Assembly (NCBI GenBank): GCA_001643675.2
Contig: LSRY02000032.1
Location: 1,054,001-1,118,000, forward strand
Origin: Monocercomonoides exilis PA203
Lineage: Eukaryota > Protista > Preaxostyla
Reading direction: 5' to 3'
DNA: 64,000 nucleotides
Below the pieces are notes generated by a model. It did no database searches. It was not told where the DNA came from and saw nothing but the letters and a program-made list of their open reading frames with translations. Position numbers and translations under genes: made by a program. Positions 1-64,000 of the stretch are shown here, piece by piece. The first letter of the stretch is position 1. The number at the start of each line of letters is the position of its first letter.

Positions 1-3000
1 CAATTTCCCATTCTCCTTCACACGGAAATACATTCCTCCTCCGTCTCCATCTGCTCTCTTGCAAGAACAAATATTGCAGCTCTCGTTCAGTGTCATTTCA
101 TCCATGCCAGCACCCTTGATCCCACATCCATCTGCAAAGACACAATTCGAGATACTTATTCCTCTCAGCGCAACACATCCCTTTTCTGCTGTTATCAGTC
201 CATATCCACTCAATGAGGTTGAACAGAAGTCGTGAATCCCCACATTATCCATCTCAAGACTGTTTCCTCCAAACATCACAACAACCATTTCTGTTTCTGG
301 AGCTTGTGCATTTCCAAATGCTTCTTCTTCTCCACACTTAAATTCGACAAAGTTCGCAACACACTTTCCAACAGAAACTGTTATAAATGCCTGATGATCG
401 CTTTCGCATGGCAGTGTTACCACCAAGGAGCACATCTCGAGGCTCGTCGATTCGTCTCCTGTTGTCTGTTCCACACACCCACACCTTGTCACAACAACAT
501 TTCCTTTGACTCCGTTATTTCCTGCAATTCTCAACTCTTTCCCGCCTCGATTCACTCTTCCGTCCAGTGGAGCAGTGTCCTTTATGATCAACGCAGTCTG
601 ATCGTCTCTCATCATATCCATTCCAAACTTCACTTCATTGCACGGAACATCAATCCACCCACAACGCTCATATTTTCTTCCCTTTCCATCGACAGACAGC
701 CGTGTCTGTTCGAGCGGAGGCCTGAACACGAAATGAATCAGAGATGTCAACAACTCCATTCCTTCTGTTTTATCCTCCACCAACATTCGATCCTCGCCAA
801 TGTCTCTGAAAACTGTGTCTGTCCATGCTGATGGTTCCAGCATCTTCTCTGGCTCAGCTGTCACGATGTAAATATCCTTTCCGTGTTTCCCTTTATTGCC
901 TGAAAATGTGTTGTTTTTCACTGAATATGATGTGCTTAGGCATGACAACTCCAGAAACATCCCTCCTCCACATCCATTTTGTTCATCCACGCTGCATTCA
1001 CTCACTGTGCACGAGTTTATTTTCAGCACTCCTCCATTCTCGACTTTCACACACAATCCTCCTCCTTTTCCATTCAAGTCATTGCACTTGCATCTCTTGA
1101 TTGTGCTATTGTCGAGCTCAACAGTCTTGGCTTCTGCAACTGAGCAGCTCAAAATGCTTCCACACACATTGCAACGGGTCACATCGCAGAATGTTGAATT
1201 GATGCCTTTGAAGATATCTCCCAGACTCACAAGTGGAACATTGTCCATCATAAATCCAGACACTTCGCAAGTGTGCAATGTGACTGTTCCTTCAGCAGCC
1301 CAGATATTTGGATGCTGAAAGACGATATCTGGCGAGTCTTTGCATCCTGTGAGACAGCATTTGTGGAGCTCAAGTGTGCCTCCGGCATCTGAAATGCAAA
1401 ACAAGCACGACTCCTTCTCGCTGTTGTCTGGCTTTCCATGGGCAAACATCAGATCCGACAAACTCAAAACTCCAGAACTTATCATGAAAAGTCCTTTCTC
1501 TTCTGCTTCCAGCTTTGCAATTATCTCAGATGCCCCGCTTCCCTTTCCCTTCCCTGTGATCTCAAATCCATCAATTTTGATCTGCTTCGAAACAAAAACC
1601 CCTTCATTAATCTCCATCTCAATGTGCTCTTCACTTGCTCTTTCCACTCCTTTTCCAACAGTCAGGCAGTTCAACGAGTCATTCTCACTTCTTCCACATC
1701 CGCTCCAATCAATGCCATTCGGAGTCACAACAATCACATCCAACACTCCAACAGGATCTGGGAGCAAATGGGATATGTTTTCTGAAATATCCCATTCATA
1801 CACAATTCGTTTTTGGTTGCTGATGGAATATGAATTGACAATAACAAGTTTCAATTTATCCCTCTGAGCATTGCTAACAAAAATGTCATTTCCATGTTGA
1901 ACTGCTGAATTGTAATAAAAAAAGCAACTGATTATTGTTGTTGTATATTTTACAGTTTGAGTGTGATCAAAAAGGACTGCTCCTGCGTTTGTCAAAGCTT
2001 TGTTCGATGAAAACAAATTGTTTGTTAGTTCAATGTCTATTGTGGAATTGTATAAATTAACTCCTCCGCAATAGAAATCAGTAGCAAGATTATTTATCAA
2101 TTCGTTTTCGCAAAAGAGCAATGTTTTCACATTCCTGATTTCACCCACACCAAGATACTTCGATTTGCATTCTGTGAAGTTGCATTTGTTTATCTCCAAG
2201 TGTAAGGAGAAATGATCAAAGGCACCTGATGCTTTAGCGGCTGAGCAATTCTTGATTGAGCTATTTTCCATTTTCCATATTCCTGTCCCTTCAATCCTAA
2301 CTGCACCGGCTCGAGAATCAGCACAGCTCAAAATGCATTTGTCAAACACGCATCGCTTCATGAGCAATGATGCATTTCCTGAAGCAAATATTGCACCTCC
2401 TTCCATCACAGTGCTGCTGGACACTGTGAATGTTGTGTCATTGAACTCTTTTGCTTCATTTTCAAATGTCTGCCTGTGTGTTTCTGTTGCAGTGCACTTC
2501 ATGAATGTTGAGTTTGAACATTTCAGAGGGCACGTCGCACAGTTTGCAATGCACCCCATATATGGATCCTCTGAACCATAGCAATATACAGACTCAAGTT
2601 CACATTTTCCACTCAACAATTGTGGAACTGCTGAAGGTACGAAATGCTGTTGTTTTGATGAATGGGAGATGTTGCTGAAAAACGTGTTTCTTATTGAGAG
2701 CGCAGCTGAAGGGTGGGAAATAACAGTAGAACCGCAATTAACGCTGACTGAGAATATCGAAGAGTGACAAAGCAACACGGAGCCAGCACAAATACTCCCA
2801 AAACAACGTTCTGAAACATGCACCAAGCTCGATTTCAGAGAGCAGGCCATTCCTGTGAGCATCGTCATGTTGCACAAACACAGAACGCTATCTCCGATCT
2901 CAAATGGAGGTGTTGTGCCCTGTTCATCTGTACAAACAACGCATGATAATGCATGCATTTCTGAACGATTCCACATTTCAAACATGCATCTTTTATCTTT

Positions 3001-3270
3001 CTGCTTGAGTATCATGTTTCCAACTTCAATCGTTGAGTTCAGTAGTCTTGTCTTTGAGCACACAACACCGTGTCCTCGATACAATAAAGAATTCACTATG
3101 CAAAATCCAACACCACGAGCACATTCATTTTGCAAGCATTTGAGATTTATTTCTTTTGTTGAAGTCGTCAGTTGAGTGTTGCAACTCTGATCGCGTTGAT
3201 TGAAGCAACCATCTTGCAGACTAATGAGGATAAAAGTGGTCAAACAACACACAATTAAGTTGCATATCAT
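1..3270 (-). CDS. Large Cys-rich, pectin-lyase/Pmp-like beta-helix surface protein, 3'-partial (runs off the window)
   Basis: ATG at 3270-3268 gives MICNLIVCCLTTFILISLQDGCF (signal-peptide-like). Hand translation is open over the first ~550 codons and is in the same frame at the window edge (..CNICSCKRADGDGGGMYFRVKENGKL). Repeated GGAIF/AGAVR/CGGVNL/GGGMY and FxxC/FxxN motifs. Absent from the ORF track, consistent with no stop before the edge. Confidence 0.85.
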   Translation of the reverse strand, partial: MICNLIVCCLTTFILISLQDGCFNQRDQSCNTQLTTSTKEINLKCLQNECARGVGFCIVNSLLYRGHGVVCSKTRLLNSTIEVGNMILKQKDKRCMFEMWNRSEMHALSCVVCTDEQGTTPPFEIGDSVLCLCNMTMLTGMACSLKSSLVHVSERCFGSICAGSVLLCHSSIFSVSVNCGSTVISHPSAALSIRNTFFSNISHSSKQQHFVPSAVPQLLSGKCELESVYCYGSEDPYMGCIANCATCPLKCSNSTFMKCTATETHRQTFENEAKEFNDTTFTVSSSTVMEGGAIFASGNASLLMKRCVFDKCILSCADSRAGAVRIEGTGIWKMENSSIKNCSAAKASGAFDHFSLHLEINKCNFTECKSKYLGVGEIRNVKTLLFCENELINNLATDFYCGGVNLYNSTIDIELTNNLFSSNKALTNAGAVLFDHTQTVKYTTTIISCFFYYNSAVQHGNDIFVSNAQRDKLKLVIVNSYSISNQKRIVYEWDISENISHLLPDPVGVLDVIVVTPNGIDWSGCGRSENDSLNCLTVGKGVERASEEHIEMEINEGVFVSKQIKIDGFEITGKGKGSGASEIIAKLEAEEKGLFMISSGVLSLSDLMFAHGKPDNSEKESCLFCISDAGGTLELHKCCLTGCKDSPDIVFQHPNIWAAEGTVTLHTCEVSGFMMDNVPLVSLGDIFKGINSTFCDVTRCNVCGSILSCSVAEAKTVELDNSTIKRCKCNDLNGKGGGLCVKVENGGVLKINSCTVSECSVDEQNGCGGGMFLELSCLSTSYSVKNNTFSGNKGKHGKDIYIVTAEPEKMLEPSAWTDTVFRDIGEDRMLVEDKTEGMELLTSLIHFVFRPPLEQTRLSVDGKGRKYERCGWIDVPCNEVKFGMDMMRDDQTALIIKDTAPLDGRVNRGGKELRIAGNNGVKGNVVVTRCGCVEQTTGDESTSLEMCSLVVTLPCESDHQAFITVSVGKCVANFVEFKCGEEEAFGNAQAPETEMVVVMFGGNSLEMDNVGIHDFCSTSLSGYGLITAEKGCVALRGISISNCVFADGCGIKGAGMDEMTLNESCNICSCKRADGDGGGMYFRVKENGKL

Positions 3271-3310
3271 GTGAATTTTTGATCTAATTTTATATTATGC
3301 GATCACACAA

Positions 3311-3343
3311 TTGATCCTTTTTGAAATTAATCTTTCGTTCGAG
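3311..3343. repeat. Relic of the TIR of the MITE at 29620-29825
   Basis: TGATCCTTTTTGAAATTAATCTTTCGTTCGAG versus TGATCCTTTTTGAAATCATCCTTTCGTTCGAG at 29623-29654; no partner arm seen. Confidence 0.7.
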
Positions 3344-3775
3344 ATCGAACAAAATGTTTTTCTCAATCGGAATTGGAAATAAAAGTATTTCCTTTTAAAC
3401 AACATCAAAAACAATTTTATAAACAGTTTCAGCTCATTTTCCTGAATGCAAATAAAAAAAAAAATCAAAGAAACTGTTTCAACTCTCAAAATTGTCCCTT
3501 ATTCTTATTTCAATAAAAAAGGTTTATATTTAAAATAAAAAAAGAAAAGAAAATATGAAAAAAAAATTCAAAAAGCATGTTGCTTTTGCCAAGGTTATTT
3601 GTTAAATACGAAACAAATTAACAATGTTCGAAAATTTCCAATCGGTGGATAACTCTGAATTGTTAAGAAAATATAAAGATTTTTTTGTTAAAAAAAAAAA
3701 ATTGGATAATTACAAAAATTATTTATGGTAGTTCAATTTATTAAAAGCAATTGCTTTCACAATTTTTATAATTAT

Positions 3776-6081
3776 TTAATGGTGATAAAGCCAAGGTAAC
3801 ATCTTTGCACCAGGAATTTTTTTTGCTTTTGATTTACTCACCTTAGCTATTCTTCTAATGCATGCCACAGTCGGATTAAAGGAATATACAGCAAATCTGA
3901 CTTTTGCAGGAAGATTTGTAAAATACGCAGGGATCTGCGTTTCGCCACAAAAGAAATGTAGTTCACGCCTTCCTTCAGTGAAATCAACCTCACATAGAAG
4001 AAATTGCCCCGAGTAAAAGTGTTGCTCCTCTCGACGCAATCCCATATTTGATACGCATCCACTGATAAGATAAAAAACAAAAAAGAATAAAAAAATGTTT
4101 TGATAACATAAAAAAACAATGTAAAAAAGGGATAAAAATGCTTTCCAGTAAATAAACAGACTTGGACTGCCACGCTGCTGAATCTGAACAAACATTTGTT
4201 ATTTTTATTTCTAATGAATAAGTGTTAAAAGCAAACCTTCGTTATGGCCTAAAAAGCTTCCTCCTTCGATGCTAATCTCGGCATCGCTGTTTATTACTCC
4301 GATTTCTGTCAAAATCCAAATCCATTTGGGTAAAACCAGGAAATGGGTAAAGCAAATGCAATAATAAATATTATAAAAAAGAAAAGATAAAGGATATAAT
4401 TATTCCAAAGCAGCAAATGTGTTTTTAATGAATACGTAACATTCAGATTATCAAAGCAAACGTTGAAATTCATCGACGTTCGTAAAGAACAGCTCCATTT
4501 GCCATATTCCTCTGTCAATCACTTGGTTAAATGCGCACGTTGTCCATCTTTTATCGTAAAAGCAAATGACATTGTCCAAAGCAAGCACATTTGCACCTTC
4601 TCCAACAATCCAAGTGTATTTTTCAAGTATCCCTTCTTTTTCATTCAGTTCGCTTTCTTTGCTCTCGTCCTCTTTTAATTCTTTTTGCTCCCCGCTTCTC
4701 TTTGTTCCCTTCAGAATATTCTTTGTCTCAATTAATGTTATAAGATTAAAAAGCGATGATTTGGCTGAAGCAAAGCTTAATGCTATCTTCTCCTTTGCAG
4801 CTTCCATCAACTGAATATCTTCTTTCTCGCTCTTCTTTTGGTCTGTTTGATTTCTGCTTTCATCTTCTCCAACGTATATCATTGTCTGGCTATCTTTTTC
4901 GTTTTCTTCTTCTTCCTCTTCTGCCAAATAGTTCAATGTTAAGCTCATAAATTCAGTTGCAGCCAAGCGGAGTTCCTTCTCCGTCGCTATGTTTCCTCCG
5001 TTTTGTATAACTTCCAAGATAATTTTGCTTGCCAAGCAAATGTTTTTATTTAAAGAAAGATACGCTTCTAATGTAGTTGCCTTTGGGAGTAAAAATTCAG
5101 AGGAAAACAAATGTAAAACGCGAGAAGAAGAAATATATTTCTTGTCTTCGGTTGTTGATGGAAATACACTTAAAGAAGAAGAAGAAGATGATGATGATGA
5201 TGATGGAGTAGATGAAGACGAAGGAGAAGAAGAAGAAGAAGAGAAAGAAGAAGAAGACTGCAAAAATGATGAAAGCGAAATCGAAGATAGTGCATTTCCA
5301 ATCGAACGAGACCAAATAACCCCACAATGGATGAGAGCAGGTAAATCAAATGCTAAAATACTTCTTCCCATTGTCTCCTTCATGCATTCATCGGACTTCA
5401 TAATCTCACAAAGCAGTTTCATTCCACTTTCTTGCATATTTTCGTCATTTGACTTTTGTGTTTGTTTAAGTTCATTGAAATATATGAATCAAATAAAATA
5501 TGAATTTTTGAGGAATAATCAATAAATATCGTGAAACCATTGCCATAGAAAGAACTTGATCCAATAGCAACTTTGAATTTTCAATACTTTGGTGTTTTGA
5601 TTTCTCATTTGCTGCAAAAATGGAGAGGGTGGAAATCATAACAGAGCAAAGTGCCTCCAATTTTCAAAATTTAAAAGGTTTTTGAATTTGTGAAATCAAG
5701 AATTAATAATAAAAACCTTAACTTCAGACACTTCAGTTTCCTTTCCAACCTTGTAAACAGTCTCCAACATTCCTTTTTCACAGTAAATTCTTCGATTCTC
5801 TGGATCTTCAAAATTTAAATTTTTCAAACAATAACCAATATTTTCACTTCATAATCAATGGCATGGCATTAAAAATAATTTTATCCACGTACATAACAAA
5901 ATGTCATGCAACAACTCAAGAAGAATAGCATGTTTACGTTCAGATTTTTGAACTAATTCCGTCTTTCTGTGCTCAATTTCTCCAATCTTTTGTCATATAA
6001 AAAGAAACATATATATTTATTCTTCGACTTTAACAGAGGTTAATTTGTTAGACATACAGAAAATCCTGCTCCAAATCCCAT
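3776..6081 (-). CDS. Multi-exon protein with helical N-terminal region, poly-Ser tract and C-terminal SPRY/B30.2-like domain
   Basis: Spliced GT-AG exons join ORFs 5472-5660, 4451-5437 and 3776-4195: ..TCAFNQVIDRGIWQMELFF..QIGVINSD..SAAWQSNGCV..FYSGQFLLCEVDFTEGRRELHFFCGETQIPAYFTNLPAKVRF. Start (MGFGAGFS, 6081) is uncertain. Confidence 0.65.
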
Positions 6082-6363
6082 TTGAAATATGATGAAGGTT
6101 ATGATCCATTATCTCTTGATTTTGTAAACTTTGACTCAAAAAAAGAGAGAACACAATTTTATAGAACAAGACAAATTAAATAAAAAATAAATGATTAGAG
6201 GAAAAAAAAAATAATAATTCAAAACAGACTCTCATGAAACAGATTAATGCATTAAATAATCCATCTTCTAGAAATAATGATTGCCTTTAAAGATAAAACA
6301 ATTCAAACATTTCGCAAAAAAATGTTTTTGCACAATAAGCATAGTCCGTTTTGTCAATTAGAA

Positions 6364-6408
<45 letters not shown>

Positions 6409-6677
6409 CATTTCCTATCTAGCGTTGCTTGTCAATGTTCGTGGATTTCTCTTTTCATACCTATTTATTCCTACAGAACAGTTGAAATTTCCATTTTTTT
6501 TTTTGAAATGCAGTTAAAACACTTAAATTCTTTGCAAAAACAAAAAGAAAAGGCATTTTCTAACATCAAGAAAGATAAAACAGCAAAATGAACGGCGCTT
6601 TGTGGAGTCAATGCAAATCTATTCCACAAATTGATCCTCAAAACTTTTTTGTGAATATTTGTAAATTCAAATAAAGC

Positions 6678-7102
6678 TCACATCTCTGGAAACTCTTGAA
6701 ATGAATATTCCGGATTACCTCTCCATATTTGATATGTAATCCATACATAGTAAGAACCAGGTATGAAGCAAATGCTCCCTAAAATTACAAGAGGAAGTCC
6801 TGAAAAATTGAAAAATCTATTAACCGCTTTGAATAGATAACAAATCAACCTCGGTCACTTTCATCAATTTTTAAAACATTTGTGACAATTAGTATACCGA
6901 ATGTGAGCATGATGGTTCCAATAACAAACAAAAATACAGCAAGCAAAATTCCTTTCCATGGAACCTTCTGAGTTTTATCCCAAGCATACTTTGTGTTTTC
7001 ATCATCATCATAATTCTCAGACGATAGCAAAGGACGAAGGTCTTCTTCGTTTTCACTTTTGTAGATTTGAGAATTTTTGGATCTATTTCTTATTGATTCC
7101 AT
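6678..7102 (-). CDS. TMEM230: TMEM230/TMEM134-family membrane protein, 2 exons
   Basis: MESIRN..KVPWKGILLAVFLFVIGTIMLTFG..DRG|LPLVILGSICFIPGSYYVWITYQIWRGNPEYSFQEFPEM*; 50-nt GT-AG intron 6800-6849; family motifs PWK..FL..G and FIPGxY..GYSF..P. Confidence 0.88.
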
Positions 7103-7290
7103 ATGTTTTATAAAGGGTAAAAAAAGAATAAAACATTGTTCAATTTTCAACGTGAATTTATTTTTATTTATTTTTTTTGGTTGATAAATGAAATGGATGA
7201 CAGACATTCGAAATATTGATTTATGGGTATATTCAAATTTTAAATTATTGATTGAAGTTGTCTTCAAAGATAGCCAAAATCAATTGCATT

Positions 7291-9598
7291 ATGAACAGCT
7301 CAGTAAGTGAGAACTCCCCGTTTTCATCTCCTTTTTCTTCTCATTCACCTGTCAAACGTCCGGCTCCAATTGAATTACCCAGACAACAATCAAGATTGTA
7401 TGCTTCAAGCACAAGTGAGTCTCGCGATGAACTAGATCCAAATCCTTCTCCTGAATCACCTTCTATTGAACTTACGAAAACAATGCCCGTTCCTAAGCGA
7501 TACATAAGATTTTCCACAAAGCAAACTTTAACACCACAAAAATTAGAGAGAAAGCCGCAACATAAATCTCAAAAGGAATTGAAACTTCCAAGAGTTGCAC
7601 TGCTAGGACAGCAAATGGCTCGTCAAAAAGCCTCATTAACACCAACAACACCAACAACACCAACGACTCCTCGTTCACAGAGACTAGATACATCTGGAAG
7701 CATTACTCCAACCTCAATGACGACTCCAAGGACTCCACACTGGCGCGCACCGTTTTTGTCTACCACAGCTACAGGAAGATTGCCAGACAAAACTCCATTA
7801 CCGCTTCAGCCAGTTTATCCTCAAAGTACTCCAGCAACACCTCGCACTCCAACTACTCCCACAACTCCAGGGGCAGAACAAACCCATTTTCAACCAGTAA
7901 CACCTCCAGGAAGATTGACGCCTAGACGTTCGTTTGAGAAAAAAGATGATTTAACAATTAATTCAATGAAAAAAAAGAAACAAGTTCAAAGGCCTTCTGC
8001 TGCATTTGCTCTTCCTGTGCAAATTAAACACCCTTTTCAAAAGAGCGAAAGAGAAGCACATTCAAATTCTGGCAATCAAATCACTTCAGCCAAATTGTCG
8101 AGGACCATTGGGGCTTCAACAAAAAGTAAGATATCAAACAACTCATTGAATTCAACAACAAAAACCCCCATTCCATCTACAAAACTTACAAGATTTCAGG
8201 ATGTCAAGCGTTCATCTACTGCAATATCATCTCCTCTTAACTCGCAGCTGACACATCCTCATGTTCGTATTGATACTACTCCCACACCTCATCCGATGAG
8301 GCAGTTTGCAAAGTTGACACAAATAGTTTCTGAACAAATCGAAAGCAATATGGTGAACGAACCAAATCCACTAACTCCAAATGAAGAGCCTGTTTCGTCA
8401 GAAAAATCGTCTCCAGAAAGATCGTCTCCAAAAAAATCGTCTCCAAAAAAAGAGCATTGCAGCGTGCCGCTGGAAGAAGTGCTGGCCTCTCCAATGATGG
8501 TTAAGTCAATCGAAGCACTTATGTCTCCTCAAAAAATTAGCCAATCACCACAAAGTGAAGTGTCACAGAAAATTGCCTCGCCACTACAGTCTCCACAACA
8601 ACGATCATCACCAAAGCAGAAAGCAAGTCAGAATTCAGCACACAACTCTCCGATTCAGGGAATTTTGTCATCATCTTCTTCATTGTCTGATGAATTGCAA
8701 GCCATTACAACAGAAGACAATTACACTCAATTTTATGGTTCACCAAAAACAAATATGTCAATTCTTCAACAACACGTTTCACCTCTTCGCTCCTCACCTA
8801 CTCATTCAGCAAATGGAATCGATCAAGACGAAGTTATTCAACAAAGAGTGAGCCCTGCCAGAAAAGAAAAATCTCCTCAAAACTCGATTCGCAGTCAAAG
8901 AATAACATCGCCGTTAGCATCTGCCCCCTCTTCCGCAAACCATTCTCCGTTGCAACACTTGTCGCCAAAAGAGGAAATTGACATTGCAACTCGAATGGCA
9001 GAGTTGGAAATTTTGAGGGAATCTCAGCTCTTAACTTTAGAAACAGTCAGAAAACAGCACGATGCTGAACTGGCTCCGATTTCTTCGCGTGTGGCAGCTC
9101 TCCGCACTGCAATTGCCGCTCAGACAGCTGAAAATGATTGGCTCAGAAAAGAGACGATCAAAACACGAGCATCAACAGAAGAGCAAATTGAAGAAATTAT
9201 GAAAGGCAGCGAACTTGTTACTGAAGAGCTGAGGATGCGTGGTGAGTATTTGACGCGCCGGATTGCAGAGCTTGAGATATCAACTCGCGAAGAGAAGGAA
9301 AATCTTGAAAGAAATCTTTTCACATCAATTTGTATTTTGTACAAATTGGAGTTTGCACTCAAAGGTTTGTTATAATAATCATACATATATTTTGACATAT
9401 TATTTAACTTTAATTAATTTCATCGTTATGTGTTAATTTTCGATTTCAGGTAAAGAAGAAAACATCGATTCAGCGTGGCTGTACAAACGATATGGGCATC
9501 TTCCTCCATCAGAATGGGGAGATCTTATTTATAATGCATATCAACAGGGCAGGAAAGCAATGTATTGGGAAGAGCTTGAACAATTTGAAACCGAGTGA
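7291..9598 (+). CDS. Ser/Thr-Pro-rich disordered protein with C-terminal coiled coil and small terminal domain, 2 exons
   Basis: First ATG of the long ORF at 7291; intron 9365-9449 (GTTTGT..TTTCAG); exon 2 reads GKEENIDSAWLYKRYGHLPPSEWGDLIYNAY..ETE* ending TGA 9596-9598. Confidence 0.75.
8401..8445 (+). repeat. 3 x 15-bp coding tandem repeat (EKSSP ERSSP KKSSP)
   Basis: gaaaaatcgtctcca gaaagatcgtctcca aaaaaatcgtctcca. Confidence 0.85.
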
Positions 9599-10368
9599 AT
9601 GTGACGGAGGGAGGATTTATTTTTTACACTTTTTTAACATCTTAGCTTTTGGTTTTTATATTTTTATAAAGTAGAAATATACATTTTGAATGTTATTCTC
9701 TTCTATTCTTTTTATTCTTATAAAATTGTGATTGTTTTTGAGCACTTCAATATTTTCCCACTGTTTAAAGTATTTTTTAAACAAAAACGTTTATTGTAAA
9801 ATTATATTTAAACTTTTTTTAAAGAATCGTTCTTTAAGTGTAAAAAGTTCTATAAGATGCGATAAATTCATCGAAACATAAAGTAACTCTCAATGAATAT
9901 GAAAACGAATACGTTTGTAAGTTGATCACATTGAACAAAATTACAGTGAATTCAACAAAGACCTTTTGAAATATTATAACTCAGACATAAGATCACAACA
10001 GACTTGTTTCTTGAAGAGTAGAAGCAGAATTAACATTAGATAACAGGAGAAAGAACAAAACTGAATTTTTGATAAACAAAAGCTTGACGAAAATTATTAG
10101 AATAAACATGAACTACACAATAAAACAGTTTTATTATAAAAAATCCTCACAAATGATTTTTTTTCCAATTGAAATCAGGTGTAAGAAAATATATAATTGA
10201 TAATTTTTAAATTAAACAGAAAAATAACTATAATTTCAATGGATATAAATATAGCATATAAACATTAAATAACCTCAATGTCATACAAAAAATTATTTTT
10301 ATTTAAAAGCTCTACAATGCCATTCAAATTTCCTTCATCTTTTAAATTGAAAGAATGCAATTATTTTA

Positions 10369-11028
10369 CTATTCCTTTTCATTAGATTCAACAGCATTAG
10401 TATATGATTTCAGCTTTCTTTCTTCTTGTAATGCTGTTTCCTTTTCATGTTGATTGAAATTAATTTTCAATTATTAAACATAAAATTAAAAAGGAACAAT
10501 TAATTTTTTAATAATTTTCAGAAAAAATACCTCCAATTTTGCGTTCTTTTTCCGACATGCTTCTAATTCTTTTGTTTTCAAATTGATTATATCCATTTCA
10601 TTTTTAATTTGACTTATTATTGCTTCTTGACTTTCAGAAATTTGAGCAATGGATCGAAAAAGTTTTTCATGCTCTTCTTTTTGTGATTTGAGTCGTCTTT
10701 CTCTAAAAAGGAAAAAACAATTTTTAAAAGTCAAATTCCTGCAATTTCAATGAACATACAATGACAATACATCAACACGAATATCAGAAAGTTGCTTTTC
10801 AAGCACGTTTCGTTGACTAATAGAAGATTCATATTGCTCACTTTTATTTTGAAGCAGTGCATGCATTTGCTTGATTTGTTCTTGAAGGTTGGCCTTTTGT
10901 AATTCAAGTTGTTGGCAAGCTGTATCCTGTTGTTTTAATTCTTTCTTCATTTGCTGAGCTTTTTTGGTTTTCGTTTCTAAAGTCGTTTGTAATGCAATGA
11001 TTTTACTATCAATATCTGAATTTGACAT
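10369..11028 (-). CDS. Small coiled-coil protein, about 3 exons
   Basis: ORFs 10747-11028 and 10486-10734 are heptad-rich; last exon ETALQEERKLKSYTNAVESNEKE* ends at TAG 10371-10369. Confidence 0.65.
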
Positions 11029-11204
11029 TATCGACTTTTAACAACTTTTATTTGATGTTAAAAAGCTTGTTGTATTTTGATCTTCAAATATACTTCTTTT
11101 TCAATTGAAATGAATAAGAATTTTTAATTTTTTGAAGTGAAAAATTCTTTATAAATATAAAAAGCAATGAGGTGATAATTTTTGAGGGGAGAAATGTTTC
11201 TTTA

Positions 11205-14200
11205 CTATCCACTTAATATCCAATTCAATGAGGCTTGTTTGTCTTCGTCAAATGTATTCCACAGATCTCTCATTGATGATAAAGGAAGGCATTTTTTCAT
11301 TTCCAACGCCATTTGCCGCAATACATTCATACTTGCCTCAGCAAGGCTACCAGTGCCATCAATGGAGACAATTATTCTGAACAGAGTCAGCAGTACAGGA
11401 ACAGCCGGCGACGATTCAGCAAGACGAGAAGGAGATGAAAGAGTTGCAGTCACAAGTTGCAGGAGTGCTGGGTCGTTTCCGCCTATAATGCTGATGTGGC
11501 GCCGCTGGAGGAGAATGAGGAAGAGCTTGTGGTTCCATTCAGCCTCTTCGCTGTCGTGTGACAGAGGCAGGTTCGCCAGCCACAAGGATGTCATTGCTCG
11601 GCTCTGCTCTTCTCTGCCAGGCACGCCCATGAAATACATCGCATTCACCTTCATCAGCGCAGACACCGCATTCTCCTTCGCCATCCAGAAGTTCGTCTCC
11701 TCCACATCGTCCATCTCCTCGTCGTCTTCCAGTGCAAGCACCGCTCTTTCATCTGCTCCTCCTCCTCCTCCTCCTCCACTGCTGATGCTGCTGCTGCTAG
11801 CGTGTGTTCCATCTGAATCTCCCTCATTCATTTCACTCAGCCTCTTCGCTTTCTGCATTGCCCACTGCACTGTTGCCATGAGTGCTCCTGCGGCTGCCTC
11901 TGAAAAGGGCTCAAAGATGCCCTGCCCGAGCAACGCAGAGATGCCCACCGCGTAGCAGCCGTTGTGCAGCGTCACCTTCTCCTCGCTGACCCACTCGTTT
12001 CGGATGTCTGCATTCGCCAGGAAGAACGGGAGAAGAGCAGGCAGCCACGCCTGCACGGCACTCTGGCAGTACTCGAGCATGGTGGCAGTGATAAACAGCG
12101 AGCACACTCTGTCTTGGCCATCGGGACTGTAGTCAGAGGAAGGGAACTGGGCAGAGGAAGAGCCAGGCACGGAGGATGGGGTGGTGGAGGAAGAGGAAGG
12201 CATCAGTGTTGCTGAGGATGCTAAAGAGGTGGATGAGAGGAGAGGGGCATATGTTGCCAGAGTGATGGGAAGTGTGACACATGACTGTGTGTACAGCATC
12301 TCTGCCACAAGCGGTGCGAATGTGGCAAAACAGCGTGTGAAGTCCTCGCCAGTTGTTTTGATGACCATTTCGCACAGAAGATCAATTGCCTCCACAACAC
12401 TCTCTTCTTCAGACAGTTCTTCTTCAGTCTCCACCTCTCCCTTTCCAACCGCCTTGTCTGCCTCCTTCTTCTTCATTTGCGCTTTCAGAATCTTCATCTT
12501 CAGATCCGTCGGCGCGCTGCCTGCCTCTCTCTCTATCCTTTCTGCCTCGAGCTTCTTCTCCTCTGCCTCTGCCTCTTCATCCTCCAGCTCCTCCTGAATT
12601 GAATGCCTTCTGTCTCTTGCTTTCCTGATCTGTGCTTCTATAAACACTGTCAGACTTGCCATGTCCAGTTTGCCTGCTGTGCTCGGCACGCAGCTGAGTG
12701 AAGTGTTCCCTCCCCAGCAGCACACATCCAAAAAGCCGTCTTTGGATAAATAGAGCCCGTTCTCTGCAGAGTAGAACTCCTCTTTCTTGCCCAGCGTCTT
12801 CAGCAGATCGGGAATGGATTGGGATTCCAGCGAGGCTGCGGAGGAAGTGAGCAGAGAGGAAGGGTTGGATGGAGGGATGACTGTGTGTGGAGAAGAAGGG
12901 TCGCTTGCACGAATGAGCGGGTTGAGGGCAGACAAACTCTCAGAGATGCAGTTGAAGCAGGCAGCACGGTCAGAAGAGGTGGTGAGTTCTTCGTCGTTGA
13001 TGATGGCGATGAGATGGGGCAGCGCATTCATGAAGAGGTTCATCGGGTGGATTCCATCAGGCGGAGGAGGAGGCAGCTCAGGAAACGGAGGAAGTTTCGA
13101 AAGAGCAGCAGCTGAGACAGAAGCAGATGGCGATGAAGAAGAAGAAGATGATGATGATGAAGATGCTGATGCTGATTCTGCAGCTCCCACTGCCTTCTGT
13201 GCTGCCTTGTATGATTTGAACATGGGAAGGTTGAGGCTGTCCAGGAAGTCTGAGTCGTCATCCACTGGGCACAGACACGTGATGCAGTCAATCAGCAGGT
13301 CGCATCCGTCAGACACAGGCGCAACGGTGTCTGACTGGTCAACTGCTTCCTTCAGAATGTTCACTGCCACAACTGCACACTGCGCCACGTGGCTGATCAT
13401 AAACGGGCCCAGCCGCTGGCACAGCATGCACAGCAGACGCAGTGCCACTTCTCTGTCGTGCAGGGCATTCCCTGCCTTCTGCATGTCTTCACTCGCACCA
13501 GCTGATCCCTCTTCGGTGACAGACGTCTGCGCAGCGTCGTTTTCAATCACTGTTGAAAGAGGCACCATTTGGCTGGCAGAGTCCAGCAGACTGGGCAGCA
13601 CATGCTGCACCAGAGGCAGTCCTCGTGGGCCGAGCAGATCAATCAGCCGGACGAGTGTTGCACGAACCATGTCCTCACGCGAGTCAAACAGCTCACACGG
13701 CACACGCTCTGCAGTTGGTGCGCCCAGCATCTGTGTCTGCTGCGCCTTCTCCAGCTGCTGCTGCTTCTGTGCTGCTGCCTTTCGTGCTTTGATTTCTTCA
13801 GACAGGCCAATCAGCACCTGAGTGAACGGCACAACACACTCTGCTGCCTGCTCCTTCCCAACTGCCTTCATCAGCGTCATCATGCAGTCGATGGCGTTTC
13901 CCTGGCATTCTCTGTCGTCTGCGCTCTCCACATTCTTCGCTGCCACAAACGGCATCAGAAACCCGCTCATCGTGTCAAACAGTGGGGCAATGGACCCTTT
14001 CACCTTCTCAGCAGTTGCAGAAAGCAGAGAAAATGCCTTGTTTCTGGCAGACTTGTACTTCTCGTCGGGTGTTGTGATGCAGTCAGCAGCAGCCTTCATG
14101 ACATCATTCATCAGCGCCTCCATCGTCTCCTTCTCAGCACACTCAGCCAGCTCCAGCAGTGCGTCGATGCCTTCCTTTGCAACACGTGGGAATGGCTTCA

Positions 14201-16576
14201 GCTGCGCGCTAGGCGAGTTCAGAGCAGACAAAACAGCTGCGCCGCACCGGCGGACCTCCTTTTTGCTGCCGACGAAGTTTTTCACCTGATCACTCAGCGA
14301 CTTCACCACGCAGAAGGCACCGCACATGATGCGCAGATGGCCTGAACGAACAGCATCGAATGGAGCAGACGGAGTGGAAGGAGCAGAGGAGAGGTCGAGG
14401 GGAGTGGAGGAGAGTGGCGATGGAGAGGAAGACAGGGCAGCAAGTGCAGAGGAAATAGCATCGCACACGAGAGTGACAATGGTCTTGATGTTCTCCTTCG
14501 ACAGACACTGCGACAGGCCAGGGATGATCGCTGCCAGCTGAACAAGAGCAAACCAGCGCTGTTTGAGATCGGCGGAGACGAGCATCCCGCCGACAATTGG
14601 AAGATGGACAGTTTTTGTGTGCTTTTCTGTGGGAGTGTGTTGTCATTGGTGTGAATGGAATGAGAGAAGGTAGGAATTCAATGGGGTGTGTTTCATTTGT
14701 GAGTGAGAAATAACAAGCGAGTGAAAATTGCATGAATAACATATGAAAATGAGTGTTATGTGAAAAAAAAAACAAAGAAAACGAAAGTCAAACCGAAAGC
14801 ACACGACACTCTGTGAAAGGCTGCAATAACAACGTCAAATACGTTCTCTGGATCGTCATCCTTCAAAATAAGGAGAAGTTGAATTGATATCACACAAAAA
14901 ATCAAATAAAGTTAATGGTTGAAAAAGAGAGAGAAAGAAAGAAATATAAATAATAAATGAGGGGAAAAAAAGAGAAAGAAAGATTACGTGTGATTATTAT
15001 AAATGTTTTCATGTTCTATCAGAGCCGAGTGAGTAACTTTATTCATACCTCATCAGTTTCTGTCCAATCGCTGCTTTCCTTCACCAAATACATCATTTTC
15101 GTTAGGCAAGCTGTAAAGCGCTGATAAAAGTCTGTTTTCATCATTCGTTTTTTGAATGCCACAGCCAGCACAACTGCAAATTCCACAGCAATGTTCCTCA
15201 GCTCGCCCAGCTTTTCGAGCATTGAATCACTCACAACAACAGGAGTATCAATTGGCACATTGGCAGTTTCTGAATAAATGATGTCAAAAAAAGCAAAGAG
15301 AAAGAAGGAGAAAGAAAGAATGAATGAATGAATGAGAAAGAAAGAAAGAAAGAAAATATTAAATGAGCAAAAGGAAGAGTTATAGAAATCACATAAAAAT
15401 GCAGTATGGCAAAATAAAATTTCATAAATAATTCTCTTTTTAGATGATGCGTGTTCAGTTGATGCATTTGCACACCATTTCTTTGCTTTCGCTGTGTTAT
15501 TTCAGTTGCCTCTGTCACAACAGCCGTGTCGATGATGTGTATCATTGAATCGACTGTATTTGTGAGTATGTCCTCAAAAAAGGCTGCTTTGGCATTGCAC
15601 ACGTCAATCATGAGAGAGATGTACTTTGTCGTGGACTCGTAGTTCCCGCTGGTTAAAGATGCACCCAGCACTTCCATCATCATCGGGGCTAATCGCTTGA
15701 ATTGGGTCAATTGCGCTCTTTTTTGTCCAACTGCCTTCAGCATACTTGCAGCAGCCTGAATAGCTCTTTGAGGCACCTAAATAAGTGAAGTGTCAAATTT
15801 CGTTTTTAAAAAGTAGAATGAGCAAATACACATAACAGATATGATAAAAATAAAAGCAAACTACTTCGCTTTGCTTATCTTTCAGTGCAAGCTCAATTAT
15901 ATTTATCAGAATTGGCACATGTTGCAAAAAAAACTGGGCATTATCGTATACAATCTCTGAAAATACTAATAATGCACCTTCTCTAACAAGGACATTTGGA
16001 TTTTTTGTCCATTCAAATAAAGTTGGCAACAATTCAGGCCATTTTGAAGCATCTGAATAATATAGATAGACAATTTGCATAAGCAATTTTTTTCTGAAAA
16101 TTTGAAAAATATCGCAAAATTCAACCTTTTTCTATAATTACAGATCCCATTTCCCCCAAACAATATGCTAATTGATTGTGAATTTCACGAGGTAATGAAG
16201 AGTCCAGAAAATATTTGATAAATTCGTTTTTTAACCACTGATAAGTCTCACCACTTATTTTGAACACAAGAGAAGGCATTTTCTCTGTGTCTATAAATTC
16301 ATGTCTCAAAGTTATCAAGCAATAAAGTTGCACCTGGAAAATTTATGTAATTCATTAATTATTCAAAACAATCATGTTTCTGAACACTTTAGCATTCAAA
16401 CAAACCTTAGATTCTTTAGAAAATGTGATCATACTAACCATTGCCTTTACGTATTGATCTGGGGAAGAATCCATAAGCGTTGACAAGTCTTTCACAGCTG
16501 GCTCTCTTATAAGCTTATCTTCGGATGAAGTATTCAAAATTGTTTTTTCAATGATGGATAAAAAAGATGCATCCAT
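11205..16576 (-). CDS. Importin-beta family karyopherin (importin-4/importin-5 type), about 7 exons
   Basis: IBN_N-like start (..EDKLIREPAVKDL), KWPELLPTLFEW..REGALLVF, acidic loop WTETDE|DDDPENVFD..FHRVSCAF, C-terminal AKENAVSALMKV..WLANLPLSHDSEEAEWNH; six GT-AG introns in 14627-16405. Confidence 0.88.
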
Positions 16577-16789
16577 GTTTTAAATGTTTTTACAAAAATT
16601 TAAACAGCAACAACAAAGAAAACTAATTATTAAAATTTTTTGTGACTTCAACTTTGTTTATGGTTGCCGCACCATAATAACATTATTCAAAAAGTCTTTG
16701 AATTATTCTTCAAAATTGAATTTGATGCAAATGTTCATTAAAGCAATGTACATAAATAAATTGAAATAAAAATTCATGCTTTTTATAAT

Positions 16790-18187
16790 TTAAATGTTAA
16801 TAAAAAAAGCTGATAAATCTCTAAAAACTCTGTTTTCAGGTGCATTAATATTTGACTCAAATGTGCTTACGATAGAATCTTCTAAACCCTTTTCCTCGTA
16901 TTTTTCAAATACCATTCTCTTTGTCATTATCCATCTTGCTTTATAGTTTTCCTCCTCCATCTCTTCGCTCAATCTTTTTGAAAGCGTTGAAAGGAAATAA
17001 TCGCACACGCTCACAATATTTTTATCCAATATTGTTTGGCTAATCTCATCAAAAATGAAATCAAATGCACCATGTCTCAATAAATCATTGATGTACTCTT
17101 TTCTTTTTCTCACTATCAACTCGAAAAACATTATGCATTCGATTGCTATTTTTTTGCAATTCTCCTTTGCTTTCTTCCACAACTCGACCAAATGTTCTAT
17201 TAATCCTTCAAAATCATCACTCTTCGCTTTCGTCCTCTCCACGCATGATTCAAGAATTATAATCCATCTCATTATTTCCTCATGTACATTAATTTCAGTG
17301 TATTTTACTTGTTCTTTTTCGTCTTGTTTCCAATTCACATGACTTTCCAGCTCTTCCAACTCTCCAATTGCTTCTTTCACAAGATGCAGCTCGTTTAAAA
17401 CAGTTTGATCAATTTCCTTGTCTTTAAAAATTCTGTTTGCAATAAACTCGCATGCGTATCTGTGAGCAAGATAGGTGAGATTGTGATGCTGTTGGTGAAA
17501 CTTGATGATGTCGGTAAACTCGTTTAAATATAACTCTTTATCAACATACTTTGCAAATTGCACATAAAAGTTATGAAAATATTTCAAATATATTAAATAT
17601 CACACATCAAACGAAGGAAAGCAGCTCAAAGCCAATAAAGCGATTTCAACTTCTTTTTTTGCTTCTGAGCTTTCGTCTTTGTAAGAAGCAACCTTCACAA
17701 GAAAAGGAACACATTTGGAAATTGCTTCCTTTGGAAAGCTAAACATATCTAACATCAGATAGCACTCCCAAAAAAATGTCTGAATCTTTTCAATAATTTC
17801 TCCTTTTAAATAATCTTTTTCGAAAAATATTTTCAAAAATCTTTTTCTCAATAATGATTTTGAAAAAGATGTGTTGTATTTATCATTCATCATCTTAGAT
17901 ATTCCAAGATGCCTTAGAAATTGAAGGATTATTTCCATTGGTAATTTCTTTTCTTCGATCAGTTTATCAATTTTATTGAGGTTTGCTTCAGTGAGAATTG
18001 ATAAAAGCTCCTTTTTATCTAATTTGTCGACATATGCACATAATTCATCTATTTGAAGCGGCTTCTCAATGTTAATGCAATTACATAAAGTGTAAATTTT
18101 TCCTTAGACAATTATCAAATATTGATTCATTTAGTTGTCTCAGATCTGGATGTGAAAAATGAGCAAACCATCAAACGTATCCGTCAT
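16790..18187 (-). CDS. Lineage-specific helical (ARM/HEAT-like) multigene family member, 3 exons
   Basis: MTDTFD|GKIYTL..IEEKKLPME..CVPFLVKVA..KEVEIALLALSC..|..HHNLTYLAHRYACEFI..VFEKYEEKGLEDSI; colinear paralog at 34033-35455. Confidence 0.75.
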
Positions 18188-18849
18188 TTATATCTGTTGA
18201 AATGTTGAAACAAACAAAAAAACCAACAAAAACAAATGAAATTTATACGGTATTATGAAAAATTGCATGCACCATGAATTCGTTTTCAATTAAAATTTTT
18301 GGTAAAGCTAAAAAATTATTTTTTATCATAAAAGCTGGATTTTAATAAATGCTCAAAAATACCGAATTAAAAGATTTAATAATTGTCAAATATGCACAAA
18401 ATTGTCAAGATAGATCCTCCTTTAAAGCATACAACGATTTGCAGAATCAACTTGATCTGGATCAAATATATATTGTTCCTGATCGTTGATAACAGAAAAG
18501 TTTACTGAATCTGATTTCTTTCTCTTTTTCCTGTGATTTGAATGATTTGAACTGTTGCATATGCAAATATTTTGCATCAAAGAAAAATGATTTTTTTCAA
18601 AGAAACTTTTAAGAAAAAATACATTTGCAAAATAAGTTGCTTTTTCAAACGCAAAATGTTGAATAATATTTTTTTGTTAGTGAAGTGAAAACATATACAA
18701 GACGATGTTTAGTACAAAAGAGTGGGGGAAAAAATAAAAATAATAAGTTGTAAGTGTTCTTTGCACCTGACAACAATACTTCTATAAAATTGTTTGGAAA
18801 TAATATGTGATGTGATGAATGGTTAGCAATAAAGAGGAATTATTCTAGT

Positions 18850-21800
18850 TTAGCTGTTGAGGCTGTGAATCAATCCATTGAAAGCTGAATCTGGATTGGC
18901 CAACAGATTAGCGGGGCTATCCAGCTCTGCCACGTGTCCTTGGTCCATCACCATAATTCTGTCGCTGTTCATAATTGTGTTCAGTCTGTGTGCAATCACA
19001 ATCACTGTCTGTTTGACAAACACTCTGCGGATAGTGTTCTGAATCTTCGCATCAGTCTCCACATCAACATTCGCTGTTGCCTCGTCCATAATCACAATTC
19101 TGCAGTTGTTGAGCATGGCTCTTCCAAAGCAAATAAGCTGTCTTTGCCCTGCACTGAAGTTCGACCCTCCCTCAGCCATGACGGTGTCAAGACCAAATTC
19201 CAATCCCATGACAACATCCTTCATCTCAATAAGCTCCAGCACTTCCCATATTTCATCATCACTGCGCCTTCCGCCAATATCCAAATTGTATCGAAGCGTT
19301 CCAGAAAACAATGTTGGATCTTGTGGAATAATAGCAATGGATCGTCTAACTCTGCTTAAATTAACTTTGGATATGTCAATATCATCAATAAGCACTCTAC
19401 CACTGTTGGGGATTTCATTCGGATCTGGGTCTATGGGGAATCCGGTGCTGACATCAATCATCTTTGGCTGCAGCTTCGGATCAAGTTCGATAAGTCTAAA
19501 GAGAGCATGCAGAAGAGACGACTTTCCTGCTCCTGTTCGGCCGCACACGCCAATCTTTTCTCCACCTCTGAATGAAAACTGCACGTTCTTCAGCACAAAT
19601 GGCAGGCCTGGACGATATCTGAATGTGACATTGTCGTATTCGACTTTTCCTTCTGATGGCCAGTTTTCTGGTGGGTCGATTGCTCCGTCTTTCTTTGTGT
19701 GGTCCAACTCCTGTGGAAGCTGTGTGGAGTAGAACTTGATACGCTGGTAGCTGGTCATACGCGAGTCCAGCTCAACATTCTGCTGCACAATCTGAATTCC
19801 AAGCATCCCAAATGTCATGGCTGATGAGATTGCAACACCAAGCTTGGCTGGCTCCATGAAGAACCACCCAAGGATGACGACACCTGCCATAAGAATCGTG
19901 GAAATGACTGAGGAATACAGAGTGGCCCACTTCTGCCCTTCTCTGAACACAATGAATCTCACGTTCCATTCATCGTTCAGCTTGTAGAACTTGTCTCTCC
20001 AGGCGTCTTCCAATTTGTATGTTCTGATGGTCGAAAGGCCAGCGCCAGTGACTGTCTCGCTGAAGTGCGACAAGACTGGCGATCTTGACATCGACTCCAG
20101 ACGCTGAAGATTCCTCGAGGCACGCGAATAGACTGTCAGCACCAGGTAGTACACAACCAGTCCGGGAAGGCCAATAGCCAAGAAGAATGGCGTGTCCACT
20201 GCCACAATGACAACCTGCCCAATCAGCGCAAGCCACATGGAAATGACCTGCAGAAGCATCGAAGGCAGCTGCTGATCGATTTGTGGGATATCTCCAGTGA
20301 ATCTGTTCAGAATACGACCAAGTGGCGTCGTATCGAAGAAAGACGAGGGGCAATGAAGCACACGATCGAGAAGATTCTGATGGTTCAAGTTGTTGGAACG
20401 CTTAACCATTGGCCCCACGATGCATGCACGGAACATCAGGAAAACGAATGTTCCGAGTGCGAAGAAGCCGTAAATGCCAATCTTCCAGTCATAAGAGATC
20501 GATGGATATTGTGATGCTGTACCAATCACGCCCATCCAATATTGTGCCATCACCATAACAGCATCCGTGATGAGCATCAGCAGGAAGAAGAGAGGCACTC
20601 CCCATGCAGGCAGCAACGAAAGCACATAGCTCATATACACTTTCATTGGAACAGTTCCTGTCTCCTGCTCTTCTTCAGTCATCAGCTGCTTACCTGCAGC
20701 AGAATCAGCTCCTTTCAGATCTTCGTCTGTTGCGTGTGTCTGCTTCTTCTTTGCAGCATGTTTGTCTCTCTTTCCGTGGCGATGGTGGTGATGATGTCCC
20801 TTTTCGTCCTCTTCGCCTTCTCCTCCTTTGATGATATACTCGCTGAAGTCAATTCCCTGAGCTTTCAGCTGCTCTTCTGTGCCTTGTGCAGCAATTCTTC
20901 CTCCAGCCAGAAGCAAAATGTTGTCTGCTCTGTCTAAGAACTGAAGCTGGTTTGTCATCAGCATCACTGTCTTGCCTTTGTTCTTCAGTGAGTCCATGAT
21001 GCACTCATCGAACAAGAACCTCCCCACATGTGCATCGACAGCTGAGAGTGGGTCATCCAGAATGTAAATGTCTCTGTCTGAATACAACGCACGTGCCAGC
21101 TGAATACGAGCTTTTTGCCCTCCACTCAAGTTCACACCTTTCTCACCAATTTCTGTCTGGTCGCCAGCTGACAATGTCTTGAAATCAGGTTCAAGAGCAC
21201 AGATTCTGACGACTTCGCGATATTTCTCTTCGTTGTATTCAGATCCGAATGTGATGTTTCCTCTGACGGTGTTGTTGTTGATCCATGCTGTTTGTGCGCA
21301 GTATGAGATATTCCCGTCGACTTCAATTGTTCCTTCCAGCTTCTCTGCATCGCCAATGATGGCTGCACCCAGCGACGACTTCCCTGAGCCAACACCTCCC
21401 ACAACCATCGTCAAAGAGCCCTTCGGCAGTGTGATATTCACATCCTGAAGAACTGGGCCTCTTTGGTGTGCAGATGAAGAGGGTGACGGAGTGGGTGACG
21501 GAGATGGTGAAGTCGATGAGAGAGGAGTGGGAGAAGGAGAAGGAGAGGTTGAAGGTGCAAACAAGTTGTGGTTTGGAGTTGGGTTGAATACTGAAGGTGT
21601 TGACTGGAAAACAGACAAAGGAGTGTTTGGCCAATTGGCAGCGCCTTGCATTGGAGGTGTGGATGTACCAGCAGGAGAGCCAGTCTTCTGCGCAGAGGCA
21701 TCTTGTCCAGCTGGGCTGTATTCTGACTCTGGCTCGAGGACATTCGATTCAGCTGAAGAGGAAGAGGAAGATGAGGAAGATTCGGCATCTGTTTTTGATT

Positions 21801-24084
21801 CTTCTGATGAAGTTGCAGCAGAAGCAGGTTCTGTAACAGCTTCTGTTTGTTTATCAGAAGCGCCTTTTGCTTCTGTTTGTTGAGTGGCCTCAGCGGCTGA
21901 CTCCGACGATGTTGCATCTGAAGCAGCATCTGGTGTTGTGCTGACTGAAATGGGCTCTTCAACAAACACAGCTGATGGGCGGACAACAGCTGTTCCTGCA
22001 TTTGATGGTTCAGAAGCTGAAGAAGAAGAAGAAGAAGCAGATGCTGATGCTGATGCAGATTCAGTTTCTTGAGTTGAAGAAGATGGTGATGATGAAAATG
22101 AGGTTTCAGATTGAGCAGAAGCTGCTTTGGTGTCTTCAGCAGGCACTTGAAGCTCAACCACAACTGGTCCCTTTCCAAACAAAGATGGAGTCTCTTCTTT
22201 GTTTTGTGACTTATCTCTCTCTTTCTTTGCTTCTTCCTTCTTCTTTGCTGCCATTTTCTTCTTAAGCTCTGCTTGTTCTGCCATTGAAAGTGGGATTTCC
22301 GGTGGATCGCCCCATTTGAATGCACCGTTTCGAATCTGAAGCGCAATTGTTGGGTCGTTTGGCTTTTCTCGTTTCTCAATGATCAATTCCGGCAAGAGCA
22401 TAAAGTCCTTAATACGTTTGACTGACACATTCATCAGCCCAACACCTTGGAAAATCATTGGCATCATCGTTGTTGGTTGAGTCATCATAATCAAATAACC
22501 CAAGTTTGTCATAACTGAAACAGCAAACATATCCTGTGTGATATGTTGTGTGTAAATGTAAAGTGCGAATGTTGTGAGATTCACAAGTTGAGAGGTAATA
22601 CGCATAAGTGCATTCACAATTTGCATGATGGTCATCATGACTAACACAGTATCTGTCTGCTTCAAACGTGGCTCATTAATCTTTTTGGTAAATACTTCTT
22701 CTAATCCTGTATATTTCACAACACGCATTGCCTGAAGAGTTTCGTTCGTAATCTTATTTCTTTGATCGTTCAAACTTAAATACTCTTTCATTTTCATCAT
22801 CATTTTTGAAACCAGCCAAGTCTATTTTTAATGGTTTTTTGAAAAAAGAATAATTATAAACGAAAAGTCTTTTAAAATTGATATCAAACCTCAAGGGGCA
22901 GAAGCAGAATTACAACTGCAAATGCCATAAATGTGCAAACTCCAAACTCGTACAGCAAAAATCCAAATGGTACAAAGAATTGAACAGGAAGCCATATCAT
23001 CATCAAAAACATTGGCATCATTTCAGCGACTGTTCTTGAATCAGCGGAAATAAGTGTCAAAAGTCTTCCTGTATCAATGTTGCTTTGAGATGTAATGTTC
23101 AACAATAGCGTTTTGTCATAAATAAGTCCGACAAAAGCCGCTCTCATTTGTGATGCAAAATGGAAAAATAATCTATTTCCCCATGTGTCAAACAATGAGT
23201 TCAGCCAAGGGCACAAAATTAAGATAATTGCTGACGCATATGGAAATGTATTGTCTCCAAGAAATCCATGAGACATATCGTATAATGCCTTCTTCATAAC
23301 TGCTTCAAGAACAGTTTTCATCATTCTAGGCTGTACCATAGCAAACCCAATTCTGAAAATCAAAAATAAAATGGAAATTTAAAGAATTTTTCCGAAAATC
23401 ATGAAAAGAGGAACAAACGAAAATAGCAACAAAAAGGTTGCAAGAACAATGCTCGGAGTGATAAGAGCCTTTACCAGCGGGAAAATAATAGAAGGCTGGC
23501 TCGGAGGTTTCTTCTTTAAACTGCAATCATAAAAAATATTATGGATATTTCTAATCAATGAAGAAAACAAACTTTGGGTCCTCTGCTTTTAATTGTTCGT
23601 ATTCTTTTTTCTCCTTAAGATATTTTTCATATTGAGGCTCCCAGATTCTCCTGAAGTGAGCAGTTGCCTTTTCCGTGGTATCACGAGAGTCGACAACATA
23701 AATATCCTCTTCAGTAACAGGTGAAACTCTACAAACAAACGGAAAGAAGAAGCAGAAGAAGATATTAAAAAAGCAAAAATGTTCCTCTTCTCTATTTTTC
23801 TTCCGAATAAATTCCTTTTTCGGTTCAACAGGCTTTGATTCTGATTTTGTTTCTTGTTTTGTTTCTTGTTTTTCTTCATGAATCTCTTCGAGTTTTGGTT
23901 CGGGTTTTGTCGGTTCCTGCTTTATTATTGATTCCATTTGATCCTTTTGTTCTAATTCCGCAGTAGTCTCCTGAGGAGATGGCTCGGGATTAATTTCATT
24001 TTCTTTTTCGGGATAAGGCGTAATCTCATTATCAGCCGTTTCACCTTCCGGGGTTTTTTGAATTGGTTCGTTCGTTTCGCTCAT
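18850..24084 (-). CDS. ABCC: ABCC/MRP-type ABC transporter (short form, no TMD0), 4 exons
   Basis: NBD1 GGVGSGKSS, LSGGQKARI, ILDDPLSAVD; NBD2 GRTGAGKSS, FSAGQRQL, IMDEATANVD; TMD2 FFDTTPLGRILNRF; three 5' introns join the 23551, 23326, 22884 and 18850 ORFs. Confidence 0.95.
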
Positions 24085-25237
24085 CAAAAATAATTATCCA
24101 GAAAAGTGCAACCCATAACTTTACGATTTCCACGGATCATATTCCGCGGGAGAAGTTTTTCCATATTTATAATTGTGGGTCATATTTTCCGTTTGTCATA
24201 AAATATGGGTTCTAAATTTTTTAGATTGTTTTTGCGAAGAACAAGCTTTTATCAATTTGTTATTATGATGACGATATTTGTGATTTTGTTTGGAGCATCA
24301 TATTTCATTTATTTGTAATTTTCTACCACAATAATTTGTTTCATTTTTTCATCATTTTTTCATCTTAAAAAACAAGTAGAGGACATGAAAAGGTATTGTA
24401 TTTCTTATCTGCGTTAATATTAAATTGATAAAAAAATATTTTCAATAATTAGTGAAAGTTCATAATTTTTCTTTGATTTATTATCTTTGCAAAATTTTAT
24501 TCGATTTTAATTAGCTTATATATGTAGATTAAATTTGTAAATGCTTTTAATGTATTATTTCTTGTTGCGTTTTGGCTTTCACGAGATCAAGCATGCTTGT
24601 TAAATGATGAAATGTTGCCATAATATTTTTATATTTTTTATAAATTGCACTAAACTTTTGTAAGCTATTAATTTGTAAACGGTAAAATAACAAATCTATA
24701 ATAATAAAATCAACACAATATTAAAACACAAATACATAACCTTTAAACAATCCCAATTAATTGTTTGGAAGTGAATTATCAACAGAAACAGAAGAAATTG
24801 CAATTTTGCAACAATATTCGTTTCGTGTGTATTTGAGATACACGAGAATAATATATATTTTAAAAATCTGCTCATTTAAAGTTCTCCTTCATATTTGTTT
24901 TTCAAGGTAATGTTATTAAAATAATCAAAAATTGATTTTTCCTCATTCAATTATTCTTCGGCTCGTTTGATGCAGCATCACAGTCAATTATATCAACATC
25001 CATTCAGACGGTTCTGTAAATTTTCATCTTATCAATTATCTTTATCACTCTTAGCTTTCTCAATTGTACTTGGAATGCAGATAAAGCTTTGCATTTATGT
25101 GTCTTCTAAAATATTCCTTCATCAACATCTGCCCAGAACTGCAGCTATTTTCAGAAAAGCGAGCGACTTTCATCTCGAAAAGACATCTGAAAAAAGACAA
25201 TCGAATCAGATTTCTAACATTGCATGTGAAATGACAC

Positions 25238-27190
25238 TTAGTTCGTATCGTGTGTGTGTTTGCAAGTGACAAGTTTTGTCATCAGCTCTGCGCTTTTCAA
25301 AGACATCTCTTTTTCATCTGCAGTTGGGCGAGGCGCAGGCACAACAAGAATCACAGTGGCTGCTTTGCGGCGGAAGCGCTGAGTGACACTGAACAGGCGA
25401 GAGGGCAGAAGGGTAAACGGAGGAACGGTGGCTGTGTAGTACAATCCAGCTGAGTTTGCAGAAGAGGAAGAGGAAGAGGAAGATGAAGATGAAGATGAAG
25501 ATGAAGATGAAGATGAAGACAAAGACGAGGCAGAAGCGATGTTTGCATTGCTCACTTCGTGTGGGTTCTGGTTCAGCTGCGGCGTGGCGAATTTCTTCCT
25601 CATTGTTGTGTGGTAGAGATGGTTGAATGTGACATGGTCCGGAATGGGCATCAGAAAGGCCTCTGTCCCGCGGGGCCGCTCAAAACCCAGCAGATTCTGC
25701 CTCAGCTGCGGCGGCCGCTCAACCGGCGGCGGGTACGACGCGAAGATGTCGGTGGACGGCACTGTCTGTGTGTAGTCCTGTGAAAGCTGCGTAAACAGCG
25801 CCTGGGCTGCCTTCACCCGCTGCTCGTCCAGAGGAGTGTAACCGGTGTGCCCATAATGCAAGGCATCTGCGTTTGCACCGCTTTGCAGATCGGCATTTGT
25901 ATTCTGCGAAACGTTCAATTCTGCCACTTTTCCTTGTCGAGTAAGTGTTGCTGCTTTGTCTTTTCCGTTCATCTCATCTTCCTTCCCTGATGAAGAAGAA
26001 GATGTACCAGAAGATGCTGCAGATGCAGCTCCTGAGGCATCCACCGGAGTTGGGGCTGCCACAAGCAAAGTGTTCACCATATTTCCATTCGGATCAGGCC
26101 GGTGTGTAAACAACTGGTCGTGCCTCCACTGCCCATCAACAATATACTTGAAATAGTATTGTCCTGGCGGAATTGCAAGCGTTATTGCCCATTTTCTTAT
26201 CCACACGTTTTTGCGCAGTTCCACTCCACCTTCTGGGTTTGCTGCAGATTGCGATGACTTTGTTATCTCTTCTTTGATCTGTTTGACTTGCTCTGGCGTA
26301 TAGCTTCCACTCTTTACATCGTCTTCTGTTGGTCCATCGAAATCACTTGGAGATGGTTGAGGTGTTAGTGGTATTTTATGTGCCCAACGATTGAAGGATC
26401 CTGTTATATATACATTTTGCAAAGCTCCATGCTTCCATGTAAATGTGACATGAACATAAACAGGACGAACTTGCTGCGGTTGAGGTTGAGGTTGCTGCTG
26501 TGACTGTGTTTGCTGTTGTTGCTGTTGTTGTTGCTGCTGTGATTGAGTTTGTGCTTGTGTTTGTGGTTGTGGTTGCGGTTGTGACTGTGTTTGTGACTGT
26601 GTTTGTGTTTGTGATTGAGTTTGTGACTGTGACTGAGATTGTGGTTGAGGTTGTGTTTGATGAGTTTGCTCTGTCGTTTGTGCTTGTTGAGTTTGAGCTT
26701 GAGTTACAGAAGGTTCGGTTGAAGAAGAATTTGAAGTGGACGTTGTTGAAGATGTTGAAGATGTTGCATTTGAAGGATGTACATGAGCTTGATTTGTTGC
26801 ATCAATTTGTGCTTGCTTTGCCAAAGATGATTGATTGTAAGATTTATCGTCAATTGTCTTTGCAGATGGATTTAACGGAGATGCATCATGTGTCAATGAA
26901 GTGGTGTGTGCTTTATTTGCATCAGGCGAAGTGGTATTTCTTCCAGGAAGAGGAGAACGATTCTCTTTAGGAGATATTGTTGATTGATAAGAAGACTTGT
27001 CTGAAGGCAGTGCATGTTGGGTTGTATCTGTGCCAATACCTCCACTCTGAACATTGCTCACATTTGCGGCTTGTATCGGCGATTTTTCTTGACCAATTGC
27101 TGCAGTTGTATCTTGGATAATATATCGAGAAACTCTACTTGTGTCTTGATCTTTATCTCCTTTTATTTCCTTGCTGTTTAATGGACCCAT
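25238..27190 (-). CDS. PRKAB: AMPK/SNF1 beta subunit (CBM48 glycogen-binding domain + C-terminal AMPKBI)
   Basis: First ATG gives MGPLNSK (MGxxxS myristoylation consensus); VTFTWKHGALQNVYITGSFNRW, PPGQYYFKYIVDGQWRHD..GNMVN, PPQL..PIPDHVTFNHLY, TQRFRRK. Exact 3' end uncertain. Confidence 0.9.
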   Translation of the reverse strand: MGPLNSKEIKGDKDQDTSRVSRYIIQDTTAAIGQEKSPIQAANVSNVQSGGIGTDTTQHALPSDKSSYQSTISPKENRSPLPGRNTTSPDANKAHTTSLTHDASPLNPSAKTIDDKSYNQSSLAKQAQIDATNQAHVHPSNATSSTSSTTSTSNSSSTEPSVTQAQTQQAQTTEQTHQTQPQPQSQSQSQTQSQTQTQSQTQSQPQPQPQTQAQTQSQQQQQQQQQQTQSQQQPQPQPQQVRPVYVHVTFTWKHGALQNVYITGSFNRWAHKIPLTPQPSPSDFDGPTEDDVKSGSYTPEQVKQIKEEITKSSQSAANPEGGVELRKNVWIRKWAITLAIPPGQYYFKYIVDGQWRHDQLFTHRPDPNGNMVNTLLVAAPTPVDASGAASAASSGTSSSSSGKEDEMNGKDKAATLTRQGKVAELNVSQNTNADLQSGANADALHYGHTGYTPLDEQRVKAAQALFTQLSQDYTQTVPSTDIFASYPPPVERPPQLRQNLLGFERPRGTEAFLMPIPDHVTFNHLYHTTMRKKFATPQLNQNPHEVSNANIASASSLSSSSSSSSSSSSSSSSSSSSANSAGLYYTATVPPFTLLPSRLFSVTQRFRRKAATVILVVPAPRPTADEKEMSLKSAELMTKLVTCKHTHDTN

Positions 27191-27467
27191 CAACTGATCC
27201 GGAACAACGGGCACCAGCCGATATCAATCAACAGATCAAAAGAACTGAAAAGATTCGCACAATTATGATCTTTTTCCGTAATTCTTAAATAATGATCAAT
27301 TAGTTGTTGAAATATTTCGTGCTTAACTTTTTAAAAAAGCTTTAAAAACAAGCTTAAAAATGCTAACTCAATCAAAAGTCATAAAATGGCATTAAATTAC
27401 GAAACACTTTTAAAATGTTGAATTAAAGTACTTTTTTTGTTTGTTTAATACTCACAGTGAGAGAATT

Positions 27468-29220
27468 TTAAATAACACTTTTCGTGAAAGAAAGCTTAAT
27501 AAGTTGTCCGTCGAGCTGTGTGTTATGTTTCAAGCACAAAGTATTTGTTGCTTCCTCCACCGTGTTGTACTTGACCAGGTACATATATTTCCCCGGAGAG
27601 GTTGTGATGGGTTTTGCTGCCTGAACTTGAGCGTGTTCTGAGAGGTGTCTAACAAGTGCCTCTTCTGTTGTAACAGACGACAGATTCGCCACATGCAGAA
27701 CGGCCGACGGCGGCGCCTCGATTTTCCCGCTGGCAGTGGCTGCCACTGAAATAGAGCGGGAATGCCGATTCAGGTTGGTTGTCTCGTACTCAACGGTGCT
27801 GGGCCCTTTGGATTTGTCGTCGTCTTCCATCGACCCTGAGGCTTCTTCAGAGGAAGATGAAGAGGATGAGGAAGAAGAAGAAGAAGATGATGATGATGAT
27901 GATGATGAAGTAGAAGGTGAAACTGTTTGATAGCGAGAGACATTCACGTCAATTGTTGTGCCGAAGAGTGCTGCTCCTCTGAGGCAATTCATCGCCTGTG
28001 TGGCCTGCACGGGGTCTGCATATTGAACCAGCCCCATGTTGCGGTGGGAGTGGAGTATCTTCACTCTTATGATATATCTGAAATGTGTTGTCAAAAAATA
28101 AATTCGAATTAAATAAAATGATATGAAATATGAAATATGAAAAGATGTGTTATATTATTTCATGTTAGCTGCACACCCATAATTGCTGAACAGATTAAAC
28201 AGCTCGTTGCATCCAACTTTATCAGCCGGGAACCCAGACACCAAAAGGACGCAGCCTGAGCCCTGCCCAAAGCTCCCTGCGCCTCCCGCCCTCGACGGCA
28301 TGCCTCCGTAGCCCATCCCATCCATCCTCCTCAGCCCAATCCCTCCTCCAAAGAACGCCCCGGCTCCTCCTCCAAATCGCGCATCGCCCCCCATTCGAAG
28401 CCCCGATCCAGGCAAGAGCAACCCCGGAGATGACGAGGTTTTCGTAGGAAGAGATGGATTTGTATAATCTCTCGCATAATCAGAGTTTTCCTTGATTTCA
28501 AGCGAAGTCCGATTACTGAATGTTATGGAAAGTGTGTTGCAGCCGCTGTAAATATCTTTCCCATCAAGATTCATTTTTGCCCTGACAGAAGCATCAACAC
28601 TTTTAAATTGAACCAACGCTTGGACAACTCCTCCTTTCTGAAATATTATTATTCTTTGAACACTTGGCAAACCACTAGTTTCATATGGAGAAAAAATAGT
28701 ATTAAGTACATCAACAGTAATGGGGTACTTTATGTTTGTGATTGAAACATGAAGAATTGGCGATGGAGGATTTGACGGAATAGGTTGATTATAAAAAGAA
28801 GATTGTGTACGATCAGTCGTAAGCTCTTGGTAAGATGAGTACTGTGCAAACATTTTTGATCCTCTTATATTTATAACATAAGTTTGTATATTGTAATCAA
28901 AGAAATAAATAGTGAAAAAAAAATCACACTTTAGTGAATATCCTGTTCCAGGAAAAGCAGCCAGAAAAGCAGCTGCTTGATTTATTGTTTCAAATTGCAC
29001 CATAACCTGTTTTTTGGAGCGTATTAAAAGAGAATTTGTAACATTTCCAAAGGGCCTTGCCAGTATGAAAATATCTTCCTGAAAGAGGAATTGTCTATTC
29101 TTCATATTTAAAAGACAAATAACAAACTAATGTAACTGCTCCAGAGACATTTCGGAAATGAATAACTTTGCTTGGGGGTATTTCAGCAACAGATGGATTT
29201 GAAGGTGGAATATAATCCAT
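27468..29220 (-). CDS. PTBP: Polypyrimidine-tract-binding protein / hnRNP-L family, 4 RRMs, 4 exons
   Basis: MDYIPP..PPSKVIHFRNV|EDI..PFGNV; YPITVDVLNTIFSPY..VQALVQF..LDGKDIYSGCNTLSITFS; LFNLFSNYG|YIIRVKIL; PPSAVLHVANL..IKLSFTKSVI. Introns 29079-29127, 28864-28929 and about 28078-28177. Confidence 0.92.
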
Positions 29221-29619
29221 AAAATGACAGAACTGGTAAAAAATATTTTTACATTTATTTTTTGGTAAAGAAAAAGAGATAAAGAGGAGATAGAGAAATT
29301 AAGAACCTTTAGAGAACAAAGGAAGTAAAGCTTGCGAGAAGGAAAGAAAAAAAGATTCGGAATATTTTCGTGAACACCATAATTAATATATTTTTTTGTA
29401 TCAAAAAACAAAGGAAGTGGGTTACAAAAAATATTTCCTCAAAGGGTTTGTTTCGGTTAGTGGGTAGATAACGACCAAAACAATTTATGATTAATATGTT
29501 TTTTTTTTTGTAAAAACTGTTATTAATAAATGCAAATGTGATCTTTCGAAAATGATTTTCAAATCTTGGTGATTCAAAACCGTGAAAACCTATCTTCGAA
29601 ATCCAATAAAAACTTATAT

Positions 29620-29825
29620 GGCTGATCCTTTTTGAAATCATCCTTTCGTTCGAGTTTTGATCAAAAAATATTTCTTAAAAAGATTTAGAAAAATTGAACT
29701 AAAACTGATTACACATATATTTCATGATGTTATTATTGCAGATACATAATTTTCACAAAAATACCATTTAGACTAAATTTTTGATCAAAACTCGAACGAA
29801 AGCATGATTTCAAAAAGGATCAGCC
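29620..29825. mobile_element. MITE, 206 bp, 48-bp TIRs, flanked by ATAT
   Basis: Arms 29620-29667 and 29778-29825 are reverse complements with one mismatch (GGCTGATCCTTTTTGAAATCA..); ATAT at 29616-29619 and 29826-29829. Confidence 0.85.
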
Positions 29826-29856
29826 ATATCTTTTTCAAAAACCACATAGAAAACAT

Positions 29857-30036
29857 GGATCATATTTTTTGTATTTATGAAAAAAAACAACAATTTGTTC
29901 CGTTTTTTTTTTCTCCATCGTATCGTGATAAGTCTAACATTATCAAATAAAATAGAAAAGAAAATAATGAAAAATTGAGAAAAATACAAGAAATAATTTT
30001 ATGGAACAAAATTCATAAGGCAAAAAATTACGTCCC
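29857..30036. mobile_element. Degenerate inverted copy of the MITE at 32849-33027
   Basis: Shares ATTTATGAAAAAAACAACAATTTGTTCC and ATGGAACAAAATTyATAArGCAAAAAAT..CGTCCCATA with the reverse complement of 32849-33027, at the same spacing. Confidence 0.7.
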
Positions 30037-30359
30037 ATAACTCTCTTATTTTTCTTAGAGGTTTGATCATTGATTTATGATAATAACAGCTTTTTATCCA
30101 CTGAAAATTTTCAGTTTTCAAATTAAAATTTCTCCTGTTTGAGATTTTTTTCTTTCATAGTTGAGTTTCCAAAAATCAAAACTTCTTCTTTTGGAAAAAT
30201 TTTTAAACTCACGCTATGAACCCGCTTCCTTTTGTTTCATTATTCAATATCATCATCAAACAATAAATTATTGTTGATTTGAAAAGACTTCAATTTCGAA
30301 ACTTGTATCACTTCCAATTCAAAATTTCAGGTTTTGCTCTTTAATCAGTGATTATGTTA

Positions 30360-30605
30360 TATAGTTAGTGTTAATAATGGAAGACACTTTCAATAACTGT
30401 GGACAGTGGCATAATCTCAACAACTGTTGATAGTTGCTTTTTGACAATTAACCCAATTATTCTTTCATTGAATACAAACTTATGATACAAATGTCAATGA
30501 AAGAATAATTGGGTAATTTATCAAAATGCAACTGTCGACAATTATTTAAATAATGCCTCTGTCCACAGTTGTTGAAAGTGTCCACCATTATTCACACTAA
30601 CTATA
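30360..30605. mobile_element. Foldback MITE with ~112-bp arms and TA flanks (Tc1/mariner-like)
   Basis: 30360-30471 pairs with 30494-30605 (TATAGTTAGTG..GACACTTTCAA..CCCAATTATTCTTTCATTGA), imperfect, 22-nt spacer. Confidence 0.85.
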
Positions 30606-32391
30606 ATGGTTTAAAAAAACTGAGAAAGAAAATTTTCCAATAACTGTCATATTCATTTTATATTTCAATAAGAGTGAAATATAATTTTTTGAAAAAAATA
30701 ATTTTCATAATTTAAATATTTCGACTCAAAAATAATTTTTTTTATGATAATTTTTCTCACATTCATCAACCATCGAAATGTCCAAGTCAAAAGTCAGTGA
30801 GTCACCAAAATTAAAAGGTGAATAATTATTTTGTTCAAAAAAATAAAGAGAATAAATGTGCAAAAAAATTTTTTTTTCAAAAAAGAATTACAATTATACA
30901 CCAAAAAATATTCAAGATCGAAAAACTTAAATTCAAAATCGAAAAAGAAGTTAATTTGTTCAGAATTTCAATTCAAGTCAAAACCAAGGTAATTTCATTG
31001 AGACAAATGTTGATAATTGCAAATGTCTATTTATTGGAAATGTTTTTCTTTCTTTTTTAACAAATGTTTTCAATGATAACGACTGATGAACATCGAACCT
31101 TCTTTCATTTTAAAAAATGAAAGTGTTTAATTTTATGAGATTCAAATGCAATTGATAAAATCGAAAACATTTCGTTTCTTATAAATTAGATAGATTTCTG
31201 TCTTTTTATGTGCAACACAATATAAATAATAATCCTGTATTTTTTATTTTTTTGTAAAATAACTTTTTGTCTCCTAAGCACATGTGAAGAGTTAATTAAT
31301 AATGAATTATTTTTGATTCACTCTATTGAACACAATAATTCACCACAAATACATCAAAAATTATTTTTCTTATTGAAATTGACAAATTTCTCAGATCAAT
31401 AACTGAGAGAAAAGTAACTGACATGAGCATGAATTTTTAAATTATTTTCACATTTTTTGATGATGAAGCATTTTCGACGTTGAATTTTTCTTTTTCAATG
31501 CTGAATGATTTTTGGTGAATGTCAATAAAGAAAAGAAAAAACAGAAAGAAGTTGGTTAAATACAATTTGATATCTGAAAATGGGAAATTATGACAGAAAA
31601 AATAGAATGAAATAATCTAAAAATTCTCATATAAAAAGAGTTTTTTCTGAAACAAAATATGAATTTTTTTGAATAAATGTGTAAAAAACAAAGTGTGTTT
31701 TGAAAATTATATTAAAAATTGAATGGAAAATACCTTGAATTCAAATTGTAGGTTACAATAAAATCTCATTTTTTGATCTAATTTTGTACCATTCACGAAA
31801 TTTCATAAGAATGAAAATGACAATAGATTCACTTTTTAAATTTTATACCAGTGATATTACATTAGTGGGTACAGATTTTTCAACAAAATATGAAATTCTT
31901 TTTCAAACCATAATTTTGTATGCTTTTTAACTTTTCAAATATTTTTTTCATACAATGGTTATTCTTTTTCAAAATACTTAAAAGTTTAACATTTGAGAAA
32001 AAATAATAGAACATTGTTTGATTCATTTTGGTGATTAATCCATCAAAAATTTCCATAATGAACATATTCTGGTATCAAATATGTTTGGATATTTAAAACT
32101 GTTAGCTAGAAAAGTTTGATAATTTTATAAAAAAAAAATATATCGCATGAAATTTTTTTTTTACCTAAAAATCAAACTTTTGCGACTTTTGAAAAATAAC
32201 AATATATTGTATTGTTTCACTTTGGCAAAATGATCTGCTCCATTTGTCCCATCGAAATTGCATGATATGATAAATTCAAATACGAATAGTCCATTTAAAT
32301 TATGAAAAATTTTTGTCAGACTACAAAAATTCTCATTTTGAATTATTTTTGGCATCAATGGATCAGATTAGTTACTGATCACACTTTCTTT

Positions 32392-33207
32392 GCAAAAAAC
32401 TCTGAACATCGCAAAGTGTTCAGGACAAGATCGTTTTTTCGTTGATTGCTTATTGAATAAATCCAATCGATTTCATCAAAATAGACCTCATCAGAACAAA
32501 CTCATTTGATATATGTGACTTTAAATGTCATGTCGCATGTATTATAGAAAATTATTTTCTACATGAAGTTAAAACTTTAAATTCTTTTTCGAAGAAATTT
32601 CAAAAATTATTTTTTTGATGCACAAATGAAGCTGCGATGAAAGTCATATATTTTTTTTATTTTTATTATTAGAAATGTTCCCTTTGTTCAATTTTCAAAT
32701 GAAATAAAAATTTAAAATTATGACAAAATTCTTGTACACGCTCACGAAGCTTCACCTCAATGGATATTAAAACTTGACAATGCAATAACATTCTTTTAAT
32801 AAATTTTTCAATGAGTGGGATTTGATTTTTGATCAAAATTAGAAATATGGGACGATATTTTTTGCTTTATAAATTTTGTTCCATTCTGCACATTTTATTA
32901 ATTTTGAAAATTTTGAAAATTTACCAATGTGTTTTTGATGTGAGAATGAAAGATTTCTCATGATAAGGTTGTGGAAAAAGTTTGGAACAAATTGTTGTTT
33001 TTTTCATAAATGAAAGTATTTTGCCCCATATATATATATATCAATTGAAAATTGAACAGAAGGAACTTTCCATAAAAATTATGCTATATATCAAATGAGT
33101 TTTTATTGATGAGATGCAATTTGAGGAAATGTGTTGGATTAAATCCAAAAGCAATCATTGAGAAAACGATCTTGCATGACATATTTTGTGATGTTTAATG
33201 TTTTTTG
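32392..33207. repeat. Pair of diverged ~120-bp inverted repeats (32392-32514 / 33086-33207)
   Basis: Shared CAAGATCGTTTT, TGATTGCTT, AATCCAA, CTCATCA and an identical inner AAACTCATTTGATATAT in opposite orientations. Confidence 0.7.
32849..33027. mobile_element. MITE, 179 bp, short GGG..CCC TIRs, flanked by ATAT
   Basis: ATAT|GGGACGATAT.. ..GTATTTTGCCCC|ATAT; second copy at 29857-30036; termini resemble 58717-58984. Confidence 0.7.
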
Positions 33208-34032
33208 AGCAATCAAAATTTAAAACGAATAATTTTTATTTGTTTTCATCTTTTATTTCAAACGTAATTTTAGAAAATCATGATTCTAGCATCATATTTT
33301 CTATTTTCTGATTGTCACAAAATAATCAGTACAACTTCCGCACAATGATTCAGCAAACCAAGGATTGTCTATTTTGACAATGAGTTTGATTTACAGACTT
33401 TTGAAAGGTGAATGATGAAAATATCTACACAATATAAAGTATAATATAAAAAACACATATGCTGATATTTTTATGCAATATTCAAATTGTTGTTTTCCCA
33501 TTAAAGGTTCAATCAACAATAACTGTCGGATAGAATTTCATTTAAGGCAAAGTTGATTTATAATTCCATTGACACATAGAAAATGCAATTTCTTTTTCTG
33601 CAAAAAATGTTCACTCACAGATCTCTCATTTTAATAATAGCTATTCTTGTACAAATAAGAAGAAATGTGTCTCTTAAAGATCTTTGTTCAACTCAATTTG
33701 TTCTTTTATTTTTTACAAAATTTAAATTTTCTTTATAATAATGCTTGGGAAAGTTAGACACATTGCGTTGCAATGGAGAATAAGTTTGGAATAAATCGTT
33801 GAATTTTTAATTTATGAAAGAATATTTTCCATGAAATCTTTATGATCAAAACATCCATAACAACTAATCAATAAAGAGATAAATTGTTTTTGCTCTTTGC
33901 GAATCCTAACAAAAAAATGCCAATACAAAAAATAATGGTGCGAAAGTATATGCTTTTATAATTATTTTACGTTTTTATTTTTCATGTATTTTCACTTTTA
34001 AAACATTTTCGAATTCAATATTTTTTTACAAA

Positions 34033-35455
34033 ATGCAGAATTTTGATGACATAGAAGAATTCATTAGCATGTAGTCATTGTTGCATTTGAATTTTAGTTG
34101 ATTGCTTTTCTTTCTTTGATTTTTTTCAGAATTGTTTTGTGGACTTGAAGGTTGCGCTGAAGACGGGCAAAAACAGAAAATCATTGAAATGAATGGACTG
34201 ATGGACTATATGAATGAAGATGAATATAGATATGTTATTAAGATATTTCTGTTTGATGAATTGCGCAAAATGATTGAAGAAAAGAAAATATCAATGGAAA
34301 ATGCAATTTTGCTATTGAAGCACATTGGATATTGCTGCGTGTCGAAAAATTTAGAGATTTCTGCTTTTTACAATTCGTTGTTGAATACAAGCTTTAAGAA
34401 GATGATTATCGATGAAAATGAGAAGAAAGATGAAAAGAATGAAAAATTTCTTGTTGGCCTTTGTGAATGCTATTTTTTGCTTAATAGAAATATTTCTCCG
34501 AAATTTATATCAATTATTGTGCATTGCCTTTTAAGAGTCGCTTCAAACAGAGAAGAAAGCGAGGAAACTCGAGAAGAAGTAGAAATCGCTTTGATGACAT
34601 TAGGCTGTTTTGGATGTAGCGTTTGAGCATTTCTATGTTGATTTTGATATTATTCTTTCTTTCTTTCTTTCTCCCTTATTTTCTTATTAGGAAATGAGAC
34701 AAGAAAATTTCCTGGATGAAATCAAAGAAATCATCATATATAATCAAGAACATCACAATCTGACACGAATTGCATATCAGTCTGCTTGGCAGTTTTTGAT
34801 AAGAAGAATTTTATTTGACAGAAGCTTGGAAGAAGTAGTTGTGAATGAGTTGCATTTTGCGAGAGAGGCTGCGAGACATCTGGAAGATCTGATGGGATAT
34901 GTGGATTGGAAGAGAAAAGAAGAGGAAATGAGCAAAGAAGAATCGAAAGAAGAATTAGCATTGATGAGATGGCTCGAAACATAGAAGTTTTTCTTTCGTT
35001 GTTGCGAATTGCGGAATGACGAATTTGGTGAGCTTATTGATAGCATTGTTCATGTATATCGAGCGGCAAAAGATAATCAAAGAGAAACCAACAGAGAATG
35101 CATTTGCATATTTAAAGCAGCAGCAAAAAATAAAGCAGTGAAGATTGATGACTTGCTGAAAAATGGATCTGTTCATGCTATTTTAGAGGGAATTCAACAA
35201 TCAACGTTGAATGAATATGAAACATATCAATTCTTGGTATTTTTTATTGAGATTTCAATTCTATTGAAAGAAGAAGAAGATAATGAAATGGAAGAATCGA
35301 AAAAAAAGACAACGAAAATAAAGATATTTGAAAAGATGGAGGAAGAAGGATATGAAGATACCATCATTAGCTTTCATAAAACTTTAGAGTTTTTTAAAAG
35401 AAATTATGATCATTTCTTTTCGAAAAAAATTTCTGATTATTTTGTTAATATTTGA
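34033..35455 (+). pseudogene. Second member of the lineage-specific helical family, with in-frame premature TAG
   Basis: Colinear with 16790-18187 (HHNLTRIAYQSAWQFLI, IFEKMEEEGYEDTI). ORFs 34694-34984 and 35009-35455 share a frame, split by TAG 34982-34984. Intron 34621-34690; first intron needs a GC donor at 34067. Confidence 0.75.
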
Positions 35456-36249
35456 GAAAATGAGATGATTCACATTTTGTTTCTCTGAATTTCAATATTT
35501 GTTTTTTGATTATTTCCTTCATCTTCAAATGGCTGTTTGCAGCCTTTTTTATTTAAAAAAATTTTATTGGATTGTCTGATAAATTATCAGCAAATGGTGT
35601 GAATGTCGAGAAAATGAAATGTTATTTATTCTGTAAATCAAAAATTTTGTTTATTTTTCATTCAGTATCATATCACATTCAAACAAACATTTGAATGCTT
35701 TTAGAGACTTTTTAACTCATCAAAATGAAATAAAGTGATAATAAAAACAAAAAGAATGTTCGCTTATTTTTTCTCAATAAGGATATTTTCTACTGAAAAA
35801 ATTATTCCATTTTTCACAAAAAATGCAATTCCTTCCCCATTCTACAATGAGCCTCTCTGTCAATATCATCAACAGCGCCAATTTTTATTTTTGCCATTAA
35901 TTTTTCCTATAATTAACAAAAAATTCTTCGTTTGTGCCTAACGAACCTCCTTAAAAATATTTACAATATCAAATTTCAACGATTCCTCTTTATTATCTTT
36001 CATTTAGTCCAAACAAAAGCAGGAAAAATTTGTTATCTTCGAACGAGGTGGATATAAACAACATTTTTTTAGCTTTCAATCAAAGAATATTTTTGATTTG
36101 GATTCATGTACTTGTTATATAGAAGTTTTTTTAAAGAATGTTTGTTTTTTTGAATCTACCTTTAATATAAACTGATCAAAGAAAAAAACCAACAACTCTA
36201 TTTATTTCAATATTTTCTTTTTATGAAATATTGAAACGCACAATCAAGT

Positions 36250-37700
36250 GATAATGTTGCAATTTGAAGACATACAAGAACGTCAATTATCCATCAGCCC
36301 TACAAACAAAAGCTCCAAGTCACTTGATAGAAATGCATCTGAAAGACCTTTTTCTTCTTCTCAGAATCTTCTTTAAGACTCACCGAATACTTTGACTTCT
36401 TCATTTTCACATTTTTCTGTGAGCATAATTCTAACCACATCTTCATCTGAGTGATCGTTCAATTTACCAATCAATCACCTTTTCGTTCTTTCTTCATTCA
36501 ATTTCTGCGAAGTCACTTTGGATTTCGTTGGAGGATGCAAAAACATATCAGGACTTATGACATTTCAATTTATTCTTCTTTTATTTTTGATACTTTTGCA
36601 AGAAATGAAAGACCAAATGGTTCTTCTTTTTCTTCTTCCTATTTTTCGTCTTCTTCGTCTCAGCGAGTCGTGGAGATGAAATGAAGAAAGAATTTTCCTT
36701 CATGTGTACCTTTTCCTAACATTCAGTTTCTGTGAAATATTAGAACGAACTGTTGACGAGTGATGTTGATTCCGTCAAATGCATATTTGAGATAATTTCT
36801 TCTTATTTGAGAATCATCTCTACAACTCCATTTGATGACCATCACGCGCACAAGTCTGTTGACTTATTGATGAATGAAACAATATCAACCTTATGTTTTG
36901 AACCTTCTTCAGAAATCCCATCACGCTGTGAATGCTCTTGCAAGGAATCTTTGATATCCTGCAATACACCTCTTTCACTCTCTATGTTCCATCGATATAC
37001 ACATTGTCAGCAACATATCCGTCGAAAAATATAAACAAGTCACATTTAAATCACCGAATATTTCTACATTTTCATGCCCAACAATCGAGTTGCCTTTCTG
37101 AGTGATGCTTCTCGTAGATGAGAACGTGGGCTCTTTCACAGAAGCGAAAGGGGATTTACACACAAAATACATATCTCTTTGACCGCTTCCGTGTTCACTC
37201 GCACACTTACTCACACAGAAGCCTGCGAACTTGGTGATAGTTAAAACGAGCTTCAAGAGTGGTTAATTGGAGTTGTTGGAGGAGTTGAGGGTGAGGTATA
37301 CGATGCAGGCATGTCTAAGAAAGATTCTGTCAGTTGTGAAGATAAAGAATAAACTGCTTTTGCAGCAAAAGAAAAACAGACTATTTTTGTGTTTGGAGAG
37401 AAATCATTTGTTGTTACGAGAAGGATGATGTCGAAAGGAATGATGTTGGAAGCTGACAGCTTCAACAATATTTTCAAAGGGTAATTTGGGTGATGCAGAT
37501 CGGAAAAGGAAGGACGAAAAGCGATGGATGGAGGATGAAGAGGGAATGGAAAATAATATGAAATAAAAAGAGAGAGGTAAAAAGAACGATCGAGCTATTA
37601 TTCTCATTGTTTGTTGTAGCTTTTGCATTTGATGGAACGTTTGATATGATTCCAGAACCTCTTAGCTTGAATGATGATAAGGCTTCTCTGTTTGAACAGA
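36250..37700. pseudogene. Scrambled relics of surface-protein-like coding sequence on both strands
   Basis: Minus-strand piece CASEHGSGQRDMYFVCKSPFASVKEPTFS..ITQKGNSIVG (36975-37256) abuts plus-strand piece LIGVVGGVEGEVYDAG..KE*TAFAAKE (about 37260-37465); stops and frameshifts throughout; GC raised above flanks. Confidence 0.45.
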
Positions 37701-39237
37701 AGAGCAAAAACGACTAGACAAATTGATTTATCTTTGGAAATCTTTATTTGAATATTTTTAAATACGTTTAAAATATCTTTGTTCTTTTTGTTTTGCTTTT
37801 CTTAAAATCAATATGGTTTGATATGTTTCAAATCTATCAAAAACATCTTATTGATGAAATCATTTTTCAGAAGCTTTTGATTTTCACTTGCAACCTTTCA
37901 TTTTTGATTTTTGCTGACTTTTTTCAAAAAAATGATCTTGAATTTCTCTCATTTTTTTTAACATTTGGCTTTTTCCCCCAAGTAAACACATCATCGAGAA
38001 TTATGCTCTGCATTAAATATTAAATCAAGAAAAAGATGATTCATTATTTTGAGGCTATTGTTGAAAAGTTAGAAGAGTATTTGAGATGATCCACAAGTTT
38101 AAAATATTGATAAATAACGCACAACTTTAATTTTCGAAATTATTTTCATAAAATTTTGTATGAACAATTTGATAAACAAATAAATATTTTACTGGAATTT
38201 GAAAAAATGGTGATTCTAACAAAAACCGCTGAACATAAAAAACCAATAAAATTAACATTTGTACTTAAAAAGCGATAAATTTCTCGGATTAAAGCAATTC
38301 AATAGAAAGCACATTTTACTAAAAATAAAATAAAATAAAATAAAATAAAATAAAAAATAAAATATAGAATAAAAAAACGAAGGGAAGTGAACTTTGTAAG
38401 AAAGAACTGAATGCCAATTTTTTACTATTGCGATTAAAAACATAAAATCTTCTTTAAACTCAAAAACATATTTATATTCATTAAAGTTGTTCAGTAGCAC
38501 TCTGAAAAAAGAATCCAATTTGTAAAGAAACATTCAAAATGTTGTGTCAAAAAGCATATCAAAACAAAACAAAAAAAGCAATGCAAGCTACATCTTTTTG
38601 AAACAAACAAAAATAAAAATTTGACGAATGGAAAATGGATTAGCAGTTGACATATTTCAAACACTGCTAACTCACAAAATTGAAGGGCAAGCACAAAACA
38701 ATCACACATTCACGTGAAGCATACATACAACAAAAAAGAATGATAACTGTCTGAATCTACATCATCATAAATAAAAACAGGAAACAAAAGCATCAAACAT
38801 GACCACACAAATAAAGTCGCACGTTGACGCTATTCTTTGGAACACTCTCGTCAAAAGCTCGCTTATACATTTAAATTACCCGTGTGTGCACAGAAAAAAA
38901 AAACGAAGCAAAAACAAATGTGTTGAACAATCAACATTTCTCAAAAGACAGAGAACCAATAAATATTACTGCGCATTGATTAAGCGAAAGTTGTAAAATG
39001 AATTTTAAGTTTTTTTTTTTCCTAAAGCAATGTTCATCCATCTCTCGATTATGAACAAGAATCATCAAACTCAGTTTTTGAGTAAGATCTAACAATTCTC
39101 ATTTTTGCTTCTCTGCCTACCACCCGACATTTCAACCACGTCTTTCTCTAAACCGTTCAAATTCCAGTAACTTCAAAAGCAAAGCACATGTCAAATCATC
39201 AACTGACTAATGTTACTCTCAAGGCGCTTCACAAGAA

Positions 39238-42200
39238 TCAATAATAATGAGACTGCATATACGAATCGCCTACAAACTGAGAGGGACTCTTCGGCTGTTT
39301 TGGCTGTCCGTACTGCCTTCTTTGCAATGGCTTGCTTGGAAACTTGTAGTCATCCATATAGTCATCGTCAGCCATCGTAGCATCGCCTGCTCCCATCATC
39401 CCCATCCCGTCATCGTGATAGAACCCTTCCAGTTCAGGCGATTCCTCCTCAATTCCTTGGTAGTAATCCACACGCCCCAACATGCATTCTGGGAGTTCTT
39501 CCTCTTCCTCTGCGACCCATGCTGTTCTCTGAGGCATCGGCGATTGCAGAGTGCTCTTCTTCTTCTTCTTCTTCGGCTTCGCTCCAATAGAAGTCATCGA
39601 CGCTTCGCCTATCAATGCACTCTCAGGTCGAATAATTGGCGATCTGGTTCTTTTGAGCCACTTCCTCTGCTGCTCCTCCTCTTCTCTCTGCATCTCTTCC
39701 CTCAGCTTTTCCTCTTCTCTCCTCATCTTCTCCAGCTGCTTCTCAATATCCCTCTTTTTCTCTTCCACAAGCTCTCTTTCCTTCATCTGCTGCTCCCGCG
39801 CCTTTCGCTGCTTCTCCTTCAGCTCTGCCTCGGCCCTCTTCTTCCTCTCCCTCTCTTCCGCCAGCATCGCATCGTGCTGCTTCTTCAGCTGCCGCTCCTC
39901 CGCCTCTGCCATCGAGTCGCGTTGCTCCTTCATCTGCTGGAACTCCAGCCGCATCCGCGCTGCCTCCCGCTTCTTCTGCTCAATCAGACGCAGCTGCTCC
40001 ACCTGCGTCTGTGTCACTGGACGTGTTCGCAAAGGAGACTTTGTCGGTGTTCTTGCGCGCTGCTTTGACTGCGACGGGCCTTTTCTTGACGGAGAAACAG
40101 GAGAAGGCGCCTCAGCCGAGTGAGTGTACGGAGAGGAAAGCGAAGACGATGAGACAGCGTAGGAAAAAGTGGAATGGAATGGCTTTTTTGTGCTTTCTGT
40201 TTCTCTCAAGCGAGGATGTGTTGACGGCCACGAGGTCTGTGGGCGAGCGCGCGGGAGAGGAGAGCTCCTGCGCATGGGAATTGTGTCAAATGTGGACAGC
40301 TGGCGCTCCTGGAAGTGACTTGTGTCATACTGGTCGTCAATTGGTATGCTCTCAAAATCGTCTTCCTCATCGTCACCCAGCTTCTGCCAGCTTTCCATTG
40401 TGTGGAACAGATCGTATTCATCGCTCCCGTACAGGGAATTTGTAGCGCTGCCTGTTTGCTGCTGCAGCGAACGAACCTGTTTCTGCTTTTTAGGTGATGT
40501 TGCACCAGATTTCCGTGTCTCACCAGAAACGGTGGCTGGGCGCACTGAAGACAGTGCCAGCATCTTTTCTCTGTTTGCCCGCTCTTTCTCGATTTCTCGA
40601 CGGATTCTCGCTTGCTCCTTCTCCTTCTTCAGCCGCATCACACGCTGCTGCATCTGCTTCAGCTGCCGTTCTGCTTCCGTCACATCCTTCCACTTTGCCG
40701 GGGCAGCTGGGGTTGAGCCATTCGAACCATTTGAACCAGACGAGCGCTGATTCGACTTGCTCGAGCGCAAAGAGCTGGAAGCAGTGGTTGAGCGTGGGGG
40801 AGGAGATGCCAATGAAACAGGGCCAGAAGAAGCTGAAGGAAAAGAGGAAGACGAAGAGGTGGAAGGCGACAGAACAGATGGAGATTGTTGGAATGATGTT
40901 TGCCTGCTTTGCAAAGGAGTCTGCTGTGAAACAGAAGAAACGGATGCTCTTTGTGACGACTTCAGCTTTCGTGATGGAGATTTTGCTGAACGTTGTGGAT
41001 GCATTTCACTCTGATACTGTTGTTGTTGCTGCTGCTGCTGTTGTTGCTGTTGCAATTGCAGTTGTTCAGCTTGCAGTTGATATTCCTGTTCTTGAAGTGG
41101 CTGTTCAGTGTGTTCAAAAGAAGGAGGATTCAACATCATGTCCAAACTGTCCCGTCTGTTTTGGGTGGAATCATCTGTAACACTTTTTGCTGGCATCTTC
41201 TGAGAATCAGAGAGAAACGGCTTTGGCTTCTTGCGCGTGGCCTCCACATACTGTGCATTGTACACCTCCATCAGCCTCTCCTTCTGCAGATCCCGCACAC
41301 GCTTCATTCGCCGCTCTGTGCTCTTCATCCTCTTCGACCTCCCTTCGCTCTTCTCAGCCGCATTCAGCTGCAGACGATGCGGCATTTCTGCCTGAGAAGA
41401 CGAAGACTCCATCACATTTGCAGCAGATGCAGGCACAGCACTTGCGTCAGACGGAGGAGAAAGAGGTGCCGTTTTGACATCAGACAGATAGGACACTGCA
41501 GCTGGCTTGGCTATTTTGTGATGTGTTCCTGTGGATGGCCTCGTTTGGGGTGCGGAGAGAGACACAATTCGATAGTAGTTCCTGTTTTCGGGCGTTTTCT
41601 GTGTGGAATAAGGAGAATCTTCAGAGTTGTCTTCAGAAAATGCTGGAATGACTGGCGATGCTGTTTTCACTCCCCGCTTTGGATTCTCATCGTTCATTGA
41701 AGCAATCACAGGCTGCCTGGTTTTCATCCTTTGCGGTGCTCGTTCAGGCAGATTGGATGCTCTGAGAGCAGAAGTTGTTAGTGTGGGGGATGAGGAGGAG
41801 GAGGAGGAAACAGTGTGATATGCAGGCGATGAAGATGCATTTCCTGTTTGGTGCTGATGTGGCTCCTCATTGAATGAAGGGGCATTTCCTGTGTTTGTGC
41901 TGTTGCGTGTGGAGCGTATGGGAATGGTGGTGATGGATGTTGTCATCGACTCCTGTGAATTCTGTTGTTTTCGATGTTGAATGTTCGGTCCACTGAAAAT
42001 GTAATCAGATTCACTCGGAGGAGATGAGTTGTGTGAAGATGGAGGGAAATGAGGATTTGACTGGAACAGGTTGTTGACAGCAACAGAATCCGCAGAAGGC
42101 GCAACGGAAGAAGGTGCTTGGGTGAAGTGAGTTTGCTGATGGGAGTGATGTGGCTGATAGGAAGAGGCAGAATTCAGGGAATCAGATAGAATGTTCTGCT

Positions 42201-45200
42201 CAGCAAAGGATGTCTGCGAGTGAAGTGGAGGAGAAGAAGCCAGAGAGAACGAGGCGTGTGAAGATAAAGTGGAGGAAGAGTTGAGTGAAGTGTTGGCGTT
42301 TGAATAAGACAGCTGGCGCTGATGTTGATGTTGTTGATGATTCTGAGGTGTGTGGTGAGATGATGGGGCGGTTGCATTCAGTGGAGCAGATGAATCGCCG
42401 AACTGACAAGAGAAAGAAGGCGAGGGTGATGAAGAAGCAGAAGGTGAAATGCGGATGGGCGTCTGTTGAGAAGAATAAGAAACAGGGGTGTGATGTGAAG
42501 GTTGATGCGATGAAGTGTTTGAATGAATGGCAGAGTTGTTGGCAGAAGCAGAAGAAGTGTTTGACCCATTCGTCATTAAAAGTGGATTCGGAGTTGGCTC
42601 ATTGTACAAACTGAGAGAAGAAGTAGAGAGAGAAGTCAGTGTCTTTGCAGAAGGAGAGGCAGAGAGGGACTCAGGTGTCGCAACCTCCGAACTGGCTGGT
42701 CTGGGTGACGACGCAAGCGAACCAAAGCCGACTTTCAGTGGGCCAGCTGAGTCAGAAGTGAGGCTGCGTTTGAGTTTTGAGGCGTTGTTTGTGGAGTGAG
42801 GAAGGGTGCTGTCAGAGCTCAGCCGCAGGAGATGGGATTTGGACTGTGCTGGATGCGTCTGGCGGATCTGGCCGAGGGAGAACGAGTTGTTGCGGATGGC
42901 ATACGCTGGCGGCTTGCTGGTTGAAGGAGACGAGCGAAGAGTGGAAGCTCCAGAGTGGATGGGTGTTTGCAGAGCAGCAGCAGAACTATAAGGCGAGTCA
43001 CCCTCAGAGAATGTGTCAGAGGGTGGTGAAGGGTCGAGAGATGAAGAAGAGGCATCAGGTGGTTCTGATGATGGCTGTTGTGCTTGAGTGTCTGTGATGG
43101 CTGTGGAAGTTGAAAGAGCATTCATCTGCTCAAATTTCAAGCTCTCCAAAGATGAGTCAGAATCCTGTTGTTGTTTGATCTGCTCTGAAGGAGCATCAGA
43201 TGAAGAGAGTTGTGAATGCGAAGATTGTTCAGAAGCGTTTGAAGAAGACACATTCATCTGCTCGTTCCGCTCATCAGCAATTTCAGCAGAAGAATGACTG
43301 AAAGAGCTTCCATGGATTTCTCTCTCTTTTGCTTCCACATCTCCTTCTCCTTCTCCTTCTCCTTCATCTCCTTGTTCTTCATCGAATTGCTCATTCTCAT
43401 CAGCCACACTCATTCTGTCATCGTCCAACATGATTGGCACATCGAAGTCTCCAGTCAGTTCGCCTGGTTTCTTCGCATAGCCCCGCCAGTCGTAGTGGCC
43501 TCTGCTGGTGAGCTCTCCCTGCGCACCTGAAGGCTCCTCATACACTCGCTGTGTCATATCGCCATCTTCTATTCCACACACACTCAGCTCAAAATCTCCT
43601 GTCAATTGTCCTGCTTTGATCGGATAGCCATGCTCGTTGTAATGTCCTTTTTGGCTGTCTTCTTGTTCATCTGCATCTTCTTCATTGTCCAACACTGAAA
43701 CATTTAGTTCTACCTCCCCCGTCACTTCCCCTGCTTCTATTGCATATCCAGCTTCATTGTAATGCCCTTTTCTCTTTGCTTTCTCTTCTTTCACTTCTTC
43801 TCGTTTGAATTCTCTTTCTTTCGTTTCTTCTTCAATATCTTCCTCGTTATCCAGCATTACCATATTCATCTCCACTTCTCCAGTCACTTCTCCTGCCTCA
43901 ATTGCATATCCTGCTTCATTATAGTGATCTTTCTTTGTCTTTTCTTCTGCATATTCTTCTGTCTCATTTTCTTCATCCTCATCCAATCCAAAGTCCATCT
44001 CCATCTCTCCTGTCACCTCCCCTGCTTTGATCGCATATCCTGCTTCGTTGTAATGTTCCCTCTTCTTCTTCTCTTCATCTTCATCCTCTTCTTCTTCTTC
44101 ACCATCCCCAAATTGCACATTCATTTCAATCTCCCCTGTCACCTCCCCTGCTTTCGTTGCATATCCAAACTCATTGTAAATGTCTCCATGTGTCTTCGAT
44201 GATGCAACTTCCACACTTCCTTTCATGCAAAAGCTCCTTTCCTTCGCAGTTTCATCTTTCTCTTCTTTCTCTTCATCCTTCTCCTTCTCCTTCTCCTTCT
44301 CCTTTTCCTTTTGTTTCATCCTCTCCTGCCTCCTTCGTGCAAGTTCTTCTTGTGCTTTCTTGATCTCCTCTTCTTCCTCTTTGCTCACCTCCACACGAAG
44401 CTCTTCTTCCACAGCTCCATTTCCTGCGCCCCTTTCCTTCATCTTCCTCTCTCTTTCCTTCCACTTCTCTTCTGTCTTCTTCCTCTCCTCCACAATTGCT
44501 GAAATCTTCATAAACGCTGCTCTGAATTCTTCTGCCTGCTTCTCCTGCTCTTCTGGAGTCATCTCATTGTTCTCCTTCTCCTTATCATTATCCTTATCCT
44601 TATCCTCTGAATTTAAGTCTTCTCCATTCTCGTTTGTTTCATCTTTCGCATCCTCTTCTTTTAATTCTTGGACTCCATCTTTCTCCAAACTCTTGTTGCT
44701 TTGTGTCTGTCTGTCTGATAACAGTTCGGGTTCAATTGTTTCCGAAAACTCTTCTCCGATGATCTGTTCAGTTCTTGCTGTTTCTGTCCCACTCGAAAGT
44801 GTTTCACTGTCCCATGACCCAGCAATGCTGATGTCAAAATCTCCTGTCACTTTCCCTTCTTCTGTCACTCGCTCAACTTCTTCCATTCCTTCCACTGTCA
44901 AATACGCTGCTGACTTCTTCCGTGCAAGTTTCAACCAGTTGCTCAGCCCACCCATGATCGAGAATGTGGCTGCTGACATCCCTTTGTTCTCTTCTTCCTC
45001 TTTCTTCTTCTTTTTCTCTTCTTCTTTCTGTTTTGCTTCCTTCTCTTTTGCATCATTCGTCATTCGCGATGGCGTTCGCACAATCCCCATCCTCTTCTCA
45101 ATCAGTCTCTGTTGAATGATCTTCTGATATTCTCTGTCCTCATCTGTAAACTCATCATCATCCTGAAGTGCTGATATCATGTTGGAAAGTGTTAAGGCTT

Positions 45201-48200
45201 GTTTTTCGCTCTCTTTTGGTTGTTCTGAAGTGGATGGTTCATTCTCTTCTTTTGATTCTGTGCTTTCTTCTTTCTCTTTGCCTTCTTCAGAGTTCTGTTT
45301 ATTTGAAATAGATTCTGAATGGTTCTGTTCATTCAAAGGTTGATCTGCTGATTCTTGTTGCTCTGATGAGGCAGAAGATGTGTTTTGCTCTTCAGCTGAT
45401 TCATTTTCATTGAAAGAAGAATTCTCCTCAGATGTGTTATTCCAATCTCTTTCCACTATCTCTCCTTCTTTTCTTCCTTCTCCCACTTCTTCCTCTCTCG
45501 CATCTTCATTTCTTGTCTCTTCATCTTCTTCATTTCCACTTCCACTTCCATTTTCTCTCTCAGTCAGCATTCCTGGAAGCGACATGTCAAACATCCCAGT
45601 GATCTGCCCTGGCGCAACTGGATATCCAAGTTCATTGAAGTGCTCCTGTTTGTAATGCTCGATGTCTTCCACAAGAAGTTCTGTGCCTTTTTTGCTGCTG
45701 TTCTCATCCTCCCCATCTTCTGAGTCTTCCTCCGGCAGAGCCAGCTCAAATGCCCCGGTGAGATGTCCAGGCTTCTTGGAATAGCCTCTCTCGTCGTAGA
45801 TGTCATCTTCCTCATTCTTTGCTCTTTCATCGGCTCCTTCTTCTCTTTGTCTTTGTCTTTGTCTTTCTTCTTTGTCTTCTTCTTCTTCTTCTTCTTCAGC
45901 CACAAAATCACCGCTGAGTTGCACCTCAAAGTCACCTGTGACTGTCCCACTCTGTTTGGGATATCCGTGTTCATCATACAGAACATGCGCTGTCTCACTG
46001 GTTGCTGGCAATGTGCTGCCTGACACATCTTTTGGTGTCTCGTTCTGTGTTTGTGTGGACAGATGAATGAAGTCTTGCTGAGCTGTCTGTTTGAGTGGCT
46101 CTTCTGATGTTTCTGTTGTGCTTGTTTGTTGCTTAGCAGCTGATGATGACGAGTCAAGTGACGATGGAGACGAATTGTTTGCTAACCTGGCTTGTCTTTC
46201 TTTCCTTCTCCGAGCAAGTTCTTCTTGTGCTTTCTTGATCTCCTCTTCTTCCTCTTTGCTCACCTCCACACGAAGCTCTTCTTCCACAGCTCCATTTCCT
46301 GCGCCCCTTTCCTTCATCTTCCTCTCTCTTTCCTTCCACTTCTCTTCTGTCTTCTTCCTCTCCTCCACAATTGCTGAAATCTTCATAAACGCTGCTCTGA
46401 ATTCTTCTGCCTGCTTCTCCTGCTCTTCTGGAGTCATTTCTTCACTTTCTTTTTCCTTTTGATCGAGTTTTTTCTCATTGTTTTCGAACTGTTCTTTATC
46501 TATCTTTTTCTCTTCTTCCTCCTCTTTCTCTCTTCTTTCCATTTTCTCCTCGCTACTTTCGAGTGCAAGTGGCAGCTTCTCTAAGCTAATTCCCTGTTCT
46601 TCGCTCAATGCACACTTCAATGCTTGATCTTCTGACAGCTGGTCAACAATGATCTGTTCAGTTCTTGCTGTTTCTGTCCCACTCGAAAGTGTTTCACTGT
46701 CCCATGACCCAGCAATGCTGATGTCAAAATCTCCTGTCACTTTCCCTTCTTCTGTCACTCGCTCAACTTCTTCCATTCCTTCCACTGTCAAATACGCTGC
46801 TGACTTCTTCCGTGCAAGTTTCAACCAGTTGCTCAGCCCACCCATGATCGAGAATGTGGCTGCTGACATCCCTTTGTTCTCTTCTTCCTCTTTCTTCTTC
46901 TTTTTCTCTTCTTCTTTCTGTTTTGCTTCCTTCTCTTTTGCATCATTCGTCATTCGCGATGGCGTTCGCACAATCCCCATCCTCTTCTCAATCAGTCTCT
47001 GTTGAATGATCTTCTGATATTCTCTGTCCTCATCTGTAAACTCATCATCATCCTGAAGTGCTGATATCATGTTAGACAGAGTTAATGCTTGCTTTTCACT
47101 TTCCTTCTTTTCGTTTGTTTCTGCAACATCTGACTTCGCTTCTTCCTCTCTTTCAGAAGTTGTGTGCTCTTCATTCACATCATTGTTATCTGTTGCATTT
47201 TCTTCATTGGCTTTGTTGTTACTTTGCTCACTCTGCGCTGATTCTTCTGTTTCTTCTTCTTTGTTTTGTTCACTTGTGTTTAAAGCAGGCTCTTCTTCGT
47301 ATCTGCTTCTCTGTGTTACGTCACCATCTTCTATTCCACAAACACTCAACTCCATTTCTCCTGTCACCTTTCCTTGTTGAATTGCATACCCAAACTCATT
47401 ATAATGTCCCCTTTTACCATCCTTCTTTCCTTCCTCATTTGTTTCGTCCTCTTCCTCTCCTTCTTCATCATCCATCTCCATCACACTCAATTCAACATCG
47501 CCAGTCACCTTTCCTTCTTCAATTGCATATCCAGCTTCATTGTAATGCCCTTTTCTCTTTGCTTTCTCTTCTTTCACTTCTTCTCGTTTGAATTCTCTTT
47601 CTTTCGTTTCTTCTTCAATATCTTCCTCGTTATCCAGCATTACCATATTCATCTCCACTTCTCCAGTCACTTCTCCTGCCTCAATTGCATATCCTGCTTC
47701 ATTATAGTGATCTTTCTTTGTCTTTTCTTCTGCATATTCTTCTGTCTCATTTTCTTCATCCTCATCCAATCCAAAGTCCATCTCCATCTCTCCTGTCACC
47801 TCCCCTGCTTTGATCGCATATCCTGCTTCGTTGTAATGTTCCCTCTTCTTCTTCTCTTCATCTTCATCCTCTTCTTCTTCTTCACCATCCCCAAATTGCA
47901 CATTCATTTCAATCTCCCCTGTCACCTCCCCTGCTTTCGTTGCATATCCAAACTCATTGTAAATGTCTCCATGTGTCTTCGATGATGCAACTTCCACACT
48001 TCCTTTCATGCAAAAGCTCCTTTCCTTCGCAGTTTCATCTTTCTCTTCTTTCTCTTCATCCTTCTCCTTCTCCTTCTCCTTCTCCTTTTCCTTTTGTTTC
48101 ATCCTCTCCTGCCTCCTTCGTGCAAGTTCTTCTTGTGCTTTCTTGATCTCCTCTTCTTCCTCTTTGCTCACCTCCACACGAAGCTCTTCTTCCACAGCTC

Positions 48201-51200
48201 CATTTCCTGCGCCCCTTTCCTTCATCTTCCTCTCTCTTTCCTTCCACTTCTCTTCTGTCTTCTTCCTCTCCTCCACAATTGCTGAAATCTTCATAAACGC
48301 TGCTCTGATCTCATTTGTCTGCTGATCTTGTTCCTCTTTACTTGGCAAACGTTCTTCATTGATGTATTTGTTGTTCTCATTCACCTGCTCTTTTAAGGCT
48401 TCGACACTGACAGATCTGCTTGTGATGTCTCCCATCGAATATTCCAGTTCAAATTCTCCTGTCAAATGCCCCGGCCGGTTGGGATATCCAAATGCATCGT
48501 ATCCTTCAACACTCGCAGCAAAATCATTGGCAACTTCTTTTGGTGCATCGCATTGCTCCTTCTCGTAATTAGACTCATTCGATTCGTTTGATTCATTCGA
48601 TCCGTTCGTCTCGTGCATCATAAGCTCAGCCTCTGCCTCGTCTGCCGAGTGGTCTGACTTTGCTATTGGATTCTGCTCATTCGAAAGCGACCGAGTGCTG
48701 ACATTTGCATCACATTCATTTGAGTGAGTAGATTCATCGTGTGTTTGTGAAAGGGGGTTCGTTGCACACTCGTCACTTTGTGTGTTCCTGTTCTCTTCTC
48801 CTGCGTGCTCAGCATACGAGGAAGAGGCGATGGGCTGGTTGGCTGCTTCTTTCTCGTTTCGGAGATCGTTCAGCGGAAACGCAGCGGTGTTTGGGTCAGA
48901 ATAAGACAAGACGAGCGAATTGCTCGAAGTTGAGCTGTTTTGAGAAGGCGAAATGACAACATACGAAGCAGTGGAATATGTTGACGATAGAGATGACGAT
49001 GATGAAGTGTTGAAGTTGTTTGTTGGAAGGCTGTGGGAAGGAGCAGATACTGCTGAGGTTGAGGATAAAGAGGATGTTGAAGCAGAAGTTGGGACAGAAG
49101 AAGAAGAAGAAGCAGAAGCAGAGGCAGAAGCAGAGGCAGAAGCAGAGGCAGAGGCAGATGAATTAGCAGAATTGGCTCCTCCGCGTGTGGCTGATGAAGT
49201 GCTGCCTATCCGTGGCATGGGTGGCTTCGGGTGAGATGCATAGTTAGAATTGGAAGAAGGAGCAGAAGGAGCAGAAGGAGAAGAAGGGTATGATTGGTGT
49301 GCAGTTGCTGGTCCAAAGGCAGATGAGGTGTCCATTTGGAGAGGCGGAGTGAAGGAGCTGTGAAATGCCTGGATGGGCGACGAAAGAGAGTGTGACTTAG
49401 TGATGGGAGAGAGAGAAGACATGTATTTGGGCTCAGGAAGGCTGTGAAGTGAAGGCGAATGGCCGATGTTCTCGATGGACTGGGTGGATGCGCTGGGGTC
49501 AGCCGAAGACAAAGGCAGAGAACGCTCCTTTGGTGCTGCTGAGTGCAGTGGCTGTGGGTTGTGGGAGGAGGAAAGCTTGGACTTTTTGGGGGAGTGCGGA
49601 ATGGCTTCGGGGGGAGAAGAGAGGGAAGAGTTGTTCTGAATGGAGAAGTTTGAGGGAGTGGAAGAAGAGTGTGAGGAGTGTGAGGAGTGTGATGTGTCGT
49701 GGAATGTCTGTGTGTCTGTGTCTGCCTCAGAAGTGTTGCCTGGCAGATGCGACGCTGGCGGGGCTGACAGAACGGTGGCTGTCAAATGTGGAGCGTCTTC
49801 ATCTTCCTCTTCTTTGCTGGTCTTTTTGGATGAGGTGGGCGAAGAAGACGGTCTGTCTTTGAGGGAAGAAGTGTGGTGTTTGTGGGAGACAGCTGGAATA
49901 ATCTCAGATTTTGGTGAATTGCGAGGAGAAGAAGACGAAGAGGGGTGAGGCTCTTCAGTGTGGTGTGAATGAGAGTGATATGAATCAGAAGAGACAGACT
50001 CATTGGAAGAAGAAGATGACGAGGAGGAGGAGGGAGAAGAATGAGGAACTACATCATTTGCTGCCTCCTTTGAAGATCTGTGCTTTTGTGATGATTTCAA
50101 ATCTTTGGAGGGAGCAGATGAAGCAGAATGAGTGTCATTTGAGTGATGTGAGGGTGATTGCTTTGAAGACGGCCTTTTGGAAGGTGATGGTTCTGCTGGT
50201 GGAGAATTTGTATTTGCATTTGCTTTTTGCTTCGTCTTTTGAGATGACCTTTCATTCTGTTCAGAATTTTCCCGTTTTTTTGAATAAGCAGCGTGACTGT
50301 CATTTTCATCGTGTTGTGTTCTGCTCCTCTTCTGAGGCACCGAATGAGAGTCCATCGTCTCCTGGCTGTCCTTCGAAGGCGCCTGTGATATTCTGCTTTT
50401 GGGTGATTTCGGCTTCTTTGAGTGAGAAGACGGGGTGTTTGCATCGGGTGCGGGTGAAGTGGCTGGTGATGTGGTTGACTTGCGTGTGTGGGCAGAGGCA
50501 GCAGAAGGCGAATGTGCAGGATCAGGTGGAGATGACGGCACAGGGGATTTGTGGGGCGAGCGCGGACGAGAGCTTGTTTTGGCAGACGATGGCGGCCTTT
50601 GTTTACTCTTTTCTGGAGATTCTTTCGAATCAGCTGCTCTTCTGTCTTCTTTGTGCGAGCGCTTCGAAGTCCGCATTTCGCGTGCTCGCTCCGATGACAC
50701 AACAGATCGCCCAGTTTCAGACATGCCATCCACTTTGGACTTATCCGTCTGTTCTTGGCTTATCTTTTTGCTGCGTCTGCGTCTGGAGTTTGTTGGTGTT
50801 AATAGCAGCTTTCCTGAGGTCGTTTCAGATTCAAATGTGAGGTCCTGACGTTGTTGTTCCGGCAGGCTTGTGCTGCTAAAATCTGTGGTGCCTCTGGATG
50901 CCAATTCTTCTTTGAAATGAGTAAGCTGCCACATTTGTTGCTCAAAAAGTTGCTTTTGTTGTGTTAGCTGCTGCAATTTTAAATCAAATTGAGCTTGCTT
51001 CAATTTTATTTGCTGTGCCAATTGTTGATTTCGTTGTTGCCATGAAAAAATGAGTTGTTGATGTTGTCTGTTAAATTCTTGTTGCTGCTGAAAAGGATTA
51101 AGACCTGAATGAAGTAATTGTGCCTCAAGTTGCTTAACTTGTAGCTCAAATTGCTGTTGAATAATCATTTGCTGTTTTTGGATTTCGCCTTTGAATATTG

Positions 51201-51389
51201 TTTCATTTGTTTGCAGTTGATTTATTTGGGATTGGTTTTGCTTCAATTGTTGAGTAAGATAATCTTCTTGAAGCTGTGCTTGAAGCATTTCACCGTGAAA
51301 TGACTCGGTATCAATACCGCCTTGTTATAAAAGAAAATATTAAAAAAATGCACTTTAAATAAATCATATAAAACAGTCATACTTGTCAT
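39238..51389 (-). CDS. Giant (~4029 aa) largely disordered protein with a central acidic repeat array and terminal coiled coils
   Basis: Uninterrupted 4016-codon ORF; extended by a 7-nt first exon (ATGACAA, 51389-51383) and a 62-nt GTATGA..AAG intron (51321-51382) giving MTSGIDTESFHGE-MLQ. No catalytic motif recognised. Confidence 0.88.
43739..48308. repeat. Internal direct duplications in the giant ORF
   Basis: 43739-44525 = 47522-48308 (787 bp, offset 3783); 44759-45183 = 46649-47073 (425 bp, offset 1890); 44339-44562 = 46214-46437 (224 bp, offset 1875). No mismatches seen by eye; duplicate antisense ORFs in the track agree. Confidence 0.92.
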
Positions 51390-51754
51390 CGTCGTATTTC
51401 AGTTTAAATTAAATAAAAGTTCGAACTTTCTAAATGTTAAATTTTTCTCTAAAAAGCAAAATTTTTTTGTGCATAATAGGAATAAATATTACAAAAATAA
51501 TAAAAATTATGAGTATTGAAAATTTGCAAGCAATAAACCAATAGTTATTTAAAAATAAAAAGTAATACATCAAATAAGGATAATTTCAAAAATATCAATT
51601 CCTTATTTTCGTTTAGCTTTAAGAAAGCTTTAAAAGTATTTAAAGATTTTGTGCAATCGTTTTCATTTCTATCCATACCGTTATACTCAATAAGACGATA
51701 AAACAAATAAAAGTGTTAATCCAGTTTATGGCTTAATGGGTAATTGATCATGAA

Positions 51755-52323
51755 ATGAGTTCAGGCGATTCTTCTGGAAGCACAAAGCGGTTTGACGTTG
51801 CATCATCAAGCGCATATGCATCTAGTGATAACATAATAGCTCCTCAAACATCTATTGCTCCTTCATCAGCTTCACCATCATTCATTTCAAATGATAATAT
51901 GACGAGCTCTTCTGAAATGAATACTGAAGGATATTCCATTGAAGGAGATGAGCAAGAACAGCTACCAAAAAAGAAGCTTGGTCCACTACAAAAATCTTCT
52001 GTTAGTCATCTTATAACAGTAAAGAAAGATGGAGGTTTATTTTAAATTATATTTCATGTTTTATTTATCAATTGAACTTTTTTTATTTTAATTTATTAGT
52101 GTCAATTCAAATACCTCCATCGCTGTTACTTCTGCCTTCGGATACTGATGCGCAAAGAGCAAGCAAGAAGAAAAAATTACATTCTCTTCACTGTTTGGCA
52201 AGAGCAAAGCAGGAAGAATTAGATTCCAGAAAACAGCAATCAAATTGGCTTCAATTCAAAAAGAAATTGGAAAGTAAAAAAGGAAAGAAGAAGAAATCGC
52301 ATTCAGATTCAGTCTTCATGTAA
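51755..52323 (+). CDS. SMNDC1: SPF30/SMNDC1-like protein retaining only the C-terminal motif, 2 exons
   Basis: Intron 52035-52099; exon 2 IPPSLLLLPSDTDAQRASKKKKLHSL..KQEELDSRKQQSNWLQFKKK..SDSVF matches the SPF30 pattern (L.I.P.D....RKK.H..K...Q..WQQF...SIF). Confidence 0.7.
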
Positions 52324-52522
52324 ATTATACTTCATTTCACTTCAATTCACAAAAATATTCATTTTTCTTTTGGAAATTTTTGTAAAAGCATGAATAAAAA
52401 AACATATCGTTTTAAATAATAATCGTTCTTATTTATTCTTTTTTAAGTGAAGCGAAGTTATGTGAAGTGAATCGAAAGTATTTTCCTAATTGGCAATTCT
52501 TTGAAGAAATGATTAAATTCAG

Positions 52523-55500
52523 TCACTTCTTTGGAGTTTGTTGTTTGCTTGGAGTTTGTTTATTTGTCATCTTTTTCAAAGGAGTTTCTGTTTGCTTTGA
52601 TGGTGTTTTCTTTGGGGTCTGAGGAGATGTTGTTCGGGCAGGTGAAAATTGTGCATCGGGTTGTGGCTTTTTTGAAGGAGAAGCAATTTGCTTTGTGGAT
52701 GTAGCCTTTCCGGGGGATTGATATGGAAGAGAGGTTCCTCTGTCACGGTGAGAATGGCTCAAATCTGATGTGCTTTTGCGCTTTGTTGGTGTCTGTTTCG
52801 GAATAACAGGTGAGTCTTCCTCGTCTTCTTCAGCTCCGAATTTGAAATCATCACCATCGCTCGATGAGAACTGGTCATCGTCAGCAAGATCAACCTCAGA
52901 CATTTCACTTTCGCTGTCATCTTCATCAAAGTCCTTCATTGATCCTTTCCCTTTTCTGCCAGATACTTCATCGTCGTCTTCGTCGCTGTCGTTCTCCACA
53001 TCGTAATCGTCATCATCCAAACTGTCTTCTGCATCAATTTCTTCATCCATTCCGCCTTTCTTTCCATTCTTCTTGTTCCTCTTGTTATTCTTTTGCGCCT
53101 TTATCTTCTCCTTTTCATCATCTTCATCTGCAAAGTCAGCTCCATCATCTCCTTCATCATCAGCAAAATGATGTTCTGCCTCTTCATCCGCAATCACCTT
53201 CTGTTCCTCCTTCTCCAAGCGCATCCTTCTCATCCTTCGTGATTGTGGTGTTGAATGCTCTTCATTTGTGTCATCGCTACTTTCCTTTGCTGGTGTCAAC
53301 TGTTTAGCCTTTGGAAGCTGCTTTGGAGTTGTTGTGGCGCTTTCGTTGGGTTTGGACAATGCTGATTTCTGAGGTGTTTTCGTTTTCGATGCATCAGGTG
53401 TTGCAGCTCCCATTTCTCCTCGCGCACGTTTTGTTTTCCCTGACATTATAATACCAGCTGCAGGTGTTGCTGTAGCATCTTTCTCCTTCTCGTTACTCTT
53501 TTTCGCATTTTCAGCCAAAGTTGTTTTCTGTTCTTTTGGTGTTGCTTTAACTTGCTGTTCTGAAGTTGGTGCAGCTTTGTTTGTTGGTGTTTGTGGATTC
53601 TGCTGAGCCTTCTTCTTCGTTTGGGGCGTCTTCGTCTGCTTTTCTGGCTGATTCTGTGCTTTGTTTGGTGTCTCCATTGGCGCAATGTTCTCCTGTAAGT
53701 TGGACTTTTCGTCTTTGCCTGCTTTTATTGGTGTCTGTGGCTGTTGTTTTGCTGGTGTTTTCTCGTTCTGCTTTTCAGATGCTTGTTTTGCAGGCGTCTT
53801 TTGAGGTGTTTGTTTTGCTGGTGTATTTTGTGATGTTTGCTTTGCAGCCTGTTTTGAAGGTGTTTCTGTCTGAGCATTTTCTGCTTTTGCTTTCTGTTTT
53901 GGTGTCTGTGTTTGTGATTGAGGCTGCAACGTTTTGTCCTTTTGAACAGGAGTCTTTGGTTGTTGCTTCGCAGGTGTATTTGGCGCTTGAATGGTAACTT
54001 TCTTGTTTGTGTCTTTTGTTGATGCAGCAGAAGAATCCTTCGATTCACTCTTATTCATTTGCTCTTTAATCAGCTTTGCCAGTAAATCGTATCCTGAATT
54101 AGATGAAGCTGATGCAGATGCAGATGCTGATGCTGATGCTGATGCTGATGCTGATGCTGATGGTTGCTGTTTGAGCAAATCGTCCAGAAGACCTGTTTCC
54201 TTCAGCTCGTTAATAAGCTGCTTAGGAATAACATCAACCATTGAAGCCACAACATAACACGATTGCTGCAATGCAACAAGATTAGAGAGAGAGATTGACG
54301 AGTCAGATGAGTCAGATGGATGTGCCAGACGTTTCAGAAGTTTCTCCGCAAATTTCGGAGAAATGTGTATGATTCTTTTCAGCGAGGCTGATGAGAATGA
54401 TGAAATAAATGGATTGAACTTATTTATTTGCTCTTCTTCGCCTTCACTCTTTTCGCTTTCTTTTCCTTTTTCGTTGCTCTCCTGCTTCTTTTGCTTTTCA
54501 TTGTCATCTGCAACTGAGTATTCCACTGAGACAGCATCAGCCAGTGTTGTTTCCACACAATCAATAAGCTGATTCCACTTGCTTCTTCTTTCTTCATCGC
54601 TTTCTATCTTCTCTTCAGACGATTGCACAGAAGAAAAGACAGCCATCACATTCGCCAGAAGAGAAGAAGATGTTGCATTAGAAATAAGCCGTTGGATGCG
54701 GCGGATTGGCAGAGAATCGCTTGATGATTCAGACAGTCCCTGATTCGATTGGAACAGACTTTGTGGCAGTGTGGATGTGTCTTTCTCTTCGATCTGCAGA
54801 CGCGACGAGTACACATACAGCAAAAGAGAGCGGAGTATTGTCAAAGCGAATCTCTGAAGTGACGTCAAGGAAAGATCTGACTGTCCTTCTTCTTCGCTGA
54901 ATGACGCTGGCGCCATCAAAGACACTTCATCCAGCAGTGAATGGATGAGGGTGTGCATCTCATTCACATGAGCTTTGTCCATCTTTGCTCTTTCTGCCAT
55001 CCGCTTCCTCATCTTCTCTCTTCTACGTAACGCTTTCTTCTTCTTTCCTGTTAAGTTCTCATCGTATTCGTCGTCTTCCTCTTCCTCCTCCTCTTCTTCC
55101 GCTTTGCTCTTCTTCTCAAACATATCATCATCAGAATCTTCTCCTTCACTTTTTCCTTCTCCTCCTCTCTCAAACATGTCATCACCGTCTCCTTCTTCTT
55201 CCTGTTGCTGGCCAAAGAAACCTTCTTTTCCTCTCCTTTCGTCAAATCTCGAATTCCCTTCTTCTGCTTCTGCACCAAACAATCCACCTTTTCCTTGTCC
55301 CTCTTCGTTTCCTTCGTTCTCCTCTTCATCGCTGTCGTCATCATCGTCTTCCTCATCAAAAATCAGATCCTCATCGTTCATGTCCAACGTGCTGCCGGCT
55401 CTTCTTCCTTGCGACGTCAGTCCAGCAAGATCAATAATACTTTCTGTTCCTTCGTCGTCTCCGTCTTCTGGTTCGCCTCGAAGTACTCTCAACACTTTTT

Positions 55501-57382
55501 GCTGTTCTGCGCGCTCCTTCTTCTCGTTCAGGGCAGCAGCAATGTCTGATGAAGCGCCTTTGATTGGCTCAGACAGCATTGAGAAGCAGGCAGAGTCGAC
55601 ACAGCGACGAAGGAGAGGAGAAGACAGAAGAAGAGAAACAGCTTTTGCGGATGAATTGTTGGATGGCTGAGAAGACGTGGTTGATGAGGCAGATGATGGT
55701 GATGAAAAAGCAAGAGTGAAAAGAGCTTTGAGAAATGACACAAAAGATTGGTTGTCCAACAGCTGGATGAGCGACTCGTCGATCTCTCTCAGCACAAACG
55801 GGGCGAATGCTGACAAATCAACATTTCCTGTGGCTTTCTTAATAGCAGCTGCTGAAGACGGAGAGGACAGCATATCGTCTCTTGTTTGGCATCCTCTGAC
55901 GACAAGAGAGAGAAGCACAGGCATCGCATTTTGGTTGCCGACAACTTGAGACACAAATGTCTTCATCCCTTTTGCCATCGATTTGAGAGAAGAGGGAGGA
56001 AGAATTGACATCGAGTGCAGCGCTACACGACTGCCTGTCTGCTGGTCAATGATGTGGATCCAAGAGCCTGAATGTTAAAACAATGAAATAAAGATAGATT
56101 AGTGAATGATATCGAAGTTTCTTCAAAATGCAAAATACTCCAGGGAAAAAAAAGTATGTTCTTTTAAATTCTTTACAATTAAAATCAAAAATGATCAACA
56201 ATTTCTTTTGAACTATATTCTCTTCTTCTTTCTTTTACATATCATTCCATGATTTGCAAACCTTTCATTGATTTTGCCATTTCTCGAGTAATAAGTGGGT
56301 TTGCCAGACGCATAAAGTTTTCAACGCAGAAGAGCGACAGTGCATGATGCAAGATTTCCTTTGATATGACTGTGTCGCTAGCCACGTGCAGTGCATGCAG
56401 CACTCGTTGGCGGTCACCGGGGCATTTGGACAGATAGGATGTGATTGTTGGGATTGGCGTAAGCTTCATCTGTTGCTGTTGCTTTGGTGCTTGTTTGGAA
56501 GCTTGCTGTGGTGTATATGCGGCTGAACCTAATATTAGTGTGCGTTGCCTATTGAGGAGCAACTGTCGTGCAAAATATATAATAATTAAAGTTAATTATT
56601 GTTCAATTTTATTAAAATGATATAGTTTTCCAAACTCTTATGCTTTCATCTATCACAAATGTCTTACGTTCTGGCGGAACCACTTGTTTCTTTTCTCTTT
56701 TGTATAACTGTGTTTTAATAACTGTTACAGGATTTGTTTTCACTCTTTTGAGAAGAGATGTTTTATGACTAATTATCAACCCTGGAGGCAGATAAGATGA
56801 ATTTGGATCCAAAAAATGAGCCCAAATTTGAGCTTCAAATGCTTGCTGCATTCTTGAGCTTGAGTATGTTGTGTAAATCATATTTATAATTGCAGAACCG
56901 ATTTTATGTTTGAGAAGACGAAATGTGAAAGGGAGAAGTTCAAGTGCTATATTTTCACGATCCTTCTTGTTACCATGGCGCAATAATGCCCCAATTACGT
57001 GAGCCCCATAGGAAGATGCAGTGATGTCATAAAAATGTCCTTGTAATTCGCTTATGATAGCTTGTCGTTGTTGATCCGTGCCAAACTTGGCAATTGCTTG
57101 AACATATCGCGCAGTCTTATTATAGACAAAAAATATTTGATTAAAATCATTTTTCAAAAAATTTTGAAGCGATTGATATCATAAAAAATAAACCTCGTGA
57201 TTTAAACAGCAAGTTGGAACGTTTCCTTTCATTAATAGATATAATCGTTGGGCCAGCTTCTCTTTTTCGCTTTTACTCCCTTTCTTTTGCAACAGTTTGA
57301 TCCAATCCCTCTTTCCCTGATCAATTACAGGAGAAACTTTGGATCTTTTTGGATAGTTCGATTTCTGATACCCTTTTTGCAT
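52523..57382 (-). CDS. PUM3: Puf6/PUM3 nucleolar Pumilio-repeat protein with long acidic and TP-repeat C-terminal tail, about 4 exons
   Basis: GKRDWIKL..EKEKLAQRLYLLMKG..HE|TARYVQAIAKFGTDQQRQAIISEL..SSYGAHVIGALLRHG..LLKHKIGSAIINMIY; later HT..GSRVALH..KSMAKGMK. Confidence 0.85.
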
Positions 57383-58217
57383 TTAAAGTATGAAATTATG
57401 GGATAAAGAAAATATTTAGAATTTTCATTGTAATTTTTCTTTTTAATAAACATAATGAATTCTGCAAATTTCATGAAAGAAATTATATCTGCATATATAT
57501 GGCATTCATTTTCGAGACATTTTTAGACAAATAAAAATATATTAATTGAGATACACAATTAATTTATTTTTATATTTCTGTGAAATGGATTTTCTTTTTC
57601 TTTTTCAACGAATATAATAAAATCGAATTTTTATTTTCAAGAAATTATTGCTCTTTTTTATTTCGAAAGATGATCAATTATTATTGATTAAAATATATAT
57701 TTTTTTATCGGTTAAAATATATGTTTCGTATTTTTTTACAAAATGTACACTTAAAAGAAAGAATCCAATTTGCTGATATGTTATACATGAACTCATTTCA
57801 AATATCAGCTTTTGAAACAACTGGAAAGAATTCGACATTATAAAAAAAATAATAATTTCAATGACAAATTTGTATTAGTTATTCATCATCCTGATAAATG
57901 TTGTTATTTCCAAAAAGTGTAACGCATTTATATTTTTTTGATCAAAAAATATCAGTTTGAATATTAATACTTGTTTGAATGATATTTGTTATTTGTGGAA
58001 AAAATAGATATTTGTGTGTTTTTCATTTTTTGAGATAACATGTAATAAATGATGATTCACTCTTATGAAAATAATTGTTAAATATCAAATAACACTTGGT
58101 GATAATCCTCAAAAAAGGTTTTATTTGGGTTATATAATTTGAAGTTTTCCTTTTTTTGAAATTTCATGATTATTTACATAAATATCTGTTTCTGTTTTTA
58201 ATGTCATGTTTCTTATT

Positions 58218-58316
58218 CAGTCTAAACCGGATATAATCACATCGAATATAATCACTATTGGATATAGTCACAAAAAGTTGTGCAAAACCCGATGTGATTA
58301 TATCCGGCTTTTACTG
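58218..58316. mobile_element. 99-bp pogo/Tigger-like MITE
   Basis: Left CAGTCTAAACCGGATATAATCACATCG; right end reverse complement CAGTAAAAGCCGGATATAATCACATCG; TA on the right (TT on the left); three internal GRATATARTCAC repeats. Confidence 0.82.
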
Positions 58317-58716
58317 TAATTGAAATTTCAATTGGATTATAATGTTTTGAATTCTTTTAAATGAAAATAGAAAAGAGATTGCTCCTTTCAAAAACATTTC
58401 TATCTTTCTTTCACATCAAACATTAATAATGAAAGAAAAGAAATTCAATTTGTATTCGATTGATAATATTCGAGCCAAATATTAAAAAATATTTTTTTAA
58501 TAGACACACCAAAATAATTAGTAATTTCGAAAATAACAATCCATTCGTTGATTGTCTGTGGGGTTTTTTGAAAGAAAACAAGTTTTTGTGCTTCAAATCG
58601 ATGCTTTTTTTATGTACCGTTTTTGTTATTTATTTCGAAATATCTCATTCAACTTCATGATTCTTCTTTAAAAACTACGTAATTTTTTCTTTCTTTAAAG
58701 AGTGGGAAACACATAT

Positions 58717-58984
58717 GGGACAAAATATTTGACTTCAGGCATTTTCTTTGAAAAATTATGCATCTTTGATGAACTTTTTGTGTTTCAAAAATATGAAAAA
58801 TATGGGTTTATTTTTAGAAATGCATGTGAGATCGTAAAACATTTTGTTTTAACATCAATGATGTTTGTTTACAGTTATATAAATCTTTTTTATTTTGAAA
58901 TCTGATTAAGTTTTATAATGTGATAAGCAAAACAATTTTTCCATGCTTTGTGCATAAAAAGCTTGAAAGACCGTATTTTCCCCC
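58717..58984. mobile_element. MITE-like element, 268 bp, GGG..CCC ends, flanked by ATAT
   Basis: CATAT|GGGACAAAATA.. ..GTATTTTCCCCC|ATATG; termini resemble 32849-33027. Confidence 0.6.
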
Positions 58985-59079
58985 ATATGAATGAATAAAA
59001 ACAATTAATTTCCTTTTTGTGAAATCCCAAAAATTTTGAATGAAGAACATCTTTTTTGTTCGGTCAATGTCATCGACTC

Positions 59080-60537
59080 GGCAATAACTGAAGATATGGG
59101 AACTCCTGGAATAAGTTTATTTCTGTTTCTAATGATTTATTATTTATTATTATGTAATTATTATCTCCTAAAAACATGCGAAAACTGGTCAAAAAATATA
59201 ATATTTATTTTTTGAAAAAATGTGATTTTGAAGAATTAATGGGTTTGATCACACATACAACAAATGTCTTTATCACACCGAATGTTCACAAAAACACCTA
59301 TTTGTGAACTCAACGATATATTTTCGGATGAAATGGGTGCTTTGAAATGGTATTTCGAAAATGTGCTGGAAGGAGAAGCTCCAGAATGCAGACTGATAAA
59401 TGCAAAATGATATTCAGATCTGGGAGGAAATATTACAAATATTGGAGATGCGGAAAATGTGGCAAAAAACAGTCAGTTTTTAAAAACACATCTTTGGAAA
59501 ATTCGAAAATACCACTGAGAAAGTATTTGATGATTGTTTTGTATTATTACATTGGAATATCAGCCGCATACATTTGTGAACTGCTTGGAATAAGTGAAAA
59601 CACAATACATTATTGGACGAGTGTTATTCGAGTCAGATGCACATCAATTTGGAACAAAAATCAAGCTGTCATAGGAGAGCTGGGAAGAATTGTGGAGATC
59701 GACGAAGCGGTTTGGAGGCGCAGAAAGTGTGGACGAGGGAAAATGAAGAGGCAAATTTGGATATTTGGTGTTGTGGAAAGGAAACCAGAGGGAGGTGCGG
59801 GAAAGAACTTTGTGATGATTGTGCCAAATAGGAAGGCTGGGACATTGGTTCCAATTATACGAGACAAAATTCCTCCTGGAACTCGGATTATGAGCGATGA
59901 ATGGAAGGGTTATGCCAGATTGAAAGGTTATTGTAATGCTCATGAAGCTGTCTGTCACAAGCGAGAATTCAAAAACAAAATTACACATGCCTGCACAAAC
60001 ACTGTCGAAGGTTTGAGGAAGAATTTACGGTAATTTTTTCCAAGAACTGGATGCAGAGAAAAGTATCTTGGGGACTATTTATCTATGTGGCTGGTCAGAA
60101 GAAATTTGCAAATACAATTTGAGGAATTAATAAAAGAAATCGTCTTCGATTTAACGGAAAAAGAAAACGAATTGGGAGAATTTGAAAGTGAAGAAAGTGA
60201 CTCGACAGAATCAGAGCTAGAATCTGATATATTAGATGAAAATGACATTCTTCAAATGACAGAATTTGAAGAATCAGATTCACTTGGAGCTGGGGACTGT
60301 GCAAGTGCATCAGAATTTGACCCCATGGAAATTGATTAATTATTTTTTTTTTAAATTCTTATTTTTTATAATTCATTCATCCATTTTTCCTCATTTATTT
60401 TTGTATTTATTTTTTTTTTGACTTTTTTGTCAACTTCTGCACATCTCCGATGCATGAAAACATGATGTATATTATTAACATTCCTCATATATTAATTTCA
60501 CGGAAAAATGGCCATTCCTATATAATGCAGTCTTGCC
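59080..60537 (+). mobile_element. Merlin (IS1595/ISXO2-like) DNA transposon, 1458 bp
   Basis: Perfect 8-bp TSD ATCGACTC at 59072-59079 and 60538-60545; imperfect ~23-bp TIRs GGCAATAACTGAAGATATGGGAA / GGCAAGACTGCATTATATAGGAA; internal DDE transposase. Confidence 0.93.
59264..60339 (+). pseudogene. Disrupted ISXO2-like DDE transposase
   Basis: MSLSH..IFSDEMGALKWY..APECRL, frameshift near 59395, then YWRCGKCGKKQS..VEIDE..IWIFGVVER..IMSDEWKGY..VCH..TNTVEG, in-frame TAA 60031-60033, then FFPRTG..YLGDYLSMWLVRRN and an acidic tail. Confidence 0.88.
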
Positions 60538-60990
60538 ATCGACTCTCAAAATCTCCACAATTTGATGTTCGTTTCAAATTAAAGAAAAAAAAACATTCGG
60601 GTTATTTTTTTCACTTCATGAGAAAAATAGGATAAAAAAAAAAAACCCAAAGATTTCATTGCGTTAATCCTTCATAATTGTGTATAAGTGTTTTTATTGC
60701 ATTAGTATCAATTTTATTACAGTTTTGGAAAAATATAATTGTTTTAGTGCATGTTTAACTTTTTTTCCTTGATTATAGAAAAATCTCGTTTTGAGAAACA
60801 TCTAATTAATATCTTTATAATAACAAATTCATGATTATATTTATCTGTTATAAAAAGGAACTCTCTTTACCTATAAAAAATAAAAACTATATTATTAAAG
60901 AATTTTTTTATTTTAATTTGTTTAAACAACATATGAAATGGTACTCCCGCAACATAAAAACAAAATGGCTTAACTGCAAGAGTTAAACAA

Positions 60991-61626
60991 TTACGCATAT
61001 GTTTTTTCACTCACATTCAGAAGGACGCCCAACCACATAATCGAAAAAATGAAGCTGAACAAACATATTTCAAAAATTAAAAAGTAAGAAATCTTGCAAA
61101 CCCAGTTAATGCTGAAACACCATCTATTGAAGCTCCAGTTGCGAGCACAGCTAAAATACTAACGAGAGCTAAATTATAATAAAAGAAAATCAAAATGAAA
61201 TTTTAAAATTCAAATAAATGCATCATTGAAAATTTGAAAAATAATTACAAATTGATGCAAAAAAATTATCATTCAAGTGATTTGAAATAAAACCGACATA
61301 CTTGATGTCCATCCAACTTTGTAGTGCAATTCAGCAATTTCAATAAAATTACCAATAAACTATAACAAAAACAGAAATCATATAAATTCAATGATTACTA
61401 CGTTAATACAATTAGTTATTTACAAATGACATACGGTAAGAATCAAAGGACACAACAATGAGCAACAAAATCCACCAAGTGCCGCAAACATTGCATTTTT
61501 CGAGAAGATATTGCTCATGATTTCACAAGCCGCAAAAATAAACATAGCACATAAGAGTGAAATCATGATTGATGTTTGTGCCGAAACTGAAGAACGTGAA
61601 GCAGAAGAAACTTTATGATGATACAT
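60991..61626 (-). CDS. KRTCAP2: Keratinocyte-associated protein 2 (KCP2), oligosaccharyltransferase accessory subunit, 4 exons
   Basis: ..TSIMISLLCAMFIFAACEI..LGGFCCSLLCPLILT|FIGNF..KVGWTS|TLVSILAVLATGASIDGVSALTG|FIFSIMWLGVLLNVSEKTYA*; three GT-AG introns; four hydrophobic segments; GG..S.L...LT..GN and GW motifs. Confidence 0.75.
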
Positions 61627-61852
61627 GTTATTTGCACTTGAAATTTGGGAAAAGATCAATGTTCATCCAAATGAAAAACATATTCTGTTCAATAACCATG
61701 TCAAAATTTGTAATTCATAAAATCTAATAAAGGAAAAATAAGTTCATGTAACTAATATTAACATAAAATTAAAGATATCCTGAAATTAAAAAAAGTATTT
61801 GTGTGAAATACTAAACCTTATTTAATTATTTAAAAATTTGGGAAAATTTAAA

Positions 61853-64000
61853 ATGTCTGATTCTTCTGTGAAAGAGGAACCAGATCATTTTTTTGTGATA
61901 TCTCAGTGGGATGGAAGGACATTTCGCATAGGATTATCGCAAAGTCATACATGTGCAACAATTAGTGTACAGAAAATTAAGCAAAGACTTTCAACTTTGC
62001 TTCACATTAATGAAGAAGGTAATAACGAATTTAAATTCTAAAAAATATATACAAAAGATAATTTCTATTATCCATTTTAAATTTAGAATTATATTTAGTG
62101 CATAATGGATTTATTTTGGATGAAAACTCATTAGGAAGCGATTTTGGTTTAATTTCTGGAGGTGAGATTTTGCTATTCAAAAAAAAGATCAAATCCAGTC
62201 AACGGCATGCTGTTAATGATGCAAGCATTTCGCAATCCATTCAAAATCGTGAAAATGAATTTAGAACATCAACAGTAAATCCTATTAAAAATGAAACAAT
62301 AAATGAAACAAAACCAAAAACTCCTCCTTTAACGAGTTCAAAGCCGCCACTTCCTCCTTCAAAGAAAAAGTTTGCAGAATCTTCATTTTCTGAAAAAGAA
62401 AGAAAGGAATTATCCAAACAAATTGACGAAGCAAAGGAGGAACTTGAAATGCTTCAAAATTTAATTGAAGAAAAAGAAACATTGGAAAAAGAACAAACAG
62501 CTCGACAAAAAGAACATTTTGACGAATCAATGGAAAACATTACCCAGAAGTGGAGAAGAGAGCAAGGTATAATCTCTATCTCAAAAACATTTTTATTTCT
62601 GAATATGATTTTTGACACTAACAATCCTTCTAATTTTCCTTCTCCTTGACTTATTGAATCATTTCGTTTTGAATACGCTTAGAATTAATAAAATCTCGTT
62701 GGAACGAAGATCGCATAACTTTCCAAGAAGAGGCACAAAGACTGATGAAAAGAAGTGAAATTGACAAGGAGCTGGAAAAAGAAACAGAGGAAAACTCTGA
62801 AAAGAAGGAGGAGATCTACGCAGAAGGCATATTGTGGAATAAAATACACAACCAATGCTCGATTACTCCGCAGAATGTGGCCGAAGAGCTTCAAACGTAT
62901 CAGAAACGTTGCGAGTATGAGATGTCACAAGAGAATGTGTTGAATGAAATGATAGAACTTGCTTCAAACCAAGCTCAGTGCAGAGGAACAACAAATCAAT
63001 TCGGATTAGCAGCTGTTTTGGACGACATGGAACAAGAAATTATCAACCAACAAGAAGCTCTTCAAGCTGAATTTGAGAGAGTTAAAGAACTTGAAACTCG
63101 CACAGCTTCATTGCTGACAAAGGAAATAGAAGAAATGATACGAGTGAGAGAAGAAGAAAGCAGCATTATTGGTCGCTGTTGCACTGTTGCCTGCGAAGTT
63201 GAAGCTGAAGAAGGATCAGATGGTCGCCGTGACAGGCAGAGATGGGACTTTGATCGGTACAGAGATGAGTATGTCTGTGTCACTCTCCTTCCAACAGGAG
63301 AAATACGAGTTGAAACACCAAATTTTGCTTCTGCTTCTGATGACGACTTTTCTTTCAGCACCACACAGTCACTTTCATCTTCAATGCAGCCTGAAAGTCT
63401 TGATGCTGCACAATCACCTCAGATAAAATCATTCAAATTTCATCATGTTCTAACGTCATGTCAGAACTTTCAATCAACATCAACTGCTGAACAGCACAAA
63501 AGCAGTTCTTTTTCAAAACAAATCGATTATTTTACTGGTGCTTCAAGCAATGATTTGTCATTCACGAAGCCAATTGCTCAAGATGTGTTTTGTGGGCGCA
63601 GTTGCTGTGTGTTTTCTTTGGGCTCTTCGTCATTAGCAGAGAAGCCGTCTCGTTCGAAATCGTATTCTTCTTCATTTTCATCACTTAAACAAAAACCTTC
63701 CAATTCTTTTCAACCATCCCAAGAGTTTTTCTCATTTGACAATCCTTCACAAGCAATGAAGCAATCATATTCTCCTTCGCTTTTTGAAACACTTTCATTG
63801 AAAGAATTAAATCCTCAAGGATCATCTGATGCCAAATCTCAGAGCAGCACAAGTATTTTCTCATCTGTTATGAGTGAGCTTTTTCGGCTGTTGTGTGCGA
63901 ATGATAGAAATAGTTGTAATTCTGCAACGCAAACAGGTTCTTTTGTGCAGTCATCGCAATTTCCACAAAAGTCTTCAAAACAACATTTGGCATCACACGA
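61853..64000 (+). CDS. Ubiquitin-like N-terminal domain + coiled-coil protein, 3'-partial
   Basis: MSDSS..FFVISQWDGRTFRI..SVQKIKQRLSTLLHINEE|ELYLVHNGFILDENSLGSDFGLISGGEILL (beta-grasp pattern); introns 62019-62086 and 62567-62682; third exon is coiled-coil then Ser-rich and appears open to the edge. Confidence 0.7.

Follow-up and report, generated by a model that had tools for sequence, protein, structure and literature searches.

Multivalent arrays of short linear motifs on giant disordered scaffolds are known from the poly-SIM region of RNF4 and from the tandem β-zipper repeats of bacterial fibronectin-binding proteins. Monocercomonoides exilis is a model eukaryote without mitochondria, and much of its proteome is unannotated. 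Within a 64,000-nucleotide stretch of the M. exilis PA203 genome (contig LSRY02000032.1, positions 1,054,001–1,118,000; hereafter the window), a giant gene encodes an array that resembles those systems in that short conserved islands recur within fast-evolving, charged, disordered sequence, and in that its conserved portion has the look of an amphipathic strand fit for β-strand addition. However, there is no sequence similarity to either, and the G-Y...G..T-G core is foreign to their motifs. The array also recalls the choline-/cell-wall-binding "YG" repeats (PF01473), with which it shares a unit of ~20 residues, an aromatic residue, [ND], G, a later T-G-like turn, and a β-hairpin flavor. In contrast to PF01473 repeats, the conserved residues are spaced differently, the copies lie 20–35 acidic residues apart rather than contiguously, and the giant protein has no signal peptide obvious by eye. 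No Pfam match to PF01473 or related repeats was obtained with the three motif clusters and the lone copy (E up to 10) or with 1,000-residue pieces (E up to 1), and neither the RHS/YD repeat (PF05593) nor the MORN repeat (PF02493) appeared in the Pfam scans. Nor are the copies contiguous head to tail as in a hairpin solenoid: they start 40–60 residues apart, the acidic spacers being predicted as coil or helix.

The open reading frame comprises 4,016 codons in a single exon without in-frame stop, a frame of ~12 kb that is uninterrupted despite the AT-rich genome:

39238-51288, minus strand: giant ORF, 4,016 codons plus stop; intron joints absent where RNA contigs align
50884-51288, minus strand: N-terminal Q-rich segment (31% Q), helical-looking, residues 1-135; assigned by composition, no Pfam match
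48589-50883, minus strand: arm 1, Ser/Pro/His-rich low complexity, residues 136-900 (S 27%, P 10%, H 5%)
40669-43338, minus strand: arm 2, Ser/Pro/Thr/Gln/His-rich low complexity, residues 2651-3540; assigned by composition
39241-40668, minus strand: C-terminal region, residues 3541-4016, with helical charged stretches plus a tail that is acidic and aromatic; no Pfam match

RNA-seq contigs (four runs) align across the array free of mismatches (0) and of joints that would suggest introns; this evidence for transcription comes from one study's RNA libraries and lacks a silent-region control. RNA support for the ORF is thereby in hand, and the ORF is a transcribed single-exon gene of M. exilis. 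None of five ORFs taken from the window had an exact match in a protein collection. The two arms (S 23–27%, P 9–10%, H 4–5%) are as the initial annotation described them; of the terminal coiled coils that it also proposed, the Q-rich or charged termini are present, their coil character being read from composition and a low-pLDDT AlphaFold2 model. Composition and the same low-pLDDT model suggest that the protein is mostly disordered.

Between the arms, a regular expression, [YF][ND]xxGYxxxxGx[VLI]TGxx[ED][LMV], identifies 15 full copies of the motif (residues 930–2617; 43438-48501), one of which (residue 1884) begins with F in place of the first Y, and two half copies (G-K-V-T-G-D-F-D-I) lie at residues 1515 and 2145. 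The full copies are arranged as follows:

48445-48501, minus strand: motif copy 1, lone (residue 930), YDAFGYPNRPGHLTGEFEL; found by regular expression
47347-47961, minus strand: cluster A1, copies 2-6 (residues 1110, 1152, 1195, 1249, 1296), with a 129-nt tandem unit; singly 47905-47961, 47779-47835, 47650-47706, 47488-47544, 47347-47403
45583-45978, minus strand: cluster B, copies 7-9 (residues 1771, 1831, 1884), the most diverged; singly 45922-45978, 45742-45798, 45583-45639
43438-44178, minus strand: cluster A2, copies 10-15 (residues 2371, 2413, 2456, 2510, 2550, 2599), copies 10-12 being DNA-identical to 2-4; singly 44122-44178, 43996-44052, 43867-43923, 43705-43761, 43585-43641, 43438-43494

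Each unit spans 19–25 residues and can be extended to [KR][KR]-x-H-Y-[ND]-E-x-G-Y-[AP]-x-x-[AP]-G-x-[VLI]-T-G-[ED]-hydrophobic-[ED]-[LMV]-x-[VL], with G5, Y6, G11, T14, and G15 invariant. Start-to-start spacing is 40–60 residues, and the spacers (20–35 residues) are highly acidic. Given the array's amino-acid composition, 1.5e-8 copies of the full motif and 8e-5 of its core are expected; 2,000 shuffles yielded one core match. Genome-wide, the back-translated core matches 16 times (15 in the giant gene, one in a paralogue), versus three matches for a reversed control pattern.

The motif clusters alternate with two other modules, one present three times and the other twice:

48028-48387, minus strand: helix module H1, residues 968-1087, RAAFMKISAIVEERKK...
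46120-46491, minus strand: helix module H2, residues 1600-1723
44245-44607, minus strand: helix module H3, residues 2228-2348
46711-47088, minus strand: M module 1, residues 1401-1526, comprising M-N helix, K/E linker, M-C helix, and a half copy (46720-46746)
44821-45198, minus strand: M module 2, residues 2031-2156, with a half copy (44830-44856); 423 nt DNA-identical to M module 1

Both this alternation and the count of full and half copies reproduce the initial annotation exactly. The whole array amounts to ~2.6 copies of a super-repeat of ~630 residues, each consisting of a helix module, a cluster of three to six motifs, and an M module with its half motif. This super-repeat organization makes up the acidic center of the protein.

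Two tracts within the gene, of 783 nt and 423 nt, are identical at the DNA level, which points to gene conversion inside the array. Conversion homogenizes the array, and the duplicated copies are very recent: three of the 15 motif copies are DNA-identical duplicates within the 783-nt tract, leaving 12 that are distinct in DNA. Identical tracts of this kind, together with the 129-nt tandem unit, are signs of continuing homogenization and could be taken to mean that recent tandem duplication and gene conversion in a low-complexity gene produced the repeats as neutral by-products lacking any function of their own. That reading is already disfavored and has a very low probability, since the motif persists in the diverged copies and in the paralogue despite nearly saturated synonymous sites and flanks with no more than background identity. 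Among 13 distinct DNA versions, pS is 0.71 and pN 0.26, with synonymous sites close to saturation; each invariant G and T is encoded by three to four different codons; and identity is 54.5% in the motif versus 13–18% in the flanks. Purifying selection maintains the motif, as had been proposed, whereas the spacers drift.

The paralogue, a protein of 2,020 residues, is encoded on another contig (C36; L020:3503-9565) and has one full motif. BLASTP of the giant protein against it returns exactly three common islands and nothing further (E 1e-9 to 2e-8): M-N (65% over 34 residues), the full motif, and M-C together with its half motif (46% over 46 residues). Retention of the full motif and the M module in the paralogue makes the motif, M-N, and M-C a single co-conserved set. 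A complex prediction on the three islands of the paralogue scored 0.02 and carries no weight either way. No third family member was found in searches of the organism's own genome, which gave weak matches on contigs C35, C22, and C32 (E 0.002–0.007); the C35 match is K/E-rich low complexity once translated. Neither the duplicate copies from recent gene conversion nor the shorter paralogue figured in the initial annotation.

Wider searches agree with the earlier statement that no described family is represented, with no match in Pfam, the PDB, the ESM Atlas, or a protein profile search. Scanned against Pfam in all their parts, the two proteins returned noise only, with nothing above threshold; in the PDB, searches with a motif profile and with a single unit yielded only chance partial matches (E 0.6–2; a GFP-like β-strand, filamin); and an ESM Atlas feature search with cluster A2 and the M module gave no usable match. 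Word-index protein searches were blank for the array (residues 900–2650), a 401-residue piece, and residues 1–520 of the paralogue. Against 1.84 billion protein representatives, the motif profile returned five weak matches (E 4e-7 to 7e-4), all of them unrelated repeats aligned over 8–14 profile positions; among them are an MLLE/PABC-like "YPDKAGKITGMLLEL" and tandem units rich in Cys. This library gave no self-match, i.e. it does not contain the gene itself, so that the blank says nothing about other oxymonads and absence from them does not follow. A pattern scan of metagenomes matched 36 contigs once each and no contig with multiple copies; most of these matches sit in a bacterial protein that is globular and conserved ("FDYYGYHHLMGNITGNHD"), which we take to be an alpha-amylase-family region. 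Within the genome searched, the motif appears to constitute a new sequence family, found only in the giant gene and its one paralogue.

After the T-G, the motif shows a strict hydrophobic-[ED]-hydrophobic-x-hydrophobic alternation, consistent with an amphipathic strand. Single-sequence AlphaFold2 prediction of a cluster confines β structure to the motif copies, each of which has it, at a mean pLDDT of 45, with strands of 18–21 residues on successive copies (pTM 0.47). A single unit modeled with a 13-row alignment (pLDDT 78.6) is a 32-residue coil with one β-bridge and no hairpin. The β-hairpin beads or tandem β-zipper envisaged in the initial annotation are not seen in these models; a β-type conformation is predicted on each copy, albeit at low confidence, but the unit model lacks a hairpin.

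The reading we favor, and to which we assign about an even chance, is that this selected, gene-converted motif array presents ~17 equivalent putative docking sites on a giant scaffold. Each copy would consist of a short turn leading into an amphipathic β-strand and become ordered upon binding; the sites would be held on a flexible acidic tether anchored by the helical termini, and would bind one folded partner or pair among themselves. Pairing of the copies within or between molecules into a β-sheet, fiber, or gel would make the protein a self-assembling structural material. We consider this rather unlikely: the strands are amphipathic, the half copies retain only the strand part, and the 18–21-residue strands with a pTM of 0.47 despite low pLDDT may reflect copies packed together, but model confidence is low and acidic spacers of 20–35 residues should counter packing. 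Alternatively, the copies could be modification sites on a signaling platform, e.g. for Tyr/Thr phosphorylation at Y1, Y6, and T14. Two (near-)invariant tyrosines and one invariant threonine in an acidic context fit this proposal, whereas a simple kinase consensus would call for neither the hydrophobic alternation nor the three glycines that never vary, and we hold it to be improbable.

If the copies are docking sites, the ~17 of them might fasten onto, or zip up with, a single abundant partner and thereby organize an oxymonad-specific structure, e.g. cross-linked microtubule sheets of the axostyle/preaxostyle or a nuclear body, with the triad of M-N, motif, and M-C as the minimal functional unit; we regard this specific proposal as quite unlikely. 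The cytoskeletal or "ruler" role and localization suggested earlier gain no support from our analysis. What emerges is a new peptide motif whose definition is backed by selection, together with its minimal co-conserved triad and its sole paralogue within the genome, by which an anonymous 12-kb "hypothetical protein" becomes experimentally tractable; its value is descriptive unless a partner emerges, and no long-standing question is addressed.

Inhibitor-2 contains a KRKLHYNE segment, and about half of the motif copies carry a similar [KR][KR]xHY[ND]E string. In inhibitor-2 the HYNE segment lies within an α-helix, and its His and Tyr touch the active site of protein phosphatase 1 (PP1) (PMC3735429). 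HYNE itself occurs in eight copies, often preceded by K/R-K/R-x, and the array might accordingly be read as a series of inhibitor-2-like pseudo-substrate motifs that bind or sponge PP1. We find this extremely improbable. The His before Y1 is present in nine of 13 distinct copies and missing in four; G5, Y6, G11, T14, and G15 have no counterpart in inhibitor-2; and AlphaFold2 gives β or coil here, at low confidence, versus helix in inhibitor-2. The inhibitor-2 family (PF04979) had no match in the M modules or the N terminus of the paralogue (E up to 10), and no such chain is among the PDB matches (E up to 10); a six-frame genome search with PF04979 was also blank, a weak result as control genomes were blank too. 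No RVxF-type (KSQKW) docking motif occurs in or near the array: [RK]x0-1[VI]{P}[FW] matches once per protein, both times far from the array, and its strict form not at all. An inhibitor-2/PP1 identity is unsupported by profile, PDB, or docking-motif searches. The PP1c gene of M. exilis is itself split into at least five exons (L070).

The peptide repeat is real, under selection, so far private, and borne on a giant disordered protein. The ORF that encodes it (hereafter the giant) occupies window positions 39238–51288 on the minus strand (12,051 nt, 4,016 codons), with its ATG 12 codons downstream of the previous stop. The G+C content of the coding stretch is 0.38–0.51 per 2-kb window, compared with a minimum of 0.24–0.30 in nearby stretches free of long ORFs. 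The pattern [YF][ND]..GY....G.[VLI]TG..[ED][LMVI] matches the giant exactly 15 times (aa 930–2617, window 43438–48501), with Phe as the first motif residue in one of the 15, and two half copies (G-K-V-T-G-D-F-D-I) are present at aa 1515 and 2145, reproducing the count of the initial annotation. From composition, 1.5e-8 full-motif matches would be expected, and the motif core was matched a single time in 2,000 shuffles. Motif copies hold 29 of the 41 tyrosines of the array. In extended form the consensus reads [KR][KR]-x-H-Y-[ND]-E-x-G-Y-[AP]-x-x-[AP]-G-x-[VLI]-T-G-[ED]-hydrophobic-[ED]-[LMV]-x-[VL], and an acidic run comes after it. By direct comparison of the sequences, lone copy 1 (VEG-YDAFGYPNRP-GHLTGEFEL) aligns gaplessly with the half copies (VEG-MEEVERVTEE-GKVTGDFDI), so that a "half copy" is a full-length unit with an altered first half.

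The initial annotation had also made its reading depend on RNA-seq or peptide support for the ORF. Between 65% and 80% of sampled words of 43400–48500 are present in four metatranscriptomic RNA-seq runs, all from one 2024 study, and RNA contigs from these runs match 43000–48900 with no mismatches, indels, or intron-like joints. The contigs break at internal repeats only, the lone "skip" having a 21-nt side and non-canonical ends. Transcription of the giant is supported but not proven, since RNA libraries can carry DNA.

The array amounts to about 2.6 copies of a super-repeat of about 630 residues (1.9 kb), ordered as a charged helix (H) module, a cluster of three to six motif copies, an acidic linker, and an M module (M-N helix, K/E linker, M-C helix) with a half copy. 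The alternating modules and the Ser/Pro/His-rich arms flanking the array, both described initially, were found as follows, and the N-terminus of the giant is 31% Gln:

H module (RAAFMKISAIVEERKK...): aa 995, 1631, and 2256, three occurrences
M module (ALTLSNMISAL...FSIMGGLSNWLKLARKK): aa 1401 and 2031, two occurrences

Within clusters A1 (copies 2–6) and A2 (copies 10–15) the tandem unit is 129 nt. Segmental duplicates (43546–44554 versus 47308–48337, and 44321–45216 versus 46196–47106) are 87–92% identical and hold two DNA-identical tracts, aa 995–1255 with aa 2256–2516 (783 nt) and aa 1406–1546 with aa 2036–2176 (423 nt), both with sharp borders to diverged sequence. Judged from the sequence, such tracts bear the signature of recent unequal exchange or gene conversion and indicate probable conversion within the gene; an artefact of assembly or polishing is less likely. 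Because of these tracts, 3 of the 15 motif copies are not independent, and the giant holds 12 distinct DNA versions of the motif.

These 12 versions and one from a paralogue (13 distinct copies) differ at a proportion of 0.71 of synonymous sites, near saturation, versus 0.26 of non-synonymous sites. The invariant residues are encoded by three (Gly5), three (Gly11), four (Thr14), and four (Gly15) codons. Mean pairwise identity is 54.5% over the 19 motif positions versus 13–18% over the flanking 6–19 positions, bearing out the proposal that selection acts on the motif while the spacers diverge.

The paralogue emerged from a whole-genome search with the back-translated core GY....G..TG, which gave 16 matches, versus 3 for the reversed control: 15 in the giant and one on contig C36. 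It has very long poly-Ser and Ser/Pro tracts, and BLASTP aligns it with the giant in three islands only:

L020:3503–9565 (G000:C36:1259502–1265564), minus strand: paralogue, unbroken ORF of 2,020 codons
Extreme N-terminus of the paralogue: M-N island, 65% identity over 34 aa, ALxxDxExxDEDREYxKIIQxRLxEKRxG
aa 185: full-motif island, one copy, HFDEHGYPVKAGELTGTLDL
aa 435–480: M-C plus half-motif island, 46% identity over 46 aa

Queried with cluster A2, M, H, and the paralogue N-terminus, protein searches within this genome returned no third member, so that the family comprises two genes in the M. exilis genome; the H module is confined to the giant. By sequence comparison, three parts make up the conserved core of the family: M-N, the motif, and M-C together with its half motif.

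Beyond this genome, Pfam gave nothing over noise for any part of either protein, and a profile of 16 copies gave only chance partial matches (E 0.6–2) against all PDB chains. Among 1.84 billion representative proteins, the five weak matches of this profile were unrelated repeats with 8–14 positions matched. Three word-index protein searches and two Atlas searches were blank. Scanning metagenomes with a 57-nt degenerate pattern gave 36 single matches and no contig with multiple copies; most matches were one bacterial enzyme motif. A conserved bacterial segment, F[DN]xxGYxxxMGNITGNHD[LM], fits the back-translated pattern by coincidence at the metagenome loci L036, L039, and L040 and about 20 others, and is a false positive to expect in scans with this pattern. 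The initial statement that no family is recognisable thus stands for Pfam, the PDB, the 1.84 billion proteins, and the metagenomes. The representative protein library gave no self-match, and an exact look-up of five window ORFs found none of them in its collection, so the giant is absent from both collections and absence of the motif from other oxymonads cannot be claimed. The motif makes up a new sequence family, of a familiar kind: motif arrays in disordered scaffolds.

In an AlphaFold2 model of cluster A2 alone (mean pLDDT 45, locally up to 60–73), all six copies carry beta structure, and it is confined to them. Modelled with paralogous copies in an alignment of 13 rows, a single unit reached pLDDT 78.6, its only bridge linking Tyr1 to the residue after Tyr6. 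Of the beta reading proposed initially, strand formation on each cluster copy was recovered at low confidence, but the single unit shows one bridge only. An amphipathic strand fits the strict hydrophobic-acidic alternation downstream of Thr-Gly. Turn-plus-strand modules would give multivalent docking, and we infer that docking of this type on a giant disordered protein is most likely; the main rival is that the strands pair with each other.

We consider it highly improbable that the copies are inhibitor-2-like HYNE segments acting on PP1. About half of the copies carry [KR][KR]xHYNE, which we take to resemble a segment of protein phosphatase inhibitor-2. In that protein, the His and Tyr of HYNE touch the PP1 active site (PMC3735429). 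However, PF04979 matches nothing, PDB searches returned no inhibitor-2 chain among the matches, no RVxF-type site lies within or near the array, 4 of 13 distinct copies lack His, and the residues invariant in the motif differ from those of inhibitor-2.

Elsewhere in the genome, a PP1-type phosphatase catalytic subunit (PP1c) gene (L070, G000:C2:439131–442220) has at least five short exons. The window has further ORFs:

11205–14585, minus strand: long ORF of 1,126 aa with no Pfam match, located where G+C in the window is highest (0.55)
18850–22803, minus strand: ABC transporter of ordinary type, full-length, built from two TMD-NBD halves
25238–27214, minus strand: 658-aa ORF with an AMPK beta subunit glycogen-binding module and interaction domain
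28155–29105, minus strand: RRM protein carrying the domains RRM_5 and RRM_8
52523–56011, minus strand: long ORF of 1,162 aa with no Pfam match
59347–60033, plus strand: 228-aa ORF carrying a DDE transposase domain of the ISXO2/IS1595 type (Pfam E 7e-14)

The ABC transporter and RRM genes are neighbours with no visible connection to the repeat array. The transposase-type ORF lies in an AT-rich stretch of this eukaryotic genome, and the AMPK beta-type ORF is far longer than typical beta subunits.
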